Shown: positions 1 through 64,000 of the stretch, piece after piece
Layout of the letters: each line of letters starts with the position of its first letter
Position numbering within the stretch: position 1 is the first letter of the stretch
DNA from: a virus
Taxonomy: Duplodnaviria > Caudoviricetes
DNA length: 64,000 nt
Direction: 5' to 3' (one strand)
Virus record (IMG/VR): IMGVR_UViG_3300029930_000001
Location: 1 to 64,000 of that record
Made by a program: the position numbers and the translations under genes
The notes under the pieces: model-generated
Told to the model about the DNA's origin: nothing
What the model saw: the letters and a program-made list of their open reading frames with translations, nothing else
Databases searched by the model: none

Positions 1-2
1 CC

Positions 3-161
3 AAAATCCTTTTTGTCCGAAAGGTGATTGATCAAGCCCTCCGCGACACTGCATCAGTTCAATGGCGGGTGGCTGATACCGGCGAGCAACTTGTAAGGGC
101 CACTGATCTGTTGGCGTGGGCAGAGCACATGGAAAAACAAATGGAGCAACTCATTGACTGA
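3..161 (+). CDS. 5'-truncated hypothetical protein
   Basis: Open frame from window start (KILFVRKVIDQ...EQLID*); stop overlaps the TTG start of the next ORF. Confidence 0.5.
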   Translation, partial: KILFVRKVIDQALRDTASVQWRVADTGEQLVRATDLLAWAEHMEKQMEQLID

Positions 162-372
162 CCTCTCCCCCGCCGCCCGCGCAGTGCTGAAAGCAGCCTG
201 CATCCACCACGGTTTATTCAATGAAGAAATCATTCAGCGTCGTCGCATGATCGCCGCCGCCCTGCGTGCTGCTGCGGATCAGATCACTCCATATTCCGTA
301 GAAGAAATGCCAGACGCAGCTTTCTGCCGAAACAAGCTTTTCGCCATTGCTGCTGAACTAGAGGCCCAATAG
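154..372 (+). CDS. hypothetical phage protein
   Basis: 72 aa ORF, TTG start, coupled to upstream ORF. Confidence 0.55.
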   Translation: MTDLSPAARAVLKAACIHHGLFNEEIIQRRRMIAAALRAAADQITPYSVEEMPDAAFCRNKLFAIAAELEAQ

Positions 373-423
373 GGCCTTTTTTATTGCCTTTGCCTAGAAT
401 TATCATCGTCTCGCAACAATAAT

Positions 424-735
424 ATGCTTTCCACTGATATGCGTCAACGCGTGGAGTTTATTTGCTCTCGCATTGCAAATGGCGCTTCAGTGGAATTACA
501 TGACATCACTTGGCTACAAAAGCTTGCCTCTCGCAATCCTTCCGTAGACGATCGTTTAAAACATGCTCGTTCTATTGCTATTAATGGCAGCGCTCCTCAA
601 GATAGTCTTGATGGCTTTTGTCAAGCATTAAACCTTGGCGACCCAGATCCAAGCAACCATCTATCAGGCCCACAAGATCCCATCACGCTGGCAGAATGGT
701 TTCAAAACAAGCAACGCTGGTTTAGAGGAAACTAA
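424..735 (+). CDS. cyanophage-type conserved hypothetical protein
   Basis: 103 aa; N-terminus MLSTDMRQRVEFICSRIANG resembles small proteins of picocyanobacteria and cyanophages (recalled, not searched). Confidence 0.7.
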   Translation: MLSTDMRQRVEFICSRIANGASVELHDITWLQKLASRNPSVDDRLKHARSIAINGSAPQDSLDGFCQALNLGDPDPSNHLSGPQDPITLAEWFQNKQRWFRGN

Positions 736-983
736 GCCACGTTGTCATTGTGCATGGCCCAGGTGCGATCACCAGGGATGGGCTCCATCCCGACGCTCCA
801 AGTGTCAAAATCTTGTTCATTACGCGGATCATAAACTTCCCCGTCCCGTAACCATTTAGCCAAACGTTTCTTTTCTTGTTCTTCTGAAAGCTTCATTGGA
901 ACTAGCTAGCTCTGTATTGAGCCTAGCTGACTTTGTAACGGAGCTTGTTGCACAAGCTCTCCGCTGTGCAACAGCGGCCTAGC

Positions 984-1008
984 AAAAGAAAAGGGGCCAT
1001 ACGGCCCC
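984..1008 (-). terminator. intrinsic terminator (minus strand)
   Basis: GGGGCC-ATAC-GGCCCC stem (993-1008) with A-tract 984-992 on + (U-tract on minus). Confidence 0.7.
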
Positions 1009-1225
1009 CTCTCTTTACACCCTCCGATACCTCGTTTTCCCCTTTGGCTTCACGGGGAGGCAATGCGCCCTGCAGGAGCAACCATGTAGAACCTCCTTGG
1101 CTAAGCCCAAAGGCTTCGCCCGCATCGCCCGAAGTGTCCACCCTCACGGCTCGCCCGAAGACGAGGGCAGCAATTAAGCCGCCAGGACCGAGTGCTTCGC
1201 AATCCTACCATGCCCGGTCCGTTCC
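984..1225 (-). ncRNA. candidate structured non-coding RNA
   Basis: Two C(UUCG)G tetraloops (+ strand CCGAAG at 1129-1134 and 1155-1160), GGCGGC/GCUGCC hairpin, GGACCG/CGGUCC helix, ends in a terminator; no convincing ORF. Confidence 0.4.
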
Positions 1226-1307
1226 ACAACGCCCTTGACAACCATGGCACAATGGGGAGACTGCCTCCAGAGATGGTTGCAGCCCTGCTAGCTCTCTCTC
1301 CTTCTTA

Positions 1308-1664
1308 ATGAAACGTTTCTTATCTTCTCTTCTGCTTCTTGGCTCTACCATCCTTCCGAGCCAAGCGGCAGTGCTTCAATGCGGCCATGCCTCGCACTAC
1401 GGTATTGGCGATGGTTATCACGGTCGCATTGCAGCCAATGGCTCTCGCTTCAATGCCTACGCCCTAACTGCTGCCCACCCCTCCCTTCCATTTGGCACGA
1501 AAGTGCTTGTTAAGAATCGCAACAATGGAAAGGAAGTGGCAGTGACGATCACCGATAGAGGCCCTTACGCTGGTGGGCGCATCCTCGATCTGTCCTACGG
1601 CAGTTTCTCTCGCATCGCACCTCCCTCTCAAGGCGAGGCATCCATCTGCATTTCTCGGCTATGA
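1308..1664 (+). CDS. rlpA: RlpA-family lytic transglycosylase (double-psi beta-barrel) with signal peptide
   Basis: Motifs [36 protein letters not shown]; hydrophobic N-terminus. Confidence 0.9.
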
Positions 1665-1837
1665 AAAACCTTGCTTCATCTGCCGTTGCTCTAATTGTCT
1701 GTGGCCTTGGAGCGTTCACCATTGCTGCTGCTCCTCATGCCATGCCAGACCATGATGGTCTGACCAAATGCATGCAGCTCCACCCCGAACGCTACTGCCG
1801 CATCGCCAACGGTTTTCCAACCAAGCCACTGCCCTGA
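1661..1837 (+). CDS. small membrane or secreted protein (58 aa)
   Basis: Translated by hand: [58 protein letters not shown]; ATGA overlap with rlpA stop. Confidence 0.65.
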
Positions 1838-1847
1838 TCGACATGGC

Positions 1848-1876
1848 TTGACAAAGGCTCTCCTGGGCCTTACGCT
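1848..1876 (+). promoter_or_regulatory. sigma70-like early promoter
   Basis: TTGACA-17 bp-TACGCT followed by a GAGCCCC-TTCG-GGGGCTC hairpin. Confidence 0.7.
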
Positions 1877-1959
1877 TCCCTGGGAATGTTTGCGGAGCCC
1901 CTTCGGGGGCTCGTTTCTTCCCCTCCCTTGCTGGCGACAGCTCCTGATTTCCAACCACC

Positions 1960-2238
1960 ATGGACAAAACTGCTTTTATCAAGCGCTTTATTTTCAATGC
2001 TGGTCACAGCATTGTTTCCGTTGAGTTCATCAAAGCCGACGGTTCTTTGCGCAAGATTGTCTTCAACCCTTGCGACAGCAGGGAGATCAAAGGCACTGGC
2101 ACTGCCGTAAAGAAGCCCAATATTGTTCGTTGTCGTGATTTCTCTATCGCGCGCAAGGAAGGGCAAGGTGCATGGCGTTCGTTTGATTGCGAGCGTGTGG
2201 TGAGCATCAAAGCCAATGGTCAGCAAGTGGTGTTTTGA
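1960..2238 (+). CDS. SH3/Sm-like beta-barrel protein (WYL_2/DUF2693-like)
   Basis: V.F.KADGS.R ... WRSF motif pattern typical of phage WYL/Sm-like proteins. Confidence 0.6.
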   Translation: MDKTAFIKRFIFNAGHSIVSVEFIKADGSLRKIVFNPCDSREIKGTGTAVKKPNIVRCRDFSIARKEGQGAWRSFDCERVVSIKANGQQVVF

Positions 2239-2504
2239 TGATGGAAACCATTTCTCTCACTCGCACTCAACAAGCCATCGCCAAGATGGTCACCACTTCC
2301 ATTGGATTTGCTTGGACTTCCTATAACAATGCGGACCGTGCTGTTGCTCGCAATCTTCTACTTCGCCACATTTCTACCGCCCCTGAGCAGCTCTCCCCCA
2401 AGGACTGGGCAAGAATGATGGAAGGCAAAGGCAAGAAATATACGAAAGCCTATCTTCGTTCATTGTCAGACGCATTGCAAGATGACATTTGGAAAGTGCT
2501 CTAA
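2238..2504 (+). CDS. hypothetical protein
   Basis: TGATG overlap with upstream gene, TAATG overlap with downstream gene. Confidence 0.6.
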   Translation: MMETISLTRTQQAIAKMVTTSIGFAWTSYNNADRAVARNLLLRHISTAPEQLSPKDWARMMEGKGKKYTKAYLRSLSDALQDDIWKVL

Positions 2505-2695
2505 TGGCACTAAAAGACAATAGACGAGCAGTAATAGAGCTGGCCAAGAAGTATGGCTTTGTTCTCCATCGTGAGACAAAGCACTATATCTTCAAGCATG
2601 AGTCTGGCAAAATTCTTGTGACTAGCAAAAGCAGTATGGACAGGCATTTGTTGCACAATATTGAGGGCAACATCCGGCGCTTGCTCTCGTCTTGA
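2504..2695 (+). CDS. HicA-like mRNA interferase-fold protein (no adjacent HicB)
   Basis: 63 aa; LAKKYGFVLHRETKHYIFKHESGKILV matches the HicA dsRBD-like pattern GF...R...H..F.H..G. Confidence 0.6.
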   Translation: MALKDNRRAVIELAKKYGFVLHRETKHYIFKHESGKILVTSKSSMDRHLLHNIEGNIRRLLSS

Positions 2696-2699
2696 CCCA

Positions 2700-2719
2700 G
2701 GGGCCGCAAGGCCCCTTTT
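2700..2719 (+). terminator. intrinsic terminator
   Basis: GGGGCC-GCAA-GGCCCC-TTTT. Confidence 0.8.
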
Positions 2720-2739
2720 ATTTCGTTTTGTAACAGGGC

Positions 2740-2768
2740 TTGACCTCCGCCCCGTTTTCGTCTAATTT
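2740..2768 (+). promoter_or_regulatory. sigma70-like early promoter
   Basis: TTGACC-17 bp-TAATTT; spacer nearly identical to the promoter at 5120. Confidence 0.65.
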
Positions 2769-2810
2769 TTATCTCGTCAAGGGCAGCGACTGCCCCCCTG
2801 CTTCCAAACC

Positions 2811-3815
2811 ATGGCTCACCAGTTCACCTCCGGCGCTTTCTTCAACGGCAAAGCCGCCTGGCATCGTCTTGGCACTGTCCTTGATGGCACCCTCCCTGCT
2901 CGCGAGGCATTCCGCCTGGCCGATGCTGATTGGGACGTGGTCTCCACTCCCATTTTCGACCCCACCGGCCAGCCCATCGAGGGCTACCAGGCCATCTCTC
3001 GCGGCGACAACGGCACCGTCCTCAGCGTTCAGAAGGACTCCTACACCATCGTCCAGAACGAACAACTCATTCGTCTGGCCGAGGCCCTGCACGAAGATGC
3101 CTCCATGGATGCCGTGGTTGTTCTGCAGGAAGGTAGAAAAGTGGCCTTCACTGCTCGCATTAACAACGCAGAAGGCGAAGTGGTGAAAGGCGATGAAATC
3201 CACCAGTATTTCGTCGGCACCACCAGCCACGATGGCACCATTGCATTCCAGGCGATCTTTTCGCCTATTCGCGTGGTGTGCATGAACACGCTCTCGGCCA
3301 CGCTCAACCATGCTGCTCGTGCTGGCGCCAGCAAGCGCATGAGCATTCGTCACACGGCCAATGCCAACTCTCTCATCGATCGTCTGCCCGAGATCATCGA
3401 CATGAAGCGGCAGCAATTCACTGCCACCATTGAAGAGCTGCAGGCAATGGCTGCCAAGCCCTGCACGTCTGAAATGTTCAAGCAATATTGCCAGCAAGTG
3501 TTTGCCGACCAACTGGCCGGCACCATCAACGACAAGCGTGGCGATAAAACCACTGCACGTCCCAAGACCATTGCAGATCTTCCCCAGTGGGACTCCCTAG
3601 CCAACAAATTCGCTGGCGATGGCATTGGTTTCGATATCAAAGGCGTGCGTGGCACAATGTGGGGTGCGTACAACACCGTCACTGAGTTCCTCACGCACGA
3701 AGCTGGTCGTGGCGATGCAGACAACATCGACACTGCTCGCCGCCGCCTGGAAAGCCTCTACTGGGGCAGCGCTGCAGCCACGCTGAACAAGGCTCACGCC
3801 CTGGCCCTGGCCTGA
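2811..3815 (+). CDS. DUF932 (TIGR03299-like) phage/plasmid protein
   Basis: AWHRLG, Y..VQN, L.EGRKV, TSHDGT, PIRVVCMNTL, HT..A, G..GT.WGAYN.VTE motifs. Confidence 0.9.
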   Translation: MAHQFTSGAFFNGKAAWHRLGTVLDGTLPAREAFRLADADWDVVSTPIFDPTGQPIEGYQAISRGDNGTVLSVQKDSYTIVQNEQLIRLAEALHEDASMDAVVVLQEGRKVAFTARINNAEGEVVKGDEIHQYFVGTTSHDGTIAFQAIFSPIRVVCMNTLSATLNHAARAGASKRMSIRHTANANSLIDRLPEIIDMKRQQFTATIEELQAMAAKPCTSEMFKQYCQQVFADQLAGTINDKRGDKTTARPKTIADLPQWDSLANKFAGDGIGFDIKGVRGTMWGAYNTVTEFLTHEAGRGDADNIDTARRRLESLYWGSAAATLNKAHALALA

Positions 3816-3834
3816 TTGTTAACGATTGTTACAC

Positions 3835-3856
3835 GGGGCCGCGAACGGCCCCTTTT
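3835..3856 (+). terminator. intrinsic terminator
   Basis: GGGGCC-GCGAAC-GGCCCC-TTTT. Confidence 0.75.
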
Positions 3857-3903
3857 GATCTTATTGTTATTTCACGAGGCGCGAGCCTCCCTGCTTTACC
3901 ACC

Positions 3904-4092
3904 ATGCTCTCCCAACCATCTGCTTTCATCGAATACAAGGTGACCATGGAGCCCGTCAATGCTCCTTGGGAAAGCGTTGTCGTGGAGCGTTTCAACGGCT
4001 CCACTGCCGAGCGCGACGCCTTCCGCCTAGCACGTTCTCTTGACGGCCTGGAAGGGGCTGTCGTTCGCGTTAGCTGCTCTCAGTGCTGGTGA
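3904..4092 (+). CDS. hypothetical protein
   Basis: 62 aa ORF with CCATG start context like the other early genes. Confidence 0.6.
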   Translation: MLSQPSAFIEYKVTMEPVNAPWESVVVERFNGSTAERDAFRLARSLDGLEGAVVRVSCSQCW

Positions 4093-4097
4093 CTGCC

Positions 4098-4499
4098 ATG
4101 CTCATTCTCATTCGGGGCCTTCCTGGTTCAGGCAAATCCACTCTTGCAAAAGCAATGATTGGTACTGTTGCTGATGAACATTGGGAAGCTGATATGTTTT
4201 TTATGGAAGGTGATAAATATACCTTCGCTCCTCATCTTCTTCCTGCTGCACATTCATGGTGCCAATTTCGTACTCTCGATGCCCTCAAGAAAGGCAAGAG
4301 AGTGGTGGTGGCCAACACCTTCGTAGAGCTATGGGAATTGCAGCCCTATTTCAACATGGTGAAAGAGCTCCAGTTGCCCTGCATGCTGATTGAAGCCAAA
4401 GGCTCATGGAAATCGCTTCATAACGTGCCAGAAGAAACTATTGCCAGCATGAAGCGACGTTGGCAAGGCGTTGCTCCCTCGACAAACATTCCACTCTGA
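4098..4499 (+). CDS. P-loop kinase, AAA_33 / polynucleotide-kinase-like
   Basis: Walker A GLPGSGKST, EADMFF, VVVANTF..WE..PY, HNVP. Confidence 0.85.
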   Translation: MLILIRGLPGSGKSTLAKAMIGTVADEHWEADMFFMEGDKYTFAPHLLPAAHSWCQFRTLDALKKGKRVVVANTFVELWELQPYFNMVKELQLPCMLIEAKGSWKSLHNVPEETIASMKRRWQGVAPSTNIPL

Positions 4500-4501
4500 C
4501 C

Positions 4502-4786
4502 ATGCCTGCACGGAAAGGACTCACGGCCAATCAGCGCCTTCTCTATCTCTATTTCCTCAACCATCGTAAAAAGCACGGCAAGGCACCATGCTTTGTGCCT
4601 CGCATCCCTCAGCAAACCAGCAGACAGCCCGACTACATCACTGCCATTCAGCGCCTGGAGGAGAAGGGCTTCATTCGCGTGGATCGGCGCACGCGCCACT
4701 ACACCGGCTGGATCATGCTCGACCCTGCTCCTAACTCTGCTCCTGACTCTGCCCCTGCTTGTGCTCCTGCTGGCAATCCTGTATAG
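4502..4786 (+). CDS. putative winged-helix DNA-binding protein
   Basis: LTANQRLLYLYF ... AIQRLEEKGFIRV wHTH pattern. Confidence 0.55.
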   Translation: MPARKGLTANQRLLYLYFLNHRKKHGKAPCFVPRIPQQTSRQPDYITAIQRLEEKGFIRVDRRTRHYTGWIMLDPAPNSAPDSAPACAPAGNPV

Positions 4787-4824
4787 TCTTCTTGTTGGGC
4801 GACCAACCCCCTGTTTTTCCCACC

Positions 4825-5082
4825 ATGGCAACCTTCCCCACGCTCCATCTGAACGGCACCGGCAAGACCACGCTGCGTGATGAATACGCTGCTGCCTACC
4901 ATGCCATCGACAAGGCTATTGACGCCCTGGCCGCTGCCACACTGAACGGGCGCGATTATTATTTGCAGGCCGATGGTGCCTACTACAAGGCTCGTGATGA
5001 GCGCCAGGAGGCTCTTGACAAGCTGCGCTCTGCCCACCAGTACGTTGGCGAAATGCTGGCTGGCATCTGCGATCAAATGTGA
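4825..5082 (+). CDS. hypothetical protein
   Basis: 85 aa, PTLHLNGTG ... NGRDYY; CCATG start. Confidence 0.7.
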   Translation: MATFPTLHLNGTGKTTLRDEYAAAYHAIDKAIDALAAATLNGRDYYLQADGAYYKARDERQEALDKLRSAHQYVGEMLAGICDQM

Positions 5083-5097
5083 CGATGTGTGAAGCAA

Positions 5098-5116
5098 GGG
5101 GCCTGCTGGCCCCTTT
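5098..5116 (+). terminator. intrinsic terminator
   Basis: GGGGCC-TGCT-GGCCCC-TTT. Confidence 0.65.
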
Positions 5117-5119
5117 CGC

Positions 5120-5148
5120 TTGACTTCCTGCCCGTTCTGATCTAACTT
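5120..5148 (+). promoter_or_regulatory. sigma70-like early promoter
   Basis: TTGACT-17 bp-TAACTT; paralogous to the 2740 promoter. Confidence 0.65.
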
Positions 5149-5192
5149 TTGTTTTGTTGAGGGCCGCGAGGCCCCTCCCTAATCAACCAACC

Positions 5193-5453
5193 ATGGCATT
5201 CCGTTTCCGTTCCTCCTCTGAGCCTTCCATCTTCTCCCTGATGGCTCCCAACTTCGATCTGGTGGAATTTGTCATCTTCCCTGGCCGCGACGATGTGATG
5301 GTGCAGAAATACACGCTGAAGCTCGCTGGCGGCCGTTCCTGGCACGCTCCTGACGGGCGTCCTTCTCATCCCTCCACTGAAAAGGCCCGTGCCATCTGGC
5401 AGGAGCTTCGCACCCTCGGCTACCGCCCTCGCTCTGAATACAACGGCCTTTGA
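5193..5453 (+). CDS. hypothetical protein
   Basis: 86 aa ORF after promoter and hairpin leader. Confidence 0.65.
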   Translation: MAFRFRSSSEPSIFSLMAPNFDLVEFVIFPGRDDVMVQKYTLKLAGGRSWHAPDGRPSHPSTEKARAIWQELRTLGYRPRSEYNGL

Positions 5454-5498
5454 TCAAGACAAAGGGGCGCACTAGGCGCCCCGCTTCCCCTTAAAACA

Positions 5499-5684
5499 AT
5501 GGAAACCATCAACATTCTTGCCATCAGCAATAAAGGCAGAAGCCGCATAGGCACCCACATCACCACTGCCATTGTTGAACAAAACCATCACGATAAACTG
5601 TTCATTGTTCTGCCCCAGTTCAATCAATGTCGATGGATAAAGAAAAACAACGATCCTGATTTCCGCATTATTGAAAATGTCTAG
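5499..5684 (+). CDS. hypothetical protein
   Basis: 61 aa ORF. Confidence 0.6.
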   Translation: METINILAISNKGRSRIGTHITTAIVEQNHHDKLFIVLPQFNQCRWIKKNNDPDFRIIENV

Positions 5685-5734
5685 CTGAAAAGCTGATATT
5701 TGCCCTTTATCGAGAAAACAGCTAATTCACAACC

Positions 5735-6037
5735 ATGCTTCCCACCATTCGCACTAGTTCTGACTGCGGCCCCTACTTTCCCGTTTCCAAGCATAGTTAT
5801 CAAGCAGCAAGCTTACGTGATGTGCTTTTCCATGTGAGGCTTGCAATGGAAGACAGCGAAGACCTTATTGGTATCTTCAATGCTGAAGGCAAATGCAAAG
5901 GCATCTGGGCTAACGAGCCTGACGCTATTCCCGATGGTGAAGGAGTATGGGACAGAGGGCCAAATTGCTACGTGCTCTACAGGCCTGATAGTACAGGCGC
6001 TGGTATCTTCAACTACATGCTCGCTCGCATTAATTAA
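5735..6037 (+). CDS. hypothetical protein
   Basis: 100 aa ORF, CCATG start. Confidence 0.65.
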   Translation: MLPTIRTSSDCGPYFPVSKHSYQAASLRDVLFHVRLAMEDSEDLIGIFNAEGKCKGIWANEPDAIPDGEGVWDRGPNCYVLYRPDSTGAGIFNYMLARIN

Positions 6038-6039
6038 TC

Positions 6040-6213
6040 ATGCTTCTCGTTGATTTCTTTTCAGAAGACTGCTGCAAGGGCACTGAGCTCGTCGAAGGCT
6101 GGTACTGGTACCAGGACGATGGTGATGATGTGGGAGGGCCGTATGAAAGCGAAGAAGCGGCTATTGAGGCCGCTGAACAAGGGAGTGGGTGGTATATTCA
6201 AGGGACTCGCTAA
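6040..6213 (+). CDS. small acidic hypothetical protein (57 aa)
   Basis: Translated by hand: MLLVDFFSEDCCKGTELVEGWYWYQDDGDDVGGPYESEEAAIEAAEQGSGWYIQGTR; GWYW...GPY.SEEAA pattern. Confidence 0.65.
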   Translation: MLLVDFFSEDCCKGTELVEGWYWYQDDGDDVGGPYESEEAAIEAAEQGSGWYIQGTR

Positions 6214-6254
6214 AAAAACGGTATAGGGACTCGCTAAAAAACGGTATAGGGACT
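6201..6254 (+). repeat. 24/23-bp tandem repeat with A-tracts
   Basis: AGGGACTCGCT-A7/A6-CGGTAT twice plus a third AGGGACT at 6248. Confidence 0.9.
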
Positions 6255-6299
6255 GGCGAGAATGCGGTAATATAGGCGCTCTCTACTAGGCCGCTTTTC

Positions 6300-6335
6300 T
6301 AGTACAAATGTACCATTACTAGTACAAATGTACTA
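6300..6335. repeat. two GTAC-N4-GTAC palindromic boxes
   Basis: TAGTACAAATGTACCA (6300-6315) and TAGTACAAATGTACTA (6320-6335). Confidence 0.85.
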
Positions 6336-6361
6336 CTGGGCTGATACGGGCTCTGATACGG

Positions 6362-6471
6362 TTCCGTAGCATGATCAGGCGCTGATCAGGATCATGATCA
6401 CGGCTGGGGATGCTGCTGATCATGATCACACTGTCAGCCGATATGATTCCGTAGCATGATCACGCTGGGGC
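6362..6471. repeat. TGATCA/GATC cluster (pac- or ori-like)
   Basis: 7 GATC at 6373, 6384, 6390, 6396, 6418, 6424, 6458, six of them TGATCA; TTCCGTAGCATGATCA repeated at 6362 and 6447. Confidence 0.8.
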
Positions 6472-6515
6472 GATGGTGCCTGAGAACGGGAACCATTCTC
6501 ACCGTCCCGCACAGT

Positions 6516-6601
6516 GTTACGGATTGTTTCAATCCGGCCGGCCTCCTCTGGCTCGCGGCTCCCTCCTCTGTATTGTCTCGACAGAGACGGGCGACCGTCT
6601 C
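6516..6601 (+). promoter_or_regulatory. early promoter module (HLR1-like box, TATTGT -10, 5' hairpin)
   Basis: GTTACGGA-TT-GTTTCAAT 6516-6533; TATTGT 6571-6576; GAGACGG-GCGA-CCGTCTC 6584-6601; paralog at 7369-7454. Confidence 0.55.
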
Positions 6602-6621
6602 GCTCCTCTGTCTTCCTAATC

Positions 6622-6987
6622 ATGCTCGCTCCTTCTCTCCGCTCCCCTTCCTTCCCTCCTCTCTCTGATGCGCTCGATCGCCTCGGCTCTCTGCCATGGG
6701 AGGAGATCGGCTCTGCTCTGCTCTCTGCTCTCCTCTTCTCTCTCGCTCTTTGTCAGGCTCTCGCTGTTCGCCTCTGGCGCGAGAGAGGCCGCCTCGCTCC
6801 GCTCCTCCGCTCTCTCGCCTCTGCTCTCGATCGCCTCGCCTCCTCCCTGCCCGAGCCTCTCTCCTCCTCCTCCCCTCGCTCTGCTCTGATCAGCGCTCTG
6901 ATCGAGAGCGGAGCTGAGGCCTCCTCTGTAGCGAAGGCCTCCCGCTCTGCTCTGCTCAAGAGAGCCTCTCGCCTCGGCCTCCTCTGA
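6622..6987 (+). CDS. L/S/A/R-rich putative membrane protein
   Basis: ATG 20 nt after the promoter hairpin; hydrophobic segment IGSALLSALLFSLALCQALAV. Confidence 0.6.
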   Translation: MLAPSLRSPSFPPLSDALDRLGSLPWEEIGSALLSALLFSLALCQALAVRLWRERGRLAPLLRSLASALDRLASSLPEPLSSSSPRSALISALIESGAEASSVAKASRSALLKRASRLGLL

Positions 6988-7029
6988 TCTCCTCCTCACC
7001 AGGGAGGCCTCAGGCCTCCCTTCCCTCCC

Positions 7030-7209
7030 GTGGACTCCGTCTCTCTCTCTCGCCGCATCGCAACAATTGATCGGCTCCTGCCTCGCCTCTCGGGAGAGAG
7101 CGCCGATCGCCTGATGATCGAGCGCCGCTCTCTCCTTCGCCTCCTCCATGGAATCCCCTTAGGAGCTCCTCTGCCTCTCTCTGTCTCCTCTGCTGATCTC
7201 CTCTCCTGA
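7030..7209 (+). CDS. small hypothetical protein (59 aa, GTG start)
   Basis: Translated by hand; TGATG overlap with next ORF. Confidence 0.45.
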   Translation: MDSVSLSRRIATIDRLLPRLSGESADRLMIERRSLLRLLHGIPLGAPLPLSVSSADLLS

Positions 7210-7382
7210 TGCTCCCCTCCTGCTCTCGCTCTGCCTTGCTCGATCGGGCAGAGGCTCTCGGCCTCGCCTCCTCTGGCCTTCCCTTCGTGCTAGAGGAGCT
7301 CGCTCGCTGGCTCCCCTCTGCCACGCTTGAGGCCTTCCTTTCTGACCTAGAGGAGATCCTCTCCAATTGTGACGGAATCTGA
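7209..7382 (+). CDS. small hypothetical protein (57 aa)
   Basis: Translated by hand: ...VLEELARWLPSATLEAFLSDLEEILSNCDGI; amphipathic helical pattern. Confidence 0.55.
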   Translation: MLPSCSRSALLDRAEALGLASSGLPFVLEELARWLPSATLEAFLSDLEEILSNCDGI

Positions 7383-7454
7383 CAATCCGAGAGGGGGGGC
7401 CTTGCCTCCTCCTCTGGCTCCCCTATTGTCTCTCTTGAGACGGACGACCGTCTC
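7369..7454 (+). promoter_or_regulatory. early promoter module
   Basis: GTGACGGA-AT-CTGACAAT; TTGCCT(7402)-16 bp-TATTGT(7424); GAGACGG-ACGA-CCGTCTC hairpin 7437-7454. Confidence 0.6.
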
Positions 7455-7475
7455 CTTCCTCCTGCTCTGCTGATC

Positions 7476-7718
7476 ATGTTTCGCTCTGCTCTCGCTCTCG
7501 CTCCCTGCCTCGCTCTGTTCGCTGGCACCGTAGGCTTCGGCCTCTCGGCCTCCTCCTATGGGCAGAGAATCTCCTCCGCTCCCTCCGCTCTCGCTGCTGC
7601 TCCCTTCGCTGCTCCCTTCGCTCTCTGCGCCGCTGCTGCTGCTGCCTCCTTCGCTCTCGCCGCTGCCTCTGCCTGCGACGCTGGAGAGAAGCTCTCTCGC
7701 CGCTCTCGCTTCTCCTGA
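7476..7718 (+). CDS. Ala-rich small membrane protein
   Basis: Two hydrophobic stretches; ATG just after the promoter hairpin. Confidence 0.55.
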   Translation: MFRSALALAPCLALFAGTVGFGLSASSYGQRISSAPSALAAAPFAAPFALCAAAAAASFALAAASACDAGEKLSRRSRFS

Positions 7719-7789
7719 GGCCTGAGGCCTCCCTTCTCAGAGGGGAGGCCTTCTCTCTGCTCTCTGTTCGCTCCTTCTCTCCTCTCCTG

Positions 7790-8929
7790 ATGGCCTCCGC
7801 TCTGCTGGCTCCTCCCTCTCCCCTTGCCTTCCCTCGCTCCCCTCGCCTCCCTCAGGAGCTCCGCTCCTTCCTTCAAAGATTCGGCCTCTCCGTAGATTCC
7901 CTCCTCACCTCTGGCTCCTCCAACGCGAAGCTCGCTAAGGGGAGCGGCCTCGCCTTCTCTGCTCTCCTCCACCTCCTCCCCTCTCGCTCCCTCGCTCGTG
8001 CTCTCTCCCCTTCCCTCCCTGGCTCCGTTGCCGTAAGGGGAGAGCTTCCCGGTCTTCGCGAGCTCGCCGATAGAGAAGGCCTCACCGCTCGCGCTCTCTT
8101 GTTTGACGCCTGCCCTTTCAAAACCGCATCCTGCGAAGATCTCTGCCTCGCCTTCTCTGGCCATGGGGGGCTCTCCCTTAGTGTCGGCCTCTGCCGCGCT
8201 CGCCGCTCTCTGGCTCTCCTCTCTGATCGTGACGCCTTCCTCCGCTCTCTCCTATGGGCTGCTGGCCTCTCCTATCGCAAGGCGCGCCGCCTCGGCCTCC
8301 CCTTCGCTCTCCGACTGAATGGAACGCAAGAGCTCCCATGGCACGATGGCTCCCTCTCTGCCTTCCTCTCTTCCGAGGAGGCCGCTGCTCTCTCCTCTCT
8401 GTTCGGCGCTCCCATCCCCTCCGGATTCCTCACGATTCCCGAGGCTCTCGCCTCTGTTCCCTTCCTCTCCCTTTATGACTACGCCAAAGCTCCTCTTCAT
8501 GGCAGAGCTGGCCTCCTAGCGATGCGACAGGCAGGCATCCACACCACCGCCTCCTTCGCGGCTGATCAGCCAAACGGCTCCGTTCGCGCTCTCGATGCGA
8601 TCGAGAGCGGCTTCTCTCTCGCTGTGCCCATCCTCCTCCCCAAAGGGGCTCCCCTTCCTGTCTCCCTCTTCATGCGAGACAGCCGCGGTCGCGAGGCTCT
8701 CCTCCAATGCATCGACGGAGACCTTAACGATCTCAGGATGCTCGATCCTTCCCCCTCCCCCGGATTCTCAGGCCTCGTCGTGCTCCTCCGTCTCAAGCGA
8801 TCGAGAGGAGCCAAGCCAGAGAGCGCCGCTCGCTTCGCTCTCGCTCGCTCCGTCTCTCCTTCCTTCCTCCCTCTGGCAGGAGGCGGCTCCTATCGCTTCT
8901 CTCGCGCTGACCTCCCTTCCTTCGCTTGA
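7790..8929 (+). CDS. GP88-like phage protein (Cys-triad, possible Fe-S)
   Basis: LLT...NAKLAK, CPFKTASCEDLC, RLNGTQELPW, LYDYAK, DGDLNDLR.LDP motifs survive in an L/S/A/P/R-biased sequence. Confidence 0.7.
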   Translation: MASALLAPPSPLAFPRSPRLPQELRSFLQRFGLSVDSLLTSGSSNAKLAKGSGLAFSALLHLLPSRSLARALSPSLPGSVAVRGELPGLRELADREGLTARALLFDACPFKTASCEDLCLAFSGHGGLSLSVGLCRARRSLALLSDRDAFLRSLLWAAGLSYRKARRLGLPFALRLNGTQELPWHDGSLSAFLSSEEAAALSSLFGAPIPSGFLTIPEALASVPFLSLYDYAKAPLHGRAGLLAMRQAGIHTTASFAADQPNGSVRALDAIESGFSLAVPILLPKGAPLPVSLFMRDSRGREALLQCIDGDLNDLRMLDPSPSPGFSGLVVLLRLKRSRGAKPESAARFALARSVSPSFLPLAGGGSYRFSRADLPSFA

Positions 8930-8932
8930 GCG

Positions 8933-9154
8933 ATGCTCCCACGCCTCCTCCCCCTCTCCTCTCGCTCCTTCCTCCTCCTCCTCTCCTCCGCTCCCCCTAA
9001 CCTCCCCTTCCTCCTCTCCTTCTCCTCCTGGCACACTAGGGAGAGCGGCTGGCTCTCCCTCCTCTCCCTTCGCCTTCCCTTCCTCTGGCTCCTCCTCCTT
9101 CGCTCTCGCTCCTCCCATGATCGCCTCCGCTCCCTCTCCCTCCCCCTCCCCTAA
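8933..9154 (+). CDS. low-complexity hydrophobic ORF
   Basis: ATG 3 nt after the GP88-like stop; could be a by-product of composition. Confidence 0.35.
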   Translation: MLPRLLPLSSRSFLLLLSSAPPNLPFLLSFSSWHTRESGWLSLLSLRLPFLWLLLLRSRSSHDRLRSLSLPLP

Positions 9155-9350
9155 CCCGCCTCTCTTCATCCTCTCCTACTCTGAACGTCTCGCCTCCTAC
9201 TACACAGCCGCGTCCTTTGATTCTCTAGAGGATGCGCAATACGCTCTCGATCGCCTCCGCGATGCAGAGGAAGATTGCTCCTCTCTCTCCCTCCGTGACG
9301 CCATCGCCGAACTAGAGGAACAGATCAGCGCTCACCTAGCCTCCCTCTAG
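9117..9350 (+). CDS. small acidic helical protein (77 aa)
   Basis: Internal ATG of track ORF 8595-9350; C-terminal part has 13 D/E versus 4 R. Confidence 0.55.
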   Translation: MIASAPSPSPSPNPPLFILSYSERLASYYTAASFDSLEDAQYALDRLRDAEEDCSSLSLRDAIAELEEQISAHLASL

Positions 9351-9398
9351 CCTCCCTCTAGCCTTCCCCTAGCCTCCTTCCCATAGCCTCCCTAGCCC
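9337..9398 (+). repeat. TAGCC(T)CC tandem array
   Basis: Six TAGCC units starting at 9337, 9348, 9359, 9370, 9384, 9393 (mostly 11-bp period). Confidence 0.85.
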
Positions 9399-9424
9399 GC
9401 CTCCTGAGCTCTCAGGATGGCGGG
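9396..9424 (+). terminator. strong GC hairpin ending the tract operon
   Basis: CCCGCC-TCCTGAG-CT-CTCAGGA-T-GGCGGG; no clear U-tract. Confidence 0.45.
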
Positions 9425-9502
9425 TCTCTCGCTGTGTGCTCCCATACTGGCGACAGGCTATCGGCTGAGAAGAGAGAATAACAACAATATATGCGGAGAC
9501 AC

Positions 9503-9530
9503 AAAAAAAAGGCCCCAATTGGAGCCCTTT
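9503..9530 (-). terminator. intrinsic terminator (minus strand)
   Basis: Minus strand reads AAAGGGCTCCAATTGGGGCC-T8. Confidence 0.65.
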
Positions 9531-9538
9531 CGTGTTAA

Positions 9539-9691
9539 TCAATTGCAGTCAATCTCCTGTTCGATTCTCTCCATATCTCGCGCAATCTGTTTCAGATTGT
9601 CGAGAGTTTGGTGGAGATCTTTCAGAGATTGCTCATCTCTGCGGCGCATCTCTTCGATGCGAGCAGCGAACAGATCTGCGATCATTCCCAT
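9539..9691 (-). CDS. 50 aa coiled-coil protein with its own promoter and terminator
   Basis: Translated by hand: MGMIADLFAARIEEMRRRDEQSLKDLHQTLDNLKQIARDMERIEQEIDCN. Confidence 0.65.
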   Translation of the reverse strand: MGMIADLFAARIEEMRRRDEQSLKDLHQTLDNLKQIARDMERIEQEIDCN

Positions 9692-9734
9692 GATTCAGTT
9701 AGCAAGGTGCGCGCGGGATCGCTCCCACGTGACT

Positions 9735-9786
9735 GTACTATAGGCGATAGTACGCCCGATGGCAAGCGATTGTCACACTTTGTAAC
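9735..9786 (-). promoter_or_regulatory. sigma70 promoter with RpaB/HLR1-like box and operator palindrome
   Basis: Minus strand TTGCCA(9765-9760)-17 bp-TATAGT(9742-9737); GTTACAAA-GT-GTGACAAT at 9786-9769; GTACTAT-AGGCG-ATAGTAC at 9735-9753. Confidence 0.7.
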
Positions 9787-9831
9787 ATAAGCCTTACCTA
9801 TCAATCGCGCCAGTCCCATAGGCGCAGGTGA

Positions 9832-9872
9832 TGGTACAAACGTACCAGGGAGCAGTAGTACGGCCGTACTAC
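9832..9872. repeat. two GTAC-N4-GTAC palindromic boxes
   Basis: TGGTACAAACGTACCA (9832-9847) and the perfect 18-bp palindrome GTAGTACGGCCGTACTAC (9855-9872). Confidence 0.85.
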
Positions 9873-9950
9873 CGGGGTGGGGCGGGCATACCCCTTCAAA
9901 ATGTGGCGTTAAAAATGACCTACTTTTTTGCTTTAGTATTTATACCTAGT

Positions 9951-10436
9951 TTAAAAATCCAAGCTATTAACGATGGCTTCTCCCACGGCTTTTGTTACTA
10001 GTTTTAGTTCTTCGTGAGATGCATCGCTTTTGATTTGATTAGCGCGATAGCTAATTATCCATACATTTCCCTTGACGTAGCCACGTTCGGGAACAATGCG
10101 ATCCAGTGATGGGCTATTGGGCATGTGTCCATTGTGTCGTTGTAGTGACCATTCAAGCGGCATGCCAAGAACTGGACAGTGAGAAGGAGCAATAGAGCGA
10201 AGGTATTCACTGTCAATGTCAAATGGAAGATCTTTAGTTTTCGCTCTAGACCTGGCATTTGTAATCATGTTAGCCGTTTGCTGCGACAATGGATTTTGTT
10301 GTCGATATTTTTTTTCTAATTTTCTTCGACATATTTTGCATTGAGATTTAAGCCCATCTTTACTAGAAGAATCTTTATAAAACAACTTCGTTGAGAGCAG
10401 TTGCTTGCAAAGGCAACATTGTTTTTGAGAAGGCAA
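9951..10436 (-). CDS. free-standing HNH-type endonuclease with N-terminal Zn finger
   Basis: CxxC...CxxC; CPVLG, SPSLDRI..ERGYVKGNVWIIS..AN; AT-richer than its flanks. Confidence 0.8.
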   Translation of the reverse strand: MPSQKQCCLCKQLLSTKLFYKDSSSKDGLKSQCKICRRKLEKKYRQQNPLSQQTANMITNARSRAKTKDLPFDIDSEYLRSIAPSHCPVLGMPLEWSLQRHNGHMPNSPSLDRIVPERGYVKGNVWIISYRANQIKSDASHEELKLVTKAVGEAIVNSLDF

Positions 10437-10555
10437 TGCGGAGGGCTAGTAGCTGAGCGCATATTAACAAGCCAATGTCTACATGCCGAAAGCAAGTCCG
10501 TAGGACGCAGCTTGAGGCATCTCCTAGACCTTCTCAGACGATCATCTAGACCAAT

Positions 10556-10902
10556 GGAGCCCCCCGAAAGGGGCGGAATGGAGCACTAAAAAAACGAAAC
10601 AAGACCATTGAGACATCGCCTTTCCATCGTTTACTTTCCAGCCAGAAAGCGGCCCTAAAGGCCGCTGATCAAGATAAAAAGATGGAGATCGCCTATTTTC
10701 AGCCTGTTCCCGCAGATGAGCATACTATGGGCGACTCTTTACATGGGATCAGAGTCAGCCCTGGACCAGCTTTTGTTTGTGCTGGCTTTTTTGTTTTTCG
10801 CCGCTTGTAGGAATGCTCCGCCCTTTGGGGGCTCCGCTTGTCTAGAGCATCGCGGCTAGTCCAGCTTTTTTGTCTTGTAGACGTTCCGCCCTTTGGGGCG
10901 TC
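10556..10902. repeat. repeated CCGCCC-TTT(C)-GGGGC hairpin elements (candidate origin)
   Basis: Copies at 10556-10577 (inverted), 10817-10835, 10885-10902, plus AGCGGCCCTAAAGGCCGCT hairpin near 10649. Confidence 0.55.
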
Positions 10903-11078
10903 TCTTGTCCAGAGTGTACTGGCAGTAGGAACGTCGTCTAGACAGAGCTGGACGGAAAGCTGCATCTAGCCAATGCCAGACAGCAGCTTCGCTACGTCTA
11001 TCGTAACAGACGCTGTGGGGAGTTGTTTTGTCCCTGTTGTCCCGATGCTGGTATAGTAAGGCTTTTCAAGGGGCAAGC

Positions 11079-11774
11079 ATGGTGCAGGAGAAGCCGAAAA
11101 AGCGCAAAACGACGGGATGGGTGTATGTGGTGCAATGGTCGTCAATGCCATGGCACGTGAAAATTGGCTTTTCCAAATCGCTGAAGGATCGTTTTGCATC
11201 GTTCCTTACGGCCTCTCCAGACACGCTGGTGGTTGTAAAGGCTTTTGAAGCGGACCAGGAAGACGAAGCAGATCTTCACGGACGCTTCCAAGCCAGTCGA
11301 GATGTGGGCGAATGGTTTCGCCTTTCTCCATCGTTAAAAACCTTTTTAGAAAGCGAAGCGCCTTGTCAAACGCTGGAAGCGAAGGTGAAATTTGGGAGAG
11401 GGTATGAGGATCGCATTAAATGGCTGCCAATGCGACCACGGCTAGAGGAGGTGCTACAAGAGCTGCATCAAGAAAAGCGTTTGCCTCGTTTCGTGAGGAA
11501 TGCACGTATTTACGTGTTGTGGGCTTTGAATGATTTAGAGCTTTGTGATTATTTTGCCACTTCCAATGCCATCATTCATCATGAAGCCAATCGCAATGCT
11601 TATCAAGCAAAAACGATTTACAACCAATTGATAGCATTAGAGGAGGAGGGTCTTATCGAGAAGAACCAAGGGAAAGTATTTGCTTTGCTTCCGAAAGGTT
11701 TTGAAGAACTTGGCAAAGCGGAAGATGAGCACGCGGCAAAACGGAAAAGCGCAAGAAGCTTAAGACTTGGTTAA
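11079..11774 (+). CDS. GIY-YIG (T5orf172/MUG113-like) nuclease domain plus C-terminal winged helix
   Basis: GWVYVV...VKIGFS...R...L.TASP...E..LH.RF......GEWF; C-terminal IYNQLIALEEEGLIE; extended -10 TGGTATAGT upstream. Confidence 0.75.
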   Translation: MVQEKPKKRKTTGWVYVVQWSSMPWHVKIGFSKSLKDRFASFLTASPDTLVVVKAFEADQEDEADLHGRFQASRDVGEWFRLSPSLKTFLESEAPCQTLEAKVKFGRGYEDRIKWLPMRPRLEEVLQELHQEKRLPRFVRNARIYVLWALNDLELCDYFATSNAIIHHEANRNAYQAKTIYNQLIALEEEGLIEKNQGKVFALLPKGFEELGKAEDEHAAKRKSARSLRLG

Positions 11775-11849
11775 AAAGAAGAATTGTATTAAAGGCTTCT
11801 TGCAGATGGTTGAATAGTGACTAGCGTATATTGATTCTGCAAAATAACT

Positions 11850-12041
11850 ATGTGGGGATTGCCAGAACGTCAGCCATTTAATATTGGCCCCTACAAGATG
11901 TGGCCTTGCTATAGCAAGCCTGAGTTTCAATGGTTTGCGGCAATCAATGGCAGCCCCCACTATTTCAAAAGCACGAACGATGCCAAGCTTTTTGTGCGCG
12001 ACCTTTTAGCGGAGCATGACGAGGAAGGGCTCTGTGATTAA
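11850..12041 (+). CDS. hypothetical protein
   Basis: 63 aa ORF. Confidence 0.6.
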   Translation: MWGLPERQPFNIGPYKMWPCYSKPEFQWFAAINGSPHYFKSTNDAKLFVRDLLAEHDEEGLCD

Positions 12042-12126
12042 GGAAAATTTCCGCTTCTCCATTGCTCTATTGCGCTAGTCTTCCTTTTGTTAATCGCGGG
12101 GGACCATGGTCCCCTTTTGTTGTCTT

Positions 12127-13557
12127 ATGAAGCTGAAGGAAAAGGCAAAATGTGAGCCGATTGCTCGGACGGGGCGCGTGCAAGATTGGCTTGATGATCC
12201 TGAAAGCAGGCTTGCTGTTAGCTGCACCACGTTTGTAGTGGACGATTCAATGGAAGGGCCGGACGGCATTGAAGCCTCGTGGCGCTTTGTGAGTCATGCT
12301 CTTCGTAATGCCGCTGGCGCTGCAGTGCATCTTTCCGAGCTGCGTCCCAAAGGCGAAGATAATGGCAAAGGGCTGATTGCTAGCGGGCCAGTAAGTTTTG
12401 CAAAGATTTACAGCAAGCTCAACGAAATTCTTCGTCGCGGCGGAAAATTTCGCAATGGTGCAGTTACTTTGCATTTGGACTACACGCATCCCGATGCCAT
12501 CGAATTTGTTTCTACTTCCCGCAGCGAACTTCCTTGGGCCAAGCGTTGCTTGAACGTCGATAGTAATTTTCTTTCTGCATCGTCTCCTGAGCTGATCAAT
12601 GCCTGTCTTCGTGCCATCTCTTCTGGCGATCTCTGGCTCAACAAAATCCGCTATGACCACAATGGGAAGCGGCTGCGACCAAACGTTTGCCTTGAGGTAT
12701 ACCTTCCGCATCGCGGCACTTGTCTTTTGCAGCACGTTAATTTGGGCGCATGTTCGTTGGACATGGTTGAAGGAGCGTTTATTGAAGGCATGAGCCAATT
12801 ATGCGAGCTCCATCCCAATACGGGCGTGGGCGACACTGGTGAATATCTTCCTCCTTCCATTGACAAGCAAGTTGGCCTGGGTATTCTTGGTCTTGCTAAT
12901 TTTCTGGCCATTCAAGGCGTGAGCTATAAGGATTTCGGCGATGCGCTAGAGGCGTATCTTGAGGAAGACCCTCATCCTTGGTGCCACCATTGGAAGGATA
13001 CCGTGGCCGGAAAAACAGTCCACGCTTTGGACAAAGGCATTCAAAGCGCTGCTGAAATTGCTCTCGCGCATGGAATGGACCGTGCTTTCTGCATTGCTCC
13101 CACTGCGTCGTGCTCCTATCGCTATTTGGATAGTAGTGGCTTTACTGCTGCCCCTGAAATCGCACCCCCCATTGATCGCCTTGTTGATCGCGACAGCGAA
13201 ACCATGGGTGTTGAGCGTTTTGAATATGGGTCGGTAGAAATTGCAGAGGAAGTTGGCTGGAAAGCTTTCCGTAAAGTTGCCGATGGCATTTGCACTCTTT
13301 TCCATCGCACTAGCTTATTCCATGGTTATTCGATGAACTGGTGGAGTGATATGGTTTCTTGTGATGAGGCTTTCATTCAAGAATGGCTTGATAGCCCGCA
13401 AACTTCCATCTATTATGCCCTTCAAGTGCAAGCTGGCACTCAAGCCAAGGACGATGTTGGAGTAGAATTAGGAGAGAGCTTGAGCAGTTTCTTCTCCCTT
13501 GAGGAGAGCGAAAGCTGTTCACTGGATGGGGGCTTTTGCAGTTCTTGCGCTGAGTAG
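12127..13557 (+). CDS. nrdA: ribonucleotide reductase alpha subunit, minimal cyanophage (class O-slash) type
   Basis: SCT, PNVCLEV (N-x-C-x-E), CLLQHVNLG, IAPTASCS, YY motif, C-terminal CSSCAE; about 476 aa with no ATP-cone. Confidence 0.9.
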   Translation: MKLKEKAKCEPIARTGRVQDWLDDPESRLAVSCTTFVVDDSMEGPDGIEASWRFVSHALRNAAGAAVHLSELRPKGEDNGKGLIASGPVSFAKIYSKLNEILRRGGKFRNGAVTLHLDYTHPDAIEFVSTSRSELPWAKRCLNVDSNFLSASSPELINACLRAISSGDLWLNKIRYDHNGKRLRPNVCLEVYLPHRGTCLLQHVNLGACSLDMVEGAFIEGMSQLCELHPNTGVGDTGEYLPPSIDKQVGLGILGLANFLAIQGVSYKDFGDALEAYLEEDPHPWCHHWKDTVAGKTVHALDKGIQSAAEIALAHGMDRAFCIAPTASCSYRYLDSSGFTAAPEIAPPIDRLVDRDSETMGVERFEYGSVEIAEEVGWKAFRKVADGICTLFHRTSLFHGYSMNWWSDMVSCDEAFIQEWLDSPQTSIYYALQVQAGTQAKDDVGVELGESLSSFFSLEESESCSLDGGFCSSCAE

Positions 13558-13572
13558 TCCCGATTGATTAAC

Positions 13573-13596
13573 GGGCAGCTTTCGCTGCCCTTTGTT
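13573..13596 (+). terminator. intrinsic terminator-like hairpin
   Basis: GGGCAGC-TTTC-GCTGCCC-TTTG. Confidence 0.6.
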
Positions 13597-13625
13597 GTCT
13601 CTTTTTACCATCGTTTGTAATCAAA

Positions 13626-14351
13626 ATGGCAGTTCAAGATTATTTTTCGGCAGTTGCTCGTAAGCGTCCTTGGCAGGCAGTGCCTGTTACCAAGGGGGAG
13701 TTTGTCAATGGCTCGGAAGAGACCATTTTCCGTGCATTGGCGATTCGTCATCTTGAGCTTCCCGTCAAGGACATGTTGTTAGAGGGGCTTGAGCGTGAGC
13801 TTCCCGATTCTCCTGGTCTTGTTGAAAGCATCTATAGCAACATCAAGGATGAAGAGCGTCATGATGAGGCCTTGAATTACGTTGCCGTTGCTCATGGCGT
13901 AGATGAGAAGGCAGAAAAGGAAGCTTTGAAGATTCGCAAAGCTTGGGCCGAGCATCCTGCTCACCCTATTGCAAAAGTGGCCGTGCTTGAGCGGAGCTTG
14001 TTCTTTACTATTCTTCCTTTTTTCCGCTTCAATGGAGACAAGGGTCTGCGTACTGTGGCGACGGACATTTCTCGCGATGAGATCTGCCATGCTTTTTGTC
14101 ATACAAAAATTTGTGAAGAGGCTGGAGAGAAGTATGGCGAAAGCTTGAACAAACTTCGCAAGATGACTGCGCTTTGGATTTATGACAAGCTTGGTGCATC
14201 GTCCAATAAGTATCTTGATAAAGATTTTTGGCTGCGCCAAAGTGATGCATTATTTATCAACGGCAGGGCTCCTGAGCTCAATGAAACTCGCGCCAGCACA
14301 GTTCCGGCTTTCTTTGAAACGAATGCGCTAAATTTGCCGTCCTATGGTTGA
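13626..14351 (+). CDS. nrdB: ribonucleotide reductase beta subunit (ferritin-like)
   Basis: HLELPV, DEERH, LERS, DEICH di-metal ligand motifs; adjacent to alpha. Confidence 0.85.
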   Translation: MAVQDYFSAVARKRPWQAVPVTKGEFVNGSEETIFRALAIRHLELPVKDMLLEGLERELPDSPGLVESIYSNIKDEERHDEALNYVAVAHGVDEKAEKEALKIRKAWAEHPAHPIAKVAVLERSLFFTILPFFRFNGDKGLRTVATDISRDEICHAFCHTKICEEAGEKYGESLNKLRKMTALWIYDKLGASSNKYLDKDFWLRQSDALFINGRAPELNETRASTVPAFFETNALNLPSYG

Positions 14352-14408
14352 GTAGGCTTTTCCGACTTATCTATGCTACGATAGCGGGGCAATGTCTCCG
14401 CTATTTTT

Positions 14409-15077
14409 ATGGAAGAAATCTGGAAGCCCATTCCAGGGTATGAAGCATGCTACGAAGCATCAAGTATTGGGCGCGTTCGCTCGCGCAGAAGGGTCGTGAT
14501 TGACGTTAAGGAAGGCAGGCAGCGCAAGCGTGTTTTCAAGGAGCGCATTCTTTCGCCCAATATATCGGCAAAGCATGGACGCCCCTCTGTGATGCTATCT
14601 GTCCAGGGGCAAACAAAGCGCATTCTTGTCGCGCGATTGGTTTGCCTTGCTTTCCATGGACTACCGCCAGAAGGAAAAACCAATGTTTTACATTATGACG
14701 ACAATAGCGATAATAATGTGCCTGAGAATTTGCGATGGGGAACGCTTAAAGAAAACGCCGCAGACATGCGTCGCAACCTCGGTTATTGGCCTGCCTATAT
14801 CGATGGTCGTTCATTGCGGCCACGAAAGCCACTGGGGGATCCCCTTATGAACGAAGCACAAGTGAGAGTGCTCCGTCGACTCCCTGACATGCGCCATCTT
14901 AGGGGAATTAGGACTGACTTGGCTAATGCTTGGGGAGTAAAGCCTACTAGCATTACAAGTGCGAAGAATGGCGGCAAGGGGTGGGAAGAGCTTTCCACCG
15001 AGCCACTTTGGGATATGGCAGAGCGGCTCTCGGGCAAGTTTATTGGGAGGGAAAGGCCCAAAAGGAAAGCTTGCTAA
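14409..15077 (+). CDS. NUMOD4-HNH homing endonuclease
   Basis: EIWKPIPGYE..YE.SS.GRVRS (NUMOD4); V.RLV..AF.G, LH.DD...NN...NLRWGT..EN..D (HNH). Confidence 0.9.
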   Translation: MEEIWKPIPGYEACYEASSIGRVRSRRRVVIDVKEGRQRKRVFKERILSPNISAKHGRPSVMLSVQGQTKRILVARLVCLAFHGLPPEGKTNVLHYDDNSDNNVPENLRWGTLKENAADMRRNLGYWPAYIDGRSLRPRKPLGDPLMNEAQVRVLRRLPDMRHLRGIRTDLANAWGVKPTSITSAKNGGKGWEELSTEPLWDMAERLSGKFIGRERPKRKAC

Positions 15078-15118
15078 ATTTGCCTGTCTACAGCAGGGCT
15101 TGATGCTATATTGATCAA

Positions 15119-15214
15119 GACCCAGTGCCGGGTCGCGATGGCAGGCACTCGCCATCGTTCCAAATGATAGAGCCTAAGCCTCTGTCCAGTCCTTGAGGCT
15201 GGTTACGCTTAGGC
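15119..15214 (+). ncRNA. candidate structured RNA with kissing hairpins
   Basis: GACCC-AGTGCC-GGGTC and CGATGGC-AGGCACTC-GCCATCG with complementary loops; GCCTAAGC/GCTTAGGC helix enclosing CCAGTC/GGCTGG; extended -10 TGCTATATT just upstream. Confidence 0.55.
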
Positions 15215-15219
15215 CATTT

Positions 15220-15286
15220 GCGCTGAAGTGTTGGTACACGCTAGGCACATAGCCTAGAATCCTGGAGTTCGATTCCCAGCAGCGCC
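15220..15286 (+). tRNA. degenerate tRNA-like element, anticodon CAT
   Basis: Acceptor GCGCTG/CAGCGC, D-arm GTGT-TGGT-ACAC, anticodon stem CTAGG/CCTAG with loop CACATAG, TTCGATT loop with bulged T-stem; no CCA. Confidence 0.5.
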
Positions 15287-15300
15287 TTTTCTATTGAGCC

Positions 15301-15885
15301 ATGAGCGCTTTCGTCACATCGGATACGCATCTAGGCCACGCCAAGATGCTGACGTTTATTCACACTGACGGCACTCCCGTGCGCTCTTTTGCTTCTCTAG
15401 AAGAGATGCATGAGACTATTGTTGAGCGATGGAACAAGACGGTGCATCCTCGCGATACTGTTTACCACTTGGGAGACGTGGCCATCCCTCGCAGTGGACT
15501 GCGCGTATTAGAGCGACTCAATGGTAGGAAGATATTAGTAAGGGGCAATCACGACATATTTAAGCTGCAAGACTATGCAAAGTATTTTGAAGATATTCGT
15601 GGATGCTTTTATCGTGATGGCTTAATGTTTAGCCATGTTCCCTTGCATCGTGATTGTTTTGCAGCCGATCCGTACCATAAGCATTTAGGGAATGTTCACG
15701 GGCACATGCACAGGCATTTAGTGATGTACAACGGAAAGCCTGATCAATACTTTTTCAATGCATGTGTGGAGCAGCATGACTACTTTCCGGTAGCATTGGA
15801 AGACATAAAGGCGTATTTTGCCCATGGACGGCAGGCGCACGTTCAACACGCCGATCAGGGAGCCATGGAACGCTCCCATCCATAA
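15301..15885 (+). CDS. calcineurin-like metallophosphoesterase
   Basis: DTHLGH, LGDV, GNHD, SH.P, HGH.H motifs. Confidence 0.9.
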   Translation: MSAFVTSDTHLGHAKMLTFIHTDGTPVRSFASLEEMHETIVERWNKTVHPRDTVYHLGDVAIPRSGLRVLERLNGRKILVRGNHDIFKLQDYAKYFEDIRGCFYRDGLMFSHVPLHRDCFAADPYHKHLGNVHGHMHRHLVMYNGKPDQYFFNACVEQHDYFPVALEDIKAYFAHGRQAHVQHADQGAMERSHP

Positions 15886-16069
15886 TCTCCTTAAGGCCAT
15901 TGATAATCACATGGCCTTATATTTTGTCACGAGAGACACTTGGCATTTAGAGAAGGCTGATATGCTGCGCGGGTATTTGCATGAACTAAAATCTTGGATA
16001 CATGCAGAGGAGCGAAAGGATGTGGAGGCTATGGGCAAAGGCGCTGGGAAGCAAGGAGACGAAGTGTAA
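15824..16069 (+). CDS. hypothetical protein
   Basis: 81 aa ORF overlapping its neighbours. Confidence 0.6.
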   Translation: MDGRRTFNTPIREPWNAPIHNLLKAIDNHMALYFVTRDTWHLEKADMLRGYLHELKSWIHAEERKDVEAMGKGAGKQGDEV

Positions 16070-16229
16070 TAAAGAAGCAGACAGAATCGCCTTTGTTCGT
16101 ACCATCATCTTTGCATCGTATTTAATTACCAATGCTTTTATTGTTGCTGGCGTAGTGAGGCATTGGAATGATGAGCAACCAAAAGGTTGCGTCGAGACAA
16201 TAAAAAAGGGAGCTTTCGCTCCCCATTGA
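16020..16229 (+). CDS. small membrane protein (cyanophage-type)
   Basis: MWRLWAKALG...EADRIAFVRT + transmembrane segment + VVRHW. Confidence 0.7.
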   Translation: MWRLWAKALGSKETKCNKEADRIAFVRTIIFASYLITNAFIVAGVVRHWNDEQPKGCVETIKKGAFAPH

Positions 16230-16250
16230 TCATGCTTGCTTTGTGGCAAA

Positions 16251-16334
16251 TGCGACGAGCGGGACTTGAACCCGCACGATCTGACGATCAACAGATTTTA
16301 AGTCTGGGGCGTCTACCAATTCCGCCACCGTCGC
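16251..16334 (-). tRNA. trnL: tRNA-Leu(TAA)
   Basis: GCGACGG acceptor, GGCGGAATTGGTAGACGC D-arm, CTTAAAA anticodon loop, long variable arm, GTTCAAGTC T-loop, discriminator A; CCA not encoded, no intron. Confidence 0.92.
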
Positions 16335-16509
16335 AAGATGACAGGGGCGTCGAGAGCGGGGCTTCAATCCGCCTTTGTACGACATTTCACCATGAGTTGG
16401 CCCATGGCCCCTGTTCCCCTGTGGTCTGTAGAGACAACGCTGCCATTGTCTCGTTTTAACGCTGCGCAGCGTGCTTCGCGAAAGCCCCAAAAGCATAGCG
16501 TATACAGTG

Positions 16510-16773
16510 CTACACGTCGTATTCTCGGCAGCTTTGGTCTTCGGGATGGGCGCGGCAGTAGTCGTCAAACGTGGCCTCGGGCTGAGGGGCAATGCCAAGC
16601 TCTTCTGCTTGTTTCAAACGACGGGCATAATCTCGCAACTTGGGCAGCAAAGTGGGAATGTAGAGATGTTCAGCGGCTAAGAGCTGTAGGGCCGTTTGTC
16701 TATTGGAGCTGCCACATTCAAGCAAGGAAGTAAGAAACCACACTTCCTTCATAGATAATTTGCAATAGTTCAT
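16510..16773 (-). CDS. hypothetical protein
   Basis: 87 aa ORF downstream of terL. Confidence 0.6.
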   Translation of the reverse strand: MNYCKLSMKEVWFLTSLLECGSSNRQTALQLLAAEHLYIPTLLPKLRDYARRLKQAEELGIAPQPEATFDDYCRAHPEDQSCREYDV

Positions 16774-16817
16774 TTCATAAGAGAATTACGCCTTGAAAAT
16801 CATACTAAGAGAACACA

Positions 16818-18185
16818 CTACGAGATCAAGCTTTCAATCCAGCCAATGTCATCGTCGCGACTAGCAGCAAGAATGGCGCCTGCCATTGCAAAAGCAAAGT
16901 CGTCAATGCCAGTAGCTTTGCCGCCAGTTACGCTCCATTGCCCGCTTTGTTTGTAGACAACAGTGAGATTCTTTAATTGAAGAATGGCCTTCTCATGGTT
17001 GTAAAGATTGATTTGTCCTGCATTGAACAGTTCACGCATTTTGCTGAAAGCTTTCATTTTGGAGCTAACAGTCCAAGTGAGTTCAGTGATGGGCAAGTCT
17101 TGAGCAAGGTGCTGGATGGTGCCGGCACTATTGAACTGGTCCATCACAATCGTGTCAAACACATAAAGCTTATGTTGCTCCTTAATCCAATCTTCCACTG
17201 CATTGATATTCACTTCCATCCTTCCATTGATTTCAAAATCAGCAACAAAGGAATGGAATTTATCAACGACTAACGTGCCGCCTTCAAAATGCACAATACA
17301 AGCAGTGTAATCATCACGGCCAACTCCGCCCCGGGCAGGGTCAAGGGCCAAGACATAAGCTCCTTGGAAGCGTGGGTCTGGGGGGAGAGTTTTTCGGCGC
17401 TCATCAATACAGGCATCAATAACATCACTAGCAACGAGAGCCGAGAGGTTGGTGGAGAATTGAGCTCCATATTCAACTTTAAACTTCTCCGGATCACGCG
17501 CCCGTTCTGTGTCAAGAAACTCTTGCGAAATATTTGGGTTCATCTCCCACGTTGGGAGATTCACTGCTTGCATGAATGGGAAACGGCCAGAGCTTGCTTC
17601 TTTGAAATGCTGGTAGAAGATGCCGTCCGTCAACCATGGAGAGGATAGTTCAAGAATGCGTCCACTTCCTCCAAACTGAGCAATAGCAGGAGAAAGTGCG
17701 TCGTAGATACCTCTTCCTCCACTGTTTGCATCGCCTTCAGTGGCAAAAGCAAGTTCGTCAAACACTGCAGCCGCACAGGCAAGACCACGGGCAGCGCGAC
17801 CAGAAGTGGGAATAGCTTTAAAAACGCAGTTGTTGCTAATTTCAAGGATGTCTGCTGTTTCGCGAACAATCTCTTGAGCGAAGGGACTGTCAAGAATTAG
17901 TTGGCGAATATTATTGAGAGCAATGCGAGCCTGATCTTGACTGTTGGCGACGGTAACAATGTACCAGCGCTCCCCTTTTCTTACGCGGCTGCGGTATTGA
18001 TCTTCCAGGACAAAGCACATATAGGCGCATGCCACTGCAGCCATGAGCGTTTTGCCTGAGCGTCGGCCCAATGCCCATACGGCATGGCTCTTGCCTGGAG
18101 AGAAGAAATTGTCGAGGATTTTCGCCTGTGACGGGAAAAGCTCTAGCTTGAGAGCGTGCTTGGCGAAGTCTGAGCATTTAAGCAT
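16818..18185 (-). CDS. terL: terminase large subunit
   Basis: GRRSGKT Walker A, VFDE Walker B, LSSP coupling motif, RNase H-like ALDPA...DD and C-terminal DDFAFA. Confidence 0.92.
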   Translation of the reverse strand: MLKCSDFAKHALKLELFPSQAKILDNFFSPGKSHAVWALGRRSGKTLMAAVACAYMCFVLEDQYRSRVRKGERWYIVTVANSQDQARIALNNIRQLILDSPFAQEIVRETADILEISNNCVFKAIPTSGRAARGLACAAAVFDELAFATEGDANSGGRGIYDALSPAIAQFGGSGRILELSSPWLTDGIFYQHFKEASSGRFPFMQAVNLPTWEMNPNISQEFLDTERARDPEKFKVEYGAQFSTNLSALVASDVIDACIDERRKTLPPDPRFQGAYVLALDPARGGVGRDDYTACIVHFEGGTLVVDKFHSFVADFEINGRMEVNINAVEDWIKEQHKLYVFDTIVMDQFNSAGTIQHLAQDLPITELTWTVSSKMKAFSKMRELFNAGQINLYNHEKAILQLKNLTVVYKQSGQWSVTGGKATGIDDFAFAMAGAILAASRDDDIGWIESLIS

Positions 18186-18673
18186 GGAAGGGAGAGCAAT
18201 GGAGAGAGTGCTTCTTTAGGAACAAAATATGCTGGTCGTCCTTTAGCTGGATCCTTTTTCCATTGCTCTTGCATTGCATCTTCACTCTTTATCCAGCCAT
18301 GAATAAGAGTGAGTTTGTTTTGCATTGTAACGAGGACCAAGATTTTTCCTGGCTTCTCGTCTAATTGACAGATGAGATCGTAGTAATGGCTAGAGCGCGT
18401 CTTCACGTCAATATTGGGAGGGAGATCGTACGAGCCGCGTTTTGCCGTGGTTTCTTGATAGAGGAATTCGCGAAGGTGCAGGTAGTCAGCAACTGCTAGT
18501 TCACCTGCTGCACCGAGTTTGTGGGCGTACAGAGCTGCGCCGCCCAATTCCGGCCCACCATTGCGCCCTTTTAAGCCTTTCTTTTCATTAATGCGCTGCC
18601 TGCGTGCTGCTTCAATCCTAACAATTTCCTTATCTTCCTCGCTAAAGGCAAAAACGAGCGGCGAATAGGCCAT
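18143..18673 (-). CDS. PD-(D/E)XK-like nuclease-fold protein
   Basis: GAAGELAVA ... D ... IDVKT pattern; overlaps terL start. Confidence 0.55.
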   Translation of the reverse strand: MAYSPLVFAFSEEDKEIVRIEAARRQRINEKKGLKGRNGGPELGGAALYAHKLGAAGELAVADYLHLREFLYQETTAKRGSYDLPPNIDVKTRSSHYYDLICQLDEKPGKILVLVTMQNKLTLIHGWIKSEDAMQEQWKKDPAKGRPAYFVPKEALSPLLSLPCLNAQTSPSTLSS

Positions 18674-18748
18674 GCTGTCCATAGCAAGCAAGCCAATCTA
18701 GCCAGCTTGTAGAATGAGGGCAATACAGTATGGCCATAATTAGTTCTT

Positions 18749-20827
18749 ATGGAAAACGAAGCCGTTGATTTGGGACATGCCACTGCTGGTGGAGTGAGGG
18801 CCGATGGGTTGCAGAATGTCTTGATCGGCATGGGAACCGGCCGTGACAAGGCGCAATATACTAAAACTACGGCAACTGTTTTTCTTGCTCAAGAAGAGCT
18901 GGAGAATTTGTATGGTGAATGGCTTCCTCGTCGCATTGTTGACATTTATGCTGACCAGGCCACTCGGAAAGGATTCAAGGTATTGTTTGGCGGCGATGGA
19001 GTTAGGGCAGAGGAGGTGCAAGGCGTTGAGCAGATAATTGAGGATTTATACATCCTTGAGCATTTGAACCTGGCTGCCAAGAATGCTCGTTTATACGGCG
19101 GGGCATGCTTGCTGCTGTTTATTGACGATGGTCGCCCGGCTTATATGCCAGTGGACAAACGCAACATCCGTCGCATTGAAGAAATTGAATGCCTTGATCG
19201 CTGGCAAATTGCACCAGTGATTAATGAGGAAAATTTATACGACTATTCAAAAGCAACGTATTATCAAATCATTTCTGGTGATTTAATCAACGAGCCGCAA
19301 CTGTCCTACATCCACAAGGACAGGATCCTGCGTTTTGATGGGGATTGGCTGCCTTATCGCGTAAGGCAGCGTAACTATGGTTGGGGCATGAGCAGCTTGC
19401 AAACTGTTTATGACAGCTTCCGCCATTATTGGACGGGCTTAAATTCAGCGGCAACGCTGCTCACTGAGTTTGATATTTTTGTTCATAAAGTGAGAGGCTT
19501 AGCAGCGATGCTTGCCGCCGGCAAGGAGAGCTCCATTCGTGATCGTTTGCAAGTGAACGACATGAGCAAGAGCATTTATCGCGGCTATGCCATTGATGCG
19601 GAAAAGGAAGAGCTTGAATTTATTAGCCGCAACTTTGGAGGCATTGGAGAAATCCTTGAGAAACTGCGCGTTGATATTATTGGCGCCAGCAAGATTCCTC
19701 ACACTGTTTTATTTGGCGAGAGCCCTAGTGGCTTAGGCGCCACTGGTCGCAGCGAAGAGCGAGATTTCGCCAAGACGCTGGCCGATTATCAAAGTGTCCA
19801 TTTCAAGCGCCCCATCAAGAAGCTGATGGAGCTCATCATGCTGAGCAAGGAAGGGCCAACGAAAGGAGAGCTGCCCGAATCCTGGCGCATTGCTTTCAAC
19901 CCATTGTTTGAGCTTAATGAGCGCGAAATGGCTGACGTACGTGCGCGTGTGGCGGCTGTAGACGGCCGCTACATCCAGCTTGGCGTACTGAGTCCCAAGG
20001 AAGTGGCAGACGCTCGCTATGGCGGTTCTGAGTGGAGCATGGAACTCACTCTCGATCCCAATGTCATTCGCGAGCTTCCCACTCAAGGTGGGGGTGGTTC
20101 CACTCCAAATAAGGGTGGCTTAGCGGTGCCTCCTGGCGGTCGAGATCCTCTTGACGAGGAGAATGGCACGCTTCCCATGGACGGCAGTAGGGAAGTACAA
20201 GATGCCGCTGGCCTTTTCTTGCCGCGAGACTTAGAAGAGATGCGTGGAGACGTGGTGTTCACGGACAAGGAGCTTCATTCTCGCGCCGTTAGTGCTGCAA
20301 AAACAAAGTTCAAAGTGTGGCCATCCGCTTATGCCAGTGGTTATGTGGTGCAGCAATACAAGCAAATGTATAAGAAGAAGCACGGCTCTTTAAGCGGCGC
20401 GTTTAAGAGCGACGAACAAGAACTGCACGCAGACGATTTAGATCAATGGTTTAAGGAGAAGTGGGTGAGGATTGGTGCCAATGGTGAAATCTTGGGGCCA
20501 TGCGGGGCGCGAGAAGAGAAAGAAGGCAAGCCCAAGTGTCTTCCTCAAGCAAAAGCGCAAGCAATGAGCAAAGAGGAGCGTTCGACAATTGTTGCTCGCA
20601 AGCGTAAGGCCGACCCCGATCCCGAACGTCATGGTCCGGCGAAAATGGTTAGCAGCAAAACAGACGCCATTGAACCCATGAAAGCACAAGGCCTCATCCT
20701 TGCTGACGTTGACGAAGCTTCGTTGATTGACCAGGAAGATATTGATGCTGCATTGTCACAATGGAAAGAAGAAGCGCCAGAACGCTTTAAGGACATCTTG
20801 GAGGCTGAAGATGCAAGGCCTCAATGA
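18749..20827 (+). CDS. portal protein (DUF1073 type) with long C-terminal extension
   Basis: RADGLQN...GMGT, RRIVD..ADQATR, RLYGGA, GWG.S, IPHTVLFGESP.GL.ATG, F.PL; about 250 extra C-terminal residues. Confidence 0.9.
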   Translation: MENEAVDLGHATAGGVRADGLQNVLIGMGTGRDKAQYTKTTATVFLAQEELENLYGEWLPRRIVDIYADQATRKGFKVLFGGDGVRAEEVQGVEQIIEDLYILEHLNLAAKNARLYGGACLLLFIDDGRPAYMPVDKRNIRRIEEIECLDRWQIAPVINEENLYDYSKATYYQIISGDLINEPQLSYIHKDRILRFDGDWLPYRVRQRNYGWGMSSLQTVYDSFRHYWTGLNSAATLLTEFDIFVHKVRGLAAMLAAGKESSIRDRLQVNDMSKSIYRGYAIDAEKEELEFISRNFGGIGEILEKLRVDIIGASKIPHTVLFGESPSGLGATGRSEERDFAKTLADYQSVHFKRPIKKLMELIMLSKEGPTKGELPESWRIAFNPLFELNEREMADVRARVAAVDGRYIQLGVLSPKEVADARYGGSEWSMELTLDPNVIRELPTQGGGGSTPNKGGLAVPPGGRDPLDEENGTLPMDGSREVQDAAGLFLPRDLEEMRGDVVFTDKELHSRAVSAAKTKFKVWPSAYASGYVVQQYKQMYKKKHGSLSGAFKSDEQELHADDLDQWFKEKWVRIGANGEILGPCGAREEKEGKPKCLPQAKAQAMSKEERSTIVARKRKADPDPERHGPAKMVSSKTDAIEPMKAQGLILADVDEASLIDQEDIDAALSQWKEEAPERFKDILEAEDARPQ

Positions 20828-21491
20828 TCTCTCTCAATTCGCCGATGAAATCATTCGTCTTGACCAATCATCATGGAGCTACGATCCTATTAGTGGTCGC
20901 TATCGCGGCCCTAATGGACGTTTCCTTTCTCAATCCGCTGTGGAGGCTTTGGTGGATGGTCGAATTAATCGCCTTAGTGACGACTTACGTCGTTATACAA
21001 ACATGCTTAGTCGTGGCGATCTCACGATTGATCAGTGGCAAGGGACCATTAGACAAAGACTAAAATTGGTCCACATTCAAGCCGCAGTGATTGGCAATGG
21101 TGGAAAAGAAAGGATGGGCGCGGCGGATTGGGGCCGTATTGGCCAGAGAATTCGGGCTGAATACCGTTATCTACAGGCTTTTGCTGCTGACATTTTGGCT
21201 GGCCGCGTTTCTGCTCCCATGGCTCTTGCTCGTATCGGCTTATACGCTGAAAGTGTGCGAGGCACTTATTGGGAAGGAACTGCAATTCGCCAAGAAAAAC
21301 AAGGCTACAGCTTGATGAAGAGAGTTTTAGACAGTCAGGCCAAGCATTGCCAAGACTGTTTGGACTATGCAGCCAGGGGGATTGTGCCCATTGGAAGCTT
21401 GCCAATGCCAGGGCAGCGTTGTGCTTGTCGATCTAATTGCAAGTGCAGTGTAAAGTACATGCGCCAACAAGCTCCAACTGTTCCCGTTTAA
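20811..21491 (+). CDS. MuF-like head morphogenesis (minor capsid) protein
   Basis: C-terminal HCQDC...P.PG..C.C..NCKC; follows portal. Confidence 0.8.
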   Translation: MQGLNDLSQFADEIIRLDQSSWSYDPISGRYRGPNGRFLSQSAVEALVDGRINRLSDDLRRYTNMLSRGDLTIDQWQGTIRQRLKLVHIQAAVIGNGGKERMGAADWGRIGQRIRAEYRYLQAFAADILAGRVSAPMALARIGLYAESVRGTYWEGTAIRQEKQGYSLMKRVLDSQAKHCQDCLDYAARGIVPIGSLPMPGQRCACRSNCKCSVKYMRQQAPTVPV

Positions 21492-21528
21492 TTTGTGCCA
21501 TTAGTATTGGGCAAGCTTGTTTTGTTCA

Positions 21529-22752
21529 ATGGCGAAGATTCTTTTCTGTGCGGATGTTGGCGTTGAAACTGGCTTTGGACGAGTTTCAGAGCATCTCATT
21601 CCCATGCTGGCCAAGGATCATGAAGTGCATGCGCTTTGCGTGAATTGGCATGGCGATCCCAATCCTATGCAGCAGCATTGCAAAATGTATCCGGCCATGG
21701 CTCATGGCTCTGACCCTTTCGGCTCTCATCGCATTGCGGAGTTAGTTCGCAGAATTGAGCCCGATCTTGTTTGGGTGACAAACGATATTTGGGTGGCCAT
21801 TAATTTGTGGTCCGCCGTAAAGGAGGTAAAGGAGGAGCTTGGTTTTAAGTTTTTTGTTTATACGCCTATTGATAGTTACGGCTTGTTCCCCGATTTACTG
21901 CCAGTATTGGACGAGTGGGATGGTCTTGCCACTTACACCCAGTTTGGTGCGGAAGAAATCATAAAGATGGGCTACGAAAAGCCCGTTCAAATTATGGGAC
22001 ATGGCACTGATTTCAAGAAGTTTTTCCCGCTAGACAAGGAAGAATGTCGGCAGGACTTGGGCGTGCCTCAAGATGTTTTTGTTGTGTTTAACGGTAATCG
22101 CAATCAACCGCGAAAGCGCATTGATTTGACTATCAAGGGATTCATTCGTTTTGCGAAGGACAAACCAGATGCAAGGCTTTGGCTCAATATGGGACAAAAA
22201 GACTTGGGCTGGGATATTATTCCTCTTTTTAAGCGCGTGGCGAGGGACGAGGGCTTTGATCCAACCAGCAAACTGATCTTGACAAGCCCTCATTTTTCTA
22301 CGATGAATTGCTTGCCAATTGATCAGTTAAACAAAGTGTATAACGCTTCTGATGTGGGGATTAACACTTGCATTGGGGAAGGATGGGGTCTTGTGAATAC
22401 TGAGCATGCGGCAACTGGTGTGGCGCAAATTGTCCCGGACCATACGAGCTGCAAAGAAATTTTCGATGGTGTGCCACGCATTGCCATTGAAAGCTGGGAG
22501 GTGGACATGAACTATGGGCTAGACCGTGGTCAACCGTCCCCTGATTCACTGGCCAGCATTTTGAATGAATACTACGAAGATCGCGAAGCGCTTGCCGCAG
22601 CGGGGCAATGGTGCTACGATCGTATGCACGAAAAGCAATTTACTTGGCCATACATTGGGAAACAGGCCAAGAAAATTATTAATACCTTACTAAAAACTAA
22701 GCGTTCGCAGCGCTCCGTCAAAGGCTTTGGTGTGCCCGCTCGTATTGATTGA
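21529..22752 (+). CDS. glycosyltransferase, GT-B (GT4-like)
   Basis: TGFGRV, NRNQPRKRID, YNASDVG.NT..GEGWGL...E.AA.G. Confidence 0.88.
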   Translation: MAKILFCADVGVETGFGRVSEHLIPMLAKDHEVHALCVNWHGDPNPMQQHCKMYPAMAHGSDPFGSHRIAELVRRIEPDLVWVTNDIWVAINLWSAVKEVKEELGFKFFVYTPIDSYGLFPDLLPVLDEWDGLATYTQFGAEEIIKMGYEKPVQIMGHGTDFKKFFPLDKEECRQDLGVPQDVFVVFNGNRNQPRKRIDLTIKGFIRFAKDKPDARLWLNMGQKDLGWDIIPLFKRVARDEGFDPTSKLILTSPHFSTMNCLPIDQLNKVYNASDVGINTCIGEGWGLVNTEHAATGVAQIVPDHTSCKEIFDGVPRIAIESWEVDMNYGLDRGQPSPDSLASILNEYYEDREALAAAGQWCYDRMHEKQFTWPYIGKQAKKIINTLLKTKRSQRSVKGFGVPARID

Positions 22753-22756
22753 AGCC

Positions 22757-23473
22757 ATGCAAATTTCTCAAATTTTCCTCACCAACAACCCAAGCGAAAA
22801 GCTTAGTCCATTCCTGGAATACGCTACTGGCACTATTGATAGTATGTTCCCAGATGCGGAGCATGTTATTTATAACAACGAAACGCTTCGCTCATTTATT
22901 GCCGACAACTATGAAGAGGAGGTGTTGCGGGCTTACGATAAACTGCAGCCATTTTCTTATAAGGCGGACCTCGGTCGGTTTTGTCTACTAAACACACTTG
23001 GCGGCTGGTATTTTGACATTGGCATTCGCGCTATTAATTCCGTCGAAATTGGCCCACGCATTGAATTCCTGGCATTTCGGGACATTCAACGATTTAGCTT
23101 TACAAGCTGGGCCTGCGCCACTACTGTCCTTTATTCCAAGCCTGACAACATCGCTCTACGGACGGCTATTGAGATGATTGTCAATAATTGCGAGGAAGAA
23201 TATTACGGCATCACTCCATTGTGCCCCACTGGCCCCACATTGCTTGGAGCCGCATTGGCGGCGAATGGTGGCAATGCAAACTTTGTTTATGGAGACTATT
23301 TAGAGCTCACGCCTACGCATCAAGAAAAGAACCGGGCATTTGTACTACCAGATGGCACATTACTGGCCTGGTCAAAACCTGCGGGAGGAGGAGACTTAAC
23401 TGGGCTTGGAGCTAAGAGCGTTAACAATTACAACGAGCTTTGGGCTCAACGTAAAGTTTATGCAAAGGGATGA
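22757..23473 (+). CDS. glycosyltransferase, GT32-like (DXD)
   Basis: YKADLGRFCLL...GGWYFDI; CPTGP.LLG. Confidence 0.8.
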   Translation: MQISQIFLTNNPSEKLSPFLEYATGTIDSMFPDAEHVIYNNETLRSFIADNYEEEVLRAYDKLQPFSYKADLGRFCLLNTLGGWYFDIGIRAINSVEIGPRIEFLAFRDIQRFSFTSWACATTVLYSKPDNIALRTAIEMIVNNCEEEYYGITPLCPTGPTLLGAALAANGGNANFVYGDYLELTPTHQEKNRAFVLPDGTLLAWSKPAGGGDLTGLGAKSVNNYNELWAQRKVYAKG

Positions 23474-24179
23474 TTTAGTGCTGTATGGCGTGCGTATGGC
23501 AGACAAGCCAATGCGCTATCAGTCTTCGTTTGTATTGAAAGAAGTGGTGGCTAACGCTGCAGCCTTAAGTCCAAAAGAGCGTTTGCGCCTAGCTCAAGAA
23601 GGGTGCTTATTTGACGATGACTGTCAAGATAACATCTCCTCTCTAAATCCATGGTGGGGAGAACTGACTGCTGTACATTATTTATTGCAGACCAACCAGG
23701 CGCCTTTCATTGGAAATGCTCAGTACAGGCGATTTTGGAGCGAAAACCATCTAAGACAGGCATCTTCAAACTTCTTATATCTATGTGAGCCATGCCGGTT
23801 CGGTTGCTCATTGGCCGATCAATTCCATGGTGGCCATAGATTTGAAGGAGTGACCATGACCATGTTGACCGCCAAGGAAAGGCAGCTCCCATTTACAGCG
23901 GAAGAACTAGCAGTGGTGTGGCGGCAAAACGTATTTCAAGGCGGGCCGATGGCAGTGGGAAGCTTTGAGCATTACAAGCAATTAATGGGAATATTGTTTG
24001 ATTGCTTGTGGCCTGTATGGGAAGCATACAAGCCTGAGATAATGGCTTTACAGGGGTACGATCAAAGGGCGATTGCTTTTTTGTCTGAAAGATTTCTGTC
24101 TGGCATTGTTTTGTTTCGAGAGAAATTCATACCTAGAATCCCGTTGCGCAATATCCCGTTAGGCTTTGTCGGCCCTTAA
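23460..24179 (+). CDS. DUF4422-like glycosyltransferase-associated protein
   Basis: DNISSLNPWWGELT, IG..QYRRF, R..AFLSER. Confidence 0.7.
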   Translation: MQRDDLVLYGVRMADKPMRYQSSFVLKEVVANAAALSPKERLRLAQEGCLFDDDCQDNISSLNPWWGELTAVHYLLQTNQAPFIGNAQYRRFWSENHLRQASSNFLYLCEPCRFGCSLADQFHGGHRFEGVTMTMLTAKERQLPFTAEELAVVWRQNVFQGGPMAVGSFEHYKQLMGILFDCLWPVWEAYKPEIMALQGYDQRAIAFLSERFLSGIVLFREKFIPRIPLRNIPLGFVGP

Positions 24180-24183
24180 CCTT

Positions 24184-25344
24184 ATGGCAGGAACACTGCT
24201 GGATCTAATTGACCAGCCACTGGTTAACAATTTGAAGCTTTCAGCGCATGAGGCGCTTCATGCAAAACGCTATCCGCTTCGGGCCGTATATCAAGATGAT
24301 TTAACAATTCACCTTGACACGGAAGTGCCTCCAAGCGAGCTTTATGGAGAATATTTATATCGAAGTGGAGTTAGCCAGCCATATATTGATCATTGCAAGG
24401 GAATGTACCATTCTCTTAACCATTTGAATTTAGAAACAATTATTGATATTGGCGGAAATGATGGCACGCTGCTAAAGACTTTCAGGAATGAAGCCAGGAT
24501 TGAACAATGGTGGTCAGGGAAAGGTCCTCGTCGACTAATCAATGTCGACGCAAGCGAGAGCTTTAAGCAAGTAAACGAAGACGCCGGCATTGAATATCAC
24601 TGCGGGTTCTTTAATGAACACATGGATTTGCCCAAGGCAAATTTAATTGTCTCTACTAATGTTTTTCAGCACACCAAGGATATTCATTCGTTTTTGCGTG
24701 GTATCGCCAAGCACCTGGATGGAGTGTGGGTGCTGGAGTTTCCGTATACATTGACAACACTTCTTACCCTGCAGTTTGATCAGTTTTATCACGAGCATTA
24801 TTACTATTGGCTGATTACACCATTAGCAAAATTGTTTAGTGAATATGGGCTGCGAATTGTCCATATTAAGGAAACCTCTATTCATGGTGGCAGCATGCGG
24901 ATGTGGATGACAAACAAAGACATTTCTGCGCCGTCAATTGACGACGTAATTGAAAAATACAAAGATAAAGAATCCTTAATTGATCTTGAAACTTTTGATA
25001 CTAATTGTCGCAATTTAATTCTTAAGAGCTGGGACTTTCTTTCGTCATTACAAGGAAGAACGGCTTTTTTTGGGGCAGCCGCAAAAGGCGCTGTTTTTCT
25101 TAACGCGCTTTCCCTGTCCACGCAAAATATGCAGTCCTATGTGGTTGACGACACGCCTGGAAAACAAGGCAAGTACATCCCAGGGACTGGATTTGAAATT
25201 GTGGATAGACAGCGGCTAAAGGAAGATCCGGTGGATAACATTGTCATTCTTGCCCATAACTTTGCCGATTACATTGCTAAGTCGCTGCGCAAAGAATTTA
25301 CGGGCAACATCTACACCTGTCTTCCCTCCATCACTAAATTTTGA
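24184..25344 (+). CDS. NDP-sugar C-methyltransferase-like SAM methyltransferase
   Basis: Y.YRSG.S, DIGGNDGTLL, FDQFYHEH.YY, HGGS.R, FGAAAKG, D.TP.KQG. Confidence 0.85.
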   Translation: MAGTLLDLIDQPLVNNLKLSAHEALHAKRYPLRAVYQDDLTIHLDTEVPPSELYGEYLYRSGVSQPYIDHCKGMYHSLNHLNLETIIDIGGNDGTLLKTFRNEARIEQWWSGKGPRRLINVDASESFKQVNEDAGIEYHCGFFNEHMDLPKANLIVSTNVFQHTKDIHSFLRGIAKHLDGVWVLEFPYTLTTLLTLQFDQFYHEHYYYWLITPLAKLFSEYGLRIVHIKETSIHGGSMRMWMTNKDISAPSIDDVIEKYKDKESLIDLETFDTNCRNLILKSWDFLSSLQGRTAFFGAAAKGAVFLNALSLSTQNMQSYVVDDTPGKQGKYIPGTGFEIVDRQRLKEDPVDNIVILAHNFADYIAKSLRKEFTGNIYTCLPSITKF

Positions 25345-25952
25345 TCATGACTCTTTCTGAAATCACTTCTGCTCCTTCCATTGACAAAATCTTAAAAGCG
25401 CAAAATATTAACGGGTTTGAAGTGCCGGGAGGCACTGATAAGCAAACCATTCATTCCTACGGCCCTGTCTACGAGCAATTATTTAAACCATTCAAGAAGA
25501 AGCAATGCACAGTGCTAGAGATTGGCGTACAGCTTGGCGGATCAATGCTGTTATGGCATGATTTGTGTCCAAAAAGTCTCGTGATTGGCGTGGACACGCA
25601 AGTGTTGTACCACCCTTCCATTTTTGAGCGAATGGAAGACGGTCGTTACTTTTTTGTCCTTGGAGACGGCTATGCCAAGCAAACAATTGACATGGTAAAA
25701 ACCTGCGCCCCAAATGGTATTGATTTCGCTATTGATGATGGCCCTCATACCCTTCAAAGTCAATGCATGTTTTTGCAGCATTACCTGCCACTGCTGAACG
25801 AAGGAGGTGTTGCTGTCATTGAAGACGTACAAGAGTATGAATGGTTCGATACGCTACTTTCTTTCGTGCCCGACGAATACAGCAGTGAGATTGTGGATAG
25901 GCGTCAAATTCAAGGACGTTATGACGATCTAATGCTTGTTATTAGGAAGTAA
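25341..25952 (+). CDS. class I SAM methyltransferase (sugar O-methyltransferase-like)
   Basis: TDK...HSY...Y, VLEIGV..GGS...W, IDDGPH, GG..VIEDV. Confidence 0.85.
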   Translation: MIMTLSEITSAPSIDKILKAQNINGFEVPGGTDKQTIHSYGPVYEQLFKPFKKKQCTVLEIGVQLGGSMLLWHDLCPKSLVIGVDTQVLYHPSIFERMEDGRYFFVLGDGYAKQTIDMVKTCAPNGIDFAIDDGPHTLQSQCMFLQHYLPLLNEGGVAVIEDVQEYEWFDTLLSFVPDEYSSEIVDRRQIQGRYDDLMLVIRK

Positions 25953-25977
25953 GATAAGAAAAGACGACATTTCAGCG

Positions 25978-26235
25978 ATGACCAAAAAAGAAAAACAAAA
26001 GAAGGTGGCGAAGGTAATGCGCGAATTTAAAGCGGGCACACTAAAAAGTAGCAGTGGCGATCCGGTGAAAAGTCGTCAGCAAGCAATTGCTATTGCCATG
26101 TCTAAAGCTGGAATGTCGCTAAAAGGCAAGAGCGATGCTTATGTTGATGCCTACATCGATGCAATGATTTGCATTGAGAGCGAAGAAGAGGAGATGGAAG
26201 AGGAAGTAGATTCTTCTTGCGGAAAAAAGCGCTGA
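25978..26235 (+). CDS. DUF6496-like small head-module protein
   Basis: KVAKVMREFKAGTLKS...VKSRQQAIAIAMS plus acidic tail. Confidence 0.75.
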   Translation: MTKKEKQKKVAKVMREFKAGTLKSSSGDPVKSRQQAIAIAMSKAGMSLKGKSDAYVDAYIDAMICIESEEEEMEEEVDSSCGKKR

Positions 26236-26582
26236 GGGGAGACGCTGAAAGTTTCTCCCCTCCATCTGCAGTAAGAAGCGCGGCACGGCGTGGCTTAGAA
26301 CTGCGCAAGAAGCATGGCAAAGGCGGTTTAACGACGCAGGAAGCGGGCAAGCAAGGAATTGGCAGTGGCGTGGCCAGGGCTGGCGATTTGGCAGGAGGCA
26401 GCGCCATTAGCTATTCGACCATCAAACGCATGGCTGCATTCTTTTCTCGCCATGAAAAGAATAAGAGCGGAGGAGAAGACGATGCAGGATATATTGCGTG
26501 GCTTTTATGGGGAGGCGATGCTGGTAGGGCATGGGCTAATCGTATTATTAAGATGGTGGAATCCAAGAAGAAAGGCCAATGA
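26217..26582 (+). CDS. phage head-associated domain, probably expressed as a -1 frameshift fusion
   Basis: ARRGLELR, GVARA.DL, TIKRM..FFSRHE, AG.IAWLLWGGDAG; lacks an ATG and lies in the -1 frame of the upstream ORF. Confidence 0.75.
   Translation: MRKKALRGDAESFSPPSAVRSAARRGLELRKKHGKGGLTTQEAGKQGIGSGVARAGDLAGGSAISYSTIKRMAAFFSRHEKNKSGGEDDAGYIAWLLWGGDAGRAWANRIIKMVESKKKGQ
26223..26262 (+). promoter_or_regulatory. programmed -1 frameshift signal
   Basis: A_AAA_AAG at 26223-26229 in frame, then 9-bp perfect stem GAGGGGAGA(26234-26242)/TCTCCCCTC(26254-26262). Confidence 0.7.
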
Positions 26583-26890
26583 GCGAATTCGTGCGAGTTG
26601 AAGAAATCGAGGACGAAGGTATTGGCGCCATGAAAGCGTTGGCTATTTTGTCGGCCAACGAACATCGCAATACTTCTCGCTGGGAGCTTGTTGAAAAGCA
26701 ATGCTTCAAGAACGGTCGACTAGACGAAACGCACATTTACGTGATGAGCGTCTACGAAAAGCCTGACCCTCATTTTGAGCCCACGAAATTCTTGGTGTTT
26801 GAAATTGAGGCAATGGCAAAGGCTTATATTATGGAAGGCATTGAAAATCAGCTTGCCGAACTGCAAGCGGATGAAGAAGACGAGGATTAA
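26579..26890 (+). CDS. acidic hypothetical protein
   Basis: 103 aa, ATGA overlap. Confidence 0.7.
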   Translation: MSEFVRVEEIEDEGIGAMKALAILSANEHRNTSRWELVEKQCFKNGRLDETHIYVMSVYEKPDPHFEPTKFLVFEIEAMAKAYIMEGIENQLAELQADEEDED

Positions 26891-27132
26891 TCTTTTGTGG
26901 CATTAACAAGGAACGATGGATAGCCCATTAAATAAAGCACGCTGATTCCATAGAAACCACTTAGAAAGCGAATTTGAGCGCAATCAGGCGAGAGCTCGCC
27001 GCGTTCCATGCGACTGTAGGAGGATTGACTGATGTGGAGTTCTTTTGCCACTGTCTGCTGAGAAAGCCCGCTATTAAGGCGGGCTTCTTTAATGCGAGAC
27101 GCAATGAGAAGACGCGCTTGTTGGTAAGGCAT
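26887..27132 (-). CDS. XRE-family helix-turn-helix regulator
   Basis: RIKEARLNSGLSQQTVAKELHISQSSYSRMERG. Confidence 0.88.
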   Translation of the reverse strand: MPYQQARLLIASRIKEARLNSGLSQQTVAKELHISQSSYSRMERGELSPDCAQIRFLSGFYGISVLYLMGYPSFLVNATKD

Positions 27133-27231
27133 TTTGAGGGCATCGGTGGCGCTTCTCGCTAAAAACAGCATTCTTTAGTCTCCTTTGAATAATCAGTCTA
27201 GACAGAATAGAGACAAGTGTAAAGTATATTT

Positions 27232-28428
27232 ATGGGCACCACATCCTGTAGGTACGATTTCTCACCCATTGAGAAATATGAAATCACGCCAGAAGGTTAT
27301 CTTCGGGCGTGGGCTTCGATTGCTCGCACGGGCATTCAGCATTACACCGATGCTGATGGTTCTATTAGGCGAGAGTATCGACCACCTTCTGAAGTGGCGT
27401 CTCCCGAGAGCCTAGCCTCATTTGCTGGCAAGGCCATCACTTCTGAACATCCTCCCGTCCTTTTGGACGCAGACAACACTAAAGACTACCAAGTGGGATT
27501 TAGTGGCACTGAAGTGGTGTATGACAATGGTTTTGTTAAAGCAGTGATGACAATCACTGACAAAGAAACCATTGAACGCATCATGAAGGGCGATGCTCGT
27601 GAAGTGAGTGCTGGATATAGGGTGAGCTACGACCCTAGTCCTGGTATCACGGAAGACGGCGAACATTACGATGGCGTCCAAAAGGAAATCATTGGTAATC
27701 ACATCGCTGTTGTACGTCGTGGCCGTGCAGGCCCGCAAGTGAAGCTTCATCTTGATCGTCAAGATGCAGCCGATCCATCTCTATTTCCTAATGAAGAGGA
27801 ACGTCTTATGACTGCAAAAGTCGTATTCGACGGCGCTGAGTTTGATGTGAGCGAGAGCGTTGCTCTGGCGATCACTAAAGAACGAGAAGACGCCCGCATG
27901 TCTTACGAAGACATGAAAAAGAAGTACGACGAGCTCCAGGCCGCTGCTGATTCTATGAAATCCGAAATGGATGCCATGGAAAAGGAAATGAAGGGCAAGT
28001 GCGATTCCGCTGAGGGTCGCGCCGATGCTCTGGCTGAGCACGTCGAAGAATTAAAAGCAGAACTGGCCGCCGCCAAGGAAATCAACTTTGATTCCATGGT
28101 TGAAGAGCGTCTTGCTCTCATTGAAAAGGCTAAGCCTGTTCTGGATGCCGCTTATGAATTTAGTGGCAAAACCGCCCGCGAAGTGATGGTTGATTCCATC
28201 GTTGCAGTGCGTGGCGACAGCATTGACCTGTCTGAGAAGTCTGATGACTATGTGCAGGCAATGTTTGACACTCTGTCGGAAGCTTCTCGCAAAGATTCCG
28301 CTGTCACCGATGAGCTGCGCAAAAGCGTCGCTTCTTTAGCTGCTCCCATTACTGCACCGTCCGCTTATATGGATTGGCTGCAAAACGCATGGAAGCATCC
28401 CCTCTCCATCTCTAAGGAGGCTAAGTAA
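27232..28428 (+). CDS. DUF2213 prohead protease/scaffold protein
   Basis: TPEGYL, ARTG.Q.Y, S.A.K.IT.EHP, EVSAGY, NH.AVV.RGRAG plus C-terminal coiled coil. Confidence 0.9.
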   Translation: MGTTSCRYDFSPIEKYEITPEGYLRAWASIARTGIQHYTDADGSIRREYRPPSEVASPESLASFAGKAITSEHPPVLLDADNTKDYQVGFSGTEVVYDNGFVKAVMTITDKETIERIMKGDAREVSAGYRVSYDPSPGITEDGEHYDGVQKEIIGNHIAVVRRGRAGPQVKLHLDRQDAADPSLFPNEEERLMTAKVVFDGAEFDVSESVALAITKEREDARMSYEDMKKKYDELQAAADSMKSEMDAMEKEMKGKCDSAEGRADALAEHVEELKAELAAAKEINFDSMVEERLALIEKAKPVLDAAYEFSGKTAREVMVDSIVAVRGDSIDLSEKSDDYVQAMFDTLSEASRKDSAVTDELRKSVASLAAPITAPSAYMDWLQNAWKHPLSISKEAK

Positions 28429-28430
28429 TC

Positions 28431-28988
28431 ATGGCTGTAGTTTTTACTGCGTCGGGAACCGCCGCGGCTGGTGGTGTGCAGCAGGCTTATGCGCTGACTC
28501 ACACTGCACTGCTGGAAGGTCAACTCTCCGACATTCGCAACAACACTGTTGTTTCTCGTATTAACGAGACTGGCGCCGTCATTCCGTTTGGCAATGGCGT
28601 GGTCTATAACAGCGCAGGTACTGTTGGCGAATCCGCCAAGACGATTGCTGCTGCTGCTGACACTTTCCTGGGTGTGAACGTTCTCACTTATGTGGACGAA
28701 ACTGCCCTGGACGCAAACAGCCGCCCTGGCGTCAAGGACAAGCAAATGCTCAACGTGGCCAGCGAAGGCGCTGTTGCCGTTTACGTGCATGGCGCTGTCG
28801 ATCCGACCACTGTGGTCCGCGTGATTCACACTGCCACTGGCGTGAAGTATGCCGGCCAATTCAGCTCGACAGTGATCTCCGGCAAAACTGCAACGCTGGC
28901 GAACGCTCGCTATCTGACTTCTACCACGGGGTCGGGCATTGCCATCCTTGAGCTGAACGGTCCTTCGTTCACTCTCACTGCTAACTGA
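28431..28988 (+). CDS. capsid decoration/cement protein
   Basis: Position between protease and capsid genes; IPFG.GV motif. Confidence 0.75.
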   Translation: MAVVFTASGTAAAGGVQQAYALTHTALLEGQLSDIRNNTVVSRINETGAVIPFGNGVVYNSAGTVGESAKTIAAAADTFLGVNVLTYVDETALDANSRPGVKDKQMLNVASEGAVAVYVHGAVDPTTVVRVIHTATGVKYAGQFSSTVISGKTATLANARYLTSTTGSGIAILELNGPSFTLTAN

Positions 28989-29003
28989 TAGGAGGCTCTA
29001 ACA

Positions 29004-29912
29004 ATGTCTGAATTTCGTATGGATGATGCGGGCCTGTTCCTTGAGCGGCAGCTTGAGTACATTCGTCCGCAGGTATTTGAAATCGCTTATGCCGACATCA
29101 AATACCCCACTATTCTGCCTGTGACCAGCGAAGCCGGTCCTGGCGCTCAAACTTTCACCTACCGCATCATGGATGCCACTGGTGAATTCAAGCTCATCTC
29201 TGATGCTGCAGATGATCTGCCCCGTGCCGACATCAGCCAAGTGGAGAAGAGCATCAACATCCGCTCCATTGGTGGTTCTTTCGGTTACACCGTGCAAGAA
29301 CTGCGTGCCGCTCAAATGGCAAACATCGCCCTGGAGCAGCGCCGCGCTTCTGCCGTGCGTCGTGCCTATGAAGAAAAAGTGGAAGACATCGCCCTGTTCG
29401 GCGAAGCTTCTGTGGGCCTGAAGGGCTTCTTCAATAACGACACCGTTGATGTGGTGGCAGCCGATAAGTGGTTCACCAGTAGTGGCACCACTGCTCAAGA
29501 AATGCTGGACCTGCTGAACTATGGCGTGACTGCCATTATCAATGCGTCCAAGATGAAGGAACAGCCCGATACGATTCTCATGGCATGGGAAGACTATCGT
29601 GAAATTTCCACCCGTCGCAATTCAGATTCGTCTGATGTGACTGTGCTGGAGTATTTCCTGCGTACCAACCCTTACATCCGCAGCATTGAGCCCATCAACC
29701 AGCTTGATGCAGGTAATAGCGACCTCAACACCAACCGCATGGTTGTGTACAAGCGCGATCCCGAGAAAGTGCAACTGCACATTCCTCAGCCGCTTGAGCT
29801 GTTCCCGCCTCAGCAGCGTGGCCTGGAATTCATTGTTCCCGCCCATGCTCGTGTTGGTGGCGTGGCCATCTACTATCCCAAGAGCGTCATCTACGTTCAG
29901 GCTTCTGCCTGA
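29004..29912 (+). CDS. major capsid protein (DUF2184, HK97 fold)
   Basis: FL..QLE.I...V.E..Y, Y...EL.AA, P.P...FP.Q, GGV.IYYP. Confidence 0.92.
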   Translation: MSEFRMDDAGLFLERQLEYIRPQVFEIAYADIKYPTILPVTSEAGPGAQTFTYRIMDATGEFKLISDAADDLPRADISQVEKSINIRSIGGSFGYTVQELRAAQMANIALEQRRASAVRRAYEEKVEDIALFGEASVGLKGFFNNDTVDVVAADKWFTSSGTTAQEMLDLLNYGVTAIINASKMKEQPDTILMAWEDYREISTRRNSDSSDVTVLEYFLRTNPYIRSIEPINQLDAGNSDLNTNRMVVYKRDPEKVQLHIPQPLELFPPQQRGLEFIVPAHARVGGVAIYYPKSVIYVQASA

Positions 29913-29967
29913 GGATAGTTAATCAAGGGAAGGGCGTTAAGCTTGTAAACAGTTCTATAGAACACGC

Positions 29968-30354
29968 ATGTTAATTGCTTACCGCCCTGAACTTGAAAAT
30001 CCGCCGCGTGAAGCTGGTTTTGGTATTATCACTCGCACTGGTCTCATTCAATTGGTGCCAGGCTTAAATCAGGACATTCCTGAGGAGAAGTGGGAAGAAG
30101 CCAAATCCAACAAAGCCGTCAAGCGCCTCATGGCAATTGGAGCCATTGAAGAGATGCAAGATCGTCTTGTCGTAGAGGAACTCCCCGACGACACTGATAG
30201 TCTTTCTGCTCTGCCTCTGTCTCAAGCAATTCGCGCCATTGAACTCATCCACAACGCAGATAAACTGACAGAGTGGAAGAAGAAAGAAGGCCGTATTCGC
30301 GTGAGGAACGCCATTTCTAAGCGGCAAGAAGCCATTCGCATTGGGAAGGCCTGA
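29968..30354 (+). CDS. hypothetical virion-associated protein
   Basis: 128 aa directly after the capsid gene. Confidence 0.75.
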   Translation: MLIAYRPELENPPREAGFGIITRTGLIQLVPGLNQDIPEEKWEEAKSNKAVKRLMAIGAIEEMQDRLVVEELPDDTDSLSALPLSQAIRAIELIHNADKLTEWKKKEGRIRVRNAISKRQEAIRIGKA

Positions 30355-30356
30355 TT

Positions 30357-30668
30357 ATGGCAGTCACTTATGCAAGCTTTCTTGAGCGCTTCCCTGAATT
30401 CACCCCTCATCCATCGGGGATTGTGAATGGGGCGATTGGTGAAGCCACTTTTGATGCATCGGAAGATGTGTTTGGGGCTCAAACTGACAGGGCGGTTAAG
30501 TTTCTAGCGGCGCACATTATTGCCATTCAACTTGCGCAAATGGGCATTCAAATTGGTGCTACTGAAGGCAAGGTGTATGGAGAGGGGCTTGATGCTTCTC
30601 AATATGGACAAGAGTTCAAGCGTATGCTTAATTCGCTTCCTGATTCTGCTGTGGGGTTTGTAGTGTGA
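30357..30668 (+). CDS. head-tail adaptor (DUF4054-like)
   Basis: F...FPEF, LAAH, S.YGQEF. Confidence 0.8.
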   Translation: MAVTYASFLERFPEFTPHPSGIVNGAIGEATFDASEDVFGAQTDRAVKFLAAHIIAIQLAQMGIQIGATEGKVYGEGLDASQYGQEFKRMLNSLPDSAVGFVV

Positions 30669-31054
30669 CCAATTTCTTGATGCCATTAGCCAATGCCTCC
30701 TTGGTGTTTAGCGTGGCATCAGGATATGCATTGGACAGTGATACTGGTAATTATGTGGCAGTGTCATCTGGAACTACTTTCTATGCTTCATTGAAGCAAA
30801 AGCGGAATCCTCAATACGATCAGTTGCTTGGCGCTGATAATACTGCCGTCTACATGGAAGGCAGGCTCACTAATCCGCTTACGCTTTCTGGCGTGACGTT
30901 TGGCGATTCAGCGCGAGCAACGATCAATGGAAGGGAAGGAAGGTTTGAACTATTGCCTAACGAGCAAATTGCTGAGCATTATTGGCAATTTCTCGGCACA
31001 CCAATCAGAGGTATTTTTAGACTGGTTGGTAAAGGAAGCGTGGACAACGCTTAA
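30665..31054 (+). CDS. head closure/neck protein
   Basis: Synteny, 129 aa. Confidence 0.65.
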   Translation: MTNFLMPLANASLVFSVASGYALDSDTGNYVAVSSGTTFYASLKQKRNPQYDQLLGADNTAVYMEGRLTNPLTLSGVTFGDSARATINGREGRFELLPNEQIAEHYWQFLGTPIRGIFRLVGKGSVDNA

Positions 31055-31087
31055 TCACTTTCTCTTTCATCGCTGAGGATTTTCCCC

Positions 31088-31666
31088 ATGCTCTACCATC
31101 CCACTGAACTGGTAAAGAGCCAAGACGTGATTGTGCGCGTTGGCTCCATCACCGGCACCTCCCGTCCCATCATCACCCAAAGCGGCGCTACTTTCACTGT
31201 TAGTGGCGCTCCCACGCTCTACACGCTCCAGGCGGCTACCACTGCTTCCGTTGCCTTCAACGACAACAACCAAGAATTCTACCTGCTTGGCGGCGGCGGT
31301 TTTGCTGATAGCGTGATTGTCACTTCGCAGGCCACTGCATCTATCACGTCCTATTTCCAAAAGGATGTTGACGGTACCGTCTTCCTTCCCAACAGCTTTG
31401 ACGAAGCTTTCCAGGTCATTAGCTCTTCTCGCTACGACAAGGAAGCTGAAGTGTACGTGGAAATCAACAAGCAGCTTGGCGCTTCTGGTACTACGTTCTA
31501 TTACGATCGCGTGGCCTACGTGGGTCGCGTGATGAACTATAACGAAAGCTATCCCGCTGACAATCTGGTTGAATGCACCTTCGATCTTGTTTCTCGCGGT
31601 CGCATTGGCATCCACCAAAACGCCACTAACACTGGCAGCCTCATCCCTTCTGCTCCTAATAGCTGA
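31088..31666 (+). CDS. major tail (tube) protein
   Basis: Synteny, beta-rich T/S/G composition, followed by a terminator. Confidence 0.8.
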   Translation: MLYHPTELVKSQDVIVRVGSITGTSRPIITQSGATFTVSGAPTLYTLQAATTASVAFNDNNQEFYLLGGGGFADSVIVTSQATASITSYFQKDVDGTVFLPNSFDEAFQVISSSRYDKEAEVYVEINKQLGASGTTFYYDRVAYVGRVMNYNESYPADNLVECTFDLVSRGRIGIHQNATNTGSLIPSAPNS

Positions 31667-31690
31667 TACAGCCACTAGGGAAAGTTTGCT

Positions 31691-31715
31691 AGCCTCCTTT
31701 ATAGGAGGCTTTTTT
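31691..31715 (+). terminator. intrinsic terminator
   Basis: AGCCTCCT-TTAT-AGGAGGCT-TTTTT. Confidence 0.8.
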
Positions 31716-31716
31716 C

Positions 31717-32127
31717 ATGGATATTGGCCAACTGCGCGAAACAATTACGCAGCTTCTTTCTGCATCGCCTAATTTAATTGGAGAATACGCTTTGCCTGGA
31801 GGCAAGGTTATTCCTGCTGTTTATGTGGTGGGGCGACAGAGCGTGCCAAAAGAATGGAAGGCAAAAGGTCTAGAGGTGACTATTGAAGAGTTTCCAGCGA
31901 TGAGCCCACGTGCAATGGTGGGCAAAGTTCGAAACAATCAGCAGTGGACAATAACGCTTGTGGATTACACCCCCAATTCCACTGCACTACATAACGCCGC
32001 ACAACGGATTGCTCGTAGATTTCCAGACGCCCAGTTTTCTTTCCGGCCGGAAAGCGATGTGGTGTATGGGCAGTATCGCATTAGAATTCCAGACGTACAG
32101 CTATTAAACATACATCCTCCATTGTGA
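31717..32127 (+). CDS. putative tail terminator/completion protein
   Basis: Synteny, 136 aa. Confidence 0.6.
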   Translation: MDIGQLRETITQLLSASPNLIGEYALPGGKVIPAVYVVGRQSVPKEWKAKGLEVTIEEFPAMSPRAMVGKVRNNQQWTITLVDYTPNSTALHNAAQRIARRFPDAQFSFRPESDVVYGQYRIRIPDVQLLNIHPPL

Positions 32128-32342
32128 AACTATTGAAAAGCGAATGCGGCAAGGCTTGGTTGTTTGACGTGACTAAGGATGAATATTTTTTACTAGCTGG
32201 ATTCGCTTGTTTTATGCCTGGATGTAGCTCAATCGTCTCCTTTCCCATTGACGGCAAAACAACGAAAGCAATTGTGCCAGGGGAAGTAGCGGTAAGCGCT
32301 GTTCCGTTAAGAATGTTCAATGCTAGACTTGCGCTGCGATAG
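32124..32342 (+). CDS. hypothetical protein
   Basis: 72 aa, GTG start overlapping upstream stop. Confidence 0.5.
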   Translation: MKLLKSECGKAWLFDVTKDEYFLLAGFACFMPGCSSIVSFPIDGKTTKAIVPGEVAVSAVPLRMFNARLALR

Positions 32343-32872
32343 TGACCGCCATGAGTAAGTATTCGGAATTTTTCTTACTGAGTAATGCGCAATATCAGCC
32401 CATTGGAGAATGCTTGCGTTTGCGCAAATATGGTAGCTGGCTAGCGGAAGAGGCATGGCTTAGGGAAGAACAGTCTCAGCGTCGTGCGCAACTCACGTTA
32501 AAAGCAATTGCATTCGCCCGCAAAATTGCGGAAGAAAAGAACGTGGACGCAGAGGAAGCTTTTACATTGCTTCAGTCTGGCGGTCAAAATTCTGAGCTTT
32601 TTTCGGAGTATGCAGACGAGACGGCTCAACTCATGCAAAGCATGCCGTCTCAACGGGAGCAAATCGAGCAACTTGTTACTGTTTTTTTCCGTAACAGAGG
32701 AGAAGTGATGCAAGGCAAGAAGTGGGGGCCAACGGAAGATTGGAGCGAGGATGACACGCGAAAACTCCCTAAAAATCTTTTAGACATGGTGGAAACATTT
32801 ATGAGCGAAGAAGATGCCAGCATTGTGTCTGATGGAGAGCCGGCGGAAGGAGAGGAAGAGCCAAAAAACTAA
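32342..32872 (+). CDS. tail assembly chaperone (G)
   Basis: Upstream of tape measure; ends at slippery A_AAA_AAC (32863-32869) then TAA. Confidence 0.8.
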   Translation: MTAMSKYSEFFLLSNAQYQPIGECLRLRKYGSWLAEEAWLREEQSQRRAQLTLKAIAFARKIAEEKNVDAEEAFTLLQSGGQNSELFSEYADETAQLMQSMPSQREQIEQLVTVFFRNRGEVMQGKKWGPTEDWSEDDTRKLPKNLLDMVETFMSEEDASIVSDGEPAEGEEEPKN

Positions 32873-33279
32873 TAGAGCGGCTGGCTCGGCAATGCGAAAC
32901 AGCCATTCTCAATAGAACTGACTGGTCAGAGATATACGCACAGTTGTGTTCCTTCCAAATTGCCGATCCCATTTTTCATGCCGCAAATTTCAATAAACTT
33001 CCAATCAAGCTGATCGAGATTGTATTGAACCATAGCTATCAAGCTTTGCATAGGGAGACAAATGCAAATAGCATTAGTACGGCTAAATTGGCTCTTGTTG
33101 TGTGTAGCGCGTTGGGGAACAAGGGGAGCAAGATAAAGCTTGAGCATTTCTTGCCATACGAAATGAAAGAGAATAATGGGCGATTAAAAGAATCAACAAG
33201 AAAAGCGATGCAATGGGCATTAAAGAATGAAAAGCTTCCGGCTGTCGTGGTTGGCATGATAGGCGCGGAATTGCGCTGA
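32866..33279 (+). CDS. tail assembly chaperone -1 frameshift extension (GT)
   Basis: The -1 frame is open from the slippery site through track ORF 32944-33279 (KLIERLARQCETAIL...). Confidence 0.75.
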   Translation, partial: KLIERLARQCETAILNRTDWSEIYAQLCSFQIADPIFHAANFNKLPIKLIEIVLNHSYQALHRETNANSISTAKLALVVCSALGNKGSKIKLEHFLPYEMKENNGRLKESTRKAMQWALKNEKLPAVVVGMIGAELR

Positions 33280-33316
33280 AATGTTAGATTGTGAATAGAT
33301 TTTATTTGTTTAGGCA

Positions 33317-33835
33317 ATGGCATATCAGTTGCGTTTTGAAAGCAATGCGTTTCGGGCTGATAGTGCTATTGGCAGATTGGTCGACATCCTTGGGGCTTTT
33401 GGTCGTGGAGCGCGTCGCGCTGTTGGTATTAGGGTTGAAGAATATCAAGGAAACGAGATTAGACAGCTCAGAGGAATCAATCAACGCACATTTGACTTAG
33501 CAATGGATTGGGCAGATAATGATTTTGACGAGCAAATGCAGGCGATTAAGTGGGACTGGAAGGGGCAAGACGTTGTTACTCGCCGCAAAAATGGCGAAAA
33601 AGTGACTGAGCCTCGCAACATTATTGATCAAGGCGATTTGCTTGCAAGCAAGCGACGAGACGAGATTAGACGTGGCGTTACTGAATTTATTTGGGAAGAT
33701 GATGTGGCCGAGCTTGTCCATGACGGAGGAAGAACAAAAACAGGAGGAGTTTATCCTGCTCGTCCATGGACGGAGCCTACTCTCGATCAAATCGACAGTG
33801 TAATTGAAACTGTGCTTCGCAACGGAGGGCGCTAA
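33317..33835 (+). CDS. HK97 gp10-like neck/tail completion protein
   Basis: PRNIID.G.L..S, A..VH.GG, PARPW. Confidence 0.7.
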   Translation: MAYQLRFESNAFRADSAIGRLVDILGAFGRGARRAVGIRVEEYQGNEIRQLRGINQRTFDLAMDWADNDFDEQMQAIKWDWKGQDVVTRRKNGEKVTEPRNIIDQGDLLASKRRDEIRRGVTEFIWEDDVAELVHDGGRTKTGGVYPARPWTEPTLDQIDSVIETVLRNGGR

Positions 33836-33837
33836 TT

Positions 33838-36800
33838 ATGGCAACTTACAGAATTGATTTTTCTACTAATGCTTCTCGCATTGCGAATGAAATTGACAGG
33901 GTAAATAAAGCGCTCACTGAAGCCGTTCGCGCGTCTAAACCTGTTGAGATTAGGCTTGATGACACCAAGCTCACGCACCAGCTTAATACAACATTTAAGC
34001 AGCTAGATAAAGAAATTGCGAAGTACGAACGTAAGCTTCGCAAGCTTTCAATTGGATCTCCCGCATTTGGGGAGAAAGCCTCTCAAATTGGCCAATTAGA
34101 GGGCCGACAACAGATGGGGCAAATGACGGCTCAAGCCGTTCGTTTGCGAGCACAAGCTGGAGCTTTCCCTCAAGAGTCTTTTGCTGGTTTATCTCGCGAG
34201 ATTCAGGCAGCCAAAATAAGCGCTTCCATGATTCAGCCAAACACTGAGGCATGGACGAATTTACAAAGGGAAATTGCAAGACTTAATTTTGATCTACAGA
34301 AGGCTGATAAGCTAGCCGAAAATATTCAGCTTACTGAAAATCTTGGCGCATTCTCTCCTGGTAGTCTTAACGCCTTAGAAGCAAAACTTACTATTCTCAG
34401 AAACAGGGCTAAAGAGATTTCGCCTAGTACCACTGAATGGAAACAATTAAACAAGGAGATCGTACAAACAGAGCAGGCCATTGGAAGACAAACCCGCCGC
34501 CCTCTAACAAGAGGACAAAGACTTGGTGCTGCAGGAGGGGCGTTCTTATATGGCGGAGGTCTTGGAGGTGGCGTAGGAAGCGCTGTCGGAGGCATTGCCG
34601 GCGGCTTAGCAGGCGGAGTTCCTGGGGCATTCACGGGCGCGGCCATTGGTCAAGCAGCGGATAATTTGCAAGCAATGACCGCCGGCATGATTGAGCAGGC
34701 CGTCACCATTGAAAAACTGCAGATGGGGCTAGCCGCTGCATCTAATAATTTCAGCGATTTTGCGCGAGCCACGCAAGAAGTGGAGCAAATTGCTTTACGT
34801 CTTCTCATTCCATTGGACCAAGCTTATCGAAAGTTCACGCAATTGCGAGCTTCAACTGTTGCGCTTGGTTATGACACGGAAACCACTGGAAAAATATTTG
34901 AAGGGACAGCCTCTGCAGTTCTGAGAGCAGGCGGCAGCATGGATGACGTGGACGGCGCCATGCGAGCCGTCGTCCAAGTGTTTAGCAAAGGGAAGTTAAC
35001 AGCCGAAGAATTGAGAGGGCAATTAGCAGAACGACTTCCTGGGGCGGTTGTTGAATTTGCTCAATCTTCTGGCATGTCTGTCCAAGAGCTTGACAAAGCT
35101 TTTGAGGCTGGGCAAACGAGCATTGATGATTTTGTCGTTTTCTTGCGTCAAAAAGCAAAAGACTCGGAAAGCTTTACAAACGAAATGGCGACAAGCTCTG
35201 AATATGCTGGCGCTCGCATGGCGAAAGCATTTGAGAAACTGCGAATTAATATTGGTCAGTCCTTTCAACCGATGGGGGCCGCCTTTCAGGATTTTGCTAC
35301 AAGAAGCGTTGGCTTTCTTGACAAGGTTGTTCAAAAGTTAATTGAACTGCAGTTTATCCAGCCAGGCGCACAATATTACATTGCCGAAAACCTTGCCAAA
35401 GGAGGGAGCATAGAAGATCTTAAGCAGCAATTAACAGAAGCAGAGGCGCTGCTTGAGAAGACAAAAAAAGCTCAACAAGGTCTGCTTTACGGTGGAGGCG
35501 GGAGCATTTTTGATGCGCTTTTTGGTAATTTAACGGGCAAGCAAGGATCAGAGGGTAAGGTGAAAGCACTAAAAGAGGCAATCAAAGAGCTGGAAAAATT
35601 TCAAAAACTTGCGAAGCAGCGACAAACACAACAGAATGTGCAAGAGGAAAAAGAAGACAGGGGCAAGAAGCTTTTAGATGCCATCGAGAAGCGCGAAGAA
35701 AGTATTGCCAATGCAAGAAAGCAGCGAGAAGAAGAGATTGCAAACATTCGTGAAAATGCACTAAAGCAAATTGAAGCAATTGAGCGTAGATATAGGGACG
35801 AAAAGCTGCGCTCCGAAAGGGAACTTGGCCGTGTGCAACGAGAGATTGCTGCGTCGGCAGAAGAGAGATCTCTTTTAGAGCGTGAAGCAAGATCTGCCTT
35901 GACGGGTGAAGATCCTGCGCTGATTGAACAAGAACGGCGGTTAGGTGAAGCAATTCGTCGATACACAGAAGAAAAAGTAAGTATTGAAGAGCAAGAGCAA
36001 GACCGCAGACTTGCGAAAGACAGGGAGCTGGAGGATTTTAAGAAAAATAATGCTGACGCAATTAACAAGGCAAACGAAAAATATGCAAAGCAAATCGGAG
36101 AAATCCAACGAGCCTATGCAAAAACAGTTGCCAAATTAATTGAAGATGGCACTGGGAATGGAGCGAAGAGACTTGCTAAGGCCGGCCAGCTTATGGCCTT
36201 GATGATTTCGCAGGCTTCGGCACAGTCAAATTTCCAGAGAATTTCTGGACTACCAATTCGACCGGCGCAAGGAGGCGTTAATGTAGCAGGGCAAATTTAT
36301 ACAAACAAAGAAGACTTTGGTGCAACACTGACACAATCAGCCCTTAGCTCAAACTTGGCACCAACCGATATTCGATCTCTCATTGTCACAGGTAAAAACT
36401 ATTTTGATGCCGTCATTGAAGGACAGCGACTAACTGCTGAATTTGGTCGATTGTTTGAACAATCAGCCCAAGCGGCTACGGTCGCGCTTCCTACTATCAA
36501 CTTAGGCGATCTAGAGGCAAGATTTAAGGCGGCCCAATCACCTGCAGACGGTGTAGCGGCAAGCGTTAGGGATGCGCGCGAAGAACTGAATCAGCAGGAG
36601 AACATCCTCACGGCACTTCAATCAACGTTCACTGAAATTGGCGCGAGCAAAAACAAAGAATTACGCGATCTTATTGAGCAGGACAACCTTATTTCGGCTC
36701 AGATTGACTTGATTAACGGGGGAATGTTGCCGGCCCTTGCGGAGCAGGAGGCCGCAAATAACAGACAGTTTGAGCAGGCAATGGCGCGAGCTAAAGCGGC

Positions 36801-37815
36801 GGCCTCGCAGGCGGCAGCGGCAACAAAAGATAGCCAAGTGCAGGCAGAAATAGAGCGTTCATTGCAGAATCAGCTCAATACACTTGAGGCGATGAGCAAG
36901 GAATATAATACGCAGTCTCAAACGCTGCGTGATCGAGCGGCAATCTTGGAGGCGAGCAAAATACAAGCAGAAACTAGGATGACAGGAAGAGGATTAGGAG
37001 CTGGCTTCATTAACGAGGCCGCCACCGCTTTTGAGGGGCAACTGCTCAAGGGCGTTGACCCAGAAGGTGCCGCGCTTGTAGCAAAAGCGACAGAACAGCT
37101 AACCATTGCTAAAACCGCTGCAGACGCTCTTCAATCGTCTATTAATGGCATAGGCACTGCATTTGGAGAGGCAATGACGACTGGTATTGCGAGTCTGGTA
37201 TCGGGAACTGCCACTGCACAGCAAGTATTCGCCAGCTTTTTGCAAAGCATTGGCCAGTCTCTCCTTAATGCTGCAGGTCAAATGATTGCCACTTATACGG
37301 CTATTGGCATTGCAAAGATATTTGCAGGCATGGGCGGAGGAGGAGGAGGAGGGGGTCTGGAGCCAAACACTGCTGCCGGAAACGCTGCTTTCATGCAACG
37401 TACTGGCGCACTTGGTTTCGCAAATGGCGGCATCGCTCTTGGCGGCTTCCAAGCCTTTGCTAATGGCGGTATCGTCAAAGGGCCTACACTCGGCTTGGTA
37501 GGCGAGGGGCGTTACAACGAGGCCGTTGTCCCTCTCCCTGACGGCAAGAGCATTCCAGTGCAACTGGGAGGCCGTACAGCGCGTGATCTGATGGGCGGCA
37601 ATGCTCCAGGCATGCCACAGCAAACTTCCCTCAATATGAGCTTTGAAACGACCAAAATCAATGGCACGGAATACGTGAGCCGTGAACAGCTTGAACGGGC
37701 GATGGCAGAAACTCGTCGCGCCTCCATTGCTGGCGGAGCTCGTCAAGGCATGAGCATGACCTTAGATAGGATACAACAAAGCCCCTCTGTTCGCTCTCGC
37801 ATTGGTATTCGCTAA
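33838..37815 (+). CDS. tail tape measure protein
   Basis: 1325 aa helical; Q..SKGKL.AEELRGQLAERLPGA tape-measure domain; C-terminal FANGG, GEGRYNEAVVPL. Confidence 0.92.
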   Translation: MATYRIDFSTNASRIANEIDRVNKALTEAVRASKPVEIRLDDTKLTHQLNTTFKQLDKEIAKYERKLRKLSIGSPAFGEKASQIGQLEGRQQMGQMTAQAVRLRAQAGAFPQESFAGLSREIQAAKISASMIQPNTEAWTNLQREIARLNFDLQKADKLAENIQLTENLGAFSPGSLNALEAKLTILRNRAKEISPSTTEWKQLNKEIVQTEQAIGRQTRRPLTRGQRLGAAGGAFLYGGGLGGGVGSAVGGIAGGLAGGVPGAFTGAAIGQAADNLQAMTAGMIEQAVTIEKLQMGLAAASNNFSDFARATQEVEQIALRLLIPLDQAYRKFTQLRASTVALGYDTETTGKIFEGTASAVLRAGGSMDDVDGAMRAVVQVFSKGKLTAEELRGQLAERLPGAVVEFAQSSGMSVQELDKAFEAGQTSIDDFVVFLRQKAKDSESFTNEMATSSEYAGARMAKAFEKLRINIGQSFQPMGAAFQDFATRSVGFLDKVVQKLIELQFIQPGAQYYIAENLAKGGSIEDLKQQLTEAEALLEKTKKAQQGLLYGGGGSIFDALFGNLTGKQGSEGKVKALKEAIKELEKFQKLAKQRQTQQNVQEEKEDRGKKLLDAIEKREESIANARKQREEEIANIRENALKQIEAIERRYRDEKLRSERELGRVQREIAASAEERSLLEREARSALTGEDPALIEQERRLGEAIRRYTEEKVSIEEQEQDRRLAKDRELEDFKKNNADAINKANEKYAKQIGEIQRAYAKTVAKLIEDGTGNGAKRLAKAGQLMALMISQASAQSNFQRISGLPIRPAQGGVNVAGQIYTNKEDFGATLTQSALSSNLAPTDIRSLIVTGKNYFDAVIEGQRLTAEFGRLFEQSAQAATVALPTINLGDLEARFKAAQSPADGVAASVRDAREELNQQENILTALQSTFTEIGASKNKELRDLIEQDNLISAQIDLINGGMLPALAEQEAANNRQFEQAMARAKAAASQAAAATKDSQVQAEIERSLQNQLNTLEAMSKEYNTQSQTLRDRAAILEASKIQAETRMTGRGLGAGFINEAATAFEGQLLKGVDPEGAALVAKATEQLTIAKTAADALQSSINGIGTAFGEAMTTGIASLVSGTATAQQVFASFLQSIGQSLLNAAGQMIATYTAIGIAKIFAGMGGGGGGGGLEPNTAAGNAAFMQRTGALGFANGGIALGGFQAFANGGIVKGPTLGLVGEGRYNEAVVPLPDGKSIPVQLGGRTARDLMGGNAPGMPQQTSLNMSFETTKINGTEYVSREQLERAMAETRRASIAGGARQGMSMTLDRIQQSPSVRSRIGIR

Positions 37816-38198
37816 TGGCCAATTTCCCTTCGATTAAACCTAGTTCCAGGAGCTATTCTCCTGGACAATTCCCAGTCAAAACCTACAGAGGACTGTCTGG
37901 TGCCGTTGTCAAAAGAGTGTTTGGCAATAGAGCTTATGGCCATACCATTGAACTGCAATTCAATAATATTTCTGACGCCAATACAAAGGACATTCTCGAT
38001 CATTACTACGAACAAGGGGGGAGCTATCTTCGTTTTGCATTGCCAAATGAAATGTTTTCTGGCATAAACGACACTCTAAAGGGAGTGATACAGGCGCCTT
38101 CTAATATTTTGTGGGAATACGCAGAGCCTCCCATAGTGGAAAGCGTATTCAATGGTAGAAGCAATGTTAGCGTAAGATTGATTGGGGAGCTTAATTAA
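37815..38198 (+). CDS. distal tail protein
   Basis: Follows tape measure; FP...PS.R. Confidence 0.7.
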   Translation: MANFPSIKPSSRSYSPGQFPVKTYRGLSGAVVKRVFGNRAYGHTIELQFNNISDANTKDILDHYYEQGGSYLRFALPNEMFSGINDTLKGVIQAPSNILWEYAEPPIVESVFNGRSNVSVRLIGELN

Positions 38199-38704
38199 TG
38201 GCTGAAATTATCATTGCTCATTTTGCCTCTCTTACTACATCGTCTGGCAGCCAGCATTTATATCAAAATTTTTTCTATGGCACAGGAGGTTCTGCAGTGG
38301 CCATTCCTGGTGCAGGCGGGGAAGAATACGAATTTGCGCCATTTAGGGCGGAAGGCTCACTTGCATCGTTGAACGGAGATAATGCACCGTTGCGCCTTTT
38401 GTTTCCGCATAGTGCATTTACTATCGCATTAGTGGAGGAAGGCAATGGCAATAGGCTTAGCCAGCTTGGCCTTAAAACAGTTTGGCTTGGCAATGCTGGA
38501 AACCTTGCTGCTTATGAAGATTATTCATTGGTGGCGTTGTACGAGGAATATTATGTGGGGGTGGGTGCATCGTTTGACGATACCACTGTTGAACTGCGCT
38601 TTAGAAGTGCCATGGATAGTGTAGGGGCTTCATTCCCAAGGCGCACTTTCAATACAACGAATGTGGGTATTTTGCCAGTAAACGCAGAGATTGCACTGCG
38701 TTAA
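38198..38704 (+). CDS. minor tail protein (lambda L-like hub)
   Basis: Synteny; S.MD.V...FPRR. Confidence 0.65.
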   Translation: MAEIIIAHFASLTTSSGSQHLYQNFFYGTGGSAVAIPGAGGEEYEFAPFRAEGSLASLNGDNAPLRLLFPHSAFTIALVEEGNGNRLSQLGLKTVWLGNAGNLAAYEDYSLVALYEEYYVGVGASFDDTTVELRFRSAMDSVGASFPRRTFNTTNVGILPVNAEIALR

Positions 38705-39087
38705 TGAACGACTTAGTTGGGCTGCAATATAAATGGGGGGCCAATCCAGACGTAGAACATGGATTCACTGATTGCTTTCAATTGTTTTGCGCGGCAAGGC
38801 GAAGGCTCGGGCTATATGACTATGGCGAAGATTTTTCTTTTGCCTACAAAGAATACAATGAAGAATCGTTTCGTTTTGCGCGAATGGCGAGATGGATGTT
38901 GAGCAATGCAAGGGAAATTGACAATCCTCGGCCGGGATGTTTAGCAATGATGAAAGGGCGGGCGGCATTAGCTACAATGACCCCTGACGCTATTATTTGC
39001 ATTGCGCCAAAAGGGCGTAGTGTTAAGATACCACTAGCTTCTAGACAGCATAATTTGCGCTGGTTTTGCCCGAAGAAAGATGCGTAA
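38704..39087 (+). CDS. NlpC/P60-like tail assembly protein (lambda K-like)
   Basis: L.G..Y.WG......TDCF. Confidence 0.7.
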   Translation: MNDLVGLQYKWGANPDVEHGFTDCFQLFCAARRRLGLYDYGEDFSFAYKEYNEESFRFARMARWMLSNAREIDNPRPGCLAMMKGRAALATMTPDAIICIAPKGRSVKIPLASRQHNLRWFCPKKDA

Positions 39088-42000
39088 GCTTTTACCGTAT
39101 GAGCATCAATTAATTGAGGCCCTTGATATTACGGAAGAAGAGTATTGGCAATTTTGCCTTACGCGAGATAAATATGCGGACGTAAAGGTTGGGACAATTT
39201 ACGACATTAGGAACGAACCACTTAGTACTATCGCCCTTGTGTTGTCTATTGTTGGAACAATCGCGCAGGTGGCGGCTGCATTATTGGCGCCTCGCCCAGA
39301 TGTCCCATCGGCGGCAAATGCACGCCGTAGTCGTAACACTGCTTTTGCGCCACGTTATGGTTTTAATTCTTTTCAGGAAGTGGCACGCTATGGCGACCCG
39401 GTTAACTTGGTCTACACCAACACTAAAGATAATAGCGCGGGCGGATTAAGGGTGAACACATCTTTGGTCTGGTCTGCAGTGCAAAGTTTTGGCACAAGCC
39501 AGTTCATTCAAATGCTCGCAGTAGTTGGAGCTGGAGACATTGAGCTTTTTGATTACCAAAAGACGGCATTTGGCCAGGCCGTGCTTGAAGATTTTGCCAC
39601 GCAACGGTATTGGTTATACGCAAAAGAACAAAGCGGACTCTTAGCCTTTGGCGACTTAAAAAAGGGGGACGGAGTTCGCGATCCTAGTTACGACGGGCAA
39701 GGGGCTAATGGCTATGTGTATCAAGTTAAGATTGCAGGTCGACAAGCGGAGGAAGGGTTTAGTCAAGCTTTTTCACCATCGGCAAATAATACTCTCGGTT
39801 TATACGGAGTGGTGCCAATCAATGTGCGCGTAATTGAACGAAATGAAAAAGGTTATGTCGACAAAGGAGGAAAAGATGATTTGGGAGTGTATATCACAGA
39901 AAGCCAGAGAAGCATCTATTGGCCAAATGATTGGATAGCAGTTATTGGGGACAGGCCTTTATTCCCAGCGGAACGGGAAATAGAGATTGTCTTTAAGGAA
40001 GACGATGAAAAAATTGACGCTGATGCCGAATATGCGGCATTGGACTACAGAACGGCTCTTGTTTCTACGATTGACTCGGCAAGTTTATACAAAATTGGAG
40101 CTGCGAAGTTTCAACTCGTCAACGCTCAAGGCGCGAATGCATTAAAAGGCCCCGCCAGAAAAAGAGCAAAGATCAGTGCCGGTATTTACACTTTTAAATG
40201 TATCGAGCCCGGTGTTTTATGTGAAGAGGACTATGACATCAGGAATTACCAGGCAAAAGAAGACGATCTAAACAGTGATTTGACTATATTAAATGACAGA
40301 CTTGCGGCTTTGACCATTGAAGGGGAAGCCCTTAAGACTGATTATCAATACAAGGGGCCTGGTGCCGAGCTCATTGAGCAATATGATCAAGAGTTGGAAA
40401 GAATCTCCGACTTTCTCACGGCGAGCGATGCCATCTTGAAAGGAGACATTTCCAGGCAATCTCTTTATGATGTGGTTAAAGAGGCGAATGAATTCAAGGG
40501 ACTAACAAATAAGATTGATGGCGTAGAGGAACAGATCAAGATAAAAGAAGATCGCATCTCTGAGCTAGAGGATGAAATCGCGGAACTAAGAGCGCAAGAT
40601 CCACCAGATACTGATGCCATCGCGGACAAGCGACAGCGCAAGAAGGATCGCATTGCTGATAAGCGTCGTCTGCGGCAAGAGCGTCGCGAGCTATTCGCTC
40701 AGCTCACTGCAAAAGTTATTGAGGAAGGCTTATATGATGAGCGTAAAGGGACTAATTTGCGTGAGGAAAGGAAAAAAGCAAGGAGAGACAGAGAAAAGAT
40801 TAAGACGAAACGGAGTAAAATTGCCTCTGAAGTGACAAGAGATTATGATGCAGAAAATGCTCTTCTTGCTGAGTGGCAGGGCAGGTATGATGAAACGACT
40901 GCTCAAATTCAAGAAATTGAAAAGCGCCTACGTGACAAGGAAACTTTCAATGATCACTTTAATGTAAAATGCTTAGCAAAGGTAGACGAGATTTCCTATG
41001 GTACGCTGACAAATTGCGACATTGTAAACTTCTCCCTTAAATCAAAAATTTTCAAGCGTATTGCCGGTCGTCAAAGTAAATACGGAGAAACAAGCTCTGA
41101 CGGCCATAAAGACGCTGACAATGGCCTGCGCTTGCGTACAGCCATGTTTTGGGTGTTGTATAAAGAGACAGAGTCAAATGGTGACTACATTCGCGTGCCA
41201 GCAGTGTTTGCCATCCGCAAAGGCGTAGAAACGGACAACTATACGGATATTCGCTTTGTTTTTAACAAAAGAACAAAATGGAGCTTCAAGATGGAGCCCA
41301 TTGTTGACTTATCCGCAGAACTGCGCACCCACAATAATGGAAACGATATTGATGTGATTTATTTGGAAACAAAAAGCTATAAAAATACGCAGAAAAAAGG
41401 AGAATTTAGCCTAAAAGGAAGTGACGGTTTTATTGCCTATCACGGCCAGGACCCCTTAAGCACAGTCGATCGCCTACCTCCTCGAAACAATAATCCAGCC
41501 TTTGTTGACGAATGGGGCGTTTTTTCTATGCGTTCTGACACGCAAATTACTTTTTCTTTTGATGCGGGACCAGAGATTTCGCTGGCGGCAGTAACAGAGC
41601 AGCAAAGGGAGCCATTTTCAGACACTTTATATGGAAGCATGTCAATGCTTGGTTTCAATGCCTATAGCGGAAAGGGCGTGCAGGATTTGCGTTCGCTAAG
41701 TGCATTTGTTCTTAAAGGAAAAAAAGTGAGGAGAGTGAATGCTGATGGTTCGTATGACACGACTGCCATGGAATCAACAAGCTATGCCCCTGAAATCTTT
41801 TTTGATACCATCGTTGATGAAGTGAATGGTATTGGAGCCTATGCAAATATTGCGGGAGTGGATATGGAGCGACTTGGCAAGGCTAAATTATTCTGCAAAA
41901 AGAATAGCTATTACATGGACTGCGTGATTGCAGAGCCGCAATCTTGGCGTGAGTTTTGGACGACAGTTGCGCCCTATTCACTGCTTGAATTTGCAAAGAT

Positions 42001-42796
42001 TGGAGGAAAGGAAACCCTTTTTCCGGCGGTACCATTTGACGTGTATGGCAACATTACCAATGAAGTGAGTATTTCGGCACTGTTCAATCAAGGCAACATA
42101 TTAGAAGGTACATACAAAGAAGAGTTTATTGATTACGGAGACAACACCGAAGACTTGTTGGCCACAATCATTTATCGTGACACTGAATCGGACAAGTCAT
42201 TTCCAGGCAATACAAGCGTGCAACTTCGACTGGCGGACTCTAACGAGGCATTTTGTATTAGGCAGTCTTTTGACTTGTCCAATTACGTTTCTCGTCGCAC
42301 TCAAGCCATTCATTACGGCATGCTACTTTGCCAGCAGCGCCGCCATTCCAAGCGGGCCGTTGAATTTAAAACGTTTCCAACGGAAAGCCCCGTTGAACCT
42401 GGCAGTTATATTTATGTGCAAACAGACCAAAACGAATGGGATAATTTAAGGACCGGCAAGGTTGAGCAAGGTGGTATTATCAATTTGCCTATAGCAGAGC
42501 CTATTCAAGGCGGAAATTTTGACGCGCTACTTTACAAGGGATCCGCTGGGGTGGTCAAACTGTCTAATATTGCTATCAACAACAATCAAAGCAATAGCCT
42601 AATTGACTACACTGATTACTTAATTGTCCTTGGTACTGCCATTACTAGCAAGCGCGTATTCCGGGTGAGTGAAGTTGCAATGGAGGAAGAAGGGGAAGTG
42701 TCAATCAAGGCAATGGAGCACCCATGTAGCGAGGAAGACGGGAAAACGATTTCGCGCATTGTTCAATTTGATGAGCAACTTTTCCAAATAGACTAA
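39080..42796 (+). CDS. tail tip / central fibre (lambda J-like) with coiled-coil insertion
   Basis: N-terminal I-like segment, C-terminal tail-tip domain (FNQGNI.E.T.KEEF, A...G..L...R); charged helical insertion about 40244-40950. Confidence 0.8.
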   Translation: MRKLLPYEHQLIEALDITEEEYWQFCLTRDKYADVKVGTIYDIRNEPLSTIALVLSIVGTIAQVAAALLAPRPDVPSAANARRSRNTAFAPRYGFNSFQEVARYGDPVNLVYTNTKDNSAGGLRVNTSLVWSAVQSFGTSQFIQMLAVVGAGDIELFDYQKTAFGQAVLEDFATQRYWLYAKEQSGLLAFGDLKKGDGVRDPSYDGQGANGYVYQVKIAGRQAEEGFSQAFSPSANNTLGLYGVVPINVRVIERNEKGYVDKGGKDDLGVYITESQRSIYWPNDWIAVIGDRPLFPAEREIEIVFKEDDEKIDADAEYAALDYRTALVSTIDSASLYKIGAAKFQLVNAQGANALKGPARKRAKISAGIYTFKCIEPGVLCEEDYDIRNYQAKEDDLNSDLTILNDRLAALTIEGEALKTDYQYKGPGAELIEQYDQELERISDFLTASDAILKGDISRQSLYDVVKEANEFKGLTNKIDGVEEQIKIKEDRISELEDEIAELRAQDPPDTDAIADKRQRKKDRIADKRRLRQERRELFAQLTAKVIEEGLYDERKGTNLREERKKARRDREKIKTKRSKIASEVTRDYDAENALLAEWQGRYDETTAQIQEIEKRLRDKETFNDHFNVKCLAKVDEISYGTLTNCDIVNFSLKSKIFKRIAGRQSKYGETSSDGHKDADNGLRLRTAMFWVLYKETESNGDYIRVPAVFAIRKGVETDNYTDIRFVFNKRTKWSFKMEPIVDLSAELRTHNNGNDIDVIYLETKSYKNTQKKGEFSLKGSDGFIAYHGQDPLSTVDRLPPRNNNPAFVDEWGVFSMRSDTQITFSFDAGPEISLAAVTEQQREPFSDTLYGSMSMLGFNAYSGKGVQDLRSLSAFVLKGKKVRRVNADGSYDTTAMESTSYAPEIFFDTIVDEVNGIGAYANIAGVDMERLGKAKLFCKKNSYYMDCVIAEPQSWREFWTTVAPYSLLEFAKIGGKETLFPAVPFDVYGNITNEVSISALFNQGNILEGTYKEEFIDYGDNTEDLLATIIYRDTESDKSFPGNTSVQLRLADSNEAFCIRQSFDLSNYVSRRTQAIHYGMLLCQQRRHSKRAVEFKTFPTESPVEPGSYIYVQTDQNEWDNLRTGKVEQGGIINLPIAEPIQGGNFDALLYKGSAGVVKLSNIAINNNQSNSLIDYTDYLIVLGTAITSKRVFRVSEVAMEEEGEVSIKAMEHPCSEEDGKTISRIVQFDEQLFQID

Positions 42797-42828
42797 GCTG
42801 TTAGCATGTTGACAAACGAGACTTAACC

Positions 42829-43245
42829 ATGCCTTTTTATACTGGCCGCTCTGGCAAATTAAAACTTAACGGCACGGAAATGGTCAAGGTGAGAGACTGG
42901 AGCCTTGACACTGGCGTGGAAACCCTTGAGACAACCACGCTTGGAGACACGGCCAAAACTTATGTGCATGGGCTATTTAGCGCTACCGGCAGCGCTAATT
43001 TGTCTTATTACACGGGGACCAGTAACGGCGTAGTCAGTCTGCTTTCTCGCATTGCAAAAACAAGCGAAATCTCTGAAAACGATAAAGTGGAGCTTACTTT
43101 TGAAGTGGGCGCTGATCAATACTTTACGGCCAATGCCATCATCAATAGCGCGAGCATTGCCGTATCAACAGACGAACTAACCACTGCATCGTTTCAATTT
43201 ACGATCGATGGTCCGTTGATTACTGTGCAAACATCGGGGTCTTAA
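42829..43245 (+). CDS. tail-tube-fold minor tail protein
   Basis: WSL....ETLETT.LGD...TY..GL....GS. Confidence 0.75.
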   Translation: MPFYTGRSGKLKLNGTEMVKVRDWSLDTGVETLETTTLGDTAKTYVHGLFSATGSANLSYYTGTSNGVVSLLSRIAKTSEISENDKVELTFEVGADQYFTANAIINSASIAVSTDELTTASFQFTIDGPLITVQTSGS

Positions 43246-43250
43246 TTTCA

Positions 43251-44165
43251 ATGACTTTTTTCGTTGGACACACTGGCATTGTTCGCTTACGCAGAAGAAG
43301 CGCAGAGGAAATTACGCTGCGAACCAGCGTTGAACAAGACGAAGTTAATCAAATTTTGAATCGCTTTAGTTTTGCAAATAGCGAAGACAATTTACTCACC
43401 GGGGATCAAGTGGAAATTACCACTAGCGACCCGCGCAAGCTTGCGTTTATAGACGCGACGGCATGGCCAACTGCTTTACAAGTGCAACCAAGACTAAGGG
43501 CTTATGTCAATGTAAACGCCATCGGCGCTGTGCGATTGTACGATGCCTTTGTGGATGCTATCAATAATAACCGGGAGAATGAAATTCAACTCAATCCCTC
43601 ATTTGGAAGCCCAATAGACATTGAGCTTGTTGTCAGGGATAATGCGTATAATTCTCTTGGAAGTGTCATTTCTTATGAAATCAACACCGACCGTGCCGCC
43701 ATTGAAACAACCAGCCTTTCCGATGCTTTCCGCAATCAACACGCGGCGGGACTTATAAGTGGAAGCGGAAGCATTGAATGTTTGTTCAATGTAGGAGCGA
43801 TTTCAAACAAAGCGGAAGAACCCGCGTTATTTTTATTGCAAACGATTCAGCGATTGGACGTCGGTAGTGAATTAAGCCTATTGCTTTCTTTGTCTCCAGT
43901 AGAAGAGTCTCGCGACTTAAGAGTGTTTGCCGCGTCGCAAAATGAAGTGTTTTATGAAATGCAGGCAGTAATAACGCGGGCTGGTGTGACAGTTAATTCA
44001 GACGCCATTGTTTCTTGTTCCATTGATTTTTTAACTACCGGCCCATTTAAGGTGAAGATTGGCATACCTAATGATTATGTACTAAAAGAAGACGATGATC
44101 TCATTGAAACAGAAGAAAACCAAGAAACCGGACTTGGCTTCTTGTTGCAGGAAGTCACCGATTGA
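43251..44165 (+). CDS. minor tail protein with tail-tube-like C-terminal domain
   Basis: YEINT.R..IETTSL.D......GLISGSGS, paralogous to the upstream gene. Confidence 0.7.
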   Translation: MTFFVGHTGIVRLRRRSAEEITLRTSVEQDEVNQILNRFSFANSEDNLLTGDQVEITTSDPRKLAFIDATAWPTALQVQPRLRAYVNVNAIGAVRLYDAFVDAINNNRENEIQLNPSFGSPIDIELVVRDNAYNSLGSVISYEINTDRAAIETTSLSDAFRNQHAAGLISGSGSIECLFNVGAISNKAEEPALFLLQTIQRLDVGSELSLLLSLSPVEESRDLRVFAASQNEVFYEMQAVITRAGVTVNSDAIVSCSIDFLTTGPFKVKIGIPNDYVLKEDDDLIETEENQETGLGFLLQEVTD

Positions 44166-44212
44166 TTTAGCTAGTATTAGCTGTAGCATATCGAATATAG
44201 CGCTGTACTGGC

Positions 44213-47062
44213 ATGGCCGACCAAAGAATTTCAGAACTGTTTGAAATTACGAGCAGTGGCGTTGCGGCTGAAGACGTACTGCCTATTGTTGACACAAGTG
44301 TTAGTCAAACGAAGAAAACGACAGCTAAAAACCTAGCGGAAGCCGGGTTTCGTTTAGCCAGTAACGCGACGTTAGATATTGCAAAAATCGACCAAAACAG
44401 CGCGACAAAAATAAGTTCAGTTGCAATTGCTAGTGGTGCTATTACAGAGCCAAAATTGGGCTCTTTGTCTGTCGCATCTGGTGCATTGCAAGATGGAGCA
44501 GTTACTACTGTCAAACTTGCTGATTCTGGCGTTACAACAATTAAAGTTGCCAGTGGGGCTATTACTGGCGCGAAAATCGCAGCCTTAACGATTGAGTCCG
44601 GCAATGTAGCGAACGGGGCCATTGGTACCAATCAATTAGCGGCCAGTGGAATTACTACCGTCAAAATGGCGGATAATGTCGTCACTTTTGCCAAAATTCA
44701 GCAAGTTGCAACGGATGTTTTAATTGGCCGATCATCTGCTGGTAGCGGCAACATTGAAACCATTGCTCTTACTTCCGCCGGCCGTGCTCTTTTGGACGAC
44801 GCTGATGCAGCGGCTCAACGATCTACGCTTGGCCTAGGCAATATCGCCCTGGCTAGTGGCACTTGGTCTAACGGCTCTAGCGTGAGCGGAACGAATACTG
44901 GCGACCAAACCATTGTCTTGAGCGGTGTAGTCAATGGTACAGGAACCACGGGGATTAATACAAGTTTTGTAGACGGAACAGTTAACACTGCTGCTCTAGC
45001 AAGCGCCAGTGTTACAACAGCAAAAATTGCAGACGATGCTATCACTGCAGATAAACTGGCGGACGATAGCTCAACAATTGTTGCCACGACAACGCCTGCT
45101 AGTGGCAGCTTTGAAGGGCAAGGCTTTTTTAATAGCAGCACTAAACAGCATTTTGTATGGGATGGGGCTAGCTGGTCTGAGAGTTCAGAAGTGGCATCCT
45201 TTGCCTTTGCCGTGGCTTCTGGCGTTAGCTCACCATTGACTTTGGCTGGTTCAGTAGCCAGTAAAACAGCAACAATCACGCAAGATTTAAATACACAAGC
45301 GGCGAATCGTTTCTTTGCTGGACCTACCACCGGTGTAGATGCAAAGCCTACATTTCGGGCTATTGACACTTCAGATTTACCATTGGCTACAGCGTCTACC
45401 GTCGGTATTGTTAGGCCTGGCAGTGGCTTAACAATTTTTGCGAATGGCGTTATTGATCACAACACATCTGTCGCCTCGGGCACCTATTATCGCGTGACCA
45501 TTGATGGCAACGGTCATGTAACTGGAGGCACAAATGTTTTAGTGGCTTCAGACATCCCAAGTCTTGATGCCAGCAAGATTAACACTGGTAGCTTTAGTAG
45601 TGCATACATTGCGGATGATGCAATTATTTCTTCAAAAGTGGCAGATCGAGTGGTTTGTCAATTTGGAGAAAGTCGTCCCGCTGCGGGTGATTTTGTTGGT
45701 CAGTTTTTCTATGATCCAATCAATCGCGATACTTACGTTTGGGACTCCAACGTTTGGCAAGAGATTAGTGTAACTGCTGGCGCCATTGTCCTTGCTGGTT
45801 TATACAACGCAACGACCAATCGAATTACAGCGCTAACGGGAGCTGGGGCAGCAGTTTCTGGTTTAACAGTTTCTGGCGTCATTCCGACGGCTTCAAGCGG
45901 AAATAGCGGCTACTACTTTTTGGTAACAACAAGCGGAGTGGGAAGTGGCAATGCGCCAAACACGGCGTTGGTACCTCCTGATTTGATTATTTCCAATGGA
46001 AGCGCTTGGTATGAAGTGGATGTTAGCAGTTCCTATGTGAGCCAAAACGCGGCAAGCATTTCTTTCACTCCATCGGGAGAAGTGAGCGCCACTAATGTGC
46101 AAGCTGCAATCACTGAAGTGAGCAGTGAATGCAGAAATGCAGACAATATTACGAGCGGCACGTTGGCCGTCGCAAGAGGAGGGACAAGTTATGCGTCCTA
46201 TACGAAGGGAGACATCATTGTTGCATCGGGGACAACTGTTCTTTCCAAGCTGTCTGTTGGGGCAAATGGGCGGGTCTTAACTGCTGATTCCACGGCTGCG
46301 TTAGGTGTGAAGTGGGAAACCGCTACAAATGGAACAGTAACAACAGTCAGTGGTGTAAGCCCATTAAGCGTGGTCAATCCTACGACTACTCCAGTTATTA
46401 GCGTCGCCGCAGCCACCACCTCTGCAGCGGGCGTGGTTCAGCTTTCTGATAGCACCAATACCACGAGTAGTGCAATAGCAGCAACGAGTACAGCAGTCAA
46501 GAGCGCCTACGATTTAGCAAATGCAGCACTGCCTAAAACTGGTGGCACGATTACAGGTAATTTAACGGTATCCGGTCTTACCGTATCGCAGAATTTACAA
46601 GTGACTGGTAGCGGCATTCCTGCTAATGGAATGTATTTGCCATCATCTAATACGCTTTCTTTTTCGACAAACAGTTCTCAGCGAATGACAATTGCCAGCG
46701 ACGGCAAGATTGGCTTGAATCAGGCTTCGCCTGTCACCACTGTCGATTTAGCTGGCGCTTATTCTTCAAATGTGGTAGCTGTTGCAGCCTTGAATATTGA
46801 CTGCAGCCTTGGTAATTATTTCACGAAGACTATTAGTGCCAATAGCACCTTTACAATATCCAATGTTCCGGCTTCTCGGGCATACGCATTTACAATTGAA
46901 GTGACTCATACAACGGGGACTATCACATGGTTTAGCGGAGTGGAATGGCCTGGAGGTCTTGCCCCGTCATTGACCACAGGGAAAACACATTTGTTTACGT
47001 TTGTGACAGATGATGGTGGCAGCAGGTGGCGCGGCTCAGCTTTAACTAACTATACGAATTGA
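44213..47062 (+). CDS. long tail fibre protein
   Basis: MADQRISEL N-terminus, repeated (G/A)VTT.KLA units, T/S/G-rich, C-terminal fibre tip. Confidence 0.85.
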   Translation: MADQRISELFEITSSGVAAEDVLPIVDTSVSQTKKTTAKNLAEAGFRLASNATLDIAKIDQNSATKISSVAIASGAITEPKLGSLSVASGALQDGAVTTVKLADSGVTTIKVASGAITGAKIAALTIESGNVANGAIGTNQLAASGITTVKMADNVVTFAKIQQVATDVLIGRSSAGSGNIETIALTSAGRALLDDADAAAQRSTLGLGNIALASGTWSNGSSVSGTNTGDQTIVLSGVVNGTGTTGINTSFVDGTVNTAALASASVTTAKIADDAITADKLADDSSTIVATTTPASGSFEGQGFFNSSTKQHFVWDGASWSESSEVASFAFAVASGVSSPLTLAGSVASKTATITQDLNTQAANRFFAGPTTGVDAKPTFRAIDTSDLPLATASTVGIVRPGSGLTIFANGVIDHNTSVASGTYYRVTIDGNGHVTGGTNVLVASDIPSLDASKINTGSFSSAYIADDAIISSKVADRVVCQFGESRPAAGDFVGQFFYDPINRDTYVWDSNVWQEISVTAGAIVLAGLYNATTNRITALTGAGAAVSGLTVSGVIPTASSGNSGYYFLVTTSGVGSGNAPNTALVPPDLIISNGSAWYEVDVSSSYVSQNAASISFTPSGEVSATNVQAAITEVSSECRNADNITSGTLAVARGGTSYASYTKGDIIVASGTTVLSKLSVGANGRVLTADSTAALGVKWETATNGTVTTVSGVSPLSVVNPTTTPVISVAAATTSAAGVVQLSDSTNTTSSAIAATSTAVKSAYDLANAALPKTGGTITGNLTVSGLTVSQNLQVTGSGIPANGMYLPSSNTLSFSTNSSQRMTIASDGKIGLNQASPVTTVDLAGAYSSNVVAVAALNIDCSLGNYFTKTISANSTFTISNVPASRAYAFTIEVTHTTGTITWFSGVEWPGGLAPSLTTGKTHLFTFVTDDGGSRWRGSALTNYTN

Positions 47063-47063
47063 C

Positions 47064-48293
47064 ATGGACAGGTTAAATTCCGCATTACTTTTTAGCGGAG
47101 GATCTCAGCAATATTGGCATGCGCTAGCTGGGACCGCCTCAACTGAATCGGCCACCGCCATTGCTGTTGATCCTTCTCTGTCTGTCTATGTGGGCAGCAG
47201 TACGGGCGTTATTGCCTGTTACGACAGGTTTGGAACGCTGCAATGGCAACGGCGGGTAATTGGAGCAGGATCGGCTAAGGGGATGTTTGCCAGGAGCGAC
47301 GCTTTGTACATTGCTTTCCAAGAGAAAATTGTCAAATATAGTTACGACGGAGTTTTGCAGTGGTCGCGATATATAGGCATTAACTATTCTTTCTTTGGGA
47401 TGGCTGGTTTATATTCTGGCAGTACTGGTTTTTACGTGGCATTCAACGACAATTCATCTGGCCCAGATGCCATTTCAATTCTCAAGATTAATAGCAGTGG
47501 TAGTCTTGTATGGCAGAAGAGGCTGTCCGACACATTGTACGCAGCAGATGGCTTTTTCACTTATTCCGGTGTTGCAGTTGGCTCGGATGACAGCTTGTTC
47601 TTAACGGGAAGATCTAGCTCTCCATCCACTCCATCGTTGCTTGCGGCAAAACTCTCGCCTGGAGGATCACTACTGTGGATTAAGGCGTATACCAATGTCA
47701 CGGGCGTAGCAGTGGCAGTTGACCAATCTGGAAGTTCTTATTTCTTAGGGGACACATCAAGCAATGGAGACGTGGTGCTAATCAAGCTTAATTCAAGCGG
47801 CACGCAAACATTTCAGTATAGATTTGGGGGTTCTTCCACTGTAGAGAATGCCATTGATATTGCAATTGATTCAAGGGGCACTCCATTGTTTATTGCGAAT
47901 AGCGGAAGTTTTGCTTATTTAGTGAAGCTAGTCCTTGCTCAGTCATCAATGGAATGGCAAAAAACAATTGACTTTGCAGGAACCGGCAACACTCGTTTTT
48001 ATTCTGCAGCATTGGATGCACAGGATAATATTTACATTGCCGGAGATACGGACGTATCCTCACTTTCGCAGGGGCTTTATGACATGGCAACCATTAAGCT
48101 TCCTACCACTTCCTCTCCAAGTAATGGTATTGTTAATAATTTAGACATTTCCAGTGGAGGGCGAACTTTCACCACTTCTACGTTCACTTCTTCTACACCT
48201 CCATTCCTTGTTTCCACTCCTTCTTTTACATTGCTTGACGCAGGCTTAACAGACGAAGCCGGCACGCTTGTTTCTACCACTTGGCGACGATAA
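47064..48293 (+). CDS. beta-propeller protein (possible receptor-binding)
   Basis: Repeated A.D.SG..Y.G / K.NSSG..W blades. Confidence 0.7.
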   Translation: MDRLNSALLFSGGSQQYWHALAGTASTESATAIAVDPSLSVYVGSSTGVIACYDRFGTLQWQRRVIGAGSAKGMFARSDALYIAFQEKIVKYSYDGVLQWSRYIGINYSFFGMAGLYSGSTGFYVAFNDNSSGPDAISILKINSSGSLVWQKRLSDTLYAADGFFTYSGVAVGSDDSLFLTGRSSSPSTPSLLAAKLSPGGSLLWIKAYTNVTGVAVAVDQSGSSYFLGDTSSNGDVVLIKLNSSGTQTFQYRFGGSSTVENAIDIAIDSRGTPLFIANSGSFAYLVKLVLAQSSMEWQKTIDFAGTGNTRFYSAALDAQDNIYIAGDTDVSSLSQGLYDMATIKLPTTSSPSNGIVNNLDISSGGRTFTTSTFTSSTPPFLVSTPSFTLLDAGLTDEAGTLVSTTWRR

Positions 48294-48730
48294 TGTATGC
48301 ATTGGTTAACGATGGGAAAGTAGTTGAATATCCACTTTCCGAAGGAGACATTAAGCATCGTTTTGCGAATACAAGCTTTGAAAGTCCATTCAAGCCTCCA
48401 AGCGGATTTGTCTTGGTAGCAGATAGTCCAAGGCCCATCCTTGATTATGCGAGAGAGGCCAAAGAAGGAGAACCTTGTTTTATTGATGGTCAATTAACGA
48501 GGACCTGGGAAATCTATCAACTGCCTAAGGAGGAAGTCCAAAAGCGTTTGAGACAAAAAACGGAAGAAGTGAGAGCGGATAGAAATCGTAAGCTTATGGC
48601 TACAGACTGGACCCAGCTAGTAGATGCTCCTGTTGATAAAGAAAAATGGGCAAAGTATAGGCAAGAGTTGCGAAATCTTTCAAGGCAAGAGGGGTTTCCA
48701 TGGGATGTGAAATGGCCCGTGATGCCTTGA
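48281..48730 (+). CDS. tail fibre assembly chaperone
   Basis: RADRNRKL.ATDWTQL.DAP....W..YRQ.LR....Q.GFP....WP..P. Confidence 0.85.
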   Translation: MATIMYALVNDGKVVEYPLSEGDIKHRFANTSFESPFKPPSGFVLVADSPRPILDYAREAKEGEPCFIDGQLTRTWEIYQLPKEEVQKRLRQKTEEVRADRNRKLMATDWTQLVDAPVDKEKWAKYRQELRNLSRQEGFPWDVKWPVMP

Positions 48731-48782
48731 CTGTATTGAGCGCTTGTTATTTGTAGAATAAAATTTCTGGGGCAAGCATATC

Positions 48783-49367
48783 ATGATCTATCCCGCCACT
48801 TACGACATTACAATTCTTCAAAATTCCACGTGGAAAGGAGAGTTTCGTGCAACTGGCGAGCGAAAGCCAATTGATAGTGTTGTTGTTATTGCCAGTGGTG
48901 CCACGTTTAATGCTCCGTGTCATGGATTGAGTGCTGGCAATAAAGTGGTATTTACTGGTAGCGGAACTTTACCATGCGGGCTGGATTTCAATACTGTTTA
49001 TTATGCCATTGCGTCGGGACTTTCGCATAGCACGTTTAAAGTGGCCGCGAGCAGTGGCGGAACAGAAGTGGCGGTTAGCAGCAATGCCAGTGGAGTGTTT
49101 TATTTTGCCCCTCCATTGAACATGTCTGGGTATGCTGTTGATGCAGACATTAAGCAATTAACGAACGACACGCAAGTTGCCACATTTTCTTGCTCAATTG
49201 TTGATAGTGGAAATGGAGCTTTTAGGGTGGAAATGGCACCCAGCGTTTCGTCTGGCATTGCCACTGGTCGATATGGTTATGACGTTAGCCTGACCACTTC
49301 TGGCGGCGAACGTTATTACTGGCTTACTGGCACTGCTACAGTAGTGCGCACTTATTCAAGGAATTAA
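48783..49367 (+). CDS. fibre adaptor (BppU-like Ig fold) with beta-barrel insertion
   Basis: PATYDITI.Q...W ... G.Y.YDV...; paralog of 54330-54674. Confidence 0.65.
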   Translation: MIYPATYDITILQNSTWKGEFRATGERKPIDSVVVIASGATFNAPCHGLSAGNKVVFTGSGTLPCGLDFNTVYYAIASGLSHSTFKVAASSGGTEVAVSSNASGVFYFAPPLNMSGYAVDADIKQLTNDTQVATFSCSIVDSGNGAFRVEMAPSVSSGIATGRYGYDVSLTTSGGERYYWLTGTATVVRTYSRN

Positions 49368-49430
49368 TGGTTAGCCAATGGAAGATTGTTTTCTGCGTTT
49401 AAAATAGGACAATGGCTCTAGAGGGCGCAC

Positions 49431-52301
49431 ATGGCCGACGTACAACTTGTTGAAATTTCCGCAACCGAAGGGGCGCAAATAATTAATAGCACAGTTGAAG
49501 CACAGCAGCCAGCACAAATTGTATTGGCAGTGCCTGGAGTGCAAGGGCCAACTGGCAATAATCTCCCAGCAAGCGGGACAACACATCAAGTGTTGTTTAA
49601 GCAAAGTAATACAAACTATGACACTGGATGGAAGCTGATTACGAATGATAATGTGGATGGAGCGGCTGCGATTGCGGGAACAAAAATTAGCCCTAATTTT
49701 GGCAGTCAAACAATACAGACCACGGGCGTGTTTAGTCATGCATTGGGAACGACTGGTGCGCCAAGCATCACTTTTACGGGAGACGTAAATACCGGCATCT
49801 ACAGCCCCGGCGCGGACCAACTAGCCCTGAGCACTAATGGCACTGGGCGGTTGTTTGTGGATGCGAGTGGGCGTGTTGGCATAGGCCAGTCAGTCCCCGT
49901 CGACAGTCTTCATGTGGTTGGTGCAGCAAGATTTGGAAGCACAAACTTCATAGGGATAGGTGCAGATGGAAGTGGGTCTTATTTGGAAAGCGTCATCGGC
50001 ACTCACGTTCTTAGATTCAATACAAACGGATCAGAACGCCTGCGCATCACCAGCGACGGCAAGGTCGGTATTGGGATGAGTTCGCCGAGCACTACTCTCG
50101 ACGTAATAGGAAATAGCCGTATTAGAACGGGCGCAAAGTCGGGGAGCAATACCTATCTGAATCTGGAGTCTACGGATGCGACGAATACGATGTCGCTTAC
50201 ATTCCAGAATGCGACCAATCAAGCATGGATCATTCAGGCGGTTGAAAACGGCGTTGCATATAGACCTATTGCACTTAATCCTTCTGGCGGCAATGTCGGC
50301 ATCGGCACCACGAGCCCTGGCGGCAAGCTACAGATTAACGCTCAAGATGGATTTTTGTTTGATGTTGGTGCCGGCGCGTATTCCTACATGCGTTTTGGTT
50401 CTCAAAACGCAGGAGAAGGTGTTGCAGAGCTTGCAAACGAGAGAAGTTCCGCGAAAGTATTTCTCAAAACTGGCCTTACAGGATCAACACTAAATACAAG
50501 ACTAGAGATTGATGGCGCAGGTGCAACAATTATCAATAACCAAAGCGGAACCGAACGCGCCCGCATCGACTCCTCCGGCCGCCTGCTGGTGGGGACGTCT
50601 AGTGCGCTAAATGTTGGCGGAAATCTAGGATTTGAGCCGTTGCAAGTAAATGGGATTGGCATGAGCCTTCCAAGGTTTGCCGCCGCTGGGAATGGCTCAA
50701 TCTTGACGTTTAGTCGCAGTCTATCCTCAACAACAGGAACAAACACTTCCGTAGCAAGCGGCACGCATTTAGGCGCTATTGAGTTTACGGGAGCCGATGG
50801 AACTTCTTACCCAATTGCTGCCCAAATTATTGCCGCAGTAGACGGCACCCCCGGCGCCAACGACATGCCGGGGCGCCTTGTCTTCAGTACCACCGCTGAT
50901 GGTGCTAGTTCTCCAACCGAGCGCCTCCGCATCACCAGCACCGGCAACGTCGGCATTGGGATTAGTACGCCTAACTATTTAATAACGGCAAATTCCTCTA
51001 CTGCAATTTCTGCGCTCCAGTTTATAAATTCTTCAACCGGCTCTACCGCAAGTGATGGGTTCCTTGTCTACAACAACGGTCTTAATGCAATCCTGTCTAA
51101 CGAAGAGGCCGGAGACTTGCGGCTTCAAACGAGCGGGCAGCAACGGCTGACAATTGATTCCTCAGGTCGCGTAGGGATTGGCACTACGAGTCCTGGAGCA
51201 ACCCTTCACGTCGAGGGTTCTGAACTCAGAGTCAAAAACGGCACTGGTGTTCCTAACGTTACGATTGCGGGCCGCGATACGGATGGGACCGCTATTCTTG
51301 CTTTTCAGAATAATGGGTCGTCTTCTAGTAATGCAACTTTAACCGCCACAACAAATACTCTTGCTATTGCAACCGGCGGCACCGAACGCCTCCGCATCGA
51401 CAGCTCCGGCAGATTGCTGGTGGGGACGAGTACAGCACGAAGCAACTTCTTTAACACATCTACCTTTGCTCCAGGTATTCAACTTGAAGGAGCAATAGAT
51501 CAAAACCGCATCCTCTCTGTTGTTGGCTCTGACTCTGGCGGCGCTGGCGGCGTTTTGGTTCTAGCTAGTCAAAAAAGCGGAGCCGTTGGTGGAAACACGA
51601 TTGTTACCAATAATGGTCAGCTTGGGCTTGTAAGTTTCCAAGGCAGTGATGGCACTGAGTTTGTTGAGGCTGCGCGGATTCAGGCCGAAGTAGACGGCAC
51701 CCCAGGCGCCAACGACATGCCAGGCCGCCTGGTCTTCTCCACCACCGCCGACGGGGCGAGTTCTCCGACACAGAGAATGACCATCTATAACAATGGCAAT
51801 ACAGGTATTTTTACAACCAGCGTAGACAGCTTGTTCCTTGATAACTCTGCCGCCGCTGGAACTACGGTTAGTTTTCTATTAGGAAGGTACGGCGCCACCG
51901 GGCTTGGCTCTGGAACAGCTTCTTTCCGCGTGTGGACCAATGGCAATGTAGTCAATACAAATAATTCTTACGGTGCTATCTCCGACATCAAACTGAAGGA
52001 AAACATTGCTGACGCTGGTTCCCAGTGGGACGATATCAAGGCACTTCAGGTCCGTAAGTACAACTTCAAAGAAGGCCAGACCCACACCCAAATCGGTCTA
52101 GTCGCCCAAGAAGTAGAACAGGTCTCCCCTGGTCTAGTTTACGAATCCCCTGACCGCGACGAAGACGGAAACGACCTTGGCACCGTCACCAAGAGCGTCA
52201 ACTACTCCGTGCTTTATATGAAAGCGGTGAAGGCACTGCAGGAAGCAATGGAGCGCATCGAAACCCTTGAGGCTAAAGTTGCTGCTGTTGAAACACCGTA
52301 A
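49431..52301 (+). CDS. tail fibre with C-terminal peptidase S74 intramolecular chaperone
   Basis: ERLRI.S.G.VGIG repeats; SDIKLKENI, GL.AQE, V.Y..L...A.KALQE. Confidence 0.9.
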   Translation: MADVQLVEISATEGAQIINSTVEAQQPAQIVLAVPGVQGPTGNNLPASGTTHQVLFKQSNTNYDTGWKLITNDNVDGAAAIAGTKISPNFGSQTIQTTGVFSHALGTTGAPSITFTGDVNTGIYSPGADQLALSTNGTGRLFVDASGRVGIGQSVPVDSLHVVGAARFGSTNFIGIGADGSGSYLESVIGTHVLRFNTNGSERLRITSDGKVGIGMSSPSTTLDVIGNSRIRTGAKSGSNTYLNLESTDATNTMSLTFQNATNQAWIIQAVENGVAYRPIALNPSGGNVGIGTTSPGGKLQINAQDGFLFDVGAGAYSYMRFGSQNAGEGVAELANERSSAKVFLKTGLTGSTLNTRLEIDGAGATIINNQSGTERARIDSSGRLLVGTSSALNVGGNLGFEPLQVNGIGMSLPRFAAAGNGSILTFSRSLSSTTGTNTSVASGTHLGAIEFTGADGTSYPIAAQIIAAVDGTPGANDMPGRLVFSTTADGASSPTERLRITSTGNVGIGISTPNYLITANSSTAISALQFINSSTGSTASDGFLVYNNGLNAILSNEEAGDLRLQTSGQQRLTIDSSGRVGIGTTSPGATLHVEGSELRVKNGTGVPNVTIAGRDTDGTAILAFQNNGSSSSNATLTATTNTLAIATGGTERLRIDSSGRLLVGTSTARSNFFNTSTFAPGIQLEGAIDQNRILSVVGSDSGGAGGVLVLASQKSGAVGGNTIVTNNGQLGLVSFQGSDGTEFVEAARIQAEVDGTPGANDMPGRLVFSTTADGASSPTQRMTIYNNGNTGIFTTSVDSLFLDNSAAAGTTVSFLLGRYGATGLGSGTASFRVWTNGNVVNTNNSYGAISDIKLKENIADAGSQWDDIKALQVRKYNFKEGQTHTQIGLVAQEVEQVSPGLVYESPDRDEDGNDLGTVTKSVNYSVLYMKAVKALQEAMERIETLEAKVAAVETP

Positions 52302-52305
52302 TCAG

Positions 52306-52434
52306 ATGACCTACACCCTCAAAGAACAAGCGCTCGCTCTTCTCAAAAGCATTGAAAACTCCGATGATGCTTGCTGTTCGTGGGACTTCACCACGATTCG
52401 GGAAGCGTTGGAATCCATCCCTGACGAACAGTAG
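52306..52434 (+). CDS. small hypothetical protein (42 aa)
   Basis: Translated by hand: MTYTLKEQALALLKSIENSDDACCSWDFTTIREALESIPDEQ. Confidence 0.5.
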   Translation: MTYTLKEQALALLKSIENSDDACCSWDFTTIREALESIPDEQ

Positions 52435-52556
52435 TCCCCTTCTCTTCCATGCCCAGCGCACCTGTGCCTTACGCAGGTACGCCGAACGGGGCAATCACAA
52501 GGGGATCATTTCCCTAAAAACTCTCTTTAAACTAGTACAAAGCAATTTAACTCATC

Positions 52557-52871
52557 ATGGCAACCACCATTACTTACAACATCGCCAACATGGAGCGCAC
52601 GCTCGTTGATGGCATTGTTTACACTGTTCACTACACTGTTGATGCGTTTGACGGCACTTATCGGGCAGGTGCTTACGGAAGCATTGGCCTTGAGCCGCCT
52701 GAAGAGGATAGCCTCATCCCCTTTGCCGATCTTACGTCTGACACTGTTGTGGGCTGGACAAAAGACAAGCTTGGTGAAGAGCAGTGTGCCAATATTGAGG
52801 CGGCCCTGCAGGCGCAAATTGACGAACAAAAAACGCCTTCAAAAGGAACTGGCGTGCCTTGGGCTAGCTAA
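52557..52871 (+). CDS. conserved fibre-associated small protein
   Basis: G.V..VH, IPFADLT...V.GW, G.PW. Confidence 0.8.
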   Translation: MATTITYNIANMERTLVDGIVYTVHYTVDAFDGTYRAGAYGSIGLEPPEEDSLIPFADLTSDTVVGWTKDKLGEEQCANIEAALQAQIDEQKTPSKGTGVPWAS

Positions 52872-52894
52872 ACTCTTGCTTTCACCATCGTCCA

Positions 52895-53032
52895 ATGGCA
52901 GCAAAATCGAAAGTTGGCATTAGTGGCCAAAAACTGTTTACGCCTGGCAAGCCAAAACGCAGTGCTCAAGGGCAAGGAAAAAACAGCAAACCTAATCATG
53001 GCCGCAAACAAACCAGAGGACAAGGAAAGTAA
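52895..53032 (+). CDS. small basic protein (45 aa)
   Basis: Translated by hand: 12 K/R, no D/E; followed by a terminator. Confidence 0.65.
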   Translation: MAAKSKVGISGQKLFTPGKPKRSAQGQGKNSKPNHGRKQTRGQGK

Positions 53033-53036
53033 TCAA

Positions 53037-53057
53037 GGGGCCGAAAGGCCCCTTTTT
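53037..53057 (+). terminator. intrinsic terminator
   Basis: GGGGCC-GAAA-GGCCCC-TTTTT. Confidence 0.8.
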
Positions 53058-53085
53058 AATAGCATTACAATGGGAAGAAAGCATA

Positions 53086-54312
53086 GTGATCATGGGCCAG
53101 ATTATTGCAGGCGGTGAGCAGTTTGAAACTCACATTGAAGCTGATTATCGCGGCAGGATTTTACTGAAAGGCCCTGACAGCGGAGAAGTGGATGCGTTTG
53201 GGAGGCAGCGTTTTAGCGAGCCGTTTATGCTTTTTGATAGCACTCTTCGTTATACAAAGCGTACAGATCAATGGTATGAAGCAGTTACTGGCGCTGGAAC
53301 GACAAACTATATTGCGAATGAAAGCTCCTTAGATCTCATTATCACCACTGCATCAGGAGACTCAGTGTTGCGCCGCACCAAGCGGGACATGCCTTATCAG
53401 CCAGGAAAAAGCCTACTGGTGCTGCAAAGTTTCAAAGGGGCAGAGCTAAAGTCTGGCCTGGTTCAAGAAGTGGGATTGTTTGATGATGATAATGGCGTGA
53501 TGGTAAGAGCCAGTGGCCTGTCTTTACAGTTTGTCATTCGCAGCAAAGCTTCTGGCGCCATTGTTGAAGACGTTGTTGATCAAGCATCGTGGAACCTTAA
53601 TACTTTACCAGAATTGGATTTTGGCAAAGCTCAAATATTTACCGCCGACTTGGAATGGTTAGGTGTCGGTCGAGTGAGATGCGGTTTTGTTATTGACGGA
53701 GAGATTATTTATTGCCATGAATTCAATCATGCCAATAACGTAGAGACAGTGTACATGACGACTGCCACTCTTCCGCTGTCATATCGTTTAGCTAATAACT
53801 CTACCACTACATCGTCTTCTACTATGAAGCAAATTTGCTGTTCCGCAGCAAGTGAAGGTGGCTACGAGCCCGGAGGGCCTATTTACGCTGGAGGTGCAGG
53901 ACTGACGGGCTTGTCCAGTATTACTAGTGAAACCATGGTGGCGGCCATTCGCATGGCATCTGGCCGCACTGATAACGTGATTTTGCCTTCTCAAATTGAT
54001 GTGGCAACAGACGGAAACGCAATTGCTCAATGGCGTCTCTATTTGAACCCAACTATTTCCGGCAGTTGGAACAATGCGGACAATGGTAGGGGGAATGTGC
54101 AAGTGATGAGTGGAGGCACTATCAGTAGTGGGACAATTATTGCGGCTGGGCTAGTGAGCGGCAAGAACACAGTTGAATTTAGCCCTGAAAGTGCGCTGTC
54201 TCTTTCTTTGGGCAAGGATGCCACTGGAAGCAGTGACGTACTAGCACTTACCATTCAATGTGATAGTGCCATGAAAGCCACTGGTTTCATTGGTTGGAGG
54301 GAATTGTATTAG
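53086..54312 (+). CDS. structural protein (lectin/jelly-roll-like)
   Basis: DAFGR.R.SEP..LFD, YQPGKS, D.EWLGVGRVR.G family pattern. Confidence 0.75.
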   Translation: MIMGQIIAGGEQFETHIEADYRGRILLKGPDSGEVDAFGRQRFSEPFMLFDSTLRYTKRTDQWYEAVTGAGTTNYIANESSLDLIITTASGDSVLRRTKRDMPYQPGKSLLVLQSFKGAELKSGLVQEVGLFDDDNGVMVRASGLSLQFVIRSKASGAIVEDVVDQASWNLNTLPELDFGKAQIFTADLEWLGVGRVRCGFVIDGEIIYCHEFNHANNVETVYMTTATLPLSYRLANNSTTTSSSTMKQICCSAASEGGYEPGGPIYAGGAGLTGLSSITSETMVAAIRMASGRTDNVILPSQIDVATDGNAIAQWRLYLNPTISGSWNNADNGRGNVQVMSGGTISSGTIIAAGLVSGKNTVEFSPESALSLSLGKDATGSSDVLALTIQCDSAMKATGFIGWRELY

Positions 54313-54329
54313 GATGGGAAGCAAGGAGA

Positions 54330-54674
54330 ATGGCCATGATTGACCCTGCAGTTTATAACATTACCATTCATCAAGGTGCCACTTTTGAGCTTAATTTGCA
54401 ATATAAAGATGGCACTGGTACGCCTGTCAATATGAGCGGATATACAGTGGCGGGGCAATTATGGAACAAGCTTGGCACGGCAAAGCTTGCTGATTTTACG
54501 CATCAATGGACCACTCAAGCCAGTGGTTCTTTTAAGTTGCGTTTGCCTGCTACGGTGACGAGTGGCATCACTGAGCAAGGGCAATATGACGTGATGATTA
54601 CTGAGCCCAATGGGGATAAATACTATTTCTTGCAGGGTACGGCCTTGTTTGATCCCGGTCTTACTGGACGCTAA
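54330..54674 (+). CDS. fibre adaptor (BppU-like Ig fold)
   Basis: PAVYNITI.QGATF ... G.YDV; paralog of 48783-49367. Confidence 0.7.
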   Translation: MAMIDPAVYNITIHQGATFELNLQYKDGTGTPVNMSGYTVAGQLWNKLGTAKLADFTHQWTTQASGSFKLRLPATVTSGITEQGQYDVMITEPNGDKYYFLQGTALFDPGLTGR

Positions 54675-54676
54675 TC

Positions 54677-55834
54677 ATGGCAGAAGTGGTCATTTCTGAA
54701 GAGACAATGATTGTCTCTGTTACAGAAGGGGAGAAAAACGAGACGGTTATTACTATCCCGGCTCGGCCTTCCATTGCATTATCCGCTACTGGCCCGCAGG
54801 GGCCAATTGGCACTGGCATTCCATCTGGCGGCACTGCTGGTGATTTACTGGTGCGCACGGCGTCTGGGACAAGCTGGACGGTCGATCCAGTGGTGGATAC
54901 GCTTACTGTTGACATCACAGCTAGTGGAGCAGTCGCGACAGGGCAAATGCGCTGGAACGATCGCGAGCACACGCTTGACGTGGGCATGTTGCGTGGAGTG
55001 GTGAATCAAGTGGGACAGGAGACAATGATGACCTGTCTCAATACCACTGCTGGCACTATTGGCAATGGCAAGGCGGTGATGTTTACTGGCACGGATGATG
55101 CCACCACTCATCCCACCATTGGTCCAATGATTGCCGACGGTTCAGTGCCAGGCAAGGTATTTTTTGGCGTGGCCACTGAAGACATTCCTGCAGGAGAGGA
55201 AGGATATGTGACAATTTTCGGGAAGGTGCGAGACATTGATACAAGCGCTTATCCTGAGGATGCTATTTTATGGCTCGATCCTAATAATCCTGGAGAATTT
55301 GTTTTAACGGAGCCCATAGCTCCTGCATTGAAGATTACTGCTGCGGCTGTTATTCGCTCCCATCCCACTGATGGTATTTTGCTGGTTAGGGCAGATGTTG
55401 GACAAAACTTGTCGGAATGCCATGATGTGGAAGCTGAAGCACCACTGACTGAACAATATTTAGGGTGGAACGAGGACATGCAGCATTGGATGCCTTATGA
55501 CATTCCAAACGCAGCTCCCAAAAGCATTACGATTAGCGAGCCCTTGGTGGGTGATTCTTTCACTTTGTTTCGCACGTCTAAGGCAACCACGCTGGCAGGT
55601 GTGACAAGCTTAGTGGCTGGAGAGAATCCTGCTGTTGGCTATCAAATTCGATATGCGGCAAACCGCACTGCGTCTGGCACTTTGGCCATTGTTCCTGCTG
55701 TCGCCAACAATACAACTATTGGAGCAGCGGCCACTGTACAGAACATGCCCATTCCATCGGGGAGCTATGTGTGGGTGAATATCACTACTGTTTCTGGCTT
55801 TGCAAGCGAATTTAATCTCTCCATTGCTTTTTAA
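54677..55834 (+). CDS. tail fibre/spike protein
   Basis: GPQGP.G short collagen-like motif, then beta-rich domains. Confidence 0.75.
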   Translation: MAEVVISEETMIVSVTEGEKNETVITIPARPSIALSATGPQGPIGTGIPSGGTAGDLLVRTASGTSWTVDPVVDTLTVDITASGAVATGQMRWNDREHTLDVGMLRGVVNQVGQETMMTCLNTTAGTIGNGKAVMFTGTDDATTHPTIGPMIADGSVPGKVFFGVATEDIPAGEEGYVTIFGKVRDIDTSAYPEDAILWLDPNNPGEFVLTEPIAPALKITAAAVIRSHPTDGILLVRADVGQNLSECHDVEAEAPLTEQYLGWNEDMQHWMPYDIPNAAPKSITISEPLVGDSFTLFRTSKATTLAGVTSLVAGENPAVGYQIRYAANRTASGTLAIVPAVANNTTIGAAATVQNMPIPSGSYVWVNITTVSGFASEFNLSIAF

Positions 55835-55869
55835 CGCTAAACTAAGGCAAGACATTCTTTACTATCGCC

Positions 55870-56289
55870 ATGGCGAGTTTCAATAAATTCAATTCTTTTG
55901 TCGAAGCGTTAGCGGAGAAAGTGCATAATCTTGGCAGTGACACGCTGACAGTGGCGCTTACCAATACGCTGCCTGTCAATACCAATACGCAACTTAGCAA
56001 TATCACTCAAATTTCTTATACCAACATTCAAAACGGCACGACTACTGGCCGCAATCTTACTGGCGTGACAAGCAGCCAAAGTAGTGGCACTTATACGCTT
56101 GACGCCTCTGATCTTACGCTAACTGCCACTGGTACTGTTCCTAACTTTCGATATGTGGTGTTGTACAACGAAACTGCCACTAATGACGAGCTTATTGGCT
56201 GGTATGACTATGGCAGCACGGTTTCATTGTTAACTGGTGAAACCTTTACGATCACTTGGGACGCCGCTGGTATTCTCACTCTCGCCTGA
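55870..56289 (+). CDS. virion structural protein
   Basis: MASFNKFNSF, DTL.VALTN, FRYVVLYN.T, LIGW.DYG. Confidence 0.8.
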   Translation: MASFNKFNSFVEALAEKVHNLGSDTLTVALTNTLPVNTNTQLSNITQISYTNIQNGTTTGRNLTGVTSSQSSGTYTLDASDLTLTATGTVPNFRYVVLYNETATNDELIGWYDYGSTVSLLTGETFTITWDAAGILTLA

Positions 56290-56307
56290 TAACTAGGAGG
56301 CGGACCA

Positions 56308-58599
56308 ATGGCTGTTGCACATAGCGCCTCATCAGAGAGTCATACAGGCGCAACTGGCTCAGCTAACCAGGCGAGCTTTAGTTGGACGCATACACAGACG
56401 GGCACGCCGCAAGGTGTGCTCGTTTTTGTTCATAACACTAATAGCGCCACGCTTTTAGCAACAAGCGTGACGTATGGTACTGTCACGCTTAATAAGATTG
56501 CTGAAGGCGTGGCAATTGATACGACCACTGAGCCCGGTCGTACTGATTTGTTCTTTGCCGGTTCTGGACTGCCCACTGGCAACCAGACTATTACTGTCAA
56601 TAGAACAAACAATGCCAGCATTATGTATGCAGCGGCGGCCACTGTTACGGCTGCCACTGATACAAATGTCACTGGTTTTGTGCTGTTGGAAAACGACGGC
56701 ACAATGGCGCAGCAGAATGTTGACGACGGCTCGCCTGGGACAAACAGTCTTCGCTATGCAGGAGCCTATAGCGGCTTAAACGCGCCTCCCACGGCTGGTG
56801 CCAATAGTACGTTACTGCAAAGCATTGACGTGGGCAACCAAAGCTGTGGCTTGGTGCGGGAAACCACGGCTGGACAAGGTTCACGGCCGGTTGGTTTTGC
56901 TACGGCCACTGATGACCGTGCTGCAGTGCATGTGGCAGTACGAGAGCGCTTTAATCGCACAGACAATGCCGTTAAGGGCACGTTTACCTTCACTGGCAAC
57001 CAAGCCACATTAGCTAGGGGGCTTGCATTTAACGTAATTAAAGGAGCCTTCATTTTTGCGGGCAATAATGCAGGGCTGGCTAATAATCATACGCTAGAAG
57101 CAGTTGCCGGTAGTTTTGCTTTTAATGGTAACAATGCAGAGTTAGACAAGGGAAGCAATCTTCTCGCTGATCCTGGAGCGTTTGTCTTAAGCGGCAATGA
57201 TGTTACGCTCACGATTGTTGTTGCTAAGGGATTCACGGCCGAGGCCGGCGTTTTCAATCTTGCGGGAAACAATGCAGAGCTAACTCGTGGCTCTCAAATT
57301 GCGGCCGAGACTGGTGCATTTGTTTTTGACGGCAAGCCGGTCACTTTACAAGACACTGATCGTTTAGAAGCAGAAGCTGGCAGCTTCGCGCTTGCTGGCA
57401 ATAATGTTTCCTTAACGAGAACTGTCAGCTTTATCGTTGAAGCTGGCACATTTGCGCTAGATGGAAAGAACGCTGATCTAGCAGACACTGATCGCCTAGA
57501 GGCGGAAAAAGGCGTTTTCGCACTCACTGGCAACAATGCCACTGTTCTCCATAGTTATTCCCTATCAGCAGAAGCTGGTAGTTTTTCAATTAGCGGGAAC
57601 AATGTTTCTTTCTTGCGCTCTTTTGCGCTTCCCGTCGATGCTGGAACCTTTGCGTTCACTGGCAATAATGCTGGCGTTTTCCACGGGCGCTATTTAAGTG
57701 GTGGTAATGGTAGCTTCGTTGAAACCGGACAAGACGTTTCTTTCGCACGTTCTTATGTAACAGAAGCGGGAACTGGCGTATTTAGCTTAGTTGGCAATCC
57801 TGCTGCCCTTACTGAACTTGGCGCCTACGAAATTGATCCGATTGTCGGCGGTTTTACGCTCACTGGCAAGACCGTCTCTTTAGCTGCTAGCACCATCTTC
57901 TCGGTGGATGCTGGCAGCTTTAGTATTGTCGGCCAAAACGTTTTATTTGCCATTGGCAAGGCCATTAATGTTGAAGCGGGCAGCTTTGCTCTTGGTGGGA
58001 ATAATGCAAGCTTAGTCCACGGTTCAAAGATAGACGCTGGGAGCGGCAGCTTTAGCTTTAACGGAAACAATATCGTTGTTGAGAAGAATTCTCAATTAGG
58101 AGCGAATGTTGGCAGCCTTGCTCTCAATGGCAACAATGCTTCATTCTCCATTGGGAAATCAATCAATGTAGAAAACGGCAGTTTTGCGCTCGTCGGCAAT
58201 GCCGCTTCGTTTGCTGAAGAGTCAGGAGCGTTTGTCGTTGAGCCTGGAGTGTTTGTTCTGCAAGGCAAGGCGGCAACTTTTGTCGTCAGTTCTGTTGTAG
58301 AAGCAGGCACGGGCGTTTTCTCTTTTATTGGTAATTCTGCTGGTCTAAGCAAAGGTTATGCCTTGTCTGCCGACGATGGCAGTTTTGCCTTGGCGGGCAA
58401 CAATGCGACGTTATTGGAAATCAATGTTTATTCGCTGCAAGCAAACACTGGCAGCTTCGCTTTAACAGGCAACGCTCCAGAACTCATCAAGGGCACGTTT
58501 TATATTTTTGACACGACCATTGCATCGTTTGTTATTGCTGGTAACAATGCCAATTTAGACCGAACGCGCATTCGCAGGCGCAACATTTTAATTTTTTAA
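56308..58599 (+). CDS. repeat-rich virion protein
   Basis: Globular N-terminus, about 550 aa of GxF.(L/F).GNNA repeats, C-terminal RTRIRRRNILIF. Confidence 0.75.
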   Translation: MAVAHSASSESHTGATGSANQASFSWTHTQTGTPQGVLVFVHNTNSATLLATSVTYGTVTLNKIAEGVAIDTTTEPGRTDLFFAGSGLPTGNQTITVNRTNNASIMYAAAATVTAATDTNVTGFVLLENDGTMAQQNVDDGSPGTNSLRYAGAYSGLNAPPTAGANSTLLQSIDVGNQSCGLVRETTAGQGSRPVGFATATDDRAAVHVAVRERFNRTDNAVKGTFTFTGNQATLARGLAFNVIKGAFIFAGNNAGLANNHTLEAVAGSFAFNGNNAELDKGSNLLADPGAFVLSGNDVTLTIVVAKGFTAEAGVFNLAGNNAELTRGSQIAAETGAFVFDGKPVTLQDTDRLEAEAGSFALAGNNVSLTRTVSFIVEAGTFALDGKNADLADTDRLEAEKGVFALTGNNATVLHSYSLSAEAGSFSISGNNVSFLRSFALPVDAGTFAFTGNNAGVFHGRYLSGGNGSFVETGQDVSFARSYVTEAGTGVFSLVGNPAALTELGAYEIDPIVGGFTLTGKTVSLAASTIFSVDAGSFSIVGQNVLFAIGKAINVEAGSFALGGNNASLVHGSKIDAGSGSFSFNGNNIVVEKNSQLGANVGSLALNGNNASFSIGKSINVENGSFALVGNAASFAEESGAFVVEPGVFVLQGKAATFVVSSVVEAGTGVFSFIGNSAGLSKGYALSADDGSFALAGNNATLLEINVYSLQANTGSFALTGNAPELIKGTFYIFDTTIASFVIAGNNANLDRTRIRRRNILIF

Positions 58600-58648
58600 C
58601 GACAGACAAAGCTCTGCTGTAACATAAAAGAAACAGGCACATTGTCTC

Positions 58649-58972
58649 ATGGCGCAAGAAATTTGGAACGGAGAACAATATGAAAAAATGCTTGTTGAAC
58701 CGCTTGGGCAGGTGGGAGTAGCGCGTCAATTGGCCGCTAGTTCTGGCAGCACCAATACACAATTAACAAGCACTTGCCAAAGGATTACTGTACGTGCAGT
58801 GACGGCCGACATTCGCTACGCCATTGGAAACGTTGCGCAGATAGCCACTGCCAGTGGTCATTTTATCGCTAGTGGCGAACGCCTTGATTTAGCAGTGCCT
58901 TTAAATGCAAACATTGCCGTCATTAGGAATGCAAGCACTGACGGCACTTTAGAACTGACGGAGCTCATCTAA
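58649..58972 (+). CDS. hypothetical structural protein
   Basis: 107 aa beta-rich. Confidence 0.7.
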   Translation: MAQEIWNGEQYEKMLVEPLGQVGVARQLAASSGSTNTQLTSTCQRITVRAVTADIRYAIGNVAQIATASGHFIASGERLDLAVPLNANIAVIRNASTDGTLELTELI

Positions 58973-59127
58973 TGCCAAGATTACGCATTACTCGCGTGAG
59001 CGCAACTGGAGCGGCTGGAGATGCTACCACAGTTATTGTTTCTGTGGTTGAAGATTATTTCGCTGATATTAGCGTTCAAATGTTCTCTTATAGTTTTTTC
59101 GGCTTTCCCGAGTGGTGGGGTAGTTAG
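58972..59127 (+). CDS. small hypothetical protein (51 aa)
   Basis: Translated by hand; TAATG overlap. Confidence 0.5.
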   Translation: MPRLRITRVSATGAAGDATTVIVSVVEDYFADISVQMFSYSFFGFPEWWGS

Positions 59128-59162
59128 AATCAAACTAACAGCATCAACATTGCAATAAATCA

Positions 59163-59522
59163 ATGGCGGCCCCTAATCTTAAGGCTCCAACAACCATTGT
59201 TGGAAAAACTGATGGTTATGCAGTTACTGCTAGTTTGGCTGCAGCGCTCACTAATAGCGCCGCTAGCGGTAAAGTCTTCAAGATCAACAGCGTCTACTGC
59301 GCCAACGTGGATGGGACTAACGCTGCTGACATCAGCCTCAGCTATTACAACGGCACCACGGACTTCTACCTGGCCAAGACCATTACAGTCCCTGCTGATG
59401 CCACGCAGGTGCTGGTGACTCGCGAGGCATACATCTACCTGGAGGAAGGCGACAGCCTTCGCGCCGTCGCAAACGCCGCCAGCGACCTGGAGCTTGTCAT
59501 CAGCTATGAGGAGATCAGCTAA
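59163..59522 (+). CDS. structural protein
   Basis: MAAPNL, KINS...ANVDG, I.VP.DA, YLEEGD. Confidence 0.8.
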   Translation: MAAPNLKAPTTIVGKTDGYAVTASLAAALTNSAASGKVFKINSVYCANVDGTNAADISLSYYNGTTDFYLAKTITVPADATQVLVTREAYIYLEEGDSLRAVANAASDLELVISYEEIS

Positions 59523-60319
59523 TGCTTGGCCTGAACTCTGGACTGCTTGGCGTGCGCCGTGTGCCTACAACGGGCAGCGCTTCTGGGTTATGGGTGCCGA
59601 ATGAGCAGAGCCTTGCCAAGCGCGCTGCGATTTGGCCAAAAGTCGTGACTGATCCCACTGCTGGGCTGTCGCCTGTGCTTTGGTATGACTTCTCAGATGA
59701 AGCAACTGTAACCACATCGGGCACTGAAATCACGGCAATAACTGACAAAGGCAGTCGCGGGTGGGCATTATCTAAAAGTGCAACAGGCCCGCAATATGTG
59801 ACGGGCATTAACAGCAAGAAGTGCTTGGATTGGGGGGCATCTGCCGCGCACACAAAATATATGCTTAACAGCAGTACAACATCAACCACAATCGGGGAGG
59901 TTTATGTTGTTGTTGATGCTAGCTTCGGGGGCAATATAGGCGGCAGTGGATACGCTGGGCTTTTTACTTCCGCCGACAATGCGTGGTTTGTGCTTGGGGC
60001 TGGTGGCGGCCTCATTGAAAGTGCCACTGGATTTGACAGACTCTATATCAATGGCGGCGCCACTAATAGATACTCGACTTTGTTCAGCAGCCCATCTATT
60101 GACAATCCGGCGATCCTTAGGGTTAATAATTCATCAAGCACAACATTCAACACCACAGGCGGATTTCAAATTGGCAACGACCGTGGAAACTCCTTTCTTG
60201 AGCGGGGCTGGTCTGGCCTGATTGGAGAGTATATCGTATTCTCTTCTGTACTAAGCAGCACAGATAGAGACTCTCTACAGGAGTGGCTAGCCTTTAAGTG
60301 GGGCATTACACTCGTCTAA
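59522..60319 (+). CDS. LamG/concanavalin-like putative receptor-binding protein
   Basis: P.LWYD.SD, G.I.E.IVF...LS..DR. Confidence 0.75.
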   Translation: MLGLNSGLLGVRRVPTTGSASGLWVPNEQSLAKRAAIWPKVVTDPTAGLSPVLWYDFSDEATVTTSGTEITAITDKGSRGWALSKSATGPQYVTGINSKKCLDWGASAAHTKYMLNSSTTSTTIGEVYVVVDASFGGNIGGSGYAGLFTSADNAWFVLGAGGGLIESATGFDRLYINGGATNRYSTLFSSPSIDNPAILRVNNSSSTTFNTTGGFQIGNDRGNSFLERGWSGLIGEYIVFSSVLSSTDRDSLQEWLAFKWGITLV

Positions 60320-60342
60320 GAGCACCTTCCTCGCAATAACCA

Positions 60343-60372
60343 ATGGCCAGCCTCATCTACAACTCCTGCGTT
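60343..60372 (+). pseudogene. truncated gene start (MASLIYNSCV), possible recombination scar
   Basis: Leader plus about 10 codons resembling the 55870 family start, cut off next to the 3' end of the convergent gene. Confidence 0.35.
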
Positions 60373-60379
60373 AATGTTT

Positions 60380-60772
60380 CTATTTGCCTAATGACCAGGT
60401 GATACGCATTTCACTGCCCAATGCTTTCACTGCATCGCTGGCGTTGTCGGGGGCCGGATGTTCAATTATCACTGACGGAACCACGGCATTGGGCAATGGA
60501 GTGACAGTGGCTGTGGGAAAAAGCTCTTGAGCTTTCTGTGCAAGCTTGCCAGCAACAATGCTTTTGTCTTCTTCTTCCCATTGTTGGACTAAAGCTTTCG
60601 CTTCTTTGTCCACTTTTTCCATGGTGATGCGTGTGCGCCATTCTGTCCAATCAGGACGACAGTTGGCCATCATTTGCTTGAACCATTCCTGAAAAGCAAG
60701 AGAAGGCCGCCTAATGGCGGCCCATAAACCAAGCTCGTAGCACATTGCATTGAGCCAGCTTTGTAAGGTCAT
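60380..60772 (-). CDS. hypothetical protein (lysis cluster)
   Basis: 130 aa, overlaps the endolysin stop. Confidence 0.7.
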   Translation of the reverse strand: MTLQSWLNAMCYELGLWAAIRRPSLAFQEWFKQMMANCRPDWTEWRTRITMEKVDKEAKALVQQWEEEDKSIVAGKLAQKAQELFPTATVTPLPNAVVPSVIIEHPAPDNASDAVKALGSEMRITWSLGK

Positions 60773-61716
60773 CCCTCTTGAAACACTGAAATATAGACCG
60801 TGCCTGTTTTGGTGAGAGGAAGAATTTTATCGCGAAGATCAATGTTATAGCAACGCACGCATCCGTGAGTTGGCACTAAAGGTTGCTTTGGAGCCCATGC
60901 ACCGGGCCAGCCATTGGCACTTCCACCGCCATGCGTCATGATTCCAGCCCTGCCATTACCAGCTTCTTGATTCTCTAGCTCGATCATGTCAAAACTGTAC
61001 CAGCCATAAGCCATGAGAGTGCGATCGTAAGCAGGCTTATCACCCACTTTCTCATAGTCTTTGTAAACGGCGCCAATTTTGTACAGCCCAGGCGGCGTGT
61101 CAGAATTTGTAGTCTTCCATTCAAAATCACTATATTGACCACGGGCAAGGCAAGGAATCTCCCAAAGCAGTTTTCCTTCATAGGAAAACGCCTTCATAGT
61201 TTCCACTGCATCGTTAACAATCAAATGGGAATCGCCAGACTTAAAACCAAAATCTTGCGGACGTTTCTTGGGGCCAATCATGATAGAAGACGTGGGTTCA
61301 GGAGCGTATTGTTTCATGAGCCGCGATAGTTTCGCGGGGTAATCTGGATCAGTGGCATAGCTTTGATCTTTTAATGCGCGTGCAGCGGCATAACGATTGG
61401 GAGCATTGTTAATGCCTTTGAAATGACGGTAGTCTTTGTACCATCGCGTGACAAGATAATCAATGCAGGCGGCAAGGCTGGGAAAGTCAATAAAACCAGC
61501 TTTAATAGTCACCCATTGACCGTCGTACCATTCTTGCGTAGTAGTAGCAGTGCCAGGCCCCTTAATTCCTAAATAGTTCTCCTTGCCAGACGTATGTTTG
61601 CCAAAGCCGCTTTCAAGGCTGCATTGAGCGGCTACAAGCTCAGGATAGCGAGCTCCCAGCCGCTTAGCGATGGCATAGCATTCATCCCAGAACGCCTGGT
61701 CTGAAGGCCATTCCAT
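60769..61716 (-). CDS. endolysin: GH73-like glucosaminidase fused to a YkuD-like L,D-transpeptidase domain
   Basis: AQ..LES.FG, N..GIK, YATDP.Y..KL; C-terminal TPPG.Y, I..HGG...THGCVR. Confidence 0.8.
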   Translation of the reverse strand: MEWPSDQAFWDECYAIAKRLGARYPELVAAQCSLESGFGKHTSGKENYLGIKGPGTATTTQEWYDGQWVTIKAGFIDFPSLAACIDYLVTRWYKDYRHFKGINNAPNRYAAARALKDQSYATDPDYPAKLSRLMKQYAPEPTSSIMIGPKKRPQDFGFKSGDSHLIVNDAVETMKAFSYEGKLLWEIPCLARGQYSDFEWKTTNSDTPPGLYKIGAVYKDYEKVGDKPAYDRTLMAYGWYSFDMIELENQEAGNGRAGIMTHGGGSANGWPGAWAPKQPLVPTHGCVRCYNIDLRDKILPLTKTGTVYISVFQEG

Positions 61717-61719
61717 AGC

Positions 61720-61863
61720 TTACTTGCCCACGCGGAAGATGGTCTTCAGGCCTTCCATCAAAAGCTGAAGCACGTTGTTTGCTTTAAGGGGAGAGTGGTC
61801 AAGGATTTGGTCGAGAGCGACAACGACAATGCCGCCAATGATGAACCATTCAGCGCCAGTCAT
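61720..61863 (-). CDS. small holin-like membrane protein (47 aa)
   Basis: Translated by hand: MTGAEWFIIGGIVVVALDQILDHSPLKANNVLQLLMEGLKTIFRVGK. Confidence 0.6.
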   Translation of the reverse strand: MTGAEWFIIGGIVVVALDQILDHSPLKANNVLQLLMEGLKTIFRVGK

Positions 61864-61892
61864 GATGATAAAGGCGAGGGGATGTAAATAGC

Positions 61893-62108
61893 CTAGCGTT
61901 CTGTCTCTAAAGAGCGCACCCTGTTCTCAAGGCCGCTCATATTGTTGGTTAACGTGGTAAGTTTTTCAGTGATACTTTCAATTTGCACTGCCACTTTCGC
62001 CTGTTGATTGCCAACAGTGATGAGCATTGCGCCGGTAGAAAGCAGCATGCCGGCCGTAACAGTGGCCACAAAATTCATCAAGCCGTCTTGAAAACTCTTC
62101 ATGGCCAT
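61893..62108 (-). CDS. transmembrane plus coiled-coil lysis-associated protein
   Basis: N-terminal hydrophobic helix, then L..RV..LE coiled coil. Confidence 0.6.
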   Translation of the reverse strand: MAMKSFQDGLMNFVATVTAGMLLSTGAMLITVGNQQAKVAVQIESITEKLTTLTNNMSGLENRVRSLETER

Positions 62109-62188
62109 GGTGCAATATAAAAATTGTAGCTTGTTTCGGCAGTCTCTATTTGGTTGTTAGATTGTTGGCAAGACAATTTAATAGCGCC

Positions 62189-62671
62189 ATGCTGAGAGCG
62201 AATGGTCCCGATGAGCTATTGCATTCCCTCATTGAACTTCGCCCTGGAGATGCCAAACGTCGTTTTAGAAAAAGTATCTTTGAAGACTATTTCCTGCGTG
62301 GCCCATTAGGGCAATGTGCATGTGCATATTGCGGACGATGGGGAGAGAAGATGACCATTGATCACATTGTCCCCAAAAGCAAAGGCGGCCCGCACTTTGC
62401 TAAATACAACATGGTGCCGGCATGTCAAAAATGTAATTTAGACAAGGGCAATTTGCCCATTCTTGAATGGTGGCGTCCACAGCAATTTTGGACGGAAAAG
62501 CGAGAAGAAGCTTTAATGTCGTGGGTGTATTGTCATAGCTTTGTTAGTGCCCATACAAATCAAAAGGATCTGGAGGACTGGTGTGAGCGCCGTGGCATTG
62601 CACTGCCGTTTCATGAAACAATTGAGCATGAAAAAGGCCCCTTTTGGGGCCTTTGTTGTAATGCCGCTTAG
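62189..62671 (+). CDS. HNH endonuclease
   Basis: CAYCG, TIDHIVPKSKGG, N.VPACQKCN..KG. Confidence 0.9.
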   Translation: MLRANGPDELLHSLIELRPGDAKRRFRKSIFEDYFLRGPLGQCACAYCGRWGEKMTIDHIVPKSKGGPHFAKYNMVPACQKCNLDKGNLPILEWWRPQQFWTEKREEALMSWVYCHSFVSAHTNQKDLEDWCERRGIALPFHETIEHEKGPFWGLCCNAA

Positions 62672-63045
62672 TCCTTAATTGGAGGAAAAATAGCGCCACT
62701 TTCGGGCGGTTTGTCATAGCGCACGTTTGGCATGGGACAAAACCCATCCTTGCATTCCATTGAAGACTGCTCAATGGCTTCAAGCGCTTCTTTTTCCCTG
62801 TCATTTTCAAGGGCAAAGATGAGCTGTTTGAGATACCACTTGGCCTTTTGCAAATCTTCAAGGCCGTTTTTGGTCTCATAGCGCCAAACATACTTCAGCA
62901 AATTGCCTTTCAAGAAGCCCCGAAAAGCTTCTTCAGACATTGACGCTTCCATCGCTTCAATACATTCAATACCACCAAAGGCATAATGTGCAGGGCGATC
63001 CACGGGATGAAAAACGTTGGGAGTGTTATCAATGGTCATGATCAA
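62668..63045 (-). CDS. DUF3310 (SaV-like) protein
   Basis: V..PAHY..GGIECIEA, F..GN.LKYVWR...KNG.EDL.KA.WYL. Confidence 0.9.
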   Translation of the reverse strand: MIMTIDNTPNVFHPVDRPAHYAFGGIECIEAMEASMSEEAFRGFLKGNLLKYVWRYETKNGLEDLQKAKWYLKQLIFALENDREKEALEAIEQSSMECKDGFCPMPNVRYDKPPESGAIFPPIKD

Positions 63046-63755
63046 AAAGAGGATTGGTGGAGATCAAAAGCTTCAAACGCTTCCTTGAACAATGGCCGGG
63101 CCAGTAGGGACAATGCCTGAGCATAGGCTTGAATTTCGCCCTGTGCGTCGCCTTTGTCGCGAAGCCCAATGAAATGGAGAAGAGCCTGGAGGCTGCAGGT
63201 CCAGACGAAGCTCGTATAGTGACTAGTTGGCAAGATGCCCCTGGCCTGTTCCTTGCTCACGCCTAGCGTTAGAAGGGCGCTGTAAGCCTGTTTCGCCTGC
63301 TGTAAGGCCTTGGCATATTCGATGGATGCCACATGGTTCATAGTGGCGTCCAGGGGGCCGTCAGAGGCTTGTTTGTTGCTTGCGCTTTGACGACGGAACT
63401 GGCGGGGCATGTAGAACTGCTCACTATCAGCTTCGCAATAGCGAAAGCTTTTCTCGTTCCAGCCCAATTGATCATTCGCGAACGTGCCACCAATCACATG
63501 CTTCCACCATTGCCTCGCCACGTATAGCGGAGCTTTCACTTGCCATTTCGTAACCACTCCACGAAACGGGCTGGTATGTTCATGCTTGACAAGATAGTTC
63601 AAAAGCTTTTGATCCTTTTCCGACCATTCTTGGCTTGCTTGATCAAAGCTTTGCCTGGCGTCACAGACAATATCTAAGCTTGTTCCCATCCAATCAATTA
63701 GACGCACCATGCTGATGCCGTCCATCAGCGGGTCAATGCGTTCAGCGGGAGTCAT
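63042..63755 (-). CDS. thyX: flavin-dependent thymidylate synthase
   Basis: H.SPF, P..VARQW.KH, NEKS.RY, KEQAR..LP, AQ.EI..YA. Confidence 0.9.
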   Translation of the reverse strand: MTPAERIDPLMDGISMVRLIDWMGTSLDIVCDARQSFDQASQEWSEKDQKLLNYLVKHEHTSPFRGVVTKWQVKAPLYVARQWWKHVIGGTFANDQLGWNEKSFRYCEADSEQFYMPRQFRRQSASNKQASDGPLDATMNHVASIEYAKALQQAKQAYSALLTLGVSKEQARGILPTSHYTSFVWTCSLQALLHFIGLRDKGDAQGEIQAYAQALSLLARPLFKEAFEAFDLHQSSF

Positions 63756-63999
63756 AAATCAAAGAGAATGGTCGAAGTCGTTGCAAACTGATTGTAGGAG
63801 CAATGTCCGTAGCTGAATGCCAGCGTACTTGTGCTTTACGGGATCTTCCACTTTCATCAAATCCAACAATGGTGCCAACAATGGAAGATGGCATCCATCC
63901 GGCAGCAGTACATTGCACATAGACCACTTGCTGTCCAACGGCCCATTCATGGTGACGAGGCGTGCGAGGAAGGTGGTAGGGGCGGTAGCCCGCCTGCAA
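63742..63999 (-). CDS. hypothetical protein, possibly 5'-truncated by the window end
   Basis: ORF reaches the window edge; stop overlaps the thyX start region. Confidence 0.5.
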   Translation of the reverse strand: MQAGYRPYHLPRTPRHHEWAVGQQVVYVQCTAAGWMPSSIVGTIVGFDESGRSRKAQVRWHSATDIAPTISLQRLRPFSLIYDSR

Positions 64000-64000
64000 T

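Follow-up and report, generated by a model that had tools for sequence, protein, structure and literature searches.

A swappable, operon-like phage cassette with a purine-starved sense strand and possible selection on its transcripts

The window analysed here comprises 64,000 nucleotides of a Caudoviricetes record (IMG/VR IMGVR_UViG_3300029930_000001, positions 1 to 64,000). Its purine-starved tract is a swappable operon-like cassette, with two transcription units, six conserved genes and a terminator at the end. An earlier, sequence-only reading had credited the tract with its own promoters and at least five genes, which agrees with the two conserved promoter/leader modules and the six ORFs kept in relatives. 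The features are the following:

6516..9430, + strand: purine-starved tract; on the sense strand GT, AC, TA and TT are depleted, and CT, TC, GA and AG enriched
6514..6533, + strand: tandem upstream boxes of unit 1, GTGTTACGGATT + GTTTCAAT, in the same column at 20 sites of 11 loci
6571..6579, + strand: TATTGTCTC box of unit 1, conserved, -10-like (TAnnnT)
6584..6601, + strand: leader hairpin 1, 7-bp stem with GCGA (GNRA) loop, conserved in relatives
6622..6987, + strand: ORF, 121 aa, 68-99% in clade 1 and about 50% in the GC-rich sister cassettes
7001..7021, + strand: perfect 10-bp hairpin, AGGGAGGCCT / AGGCCTCCCT, 3' of the first ORF
7030..7209, + strand: ORF, 59 aa, Arg-rich, kept only in clade 1
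7209..7382, + strand: ORF, 57 aa, 73-98% in clade 1 and 55-69% in the sister cassettes
7366..7386, + strand: tandem upstream boxes of unit 2, ATTGTGACGGAAT + CTGACAAT
7424..7432, + strand: TATTGTCTC box of unit 2
7437..7454, + strand: leader hairpin 2, 7-bp stem with ACGA loop
7476..7718, + strand: ORF, 80 aa, Ala-rich, hydrophobic, conserved in clade 1
7715..7759, + strand: nested hairpins centred on AGGCCT, between ORFs
7790..8929, + strand: GP88-like protein, 379 aa, phrog_1617
8933..9154, + strand: ORF, 73 aa, mostly (CCT)n-like repeat, weakly conserved and of uncertain coding status
9117..9350, + strand: possible ORF, 77 aa, in a different frame, kept only in L008-L010, uncertain
9336..9377, + strand: tandem repeat, CTAGCCTCCCT x 3.8, at the 3' end of the tract
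9506..9531, unstranded: bidirectional terminator-like hairpin, closing the cassette and a convergent 50-aa minus-strand gene

The tandem upstream boxes of unit 1 have the counterparts ATTGTGACGGATT + GTGACAAT in relatives, and the distance from the tandem boxes to the TATTGTCTC box is constant at 37 nt. In the alignment of the leader hairpins, 84% of the cells are paired and two pairs have changed on both sides. Perfect hairpins are also present downstream of ORFs in the tract, and in variants from other lakes a 33-37-nt hairpin takes the place of the 59-aa ORF, whose stop is overlapped by the start of the 57-aa ORF (ATGA). No purine-rich Shine-Dalgarno sequence was found upstream of the tract start codons, and the 121-aa ORF gave no family match. 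The GP88-like protein has invariant C108, C115 and C119, together with a GHGG and a DGDxxDxR motif; its structure is predicted with confidence to be alpha/beta-barrel-like, and this GP88/phrog_1617 product of the cassette is enzyme-like.

The skew has sharp edges: it sets in directly 3' of the box ending at 6533 and dies away near position 9430, about 75 nt ahead of the terminator. Single independent Logan contigs from two samples join the flanks to the tract with zero differences, bridging both at 1x depth, and an assembly artefact is excluded. Word depth does not rise over the tract (11.3, compared with 12.8-12.9 for the flanks), and the tract therefore holds no collapsed terminal repeat.

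The base composition of 6516-9430 is A 0.103, C 0.425, G 0.209 and T 0.264, and pyrimidines make up 69% of the tract, with a peak of 82% in 8900-9100, whereas windows of 300-500 nt elsewhere in the 74.9 kb genome stay at or below about 0.63. The counts behind the earlier claim of an A-poor tract were reproduced in 6601-7200 (A 54/600, GT 7, AC 3, TT 12), while the control stretch 2821-3120 gave 30 (GT 11 + AC 19) instead of 31. Base composition predicts about 57 GT+AC in 6601-7200, where 10 are seen, and TG is indeed undepleted (32 in 6601-7200; odds ratio 0.88 over the tract). Over the whole tract the depleted steps are GT, AC, TA and TT (odds ratios 0.27, 0.42, 0.47 and 0.49), and the enriched ones CT, TC, GA and AG (1.67, 1.50, 2.29 and 1.94). 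The value for TT contrasts with 1.43 for AA, which is a strand asymmetry; TTT is found 8 times, against 53 predicted from base composition, and TTTT is absent (control mean 20). Pyrimidine runs have a mean length of 4.3 nt, compared with 3.2 expected, and reach 29 nt. Imperfect CT-rich micro- and minisatellites are abundant, such as (CCT)n at 8944-9029, and no longer word in the tract is enriched above the dinucleotide-frequency prediction.

The pyrimidine fraction at codon positions 1, 2 and 3 is 0.60, 0.68 and 0.80, and the spacers between the tract genes (392 nt) are equally biased (A 0.10, C 0.41). A bias that is found at all three positions, and in the spacers as well, cannot be put down to codon adaptation. 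With the amino acids fixed and codons drawn from the position-specific base composition, GT and AC remain depleted (z = -7.6 and -5.6), and permuting the tract's own synonymous codons leaves GT (-4.4), AC (-4.9), TT (-6.9) and TA (-3.2) all still depleted. The GT/AC depletion thus outlasts control for amino-acid sequence and base composition, and a constraint that works on the nucleic acid, rather than on codons or protein needs, is supported.

The purine-starved dialect is common to 15 related viral contigs, and 32 more distant contigs carry a GC-rich, C-rich and A-poor version at the same locus; sense-strand A-poverty is present in both clades. The cassette is 1.9-4.2 kb long in relatives and varies in gene content, and the skew covers the whole of it, so that the syntenic skewed tract that the sequence-only reading had proposed to look for was found. 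At 67% protein identity the four-fold sites are near saturation (identity 0.41 against 0.35 for random), and they still have A 0.08, C 0.50, G 0.11 and T 0.30. Because related phages have kept this odd composition, the compositional force is a lasting one that acts on DNA or RNA itself. Among the 63 fixed replacements relative to the sister clade, 36 remove and 13 add purines, in line with the proposed push of the proteins toward L/S/A/P/R. Relative to the sister clade, the four-fold sites differ mainly by a fall in G from 0.25 to 0.11 and a rise in T from 0.19 to 0.30. The sister cassettes, which have the same leader, are rich in GC and much less purine-poor, and their GT/AC values of 0.5-0.9 are close to background (0.71 and 0.85 for the genome). 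Leaders with the TATTGTCTC box plus hairpin, or with the hairpin, also precede two genes that are unskewed or mildly skewed (G000 16202, minus strand, and the L014 minus-strand gene), so the leader is not sufficient to set the composition. Four points are direct observations: the composition itself, the fact that it does not depend on codon position, its persistence and its limits.

A cause at the level of translation would have NNY codons read by host G34 tRNAs for immediate translation, with no need of tRNAs that have U34 or read ANN codons and might be lost to tRNA nucleases of the phage or the host. Such a cause fits the C or T at 80% of third positions, the scarcity of Lys, Asn, Gln, Thr and Ile (3-6 times lower in tract proteins than in other genes) and the avoidance of TTA and TTG (2% of Leu codons in the tract, 36% in other genes), by which the tract steers clear of the codons read by the tRNA-Leu(UAA) that the phage itself encodes. 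In the sister cassettes, four-fold sites (C 0.47, G 0.25) also resemble what we take to be high-GC picocyanobacterial codon usage. We nevertheless give this cause a low probability, as the bias extends to codon positions 1-2 and the spacers, the dinucleotide effects are located at codon junctions, and CGT and GGT, usually preferred codons of strongly expressed genes, are avoided (0.07 and 0.04).

The shift in G and T at four-fold sites could instead reflect strand-asymmetric mutation pressure, and not selection, in very heavily transcribed units, whose exposed non-template strand would lose purines (depurination or 8-oxoG, leading to G>T and A>T), while CT-rich units would spread by replication slippage. 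The numerous imperfect satellites, the way the bias tracks the transcription units and the peak at the third codon position agree with this. However, the transcription-associated signature is C>T on the non-template strand, which would lower C, yet C is 0.42-0.55; neither the scarcity of GT and TT across codon junctions nor the restriction of T to positions after C is predicted; the replacements are directional while conserved motifs stay; and a gene with the same promoter type is unskewed. We therefore regard mutation pressure as unlikely, though worth keeping in view.

The sequence-only reading took the tract for leading (pre-early) DNA, recoded to offer few sites to restriction enzymes, CRISPR systems (GTN PAMs) and like readers until the cassette's own products act. 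Several site counts point this way: hexamers present on either strand amount to 39% of all in the tract and 67% in same-length controls, 3-N6-4 bipartite words to 18.5% and 28%, GTAC is absent, AT-rich palindromes are almost so, and GT+AC is about 3 times under expectation. The swapping of the cassette between lineages resembles an arms-race module. At 2% TTA+TTG for Leu the tract does not need the phage tRNA-Leu(UAA), which fits early expression, and expression that is early and relies on the host is plausible from the codon usage. The total palindrome load, however, is not lowered. Four-base palindromes number 46.7 per kb in the tract against 53.3, but six-base ones are denser than elsewhere (15.8 against 11.3 per kb); AGGCCT, CGATCG, CCATGG and TGATCA are more frequent than in dinucleotide shuffles, and there is enrichment of GATC and GGCC, with GATC at 2-3 times its flank density in almost every relative. 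As for PAMs, 97 GT/AC sites are left in the 2.9 kb tract, and the signal is absent from the GC-rich sister cassettes found at this locus. Avoidance of duplex sites neither needs nor explains the asymmetry between TT and AA. Entry at the head of the genome finds no better footing: the tract depth is not 2x, the contig end is not fixed there, and the cassette lies at about 10, 17, 31, 43 and 57 kb in related contigs that are nearly complete. In one relative, annotated with 'terminal repeats', the 128-bp end overlap is read as circular closure of the assembly, and the cassette lies about 31 kb from the ends; nothing in the depth or the contig ends of the tract and related contigs puts it at a genome end. 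Defence avoidance by leading DNA is thus distinctly improbable: the nucleic-acid constraint, the protein push and the syntenic tract of the earlier interpretation are supported, whereas first entry, general restriction avoidance and PAM avoidance find no support.

The co-variation of complementary steps (AG/CT, GA/TC, AC/GT) could equally have its cause in the DNA duplex or in its transcription: homopurine-homopyrimidine DNA would form weak rY-dR hybrids, giving few R-loops, or would take up H-DNA or i-motif structures, or would offer a lattice for binding a phage or host protein. The segregation of purines and pyrimidines into runs also suits such a cause, but a duplex effect does not predict the TT/AA asymmetry, known structural elements are far shorter than 3 kb of coding DNA, and the lack of a longer enriched word makes a specific binding site unlikely; we consider the chances of this explanation slim. 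UV hardening is more doubtful still. A T-poor template would form few transcription-blocking pyrimidine dimers, leaving the first genes readable from sun-damaged DNA, and template-strand TT is indeed 1.5% of steps in the tract against 8.3% elsewhere. The A-poverty shared by both clades and the origin of the samples in freshwater metagenomes, with phage exposure to sunlight assumed, would fit, as would spore photoproduct lyase, a weak structural neighbour of the GP88-like protein, although its Z of 5.3 falls under the level separating true relatives. Sense-strand TC+CT steps, in turn, are 3 times more frequent (35.6%), which should raise total lesions and replication blocks, and the GT/AC depletion is left unaddressed.

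Our tentative preference, held at less than even confidence, is for strand-specific selection on the transcript, which would harden the mRNA against nucleases; we infer RNA as the level acted on and nuclease escape as the benefit. In an S-CBS4-like freshwater cyanosiphovirus, the cassette would probably be expressed immediately on infection; at the head of each unit stand ATTGTGAC-type boxes in tandem, followed by the TATTGTCTC box and a GNRA-loop 5' hairpin. A lasting, strand-specific force tracking the transcription units, namely selection on mRNA, would hold the sense strand purine-poor, adenine above all. The resulting mRNAs would be almost without A, U runs and UA, CA, UU, GU and AC steps, and with 5' and internal stem-loops capping them would leave few sites to single-strand endoribonucleases, candidates being RNase E of cyanobacteria (with its 'A-U clamp'), further RNases that depend on A or on purines, and RNA-targeting defences. 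They would remain translatable by host tRNAs without Shine-Dalgarno sites. The cassette is exchanged between phage lineages.

Selection on the transcript is favoured by the presence of the bias at all codon positions and in the spacers, by its strand specificity (TT against AA, and the scarcity of TTT and TTTT), by the limits of the skew, after the upstream boxes and before the terminator, by leader hairpins with compensatory changes round the GCGA loop, an RNA-type motif, by persistence at near-saturated four-fold sites, and by the missing Shine-Dalgarno sequences and Leu codons independent of the phage tRNA. In its favour, too, RNase-E-like A(-4/-3)...U(+2) sites (PMC8682795) number 39 per kb in the tract, under its own compositional expectation of 51, and 104 per kb on other sense strands; by the strict rule the values are 1.4 and 9.5 per kb. 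To our knowledge, however, no nameable RNase matches GU and AC, the two strongest depletions. Against selection on the transcript also count the co-variation of complementary steps, the ordinary folding of the tract RNA, neither weaker nor stronger than that of other genes, the unskewed leader-bearing genes and the GC-rich, less purine-poor sister cassettes.

The leaders recall lambda-type nut sites, which consist of boxA and a boxB hairpin with a GNRA-like loop, in that a conserved 9-nt box, a 4-6 nt spacer and a short GNRA-loop stem head each early unit. The likeness rests on box and hairpin, not on an N-like protein, Nus factors or read-through terminators, and the TATTGTCTC box may be just a -10 element, with the hairpin as the mRNA 5' end. 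In the T5 pre-early (first-step-transfer) and T7 class I early regions, the leading DNA is free of certain restriction sites and encodes anti-restriction functions. The cassette is likewise a short gene block with its own promoters and a content unlike the rest of the genome, plausibly expressed first by host machinery alone. Unlike those regions, it shows no sign of genome-end placement and has no terminal repeat (1x depth), its palindromic sites are undepleted, and its bias is strand-specific and extends into amino-acid composition; no anti-restriction protein was recognised among its products.

Eukaryotic viruses deplete CpG and UpA/UpU against ZAP and RNase L, and the cassette shares with such recoded viruses an avoidance that goes beyond codon needs, acts at junctions and steers synonymous choice. 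It differs in belonging to a bacterial virus, in being confined to one 3 kb cassette and in the dinucleotides concerned (GU, AC, UU, UA), for which we know of no matching sensor or nuclease. As in Szybalski's rule, mRNA 'purine loading' and Rho-driven bias, the strand bias is tied to the direction of transcription and shapes codon and amino-acid usage, but its sign is reversed, with a sense strand that is 69-82% pyrimidine, C far above G, and T-rich. This is the signature of the transcripts that Rho terminates, and Rho drives the purine bias of bacterial genes (PMC13323073). The composition of the cassette would be tolerable only in a Rho-less host or under tight coupling. Cyanobacteria, as far as we know, lack Rho.

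In Prochlorococcus, the cyanophage P-SSP7 reportedly exploits the host RNase E, with antisense RNA protecting the phage transcripts. There, as here, cyanophage mRNAs must outlast a single-strand, A/U-directed endonuclease, whereas the protection of the cassette would sit in the sequence (no A-U clamps, terminal hairpins) and not in a duplex.

All of the hand counts of the sequence-only reading for 6601-7200 were reproduced (A 54/600, GT 7, AC 3, TT 12), and a recount of its control stretch bore out the comparison with GT+AC = 30. The purine-starved tract at 6516-9430 (+) has the base composition A 0.103, C 0.425, G 0.209 and T 0.264. The steps GT (odds ratio 0.27), AC (0.42), TA (0.47), TT (0.49) and CA (0.59) are depleted in it, while CT (1.67), TC (1.50), GA (2.29) and AG (1.94) are enriched and TG stands at 0.88. 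The bias is specific to the strand, with TT at 0.49 versus AA at 1.43; TTT occurs 8 times versus 53 expected, and TTTT is absent from the tract. No skew close to that of the tract was found elsewhere in the genome.

The tract proteins are rich in L (20%), S (16%) and A (14%), and poor in T (1.4% versus 7.2%), V (2.1% versus 6.3%) and N (0.8% versus 4.9%). The choice of codon at third positions depends on context, T being used after C (GCT 0.57, TCT 0.35, CCT 0.39) and shunned after G or T (CGT 0.07, GGT 0.04, CTT 0.10). When the amino acids are held fixed the depletion does not disappear, GT (z = −7.6) and AC (z = −5.6) lying far under the null, and when the tract's own codon pool is permuted the depletion persists at codon junctions (z: GT −4.4, AC −4.9, TT −6.9, TA −3.2). 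The frequency of A at codon positions 1, 2 and 3 is 0.09, 0.14 and 0.07, that of pyrimidines 0.60, 0.68 and 0.80, and the same bias is found in 392 nt of intergenic spacer. Codon adaptation alone is ruled out, because spacers and codon positions 1-2 also carry the bias; recoding at the level of the nucleic acid, as first proposed, is established. Beyond dinucleotides no longer word stands out in the tract, and candidates for a specific enriched word, among them CCTCC of the anti-Shine-Dalgarno (73 copies versus 59 Markov-expected) and a Chi-like oligomer, were rejected, none lying above lower-order Markov expectation.

The tract exists as real DNA. A single Logan contig of the probable source run spans 6106-9780 with zero differences, and in a second sample a single contig spans 5236-8839, also with zero differences; these bridging contigs from two samples, together with 47 related loci, rule out an assembly artefact or chimera. 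Word depth in the tract equals that of the flanks, with no doubling (11.3 versus 12.8-12.9 in sequencing run X1, 11 versus 11.1 in run X5), which argues against a collapsed terminal repeat. The proposal that this is first-entering DNA found no positive evidence: depth is 1x, the tract lies 6.5 kb inside the contig, the position of the cassette (the two transcription units of the tract with their six conserved genes) varies among near-complete relatives, and one full relative, G002, closes on itself via a 128-bp end overlap with its cassette about 31 kb from the junction. By depth and contig position the tract is unlike a first-step-transfer region of the T5 type, which would be expected in or beside a long direct repeat that forms the leading genome end.

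The window covers bases 1-64000 of a 74,934-bp IMG/VR record rated complete by CheckV, and no near-identical phage record was found. The portal of this genome and that of Synechococcus phage S-CBS4 share 67% identity across 92% of the length, and S-CBS4 has the same succession of RNR, terminase and portal. The genome resembles those of S-CBS4-like cyanosiphoviruses in having structural and replication genes in common and in keeping their order; S-CBS4 differs in that it lacks a GP88 gene as well as a skewed tract. The public runs that hold the sequence are freshwater metagenomes, with no RNA run listed among them, and one homologue of the GP88-like protein is filed under a Synechococcus metagenome-assembled genome. 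Given the freshwater runs, the S-CBS4-like genes and this homologue, the source is likely to be a freshwater picocyanobacterial siphovirus. Pfam typing of the terminase, which bears on packaging mode, gave no match. Neighbouring genes lie at 1308-1664, 2811-3815, 4083-4499, 11028-11774 and 14409-15077, with products that include a DPBB lytic transglycosylase-like protein, DUF932, an AAA_33 kinase-like protein, T5orf172/MUG113 and an HNH/NUMOD4 endonuclease.

Genes that place the genome, and phage-encoded tRNAs
12106-13557, RNR
16818-18185, terminase
18749-20827, portal
15219-15287, tRNA-Met(CAT)
16250-16335, tRNA-Leu(TAA)

The sole reason why all six reading frames are open in the tract is that a stop codon cannot be built without purines or their complements. 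Six ORFs are kept better than their antisense frames, and two of the small ones are present also in GC-rich cassettes.

Features of the cassette
6622-6987 (+), conserved ORF
7030-7209 (+), conserved ORF, small and Arg-rich
7209-7382 (+), conserved ORF
7476-7718 (+), conserved ORF
7790-8929 (+), conserved ORF, GP88-like protein of 379 aa
8933-9154 (+), weakly conserved, putative ORF
9506-9531, hairpin, predicted bidirectional terminator closing the cassette

Two leader modules are present, each made up of tandem ATTGTGAC-type boxes, a GC-rich hairpin, a TATTGTCTC box, a 7-bp hairpin, a CU-only leader and an ATG that has no Shine-Dalgarno sequence. The TATTGTCTC box keeps a fixed distance of 37 nt from the tandem boxes and is invariant in 15 of 16 aligned leaders, the exception being TATCGTCTC. 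In the hairpin that follows (7-bp stem, GCGA or ACGA loop) 84% of the cells are paired, and at two pairs both partners have changed; the hairpin is kept by compensatory changes. Perfect hairpins also stand 3' of ORFs in the cassette, and an Rfam search of 5500-10500 returned nothing at E ≤ 0.1. A third exact TATTGTCTC box, at 16150-16210 (−), just downstream of tRNA-Leu(UAA), is followed by a different hairpin (GCAACC-TTTT-GGTTGC) and precedes a normally composed gene at 16202 (−). Since some GC-rich cassettes are headed by the same leader module, and the box with a hairpin heads a normal gene, the leader alone does not impose the composition.

The cassette is flanked by palindromes of the GTAC-N4-GTAC type (6302-6335; 9735-9753 and 9836-9872) and, on the left, by a 23-bp tandem repeat (6201-6254) and a TGATCA cluster (6369-6466); these flanking arrays (6201-6471, 9725-9872) look like operator or origin-type arrays. 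Word depth rises at 9751-9876 to about 1.6-1.8 times the level on either side. At 9737-9786 (−) lies a promoter-like TTGCCA-17-TATAGT, directed leftward, for a 50-aa gene (9691-9539). It is preceded by GTTAC...GTGACAAT tandem boxes, as are both cassette leaders, so that one regulator may serve all three sites. A G-rich repeat array outside the window, at 64790-65215 (−), ends in GGGCGYGAGGAGCGC units; its pairing with the tract was considered and rejected, complementarity being not above that of shuffled arrays.

The product of 7790-8929 matches phrog_1617 (7.1e-21 over residues 30-342) and Pfam PF17338 (GP88; 6.9e-5), the latter at 23.2 bits, just below the 24.4-bit cut-off in this recoded copy. 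PF17338 stands in the precomputed annotation of nearly all homologues among the 120 listed (44-81% identity), and the match of the protein to the GP88/phrog_1617 family is significant. It has three invariant cysteines (C108, C115, C119) spaced CX6CX3C, and the motifs GHGG, DGDxxDxR and LRxKxSxG. The structure model is confident (pLDDT 84.5, pTM 0.86), least so in the loop after the cysteine motif (residues 120-128). For this predicted model, 11 of the 12 top structural neighbours in VIA-align are radical SAM enzymes, at a level below that of true relatives (Z 5.0-5.9, rmsd 4.0-5.6 Å), and the cluster motif of that superfamily is CX3CX2C, in contrast to the CX6CX3C found here. Foldseek gave no match in the PDB at E ≤ 0.001, and the leads from an Atlas search were confined to viral DUF7227 and DUF5131.

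With the 379-aa protein as query, IMG/VR yielded 47 loci, and in all of them the gene sits in an A-poor, C-rich island of 1-4 kb with sharp edges. A first group of 15 loci (68-88% identity) shares the window's grammar, with odds ratios of 0.2-0.5 for GT and AC, 1.4-1.8 for CT and TC and 1.6-2.3 for GA and AG. The second group comprises 32 loci (45-49% identity) with islands of about 68% GC in genomes of about 50% GC; most of these sister cassettes have TG at 1.4-1.9, TC at 0.4-0.7, GT at 0.5-0.7 and AC at 0.6-0.9, and L025-L027 take an intermediate place (TG and TC near 1.0-1.2). Four-fold sites have the composition A 0.08, C 0.50, G 0.11 and T 0.30 in the first group and A 0.10, C 0.47, G 0.25 and T 0.19 in the second; a C-rich, A-poor sense strand is thus family-wide and purine starvation its extreme form. 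In the GC-rich sisters L020, L022, L023, L030, L032, L042, L043 and L050 the GP88 frame is open 100-350 codons farther upstream, which is either an N-terminal extension or a mere effect of the DNA being poor in stop codons.

Among the loci of the first group, saturation of synonymous sites is nearly complete at 67% protein identity (site identity 0.41 versus 0.35 for random), and the composition is kept; the force is therefore a lasting one, not something left over from a foreign donor. Where the two groups have fixed different amino acids, the changes lean to pyrimidine codons (A>S, V>L, W>F, H>L), 36 lowering and 13 raising the purine content. The cassette is also swapped between phages. The backbone is nearest to phages with a GC-rich cassette (terminase 90-91%, portal 90-93%, capsid 89-92% identical), with whose cassette genes the tract genes are 46-49% identical; they are 70-78% identical to those of a phage with a backbone at 65-86% (terminase 77%, portal 65%, capsid 86%). 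Outside the cassette, no gene was found to co-vary with the dialect, either across five full relatives or in the flanks. Set against these relatives (G001-G005; loci L051-L070), the genome is a strong mosaic: in head and replication genes it shares about 90% identity with G002 and G003, the tail-fibre region at 37-52 kb is common only to G003 or to none, and the cassette is common to G001. Variants in X8 and X10, runs from other lakes, have a GC-rich hairpin of 33-37 nt in place of ORF 7030-7209 (6987-7201), so this small gene is dispensable or variable.

The recoding had been read as avoidance of sequence-specific host defences, which stays an unlikely rival. Four-base palindromes are fewer than in shuffles (136 versus 171 ± 11) and than in the rest of the genome (46.7 versus 53.3 per kb), but six-base palindromes are not depleted (46 versus 49 ± 6) and are denser than elsewhere (15.8 versus 11.3 per kb). 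AGGCCT, CGATCG, CCATGG and TGATCA lie above every or nearly every shuffle. Across the relatives GATC reaches 1.1-4.1 times the flanks (2-3 times in nearly all) despite the scarcity of A, and GGCC 1.8-8 times, so restriction avoidance is not supported in general; the density of GATC may in part be a by-product of GAT being preferred over GAC before C. As for GTN-type PAMs, GT and AC are low in the tract (0.27 and 0.42), but 97 GT/AC sites (43 + 54) are left in it and the sister cassettes, at 0.5-0.9, are near the genome's own background; avoidance of these PAMs is so far unsupported. The narrowed range of short words (hexamers present: 39% versus 67%) would give a modest general escape at best.

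The strand specificity of the bias, the way it follows the transcription units and its framing by RNA-type hairpins point to the transcript, or transcription itself, more than to duplex sites. TTA/TTG make up 2% of the Leu codons in the cassette and 36% in bulk phage genes; early, host-dependent expression is plausible, because these codons are avoided although the phage has a tRNA-Leu(UAA). This independence of the phage tRNA is also the one, indirect hint at expression ahead of the entry of the remaining genome. Restriction at the level of tRNA is a rival explanation. Cyanobacterial RNase E prefers A at −4/−3 and U at +2 in single-stranded RNA (PMC8682795). Compared with other sense strands, the tract has 2.6 times fewer sites of this type (7 times fewer by a strict rule), and fewer also than its own composition predicts. 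UA and CA, steps that are labile both chemically and to enzymes, are depleted too. We therefore favour, tentatively and at less than even confidence, nuclease-hardened immediate-early messages. This reading leaves the depletion of GU and AC unexplained; moreover, complementary steps co-vary, as they would for a property of the duplex, which is where DNA structure enters as a rival, and folding energy is ordinary. An mRNA that is unstructured or hyper-structured was rejected, the mean MFE per 150 nt being −40.4 versus −41.0 in other genes, with z-scores alike. UV hardening and mutation bias, the latter by purine loss on an exposed strand, are further rivals.

To our knowledge, cyanobacteria have no Rho. 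In other bacteria, Rho terminates sense strands in which C is far above G and which are rich in T (PMC13323073). As the sense strand of the tract is such a target, the dialect is affordable only in a Rho-less host. On a more specific and rather unlikely version of nuclease hardening, the cassette would be a hardened immediate-early operon whose messages survive host defences directed at RNA, or a host RNase that the phage boosts, and are translated without Shine-Dalgarno sequences or phage tRNAs. The purine-starved alphabet of its messages would then let them escape such attack, with base composition rather than a protein acting as the counter-defence. The mechanism is testable, and natural controls for it are at hand in the GC-rich sister cassettes of this locus. 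If mRNA survival is indeed the cause, the tract would show that phages can evade attack at the RNA level by composition alone, and it would yield rules by which expression in cyanobacteria can be made stable and independent of Shine-Dalgarno sites; a mutational cause would bring to light an unknown process, linked to transcription, by which purines are lost. Either way, gene finders and family models lose sensitivity on such tracts, with six frames open and a Pfam score under the cut-off. The observation itself is thus confirmed and extended to a phage family, and its interpretation is partly supported.

A literature search turned up no account of a tract like this one. In its leaders the cassette resembles the lambda-type nut system (boxA/boxB), with a conserved linear box and a hairpin with a GNRA-type loop in a putatively early leader; the only candidate for an N-like protein is the small, Arg-rich product of ORF 7030-7209, for which a family match was not found. 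Compositional islands and strand skews are familiar, but a coding operon at about 70-80% pyrimidine and 10% adenine is much stronger than the usual skew. Its strength is unusual also in that enzyme motifs are rewritten with other amino acids, that the dialect outlasts synonymous saturation, and that phages with structural proteins about 90% identical carry either a purine-starved or a GC-rich cassette behind the same leader.
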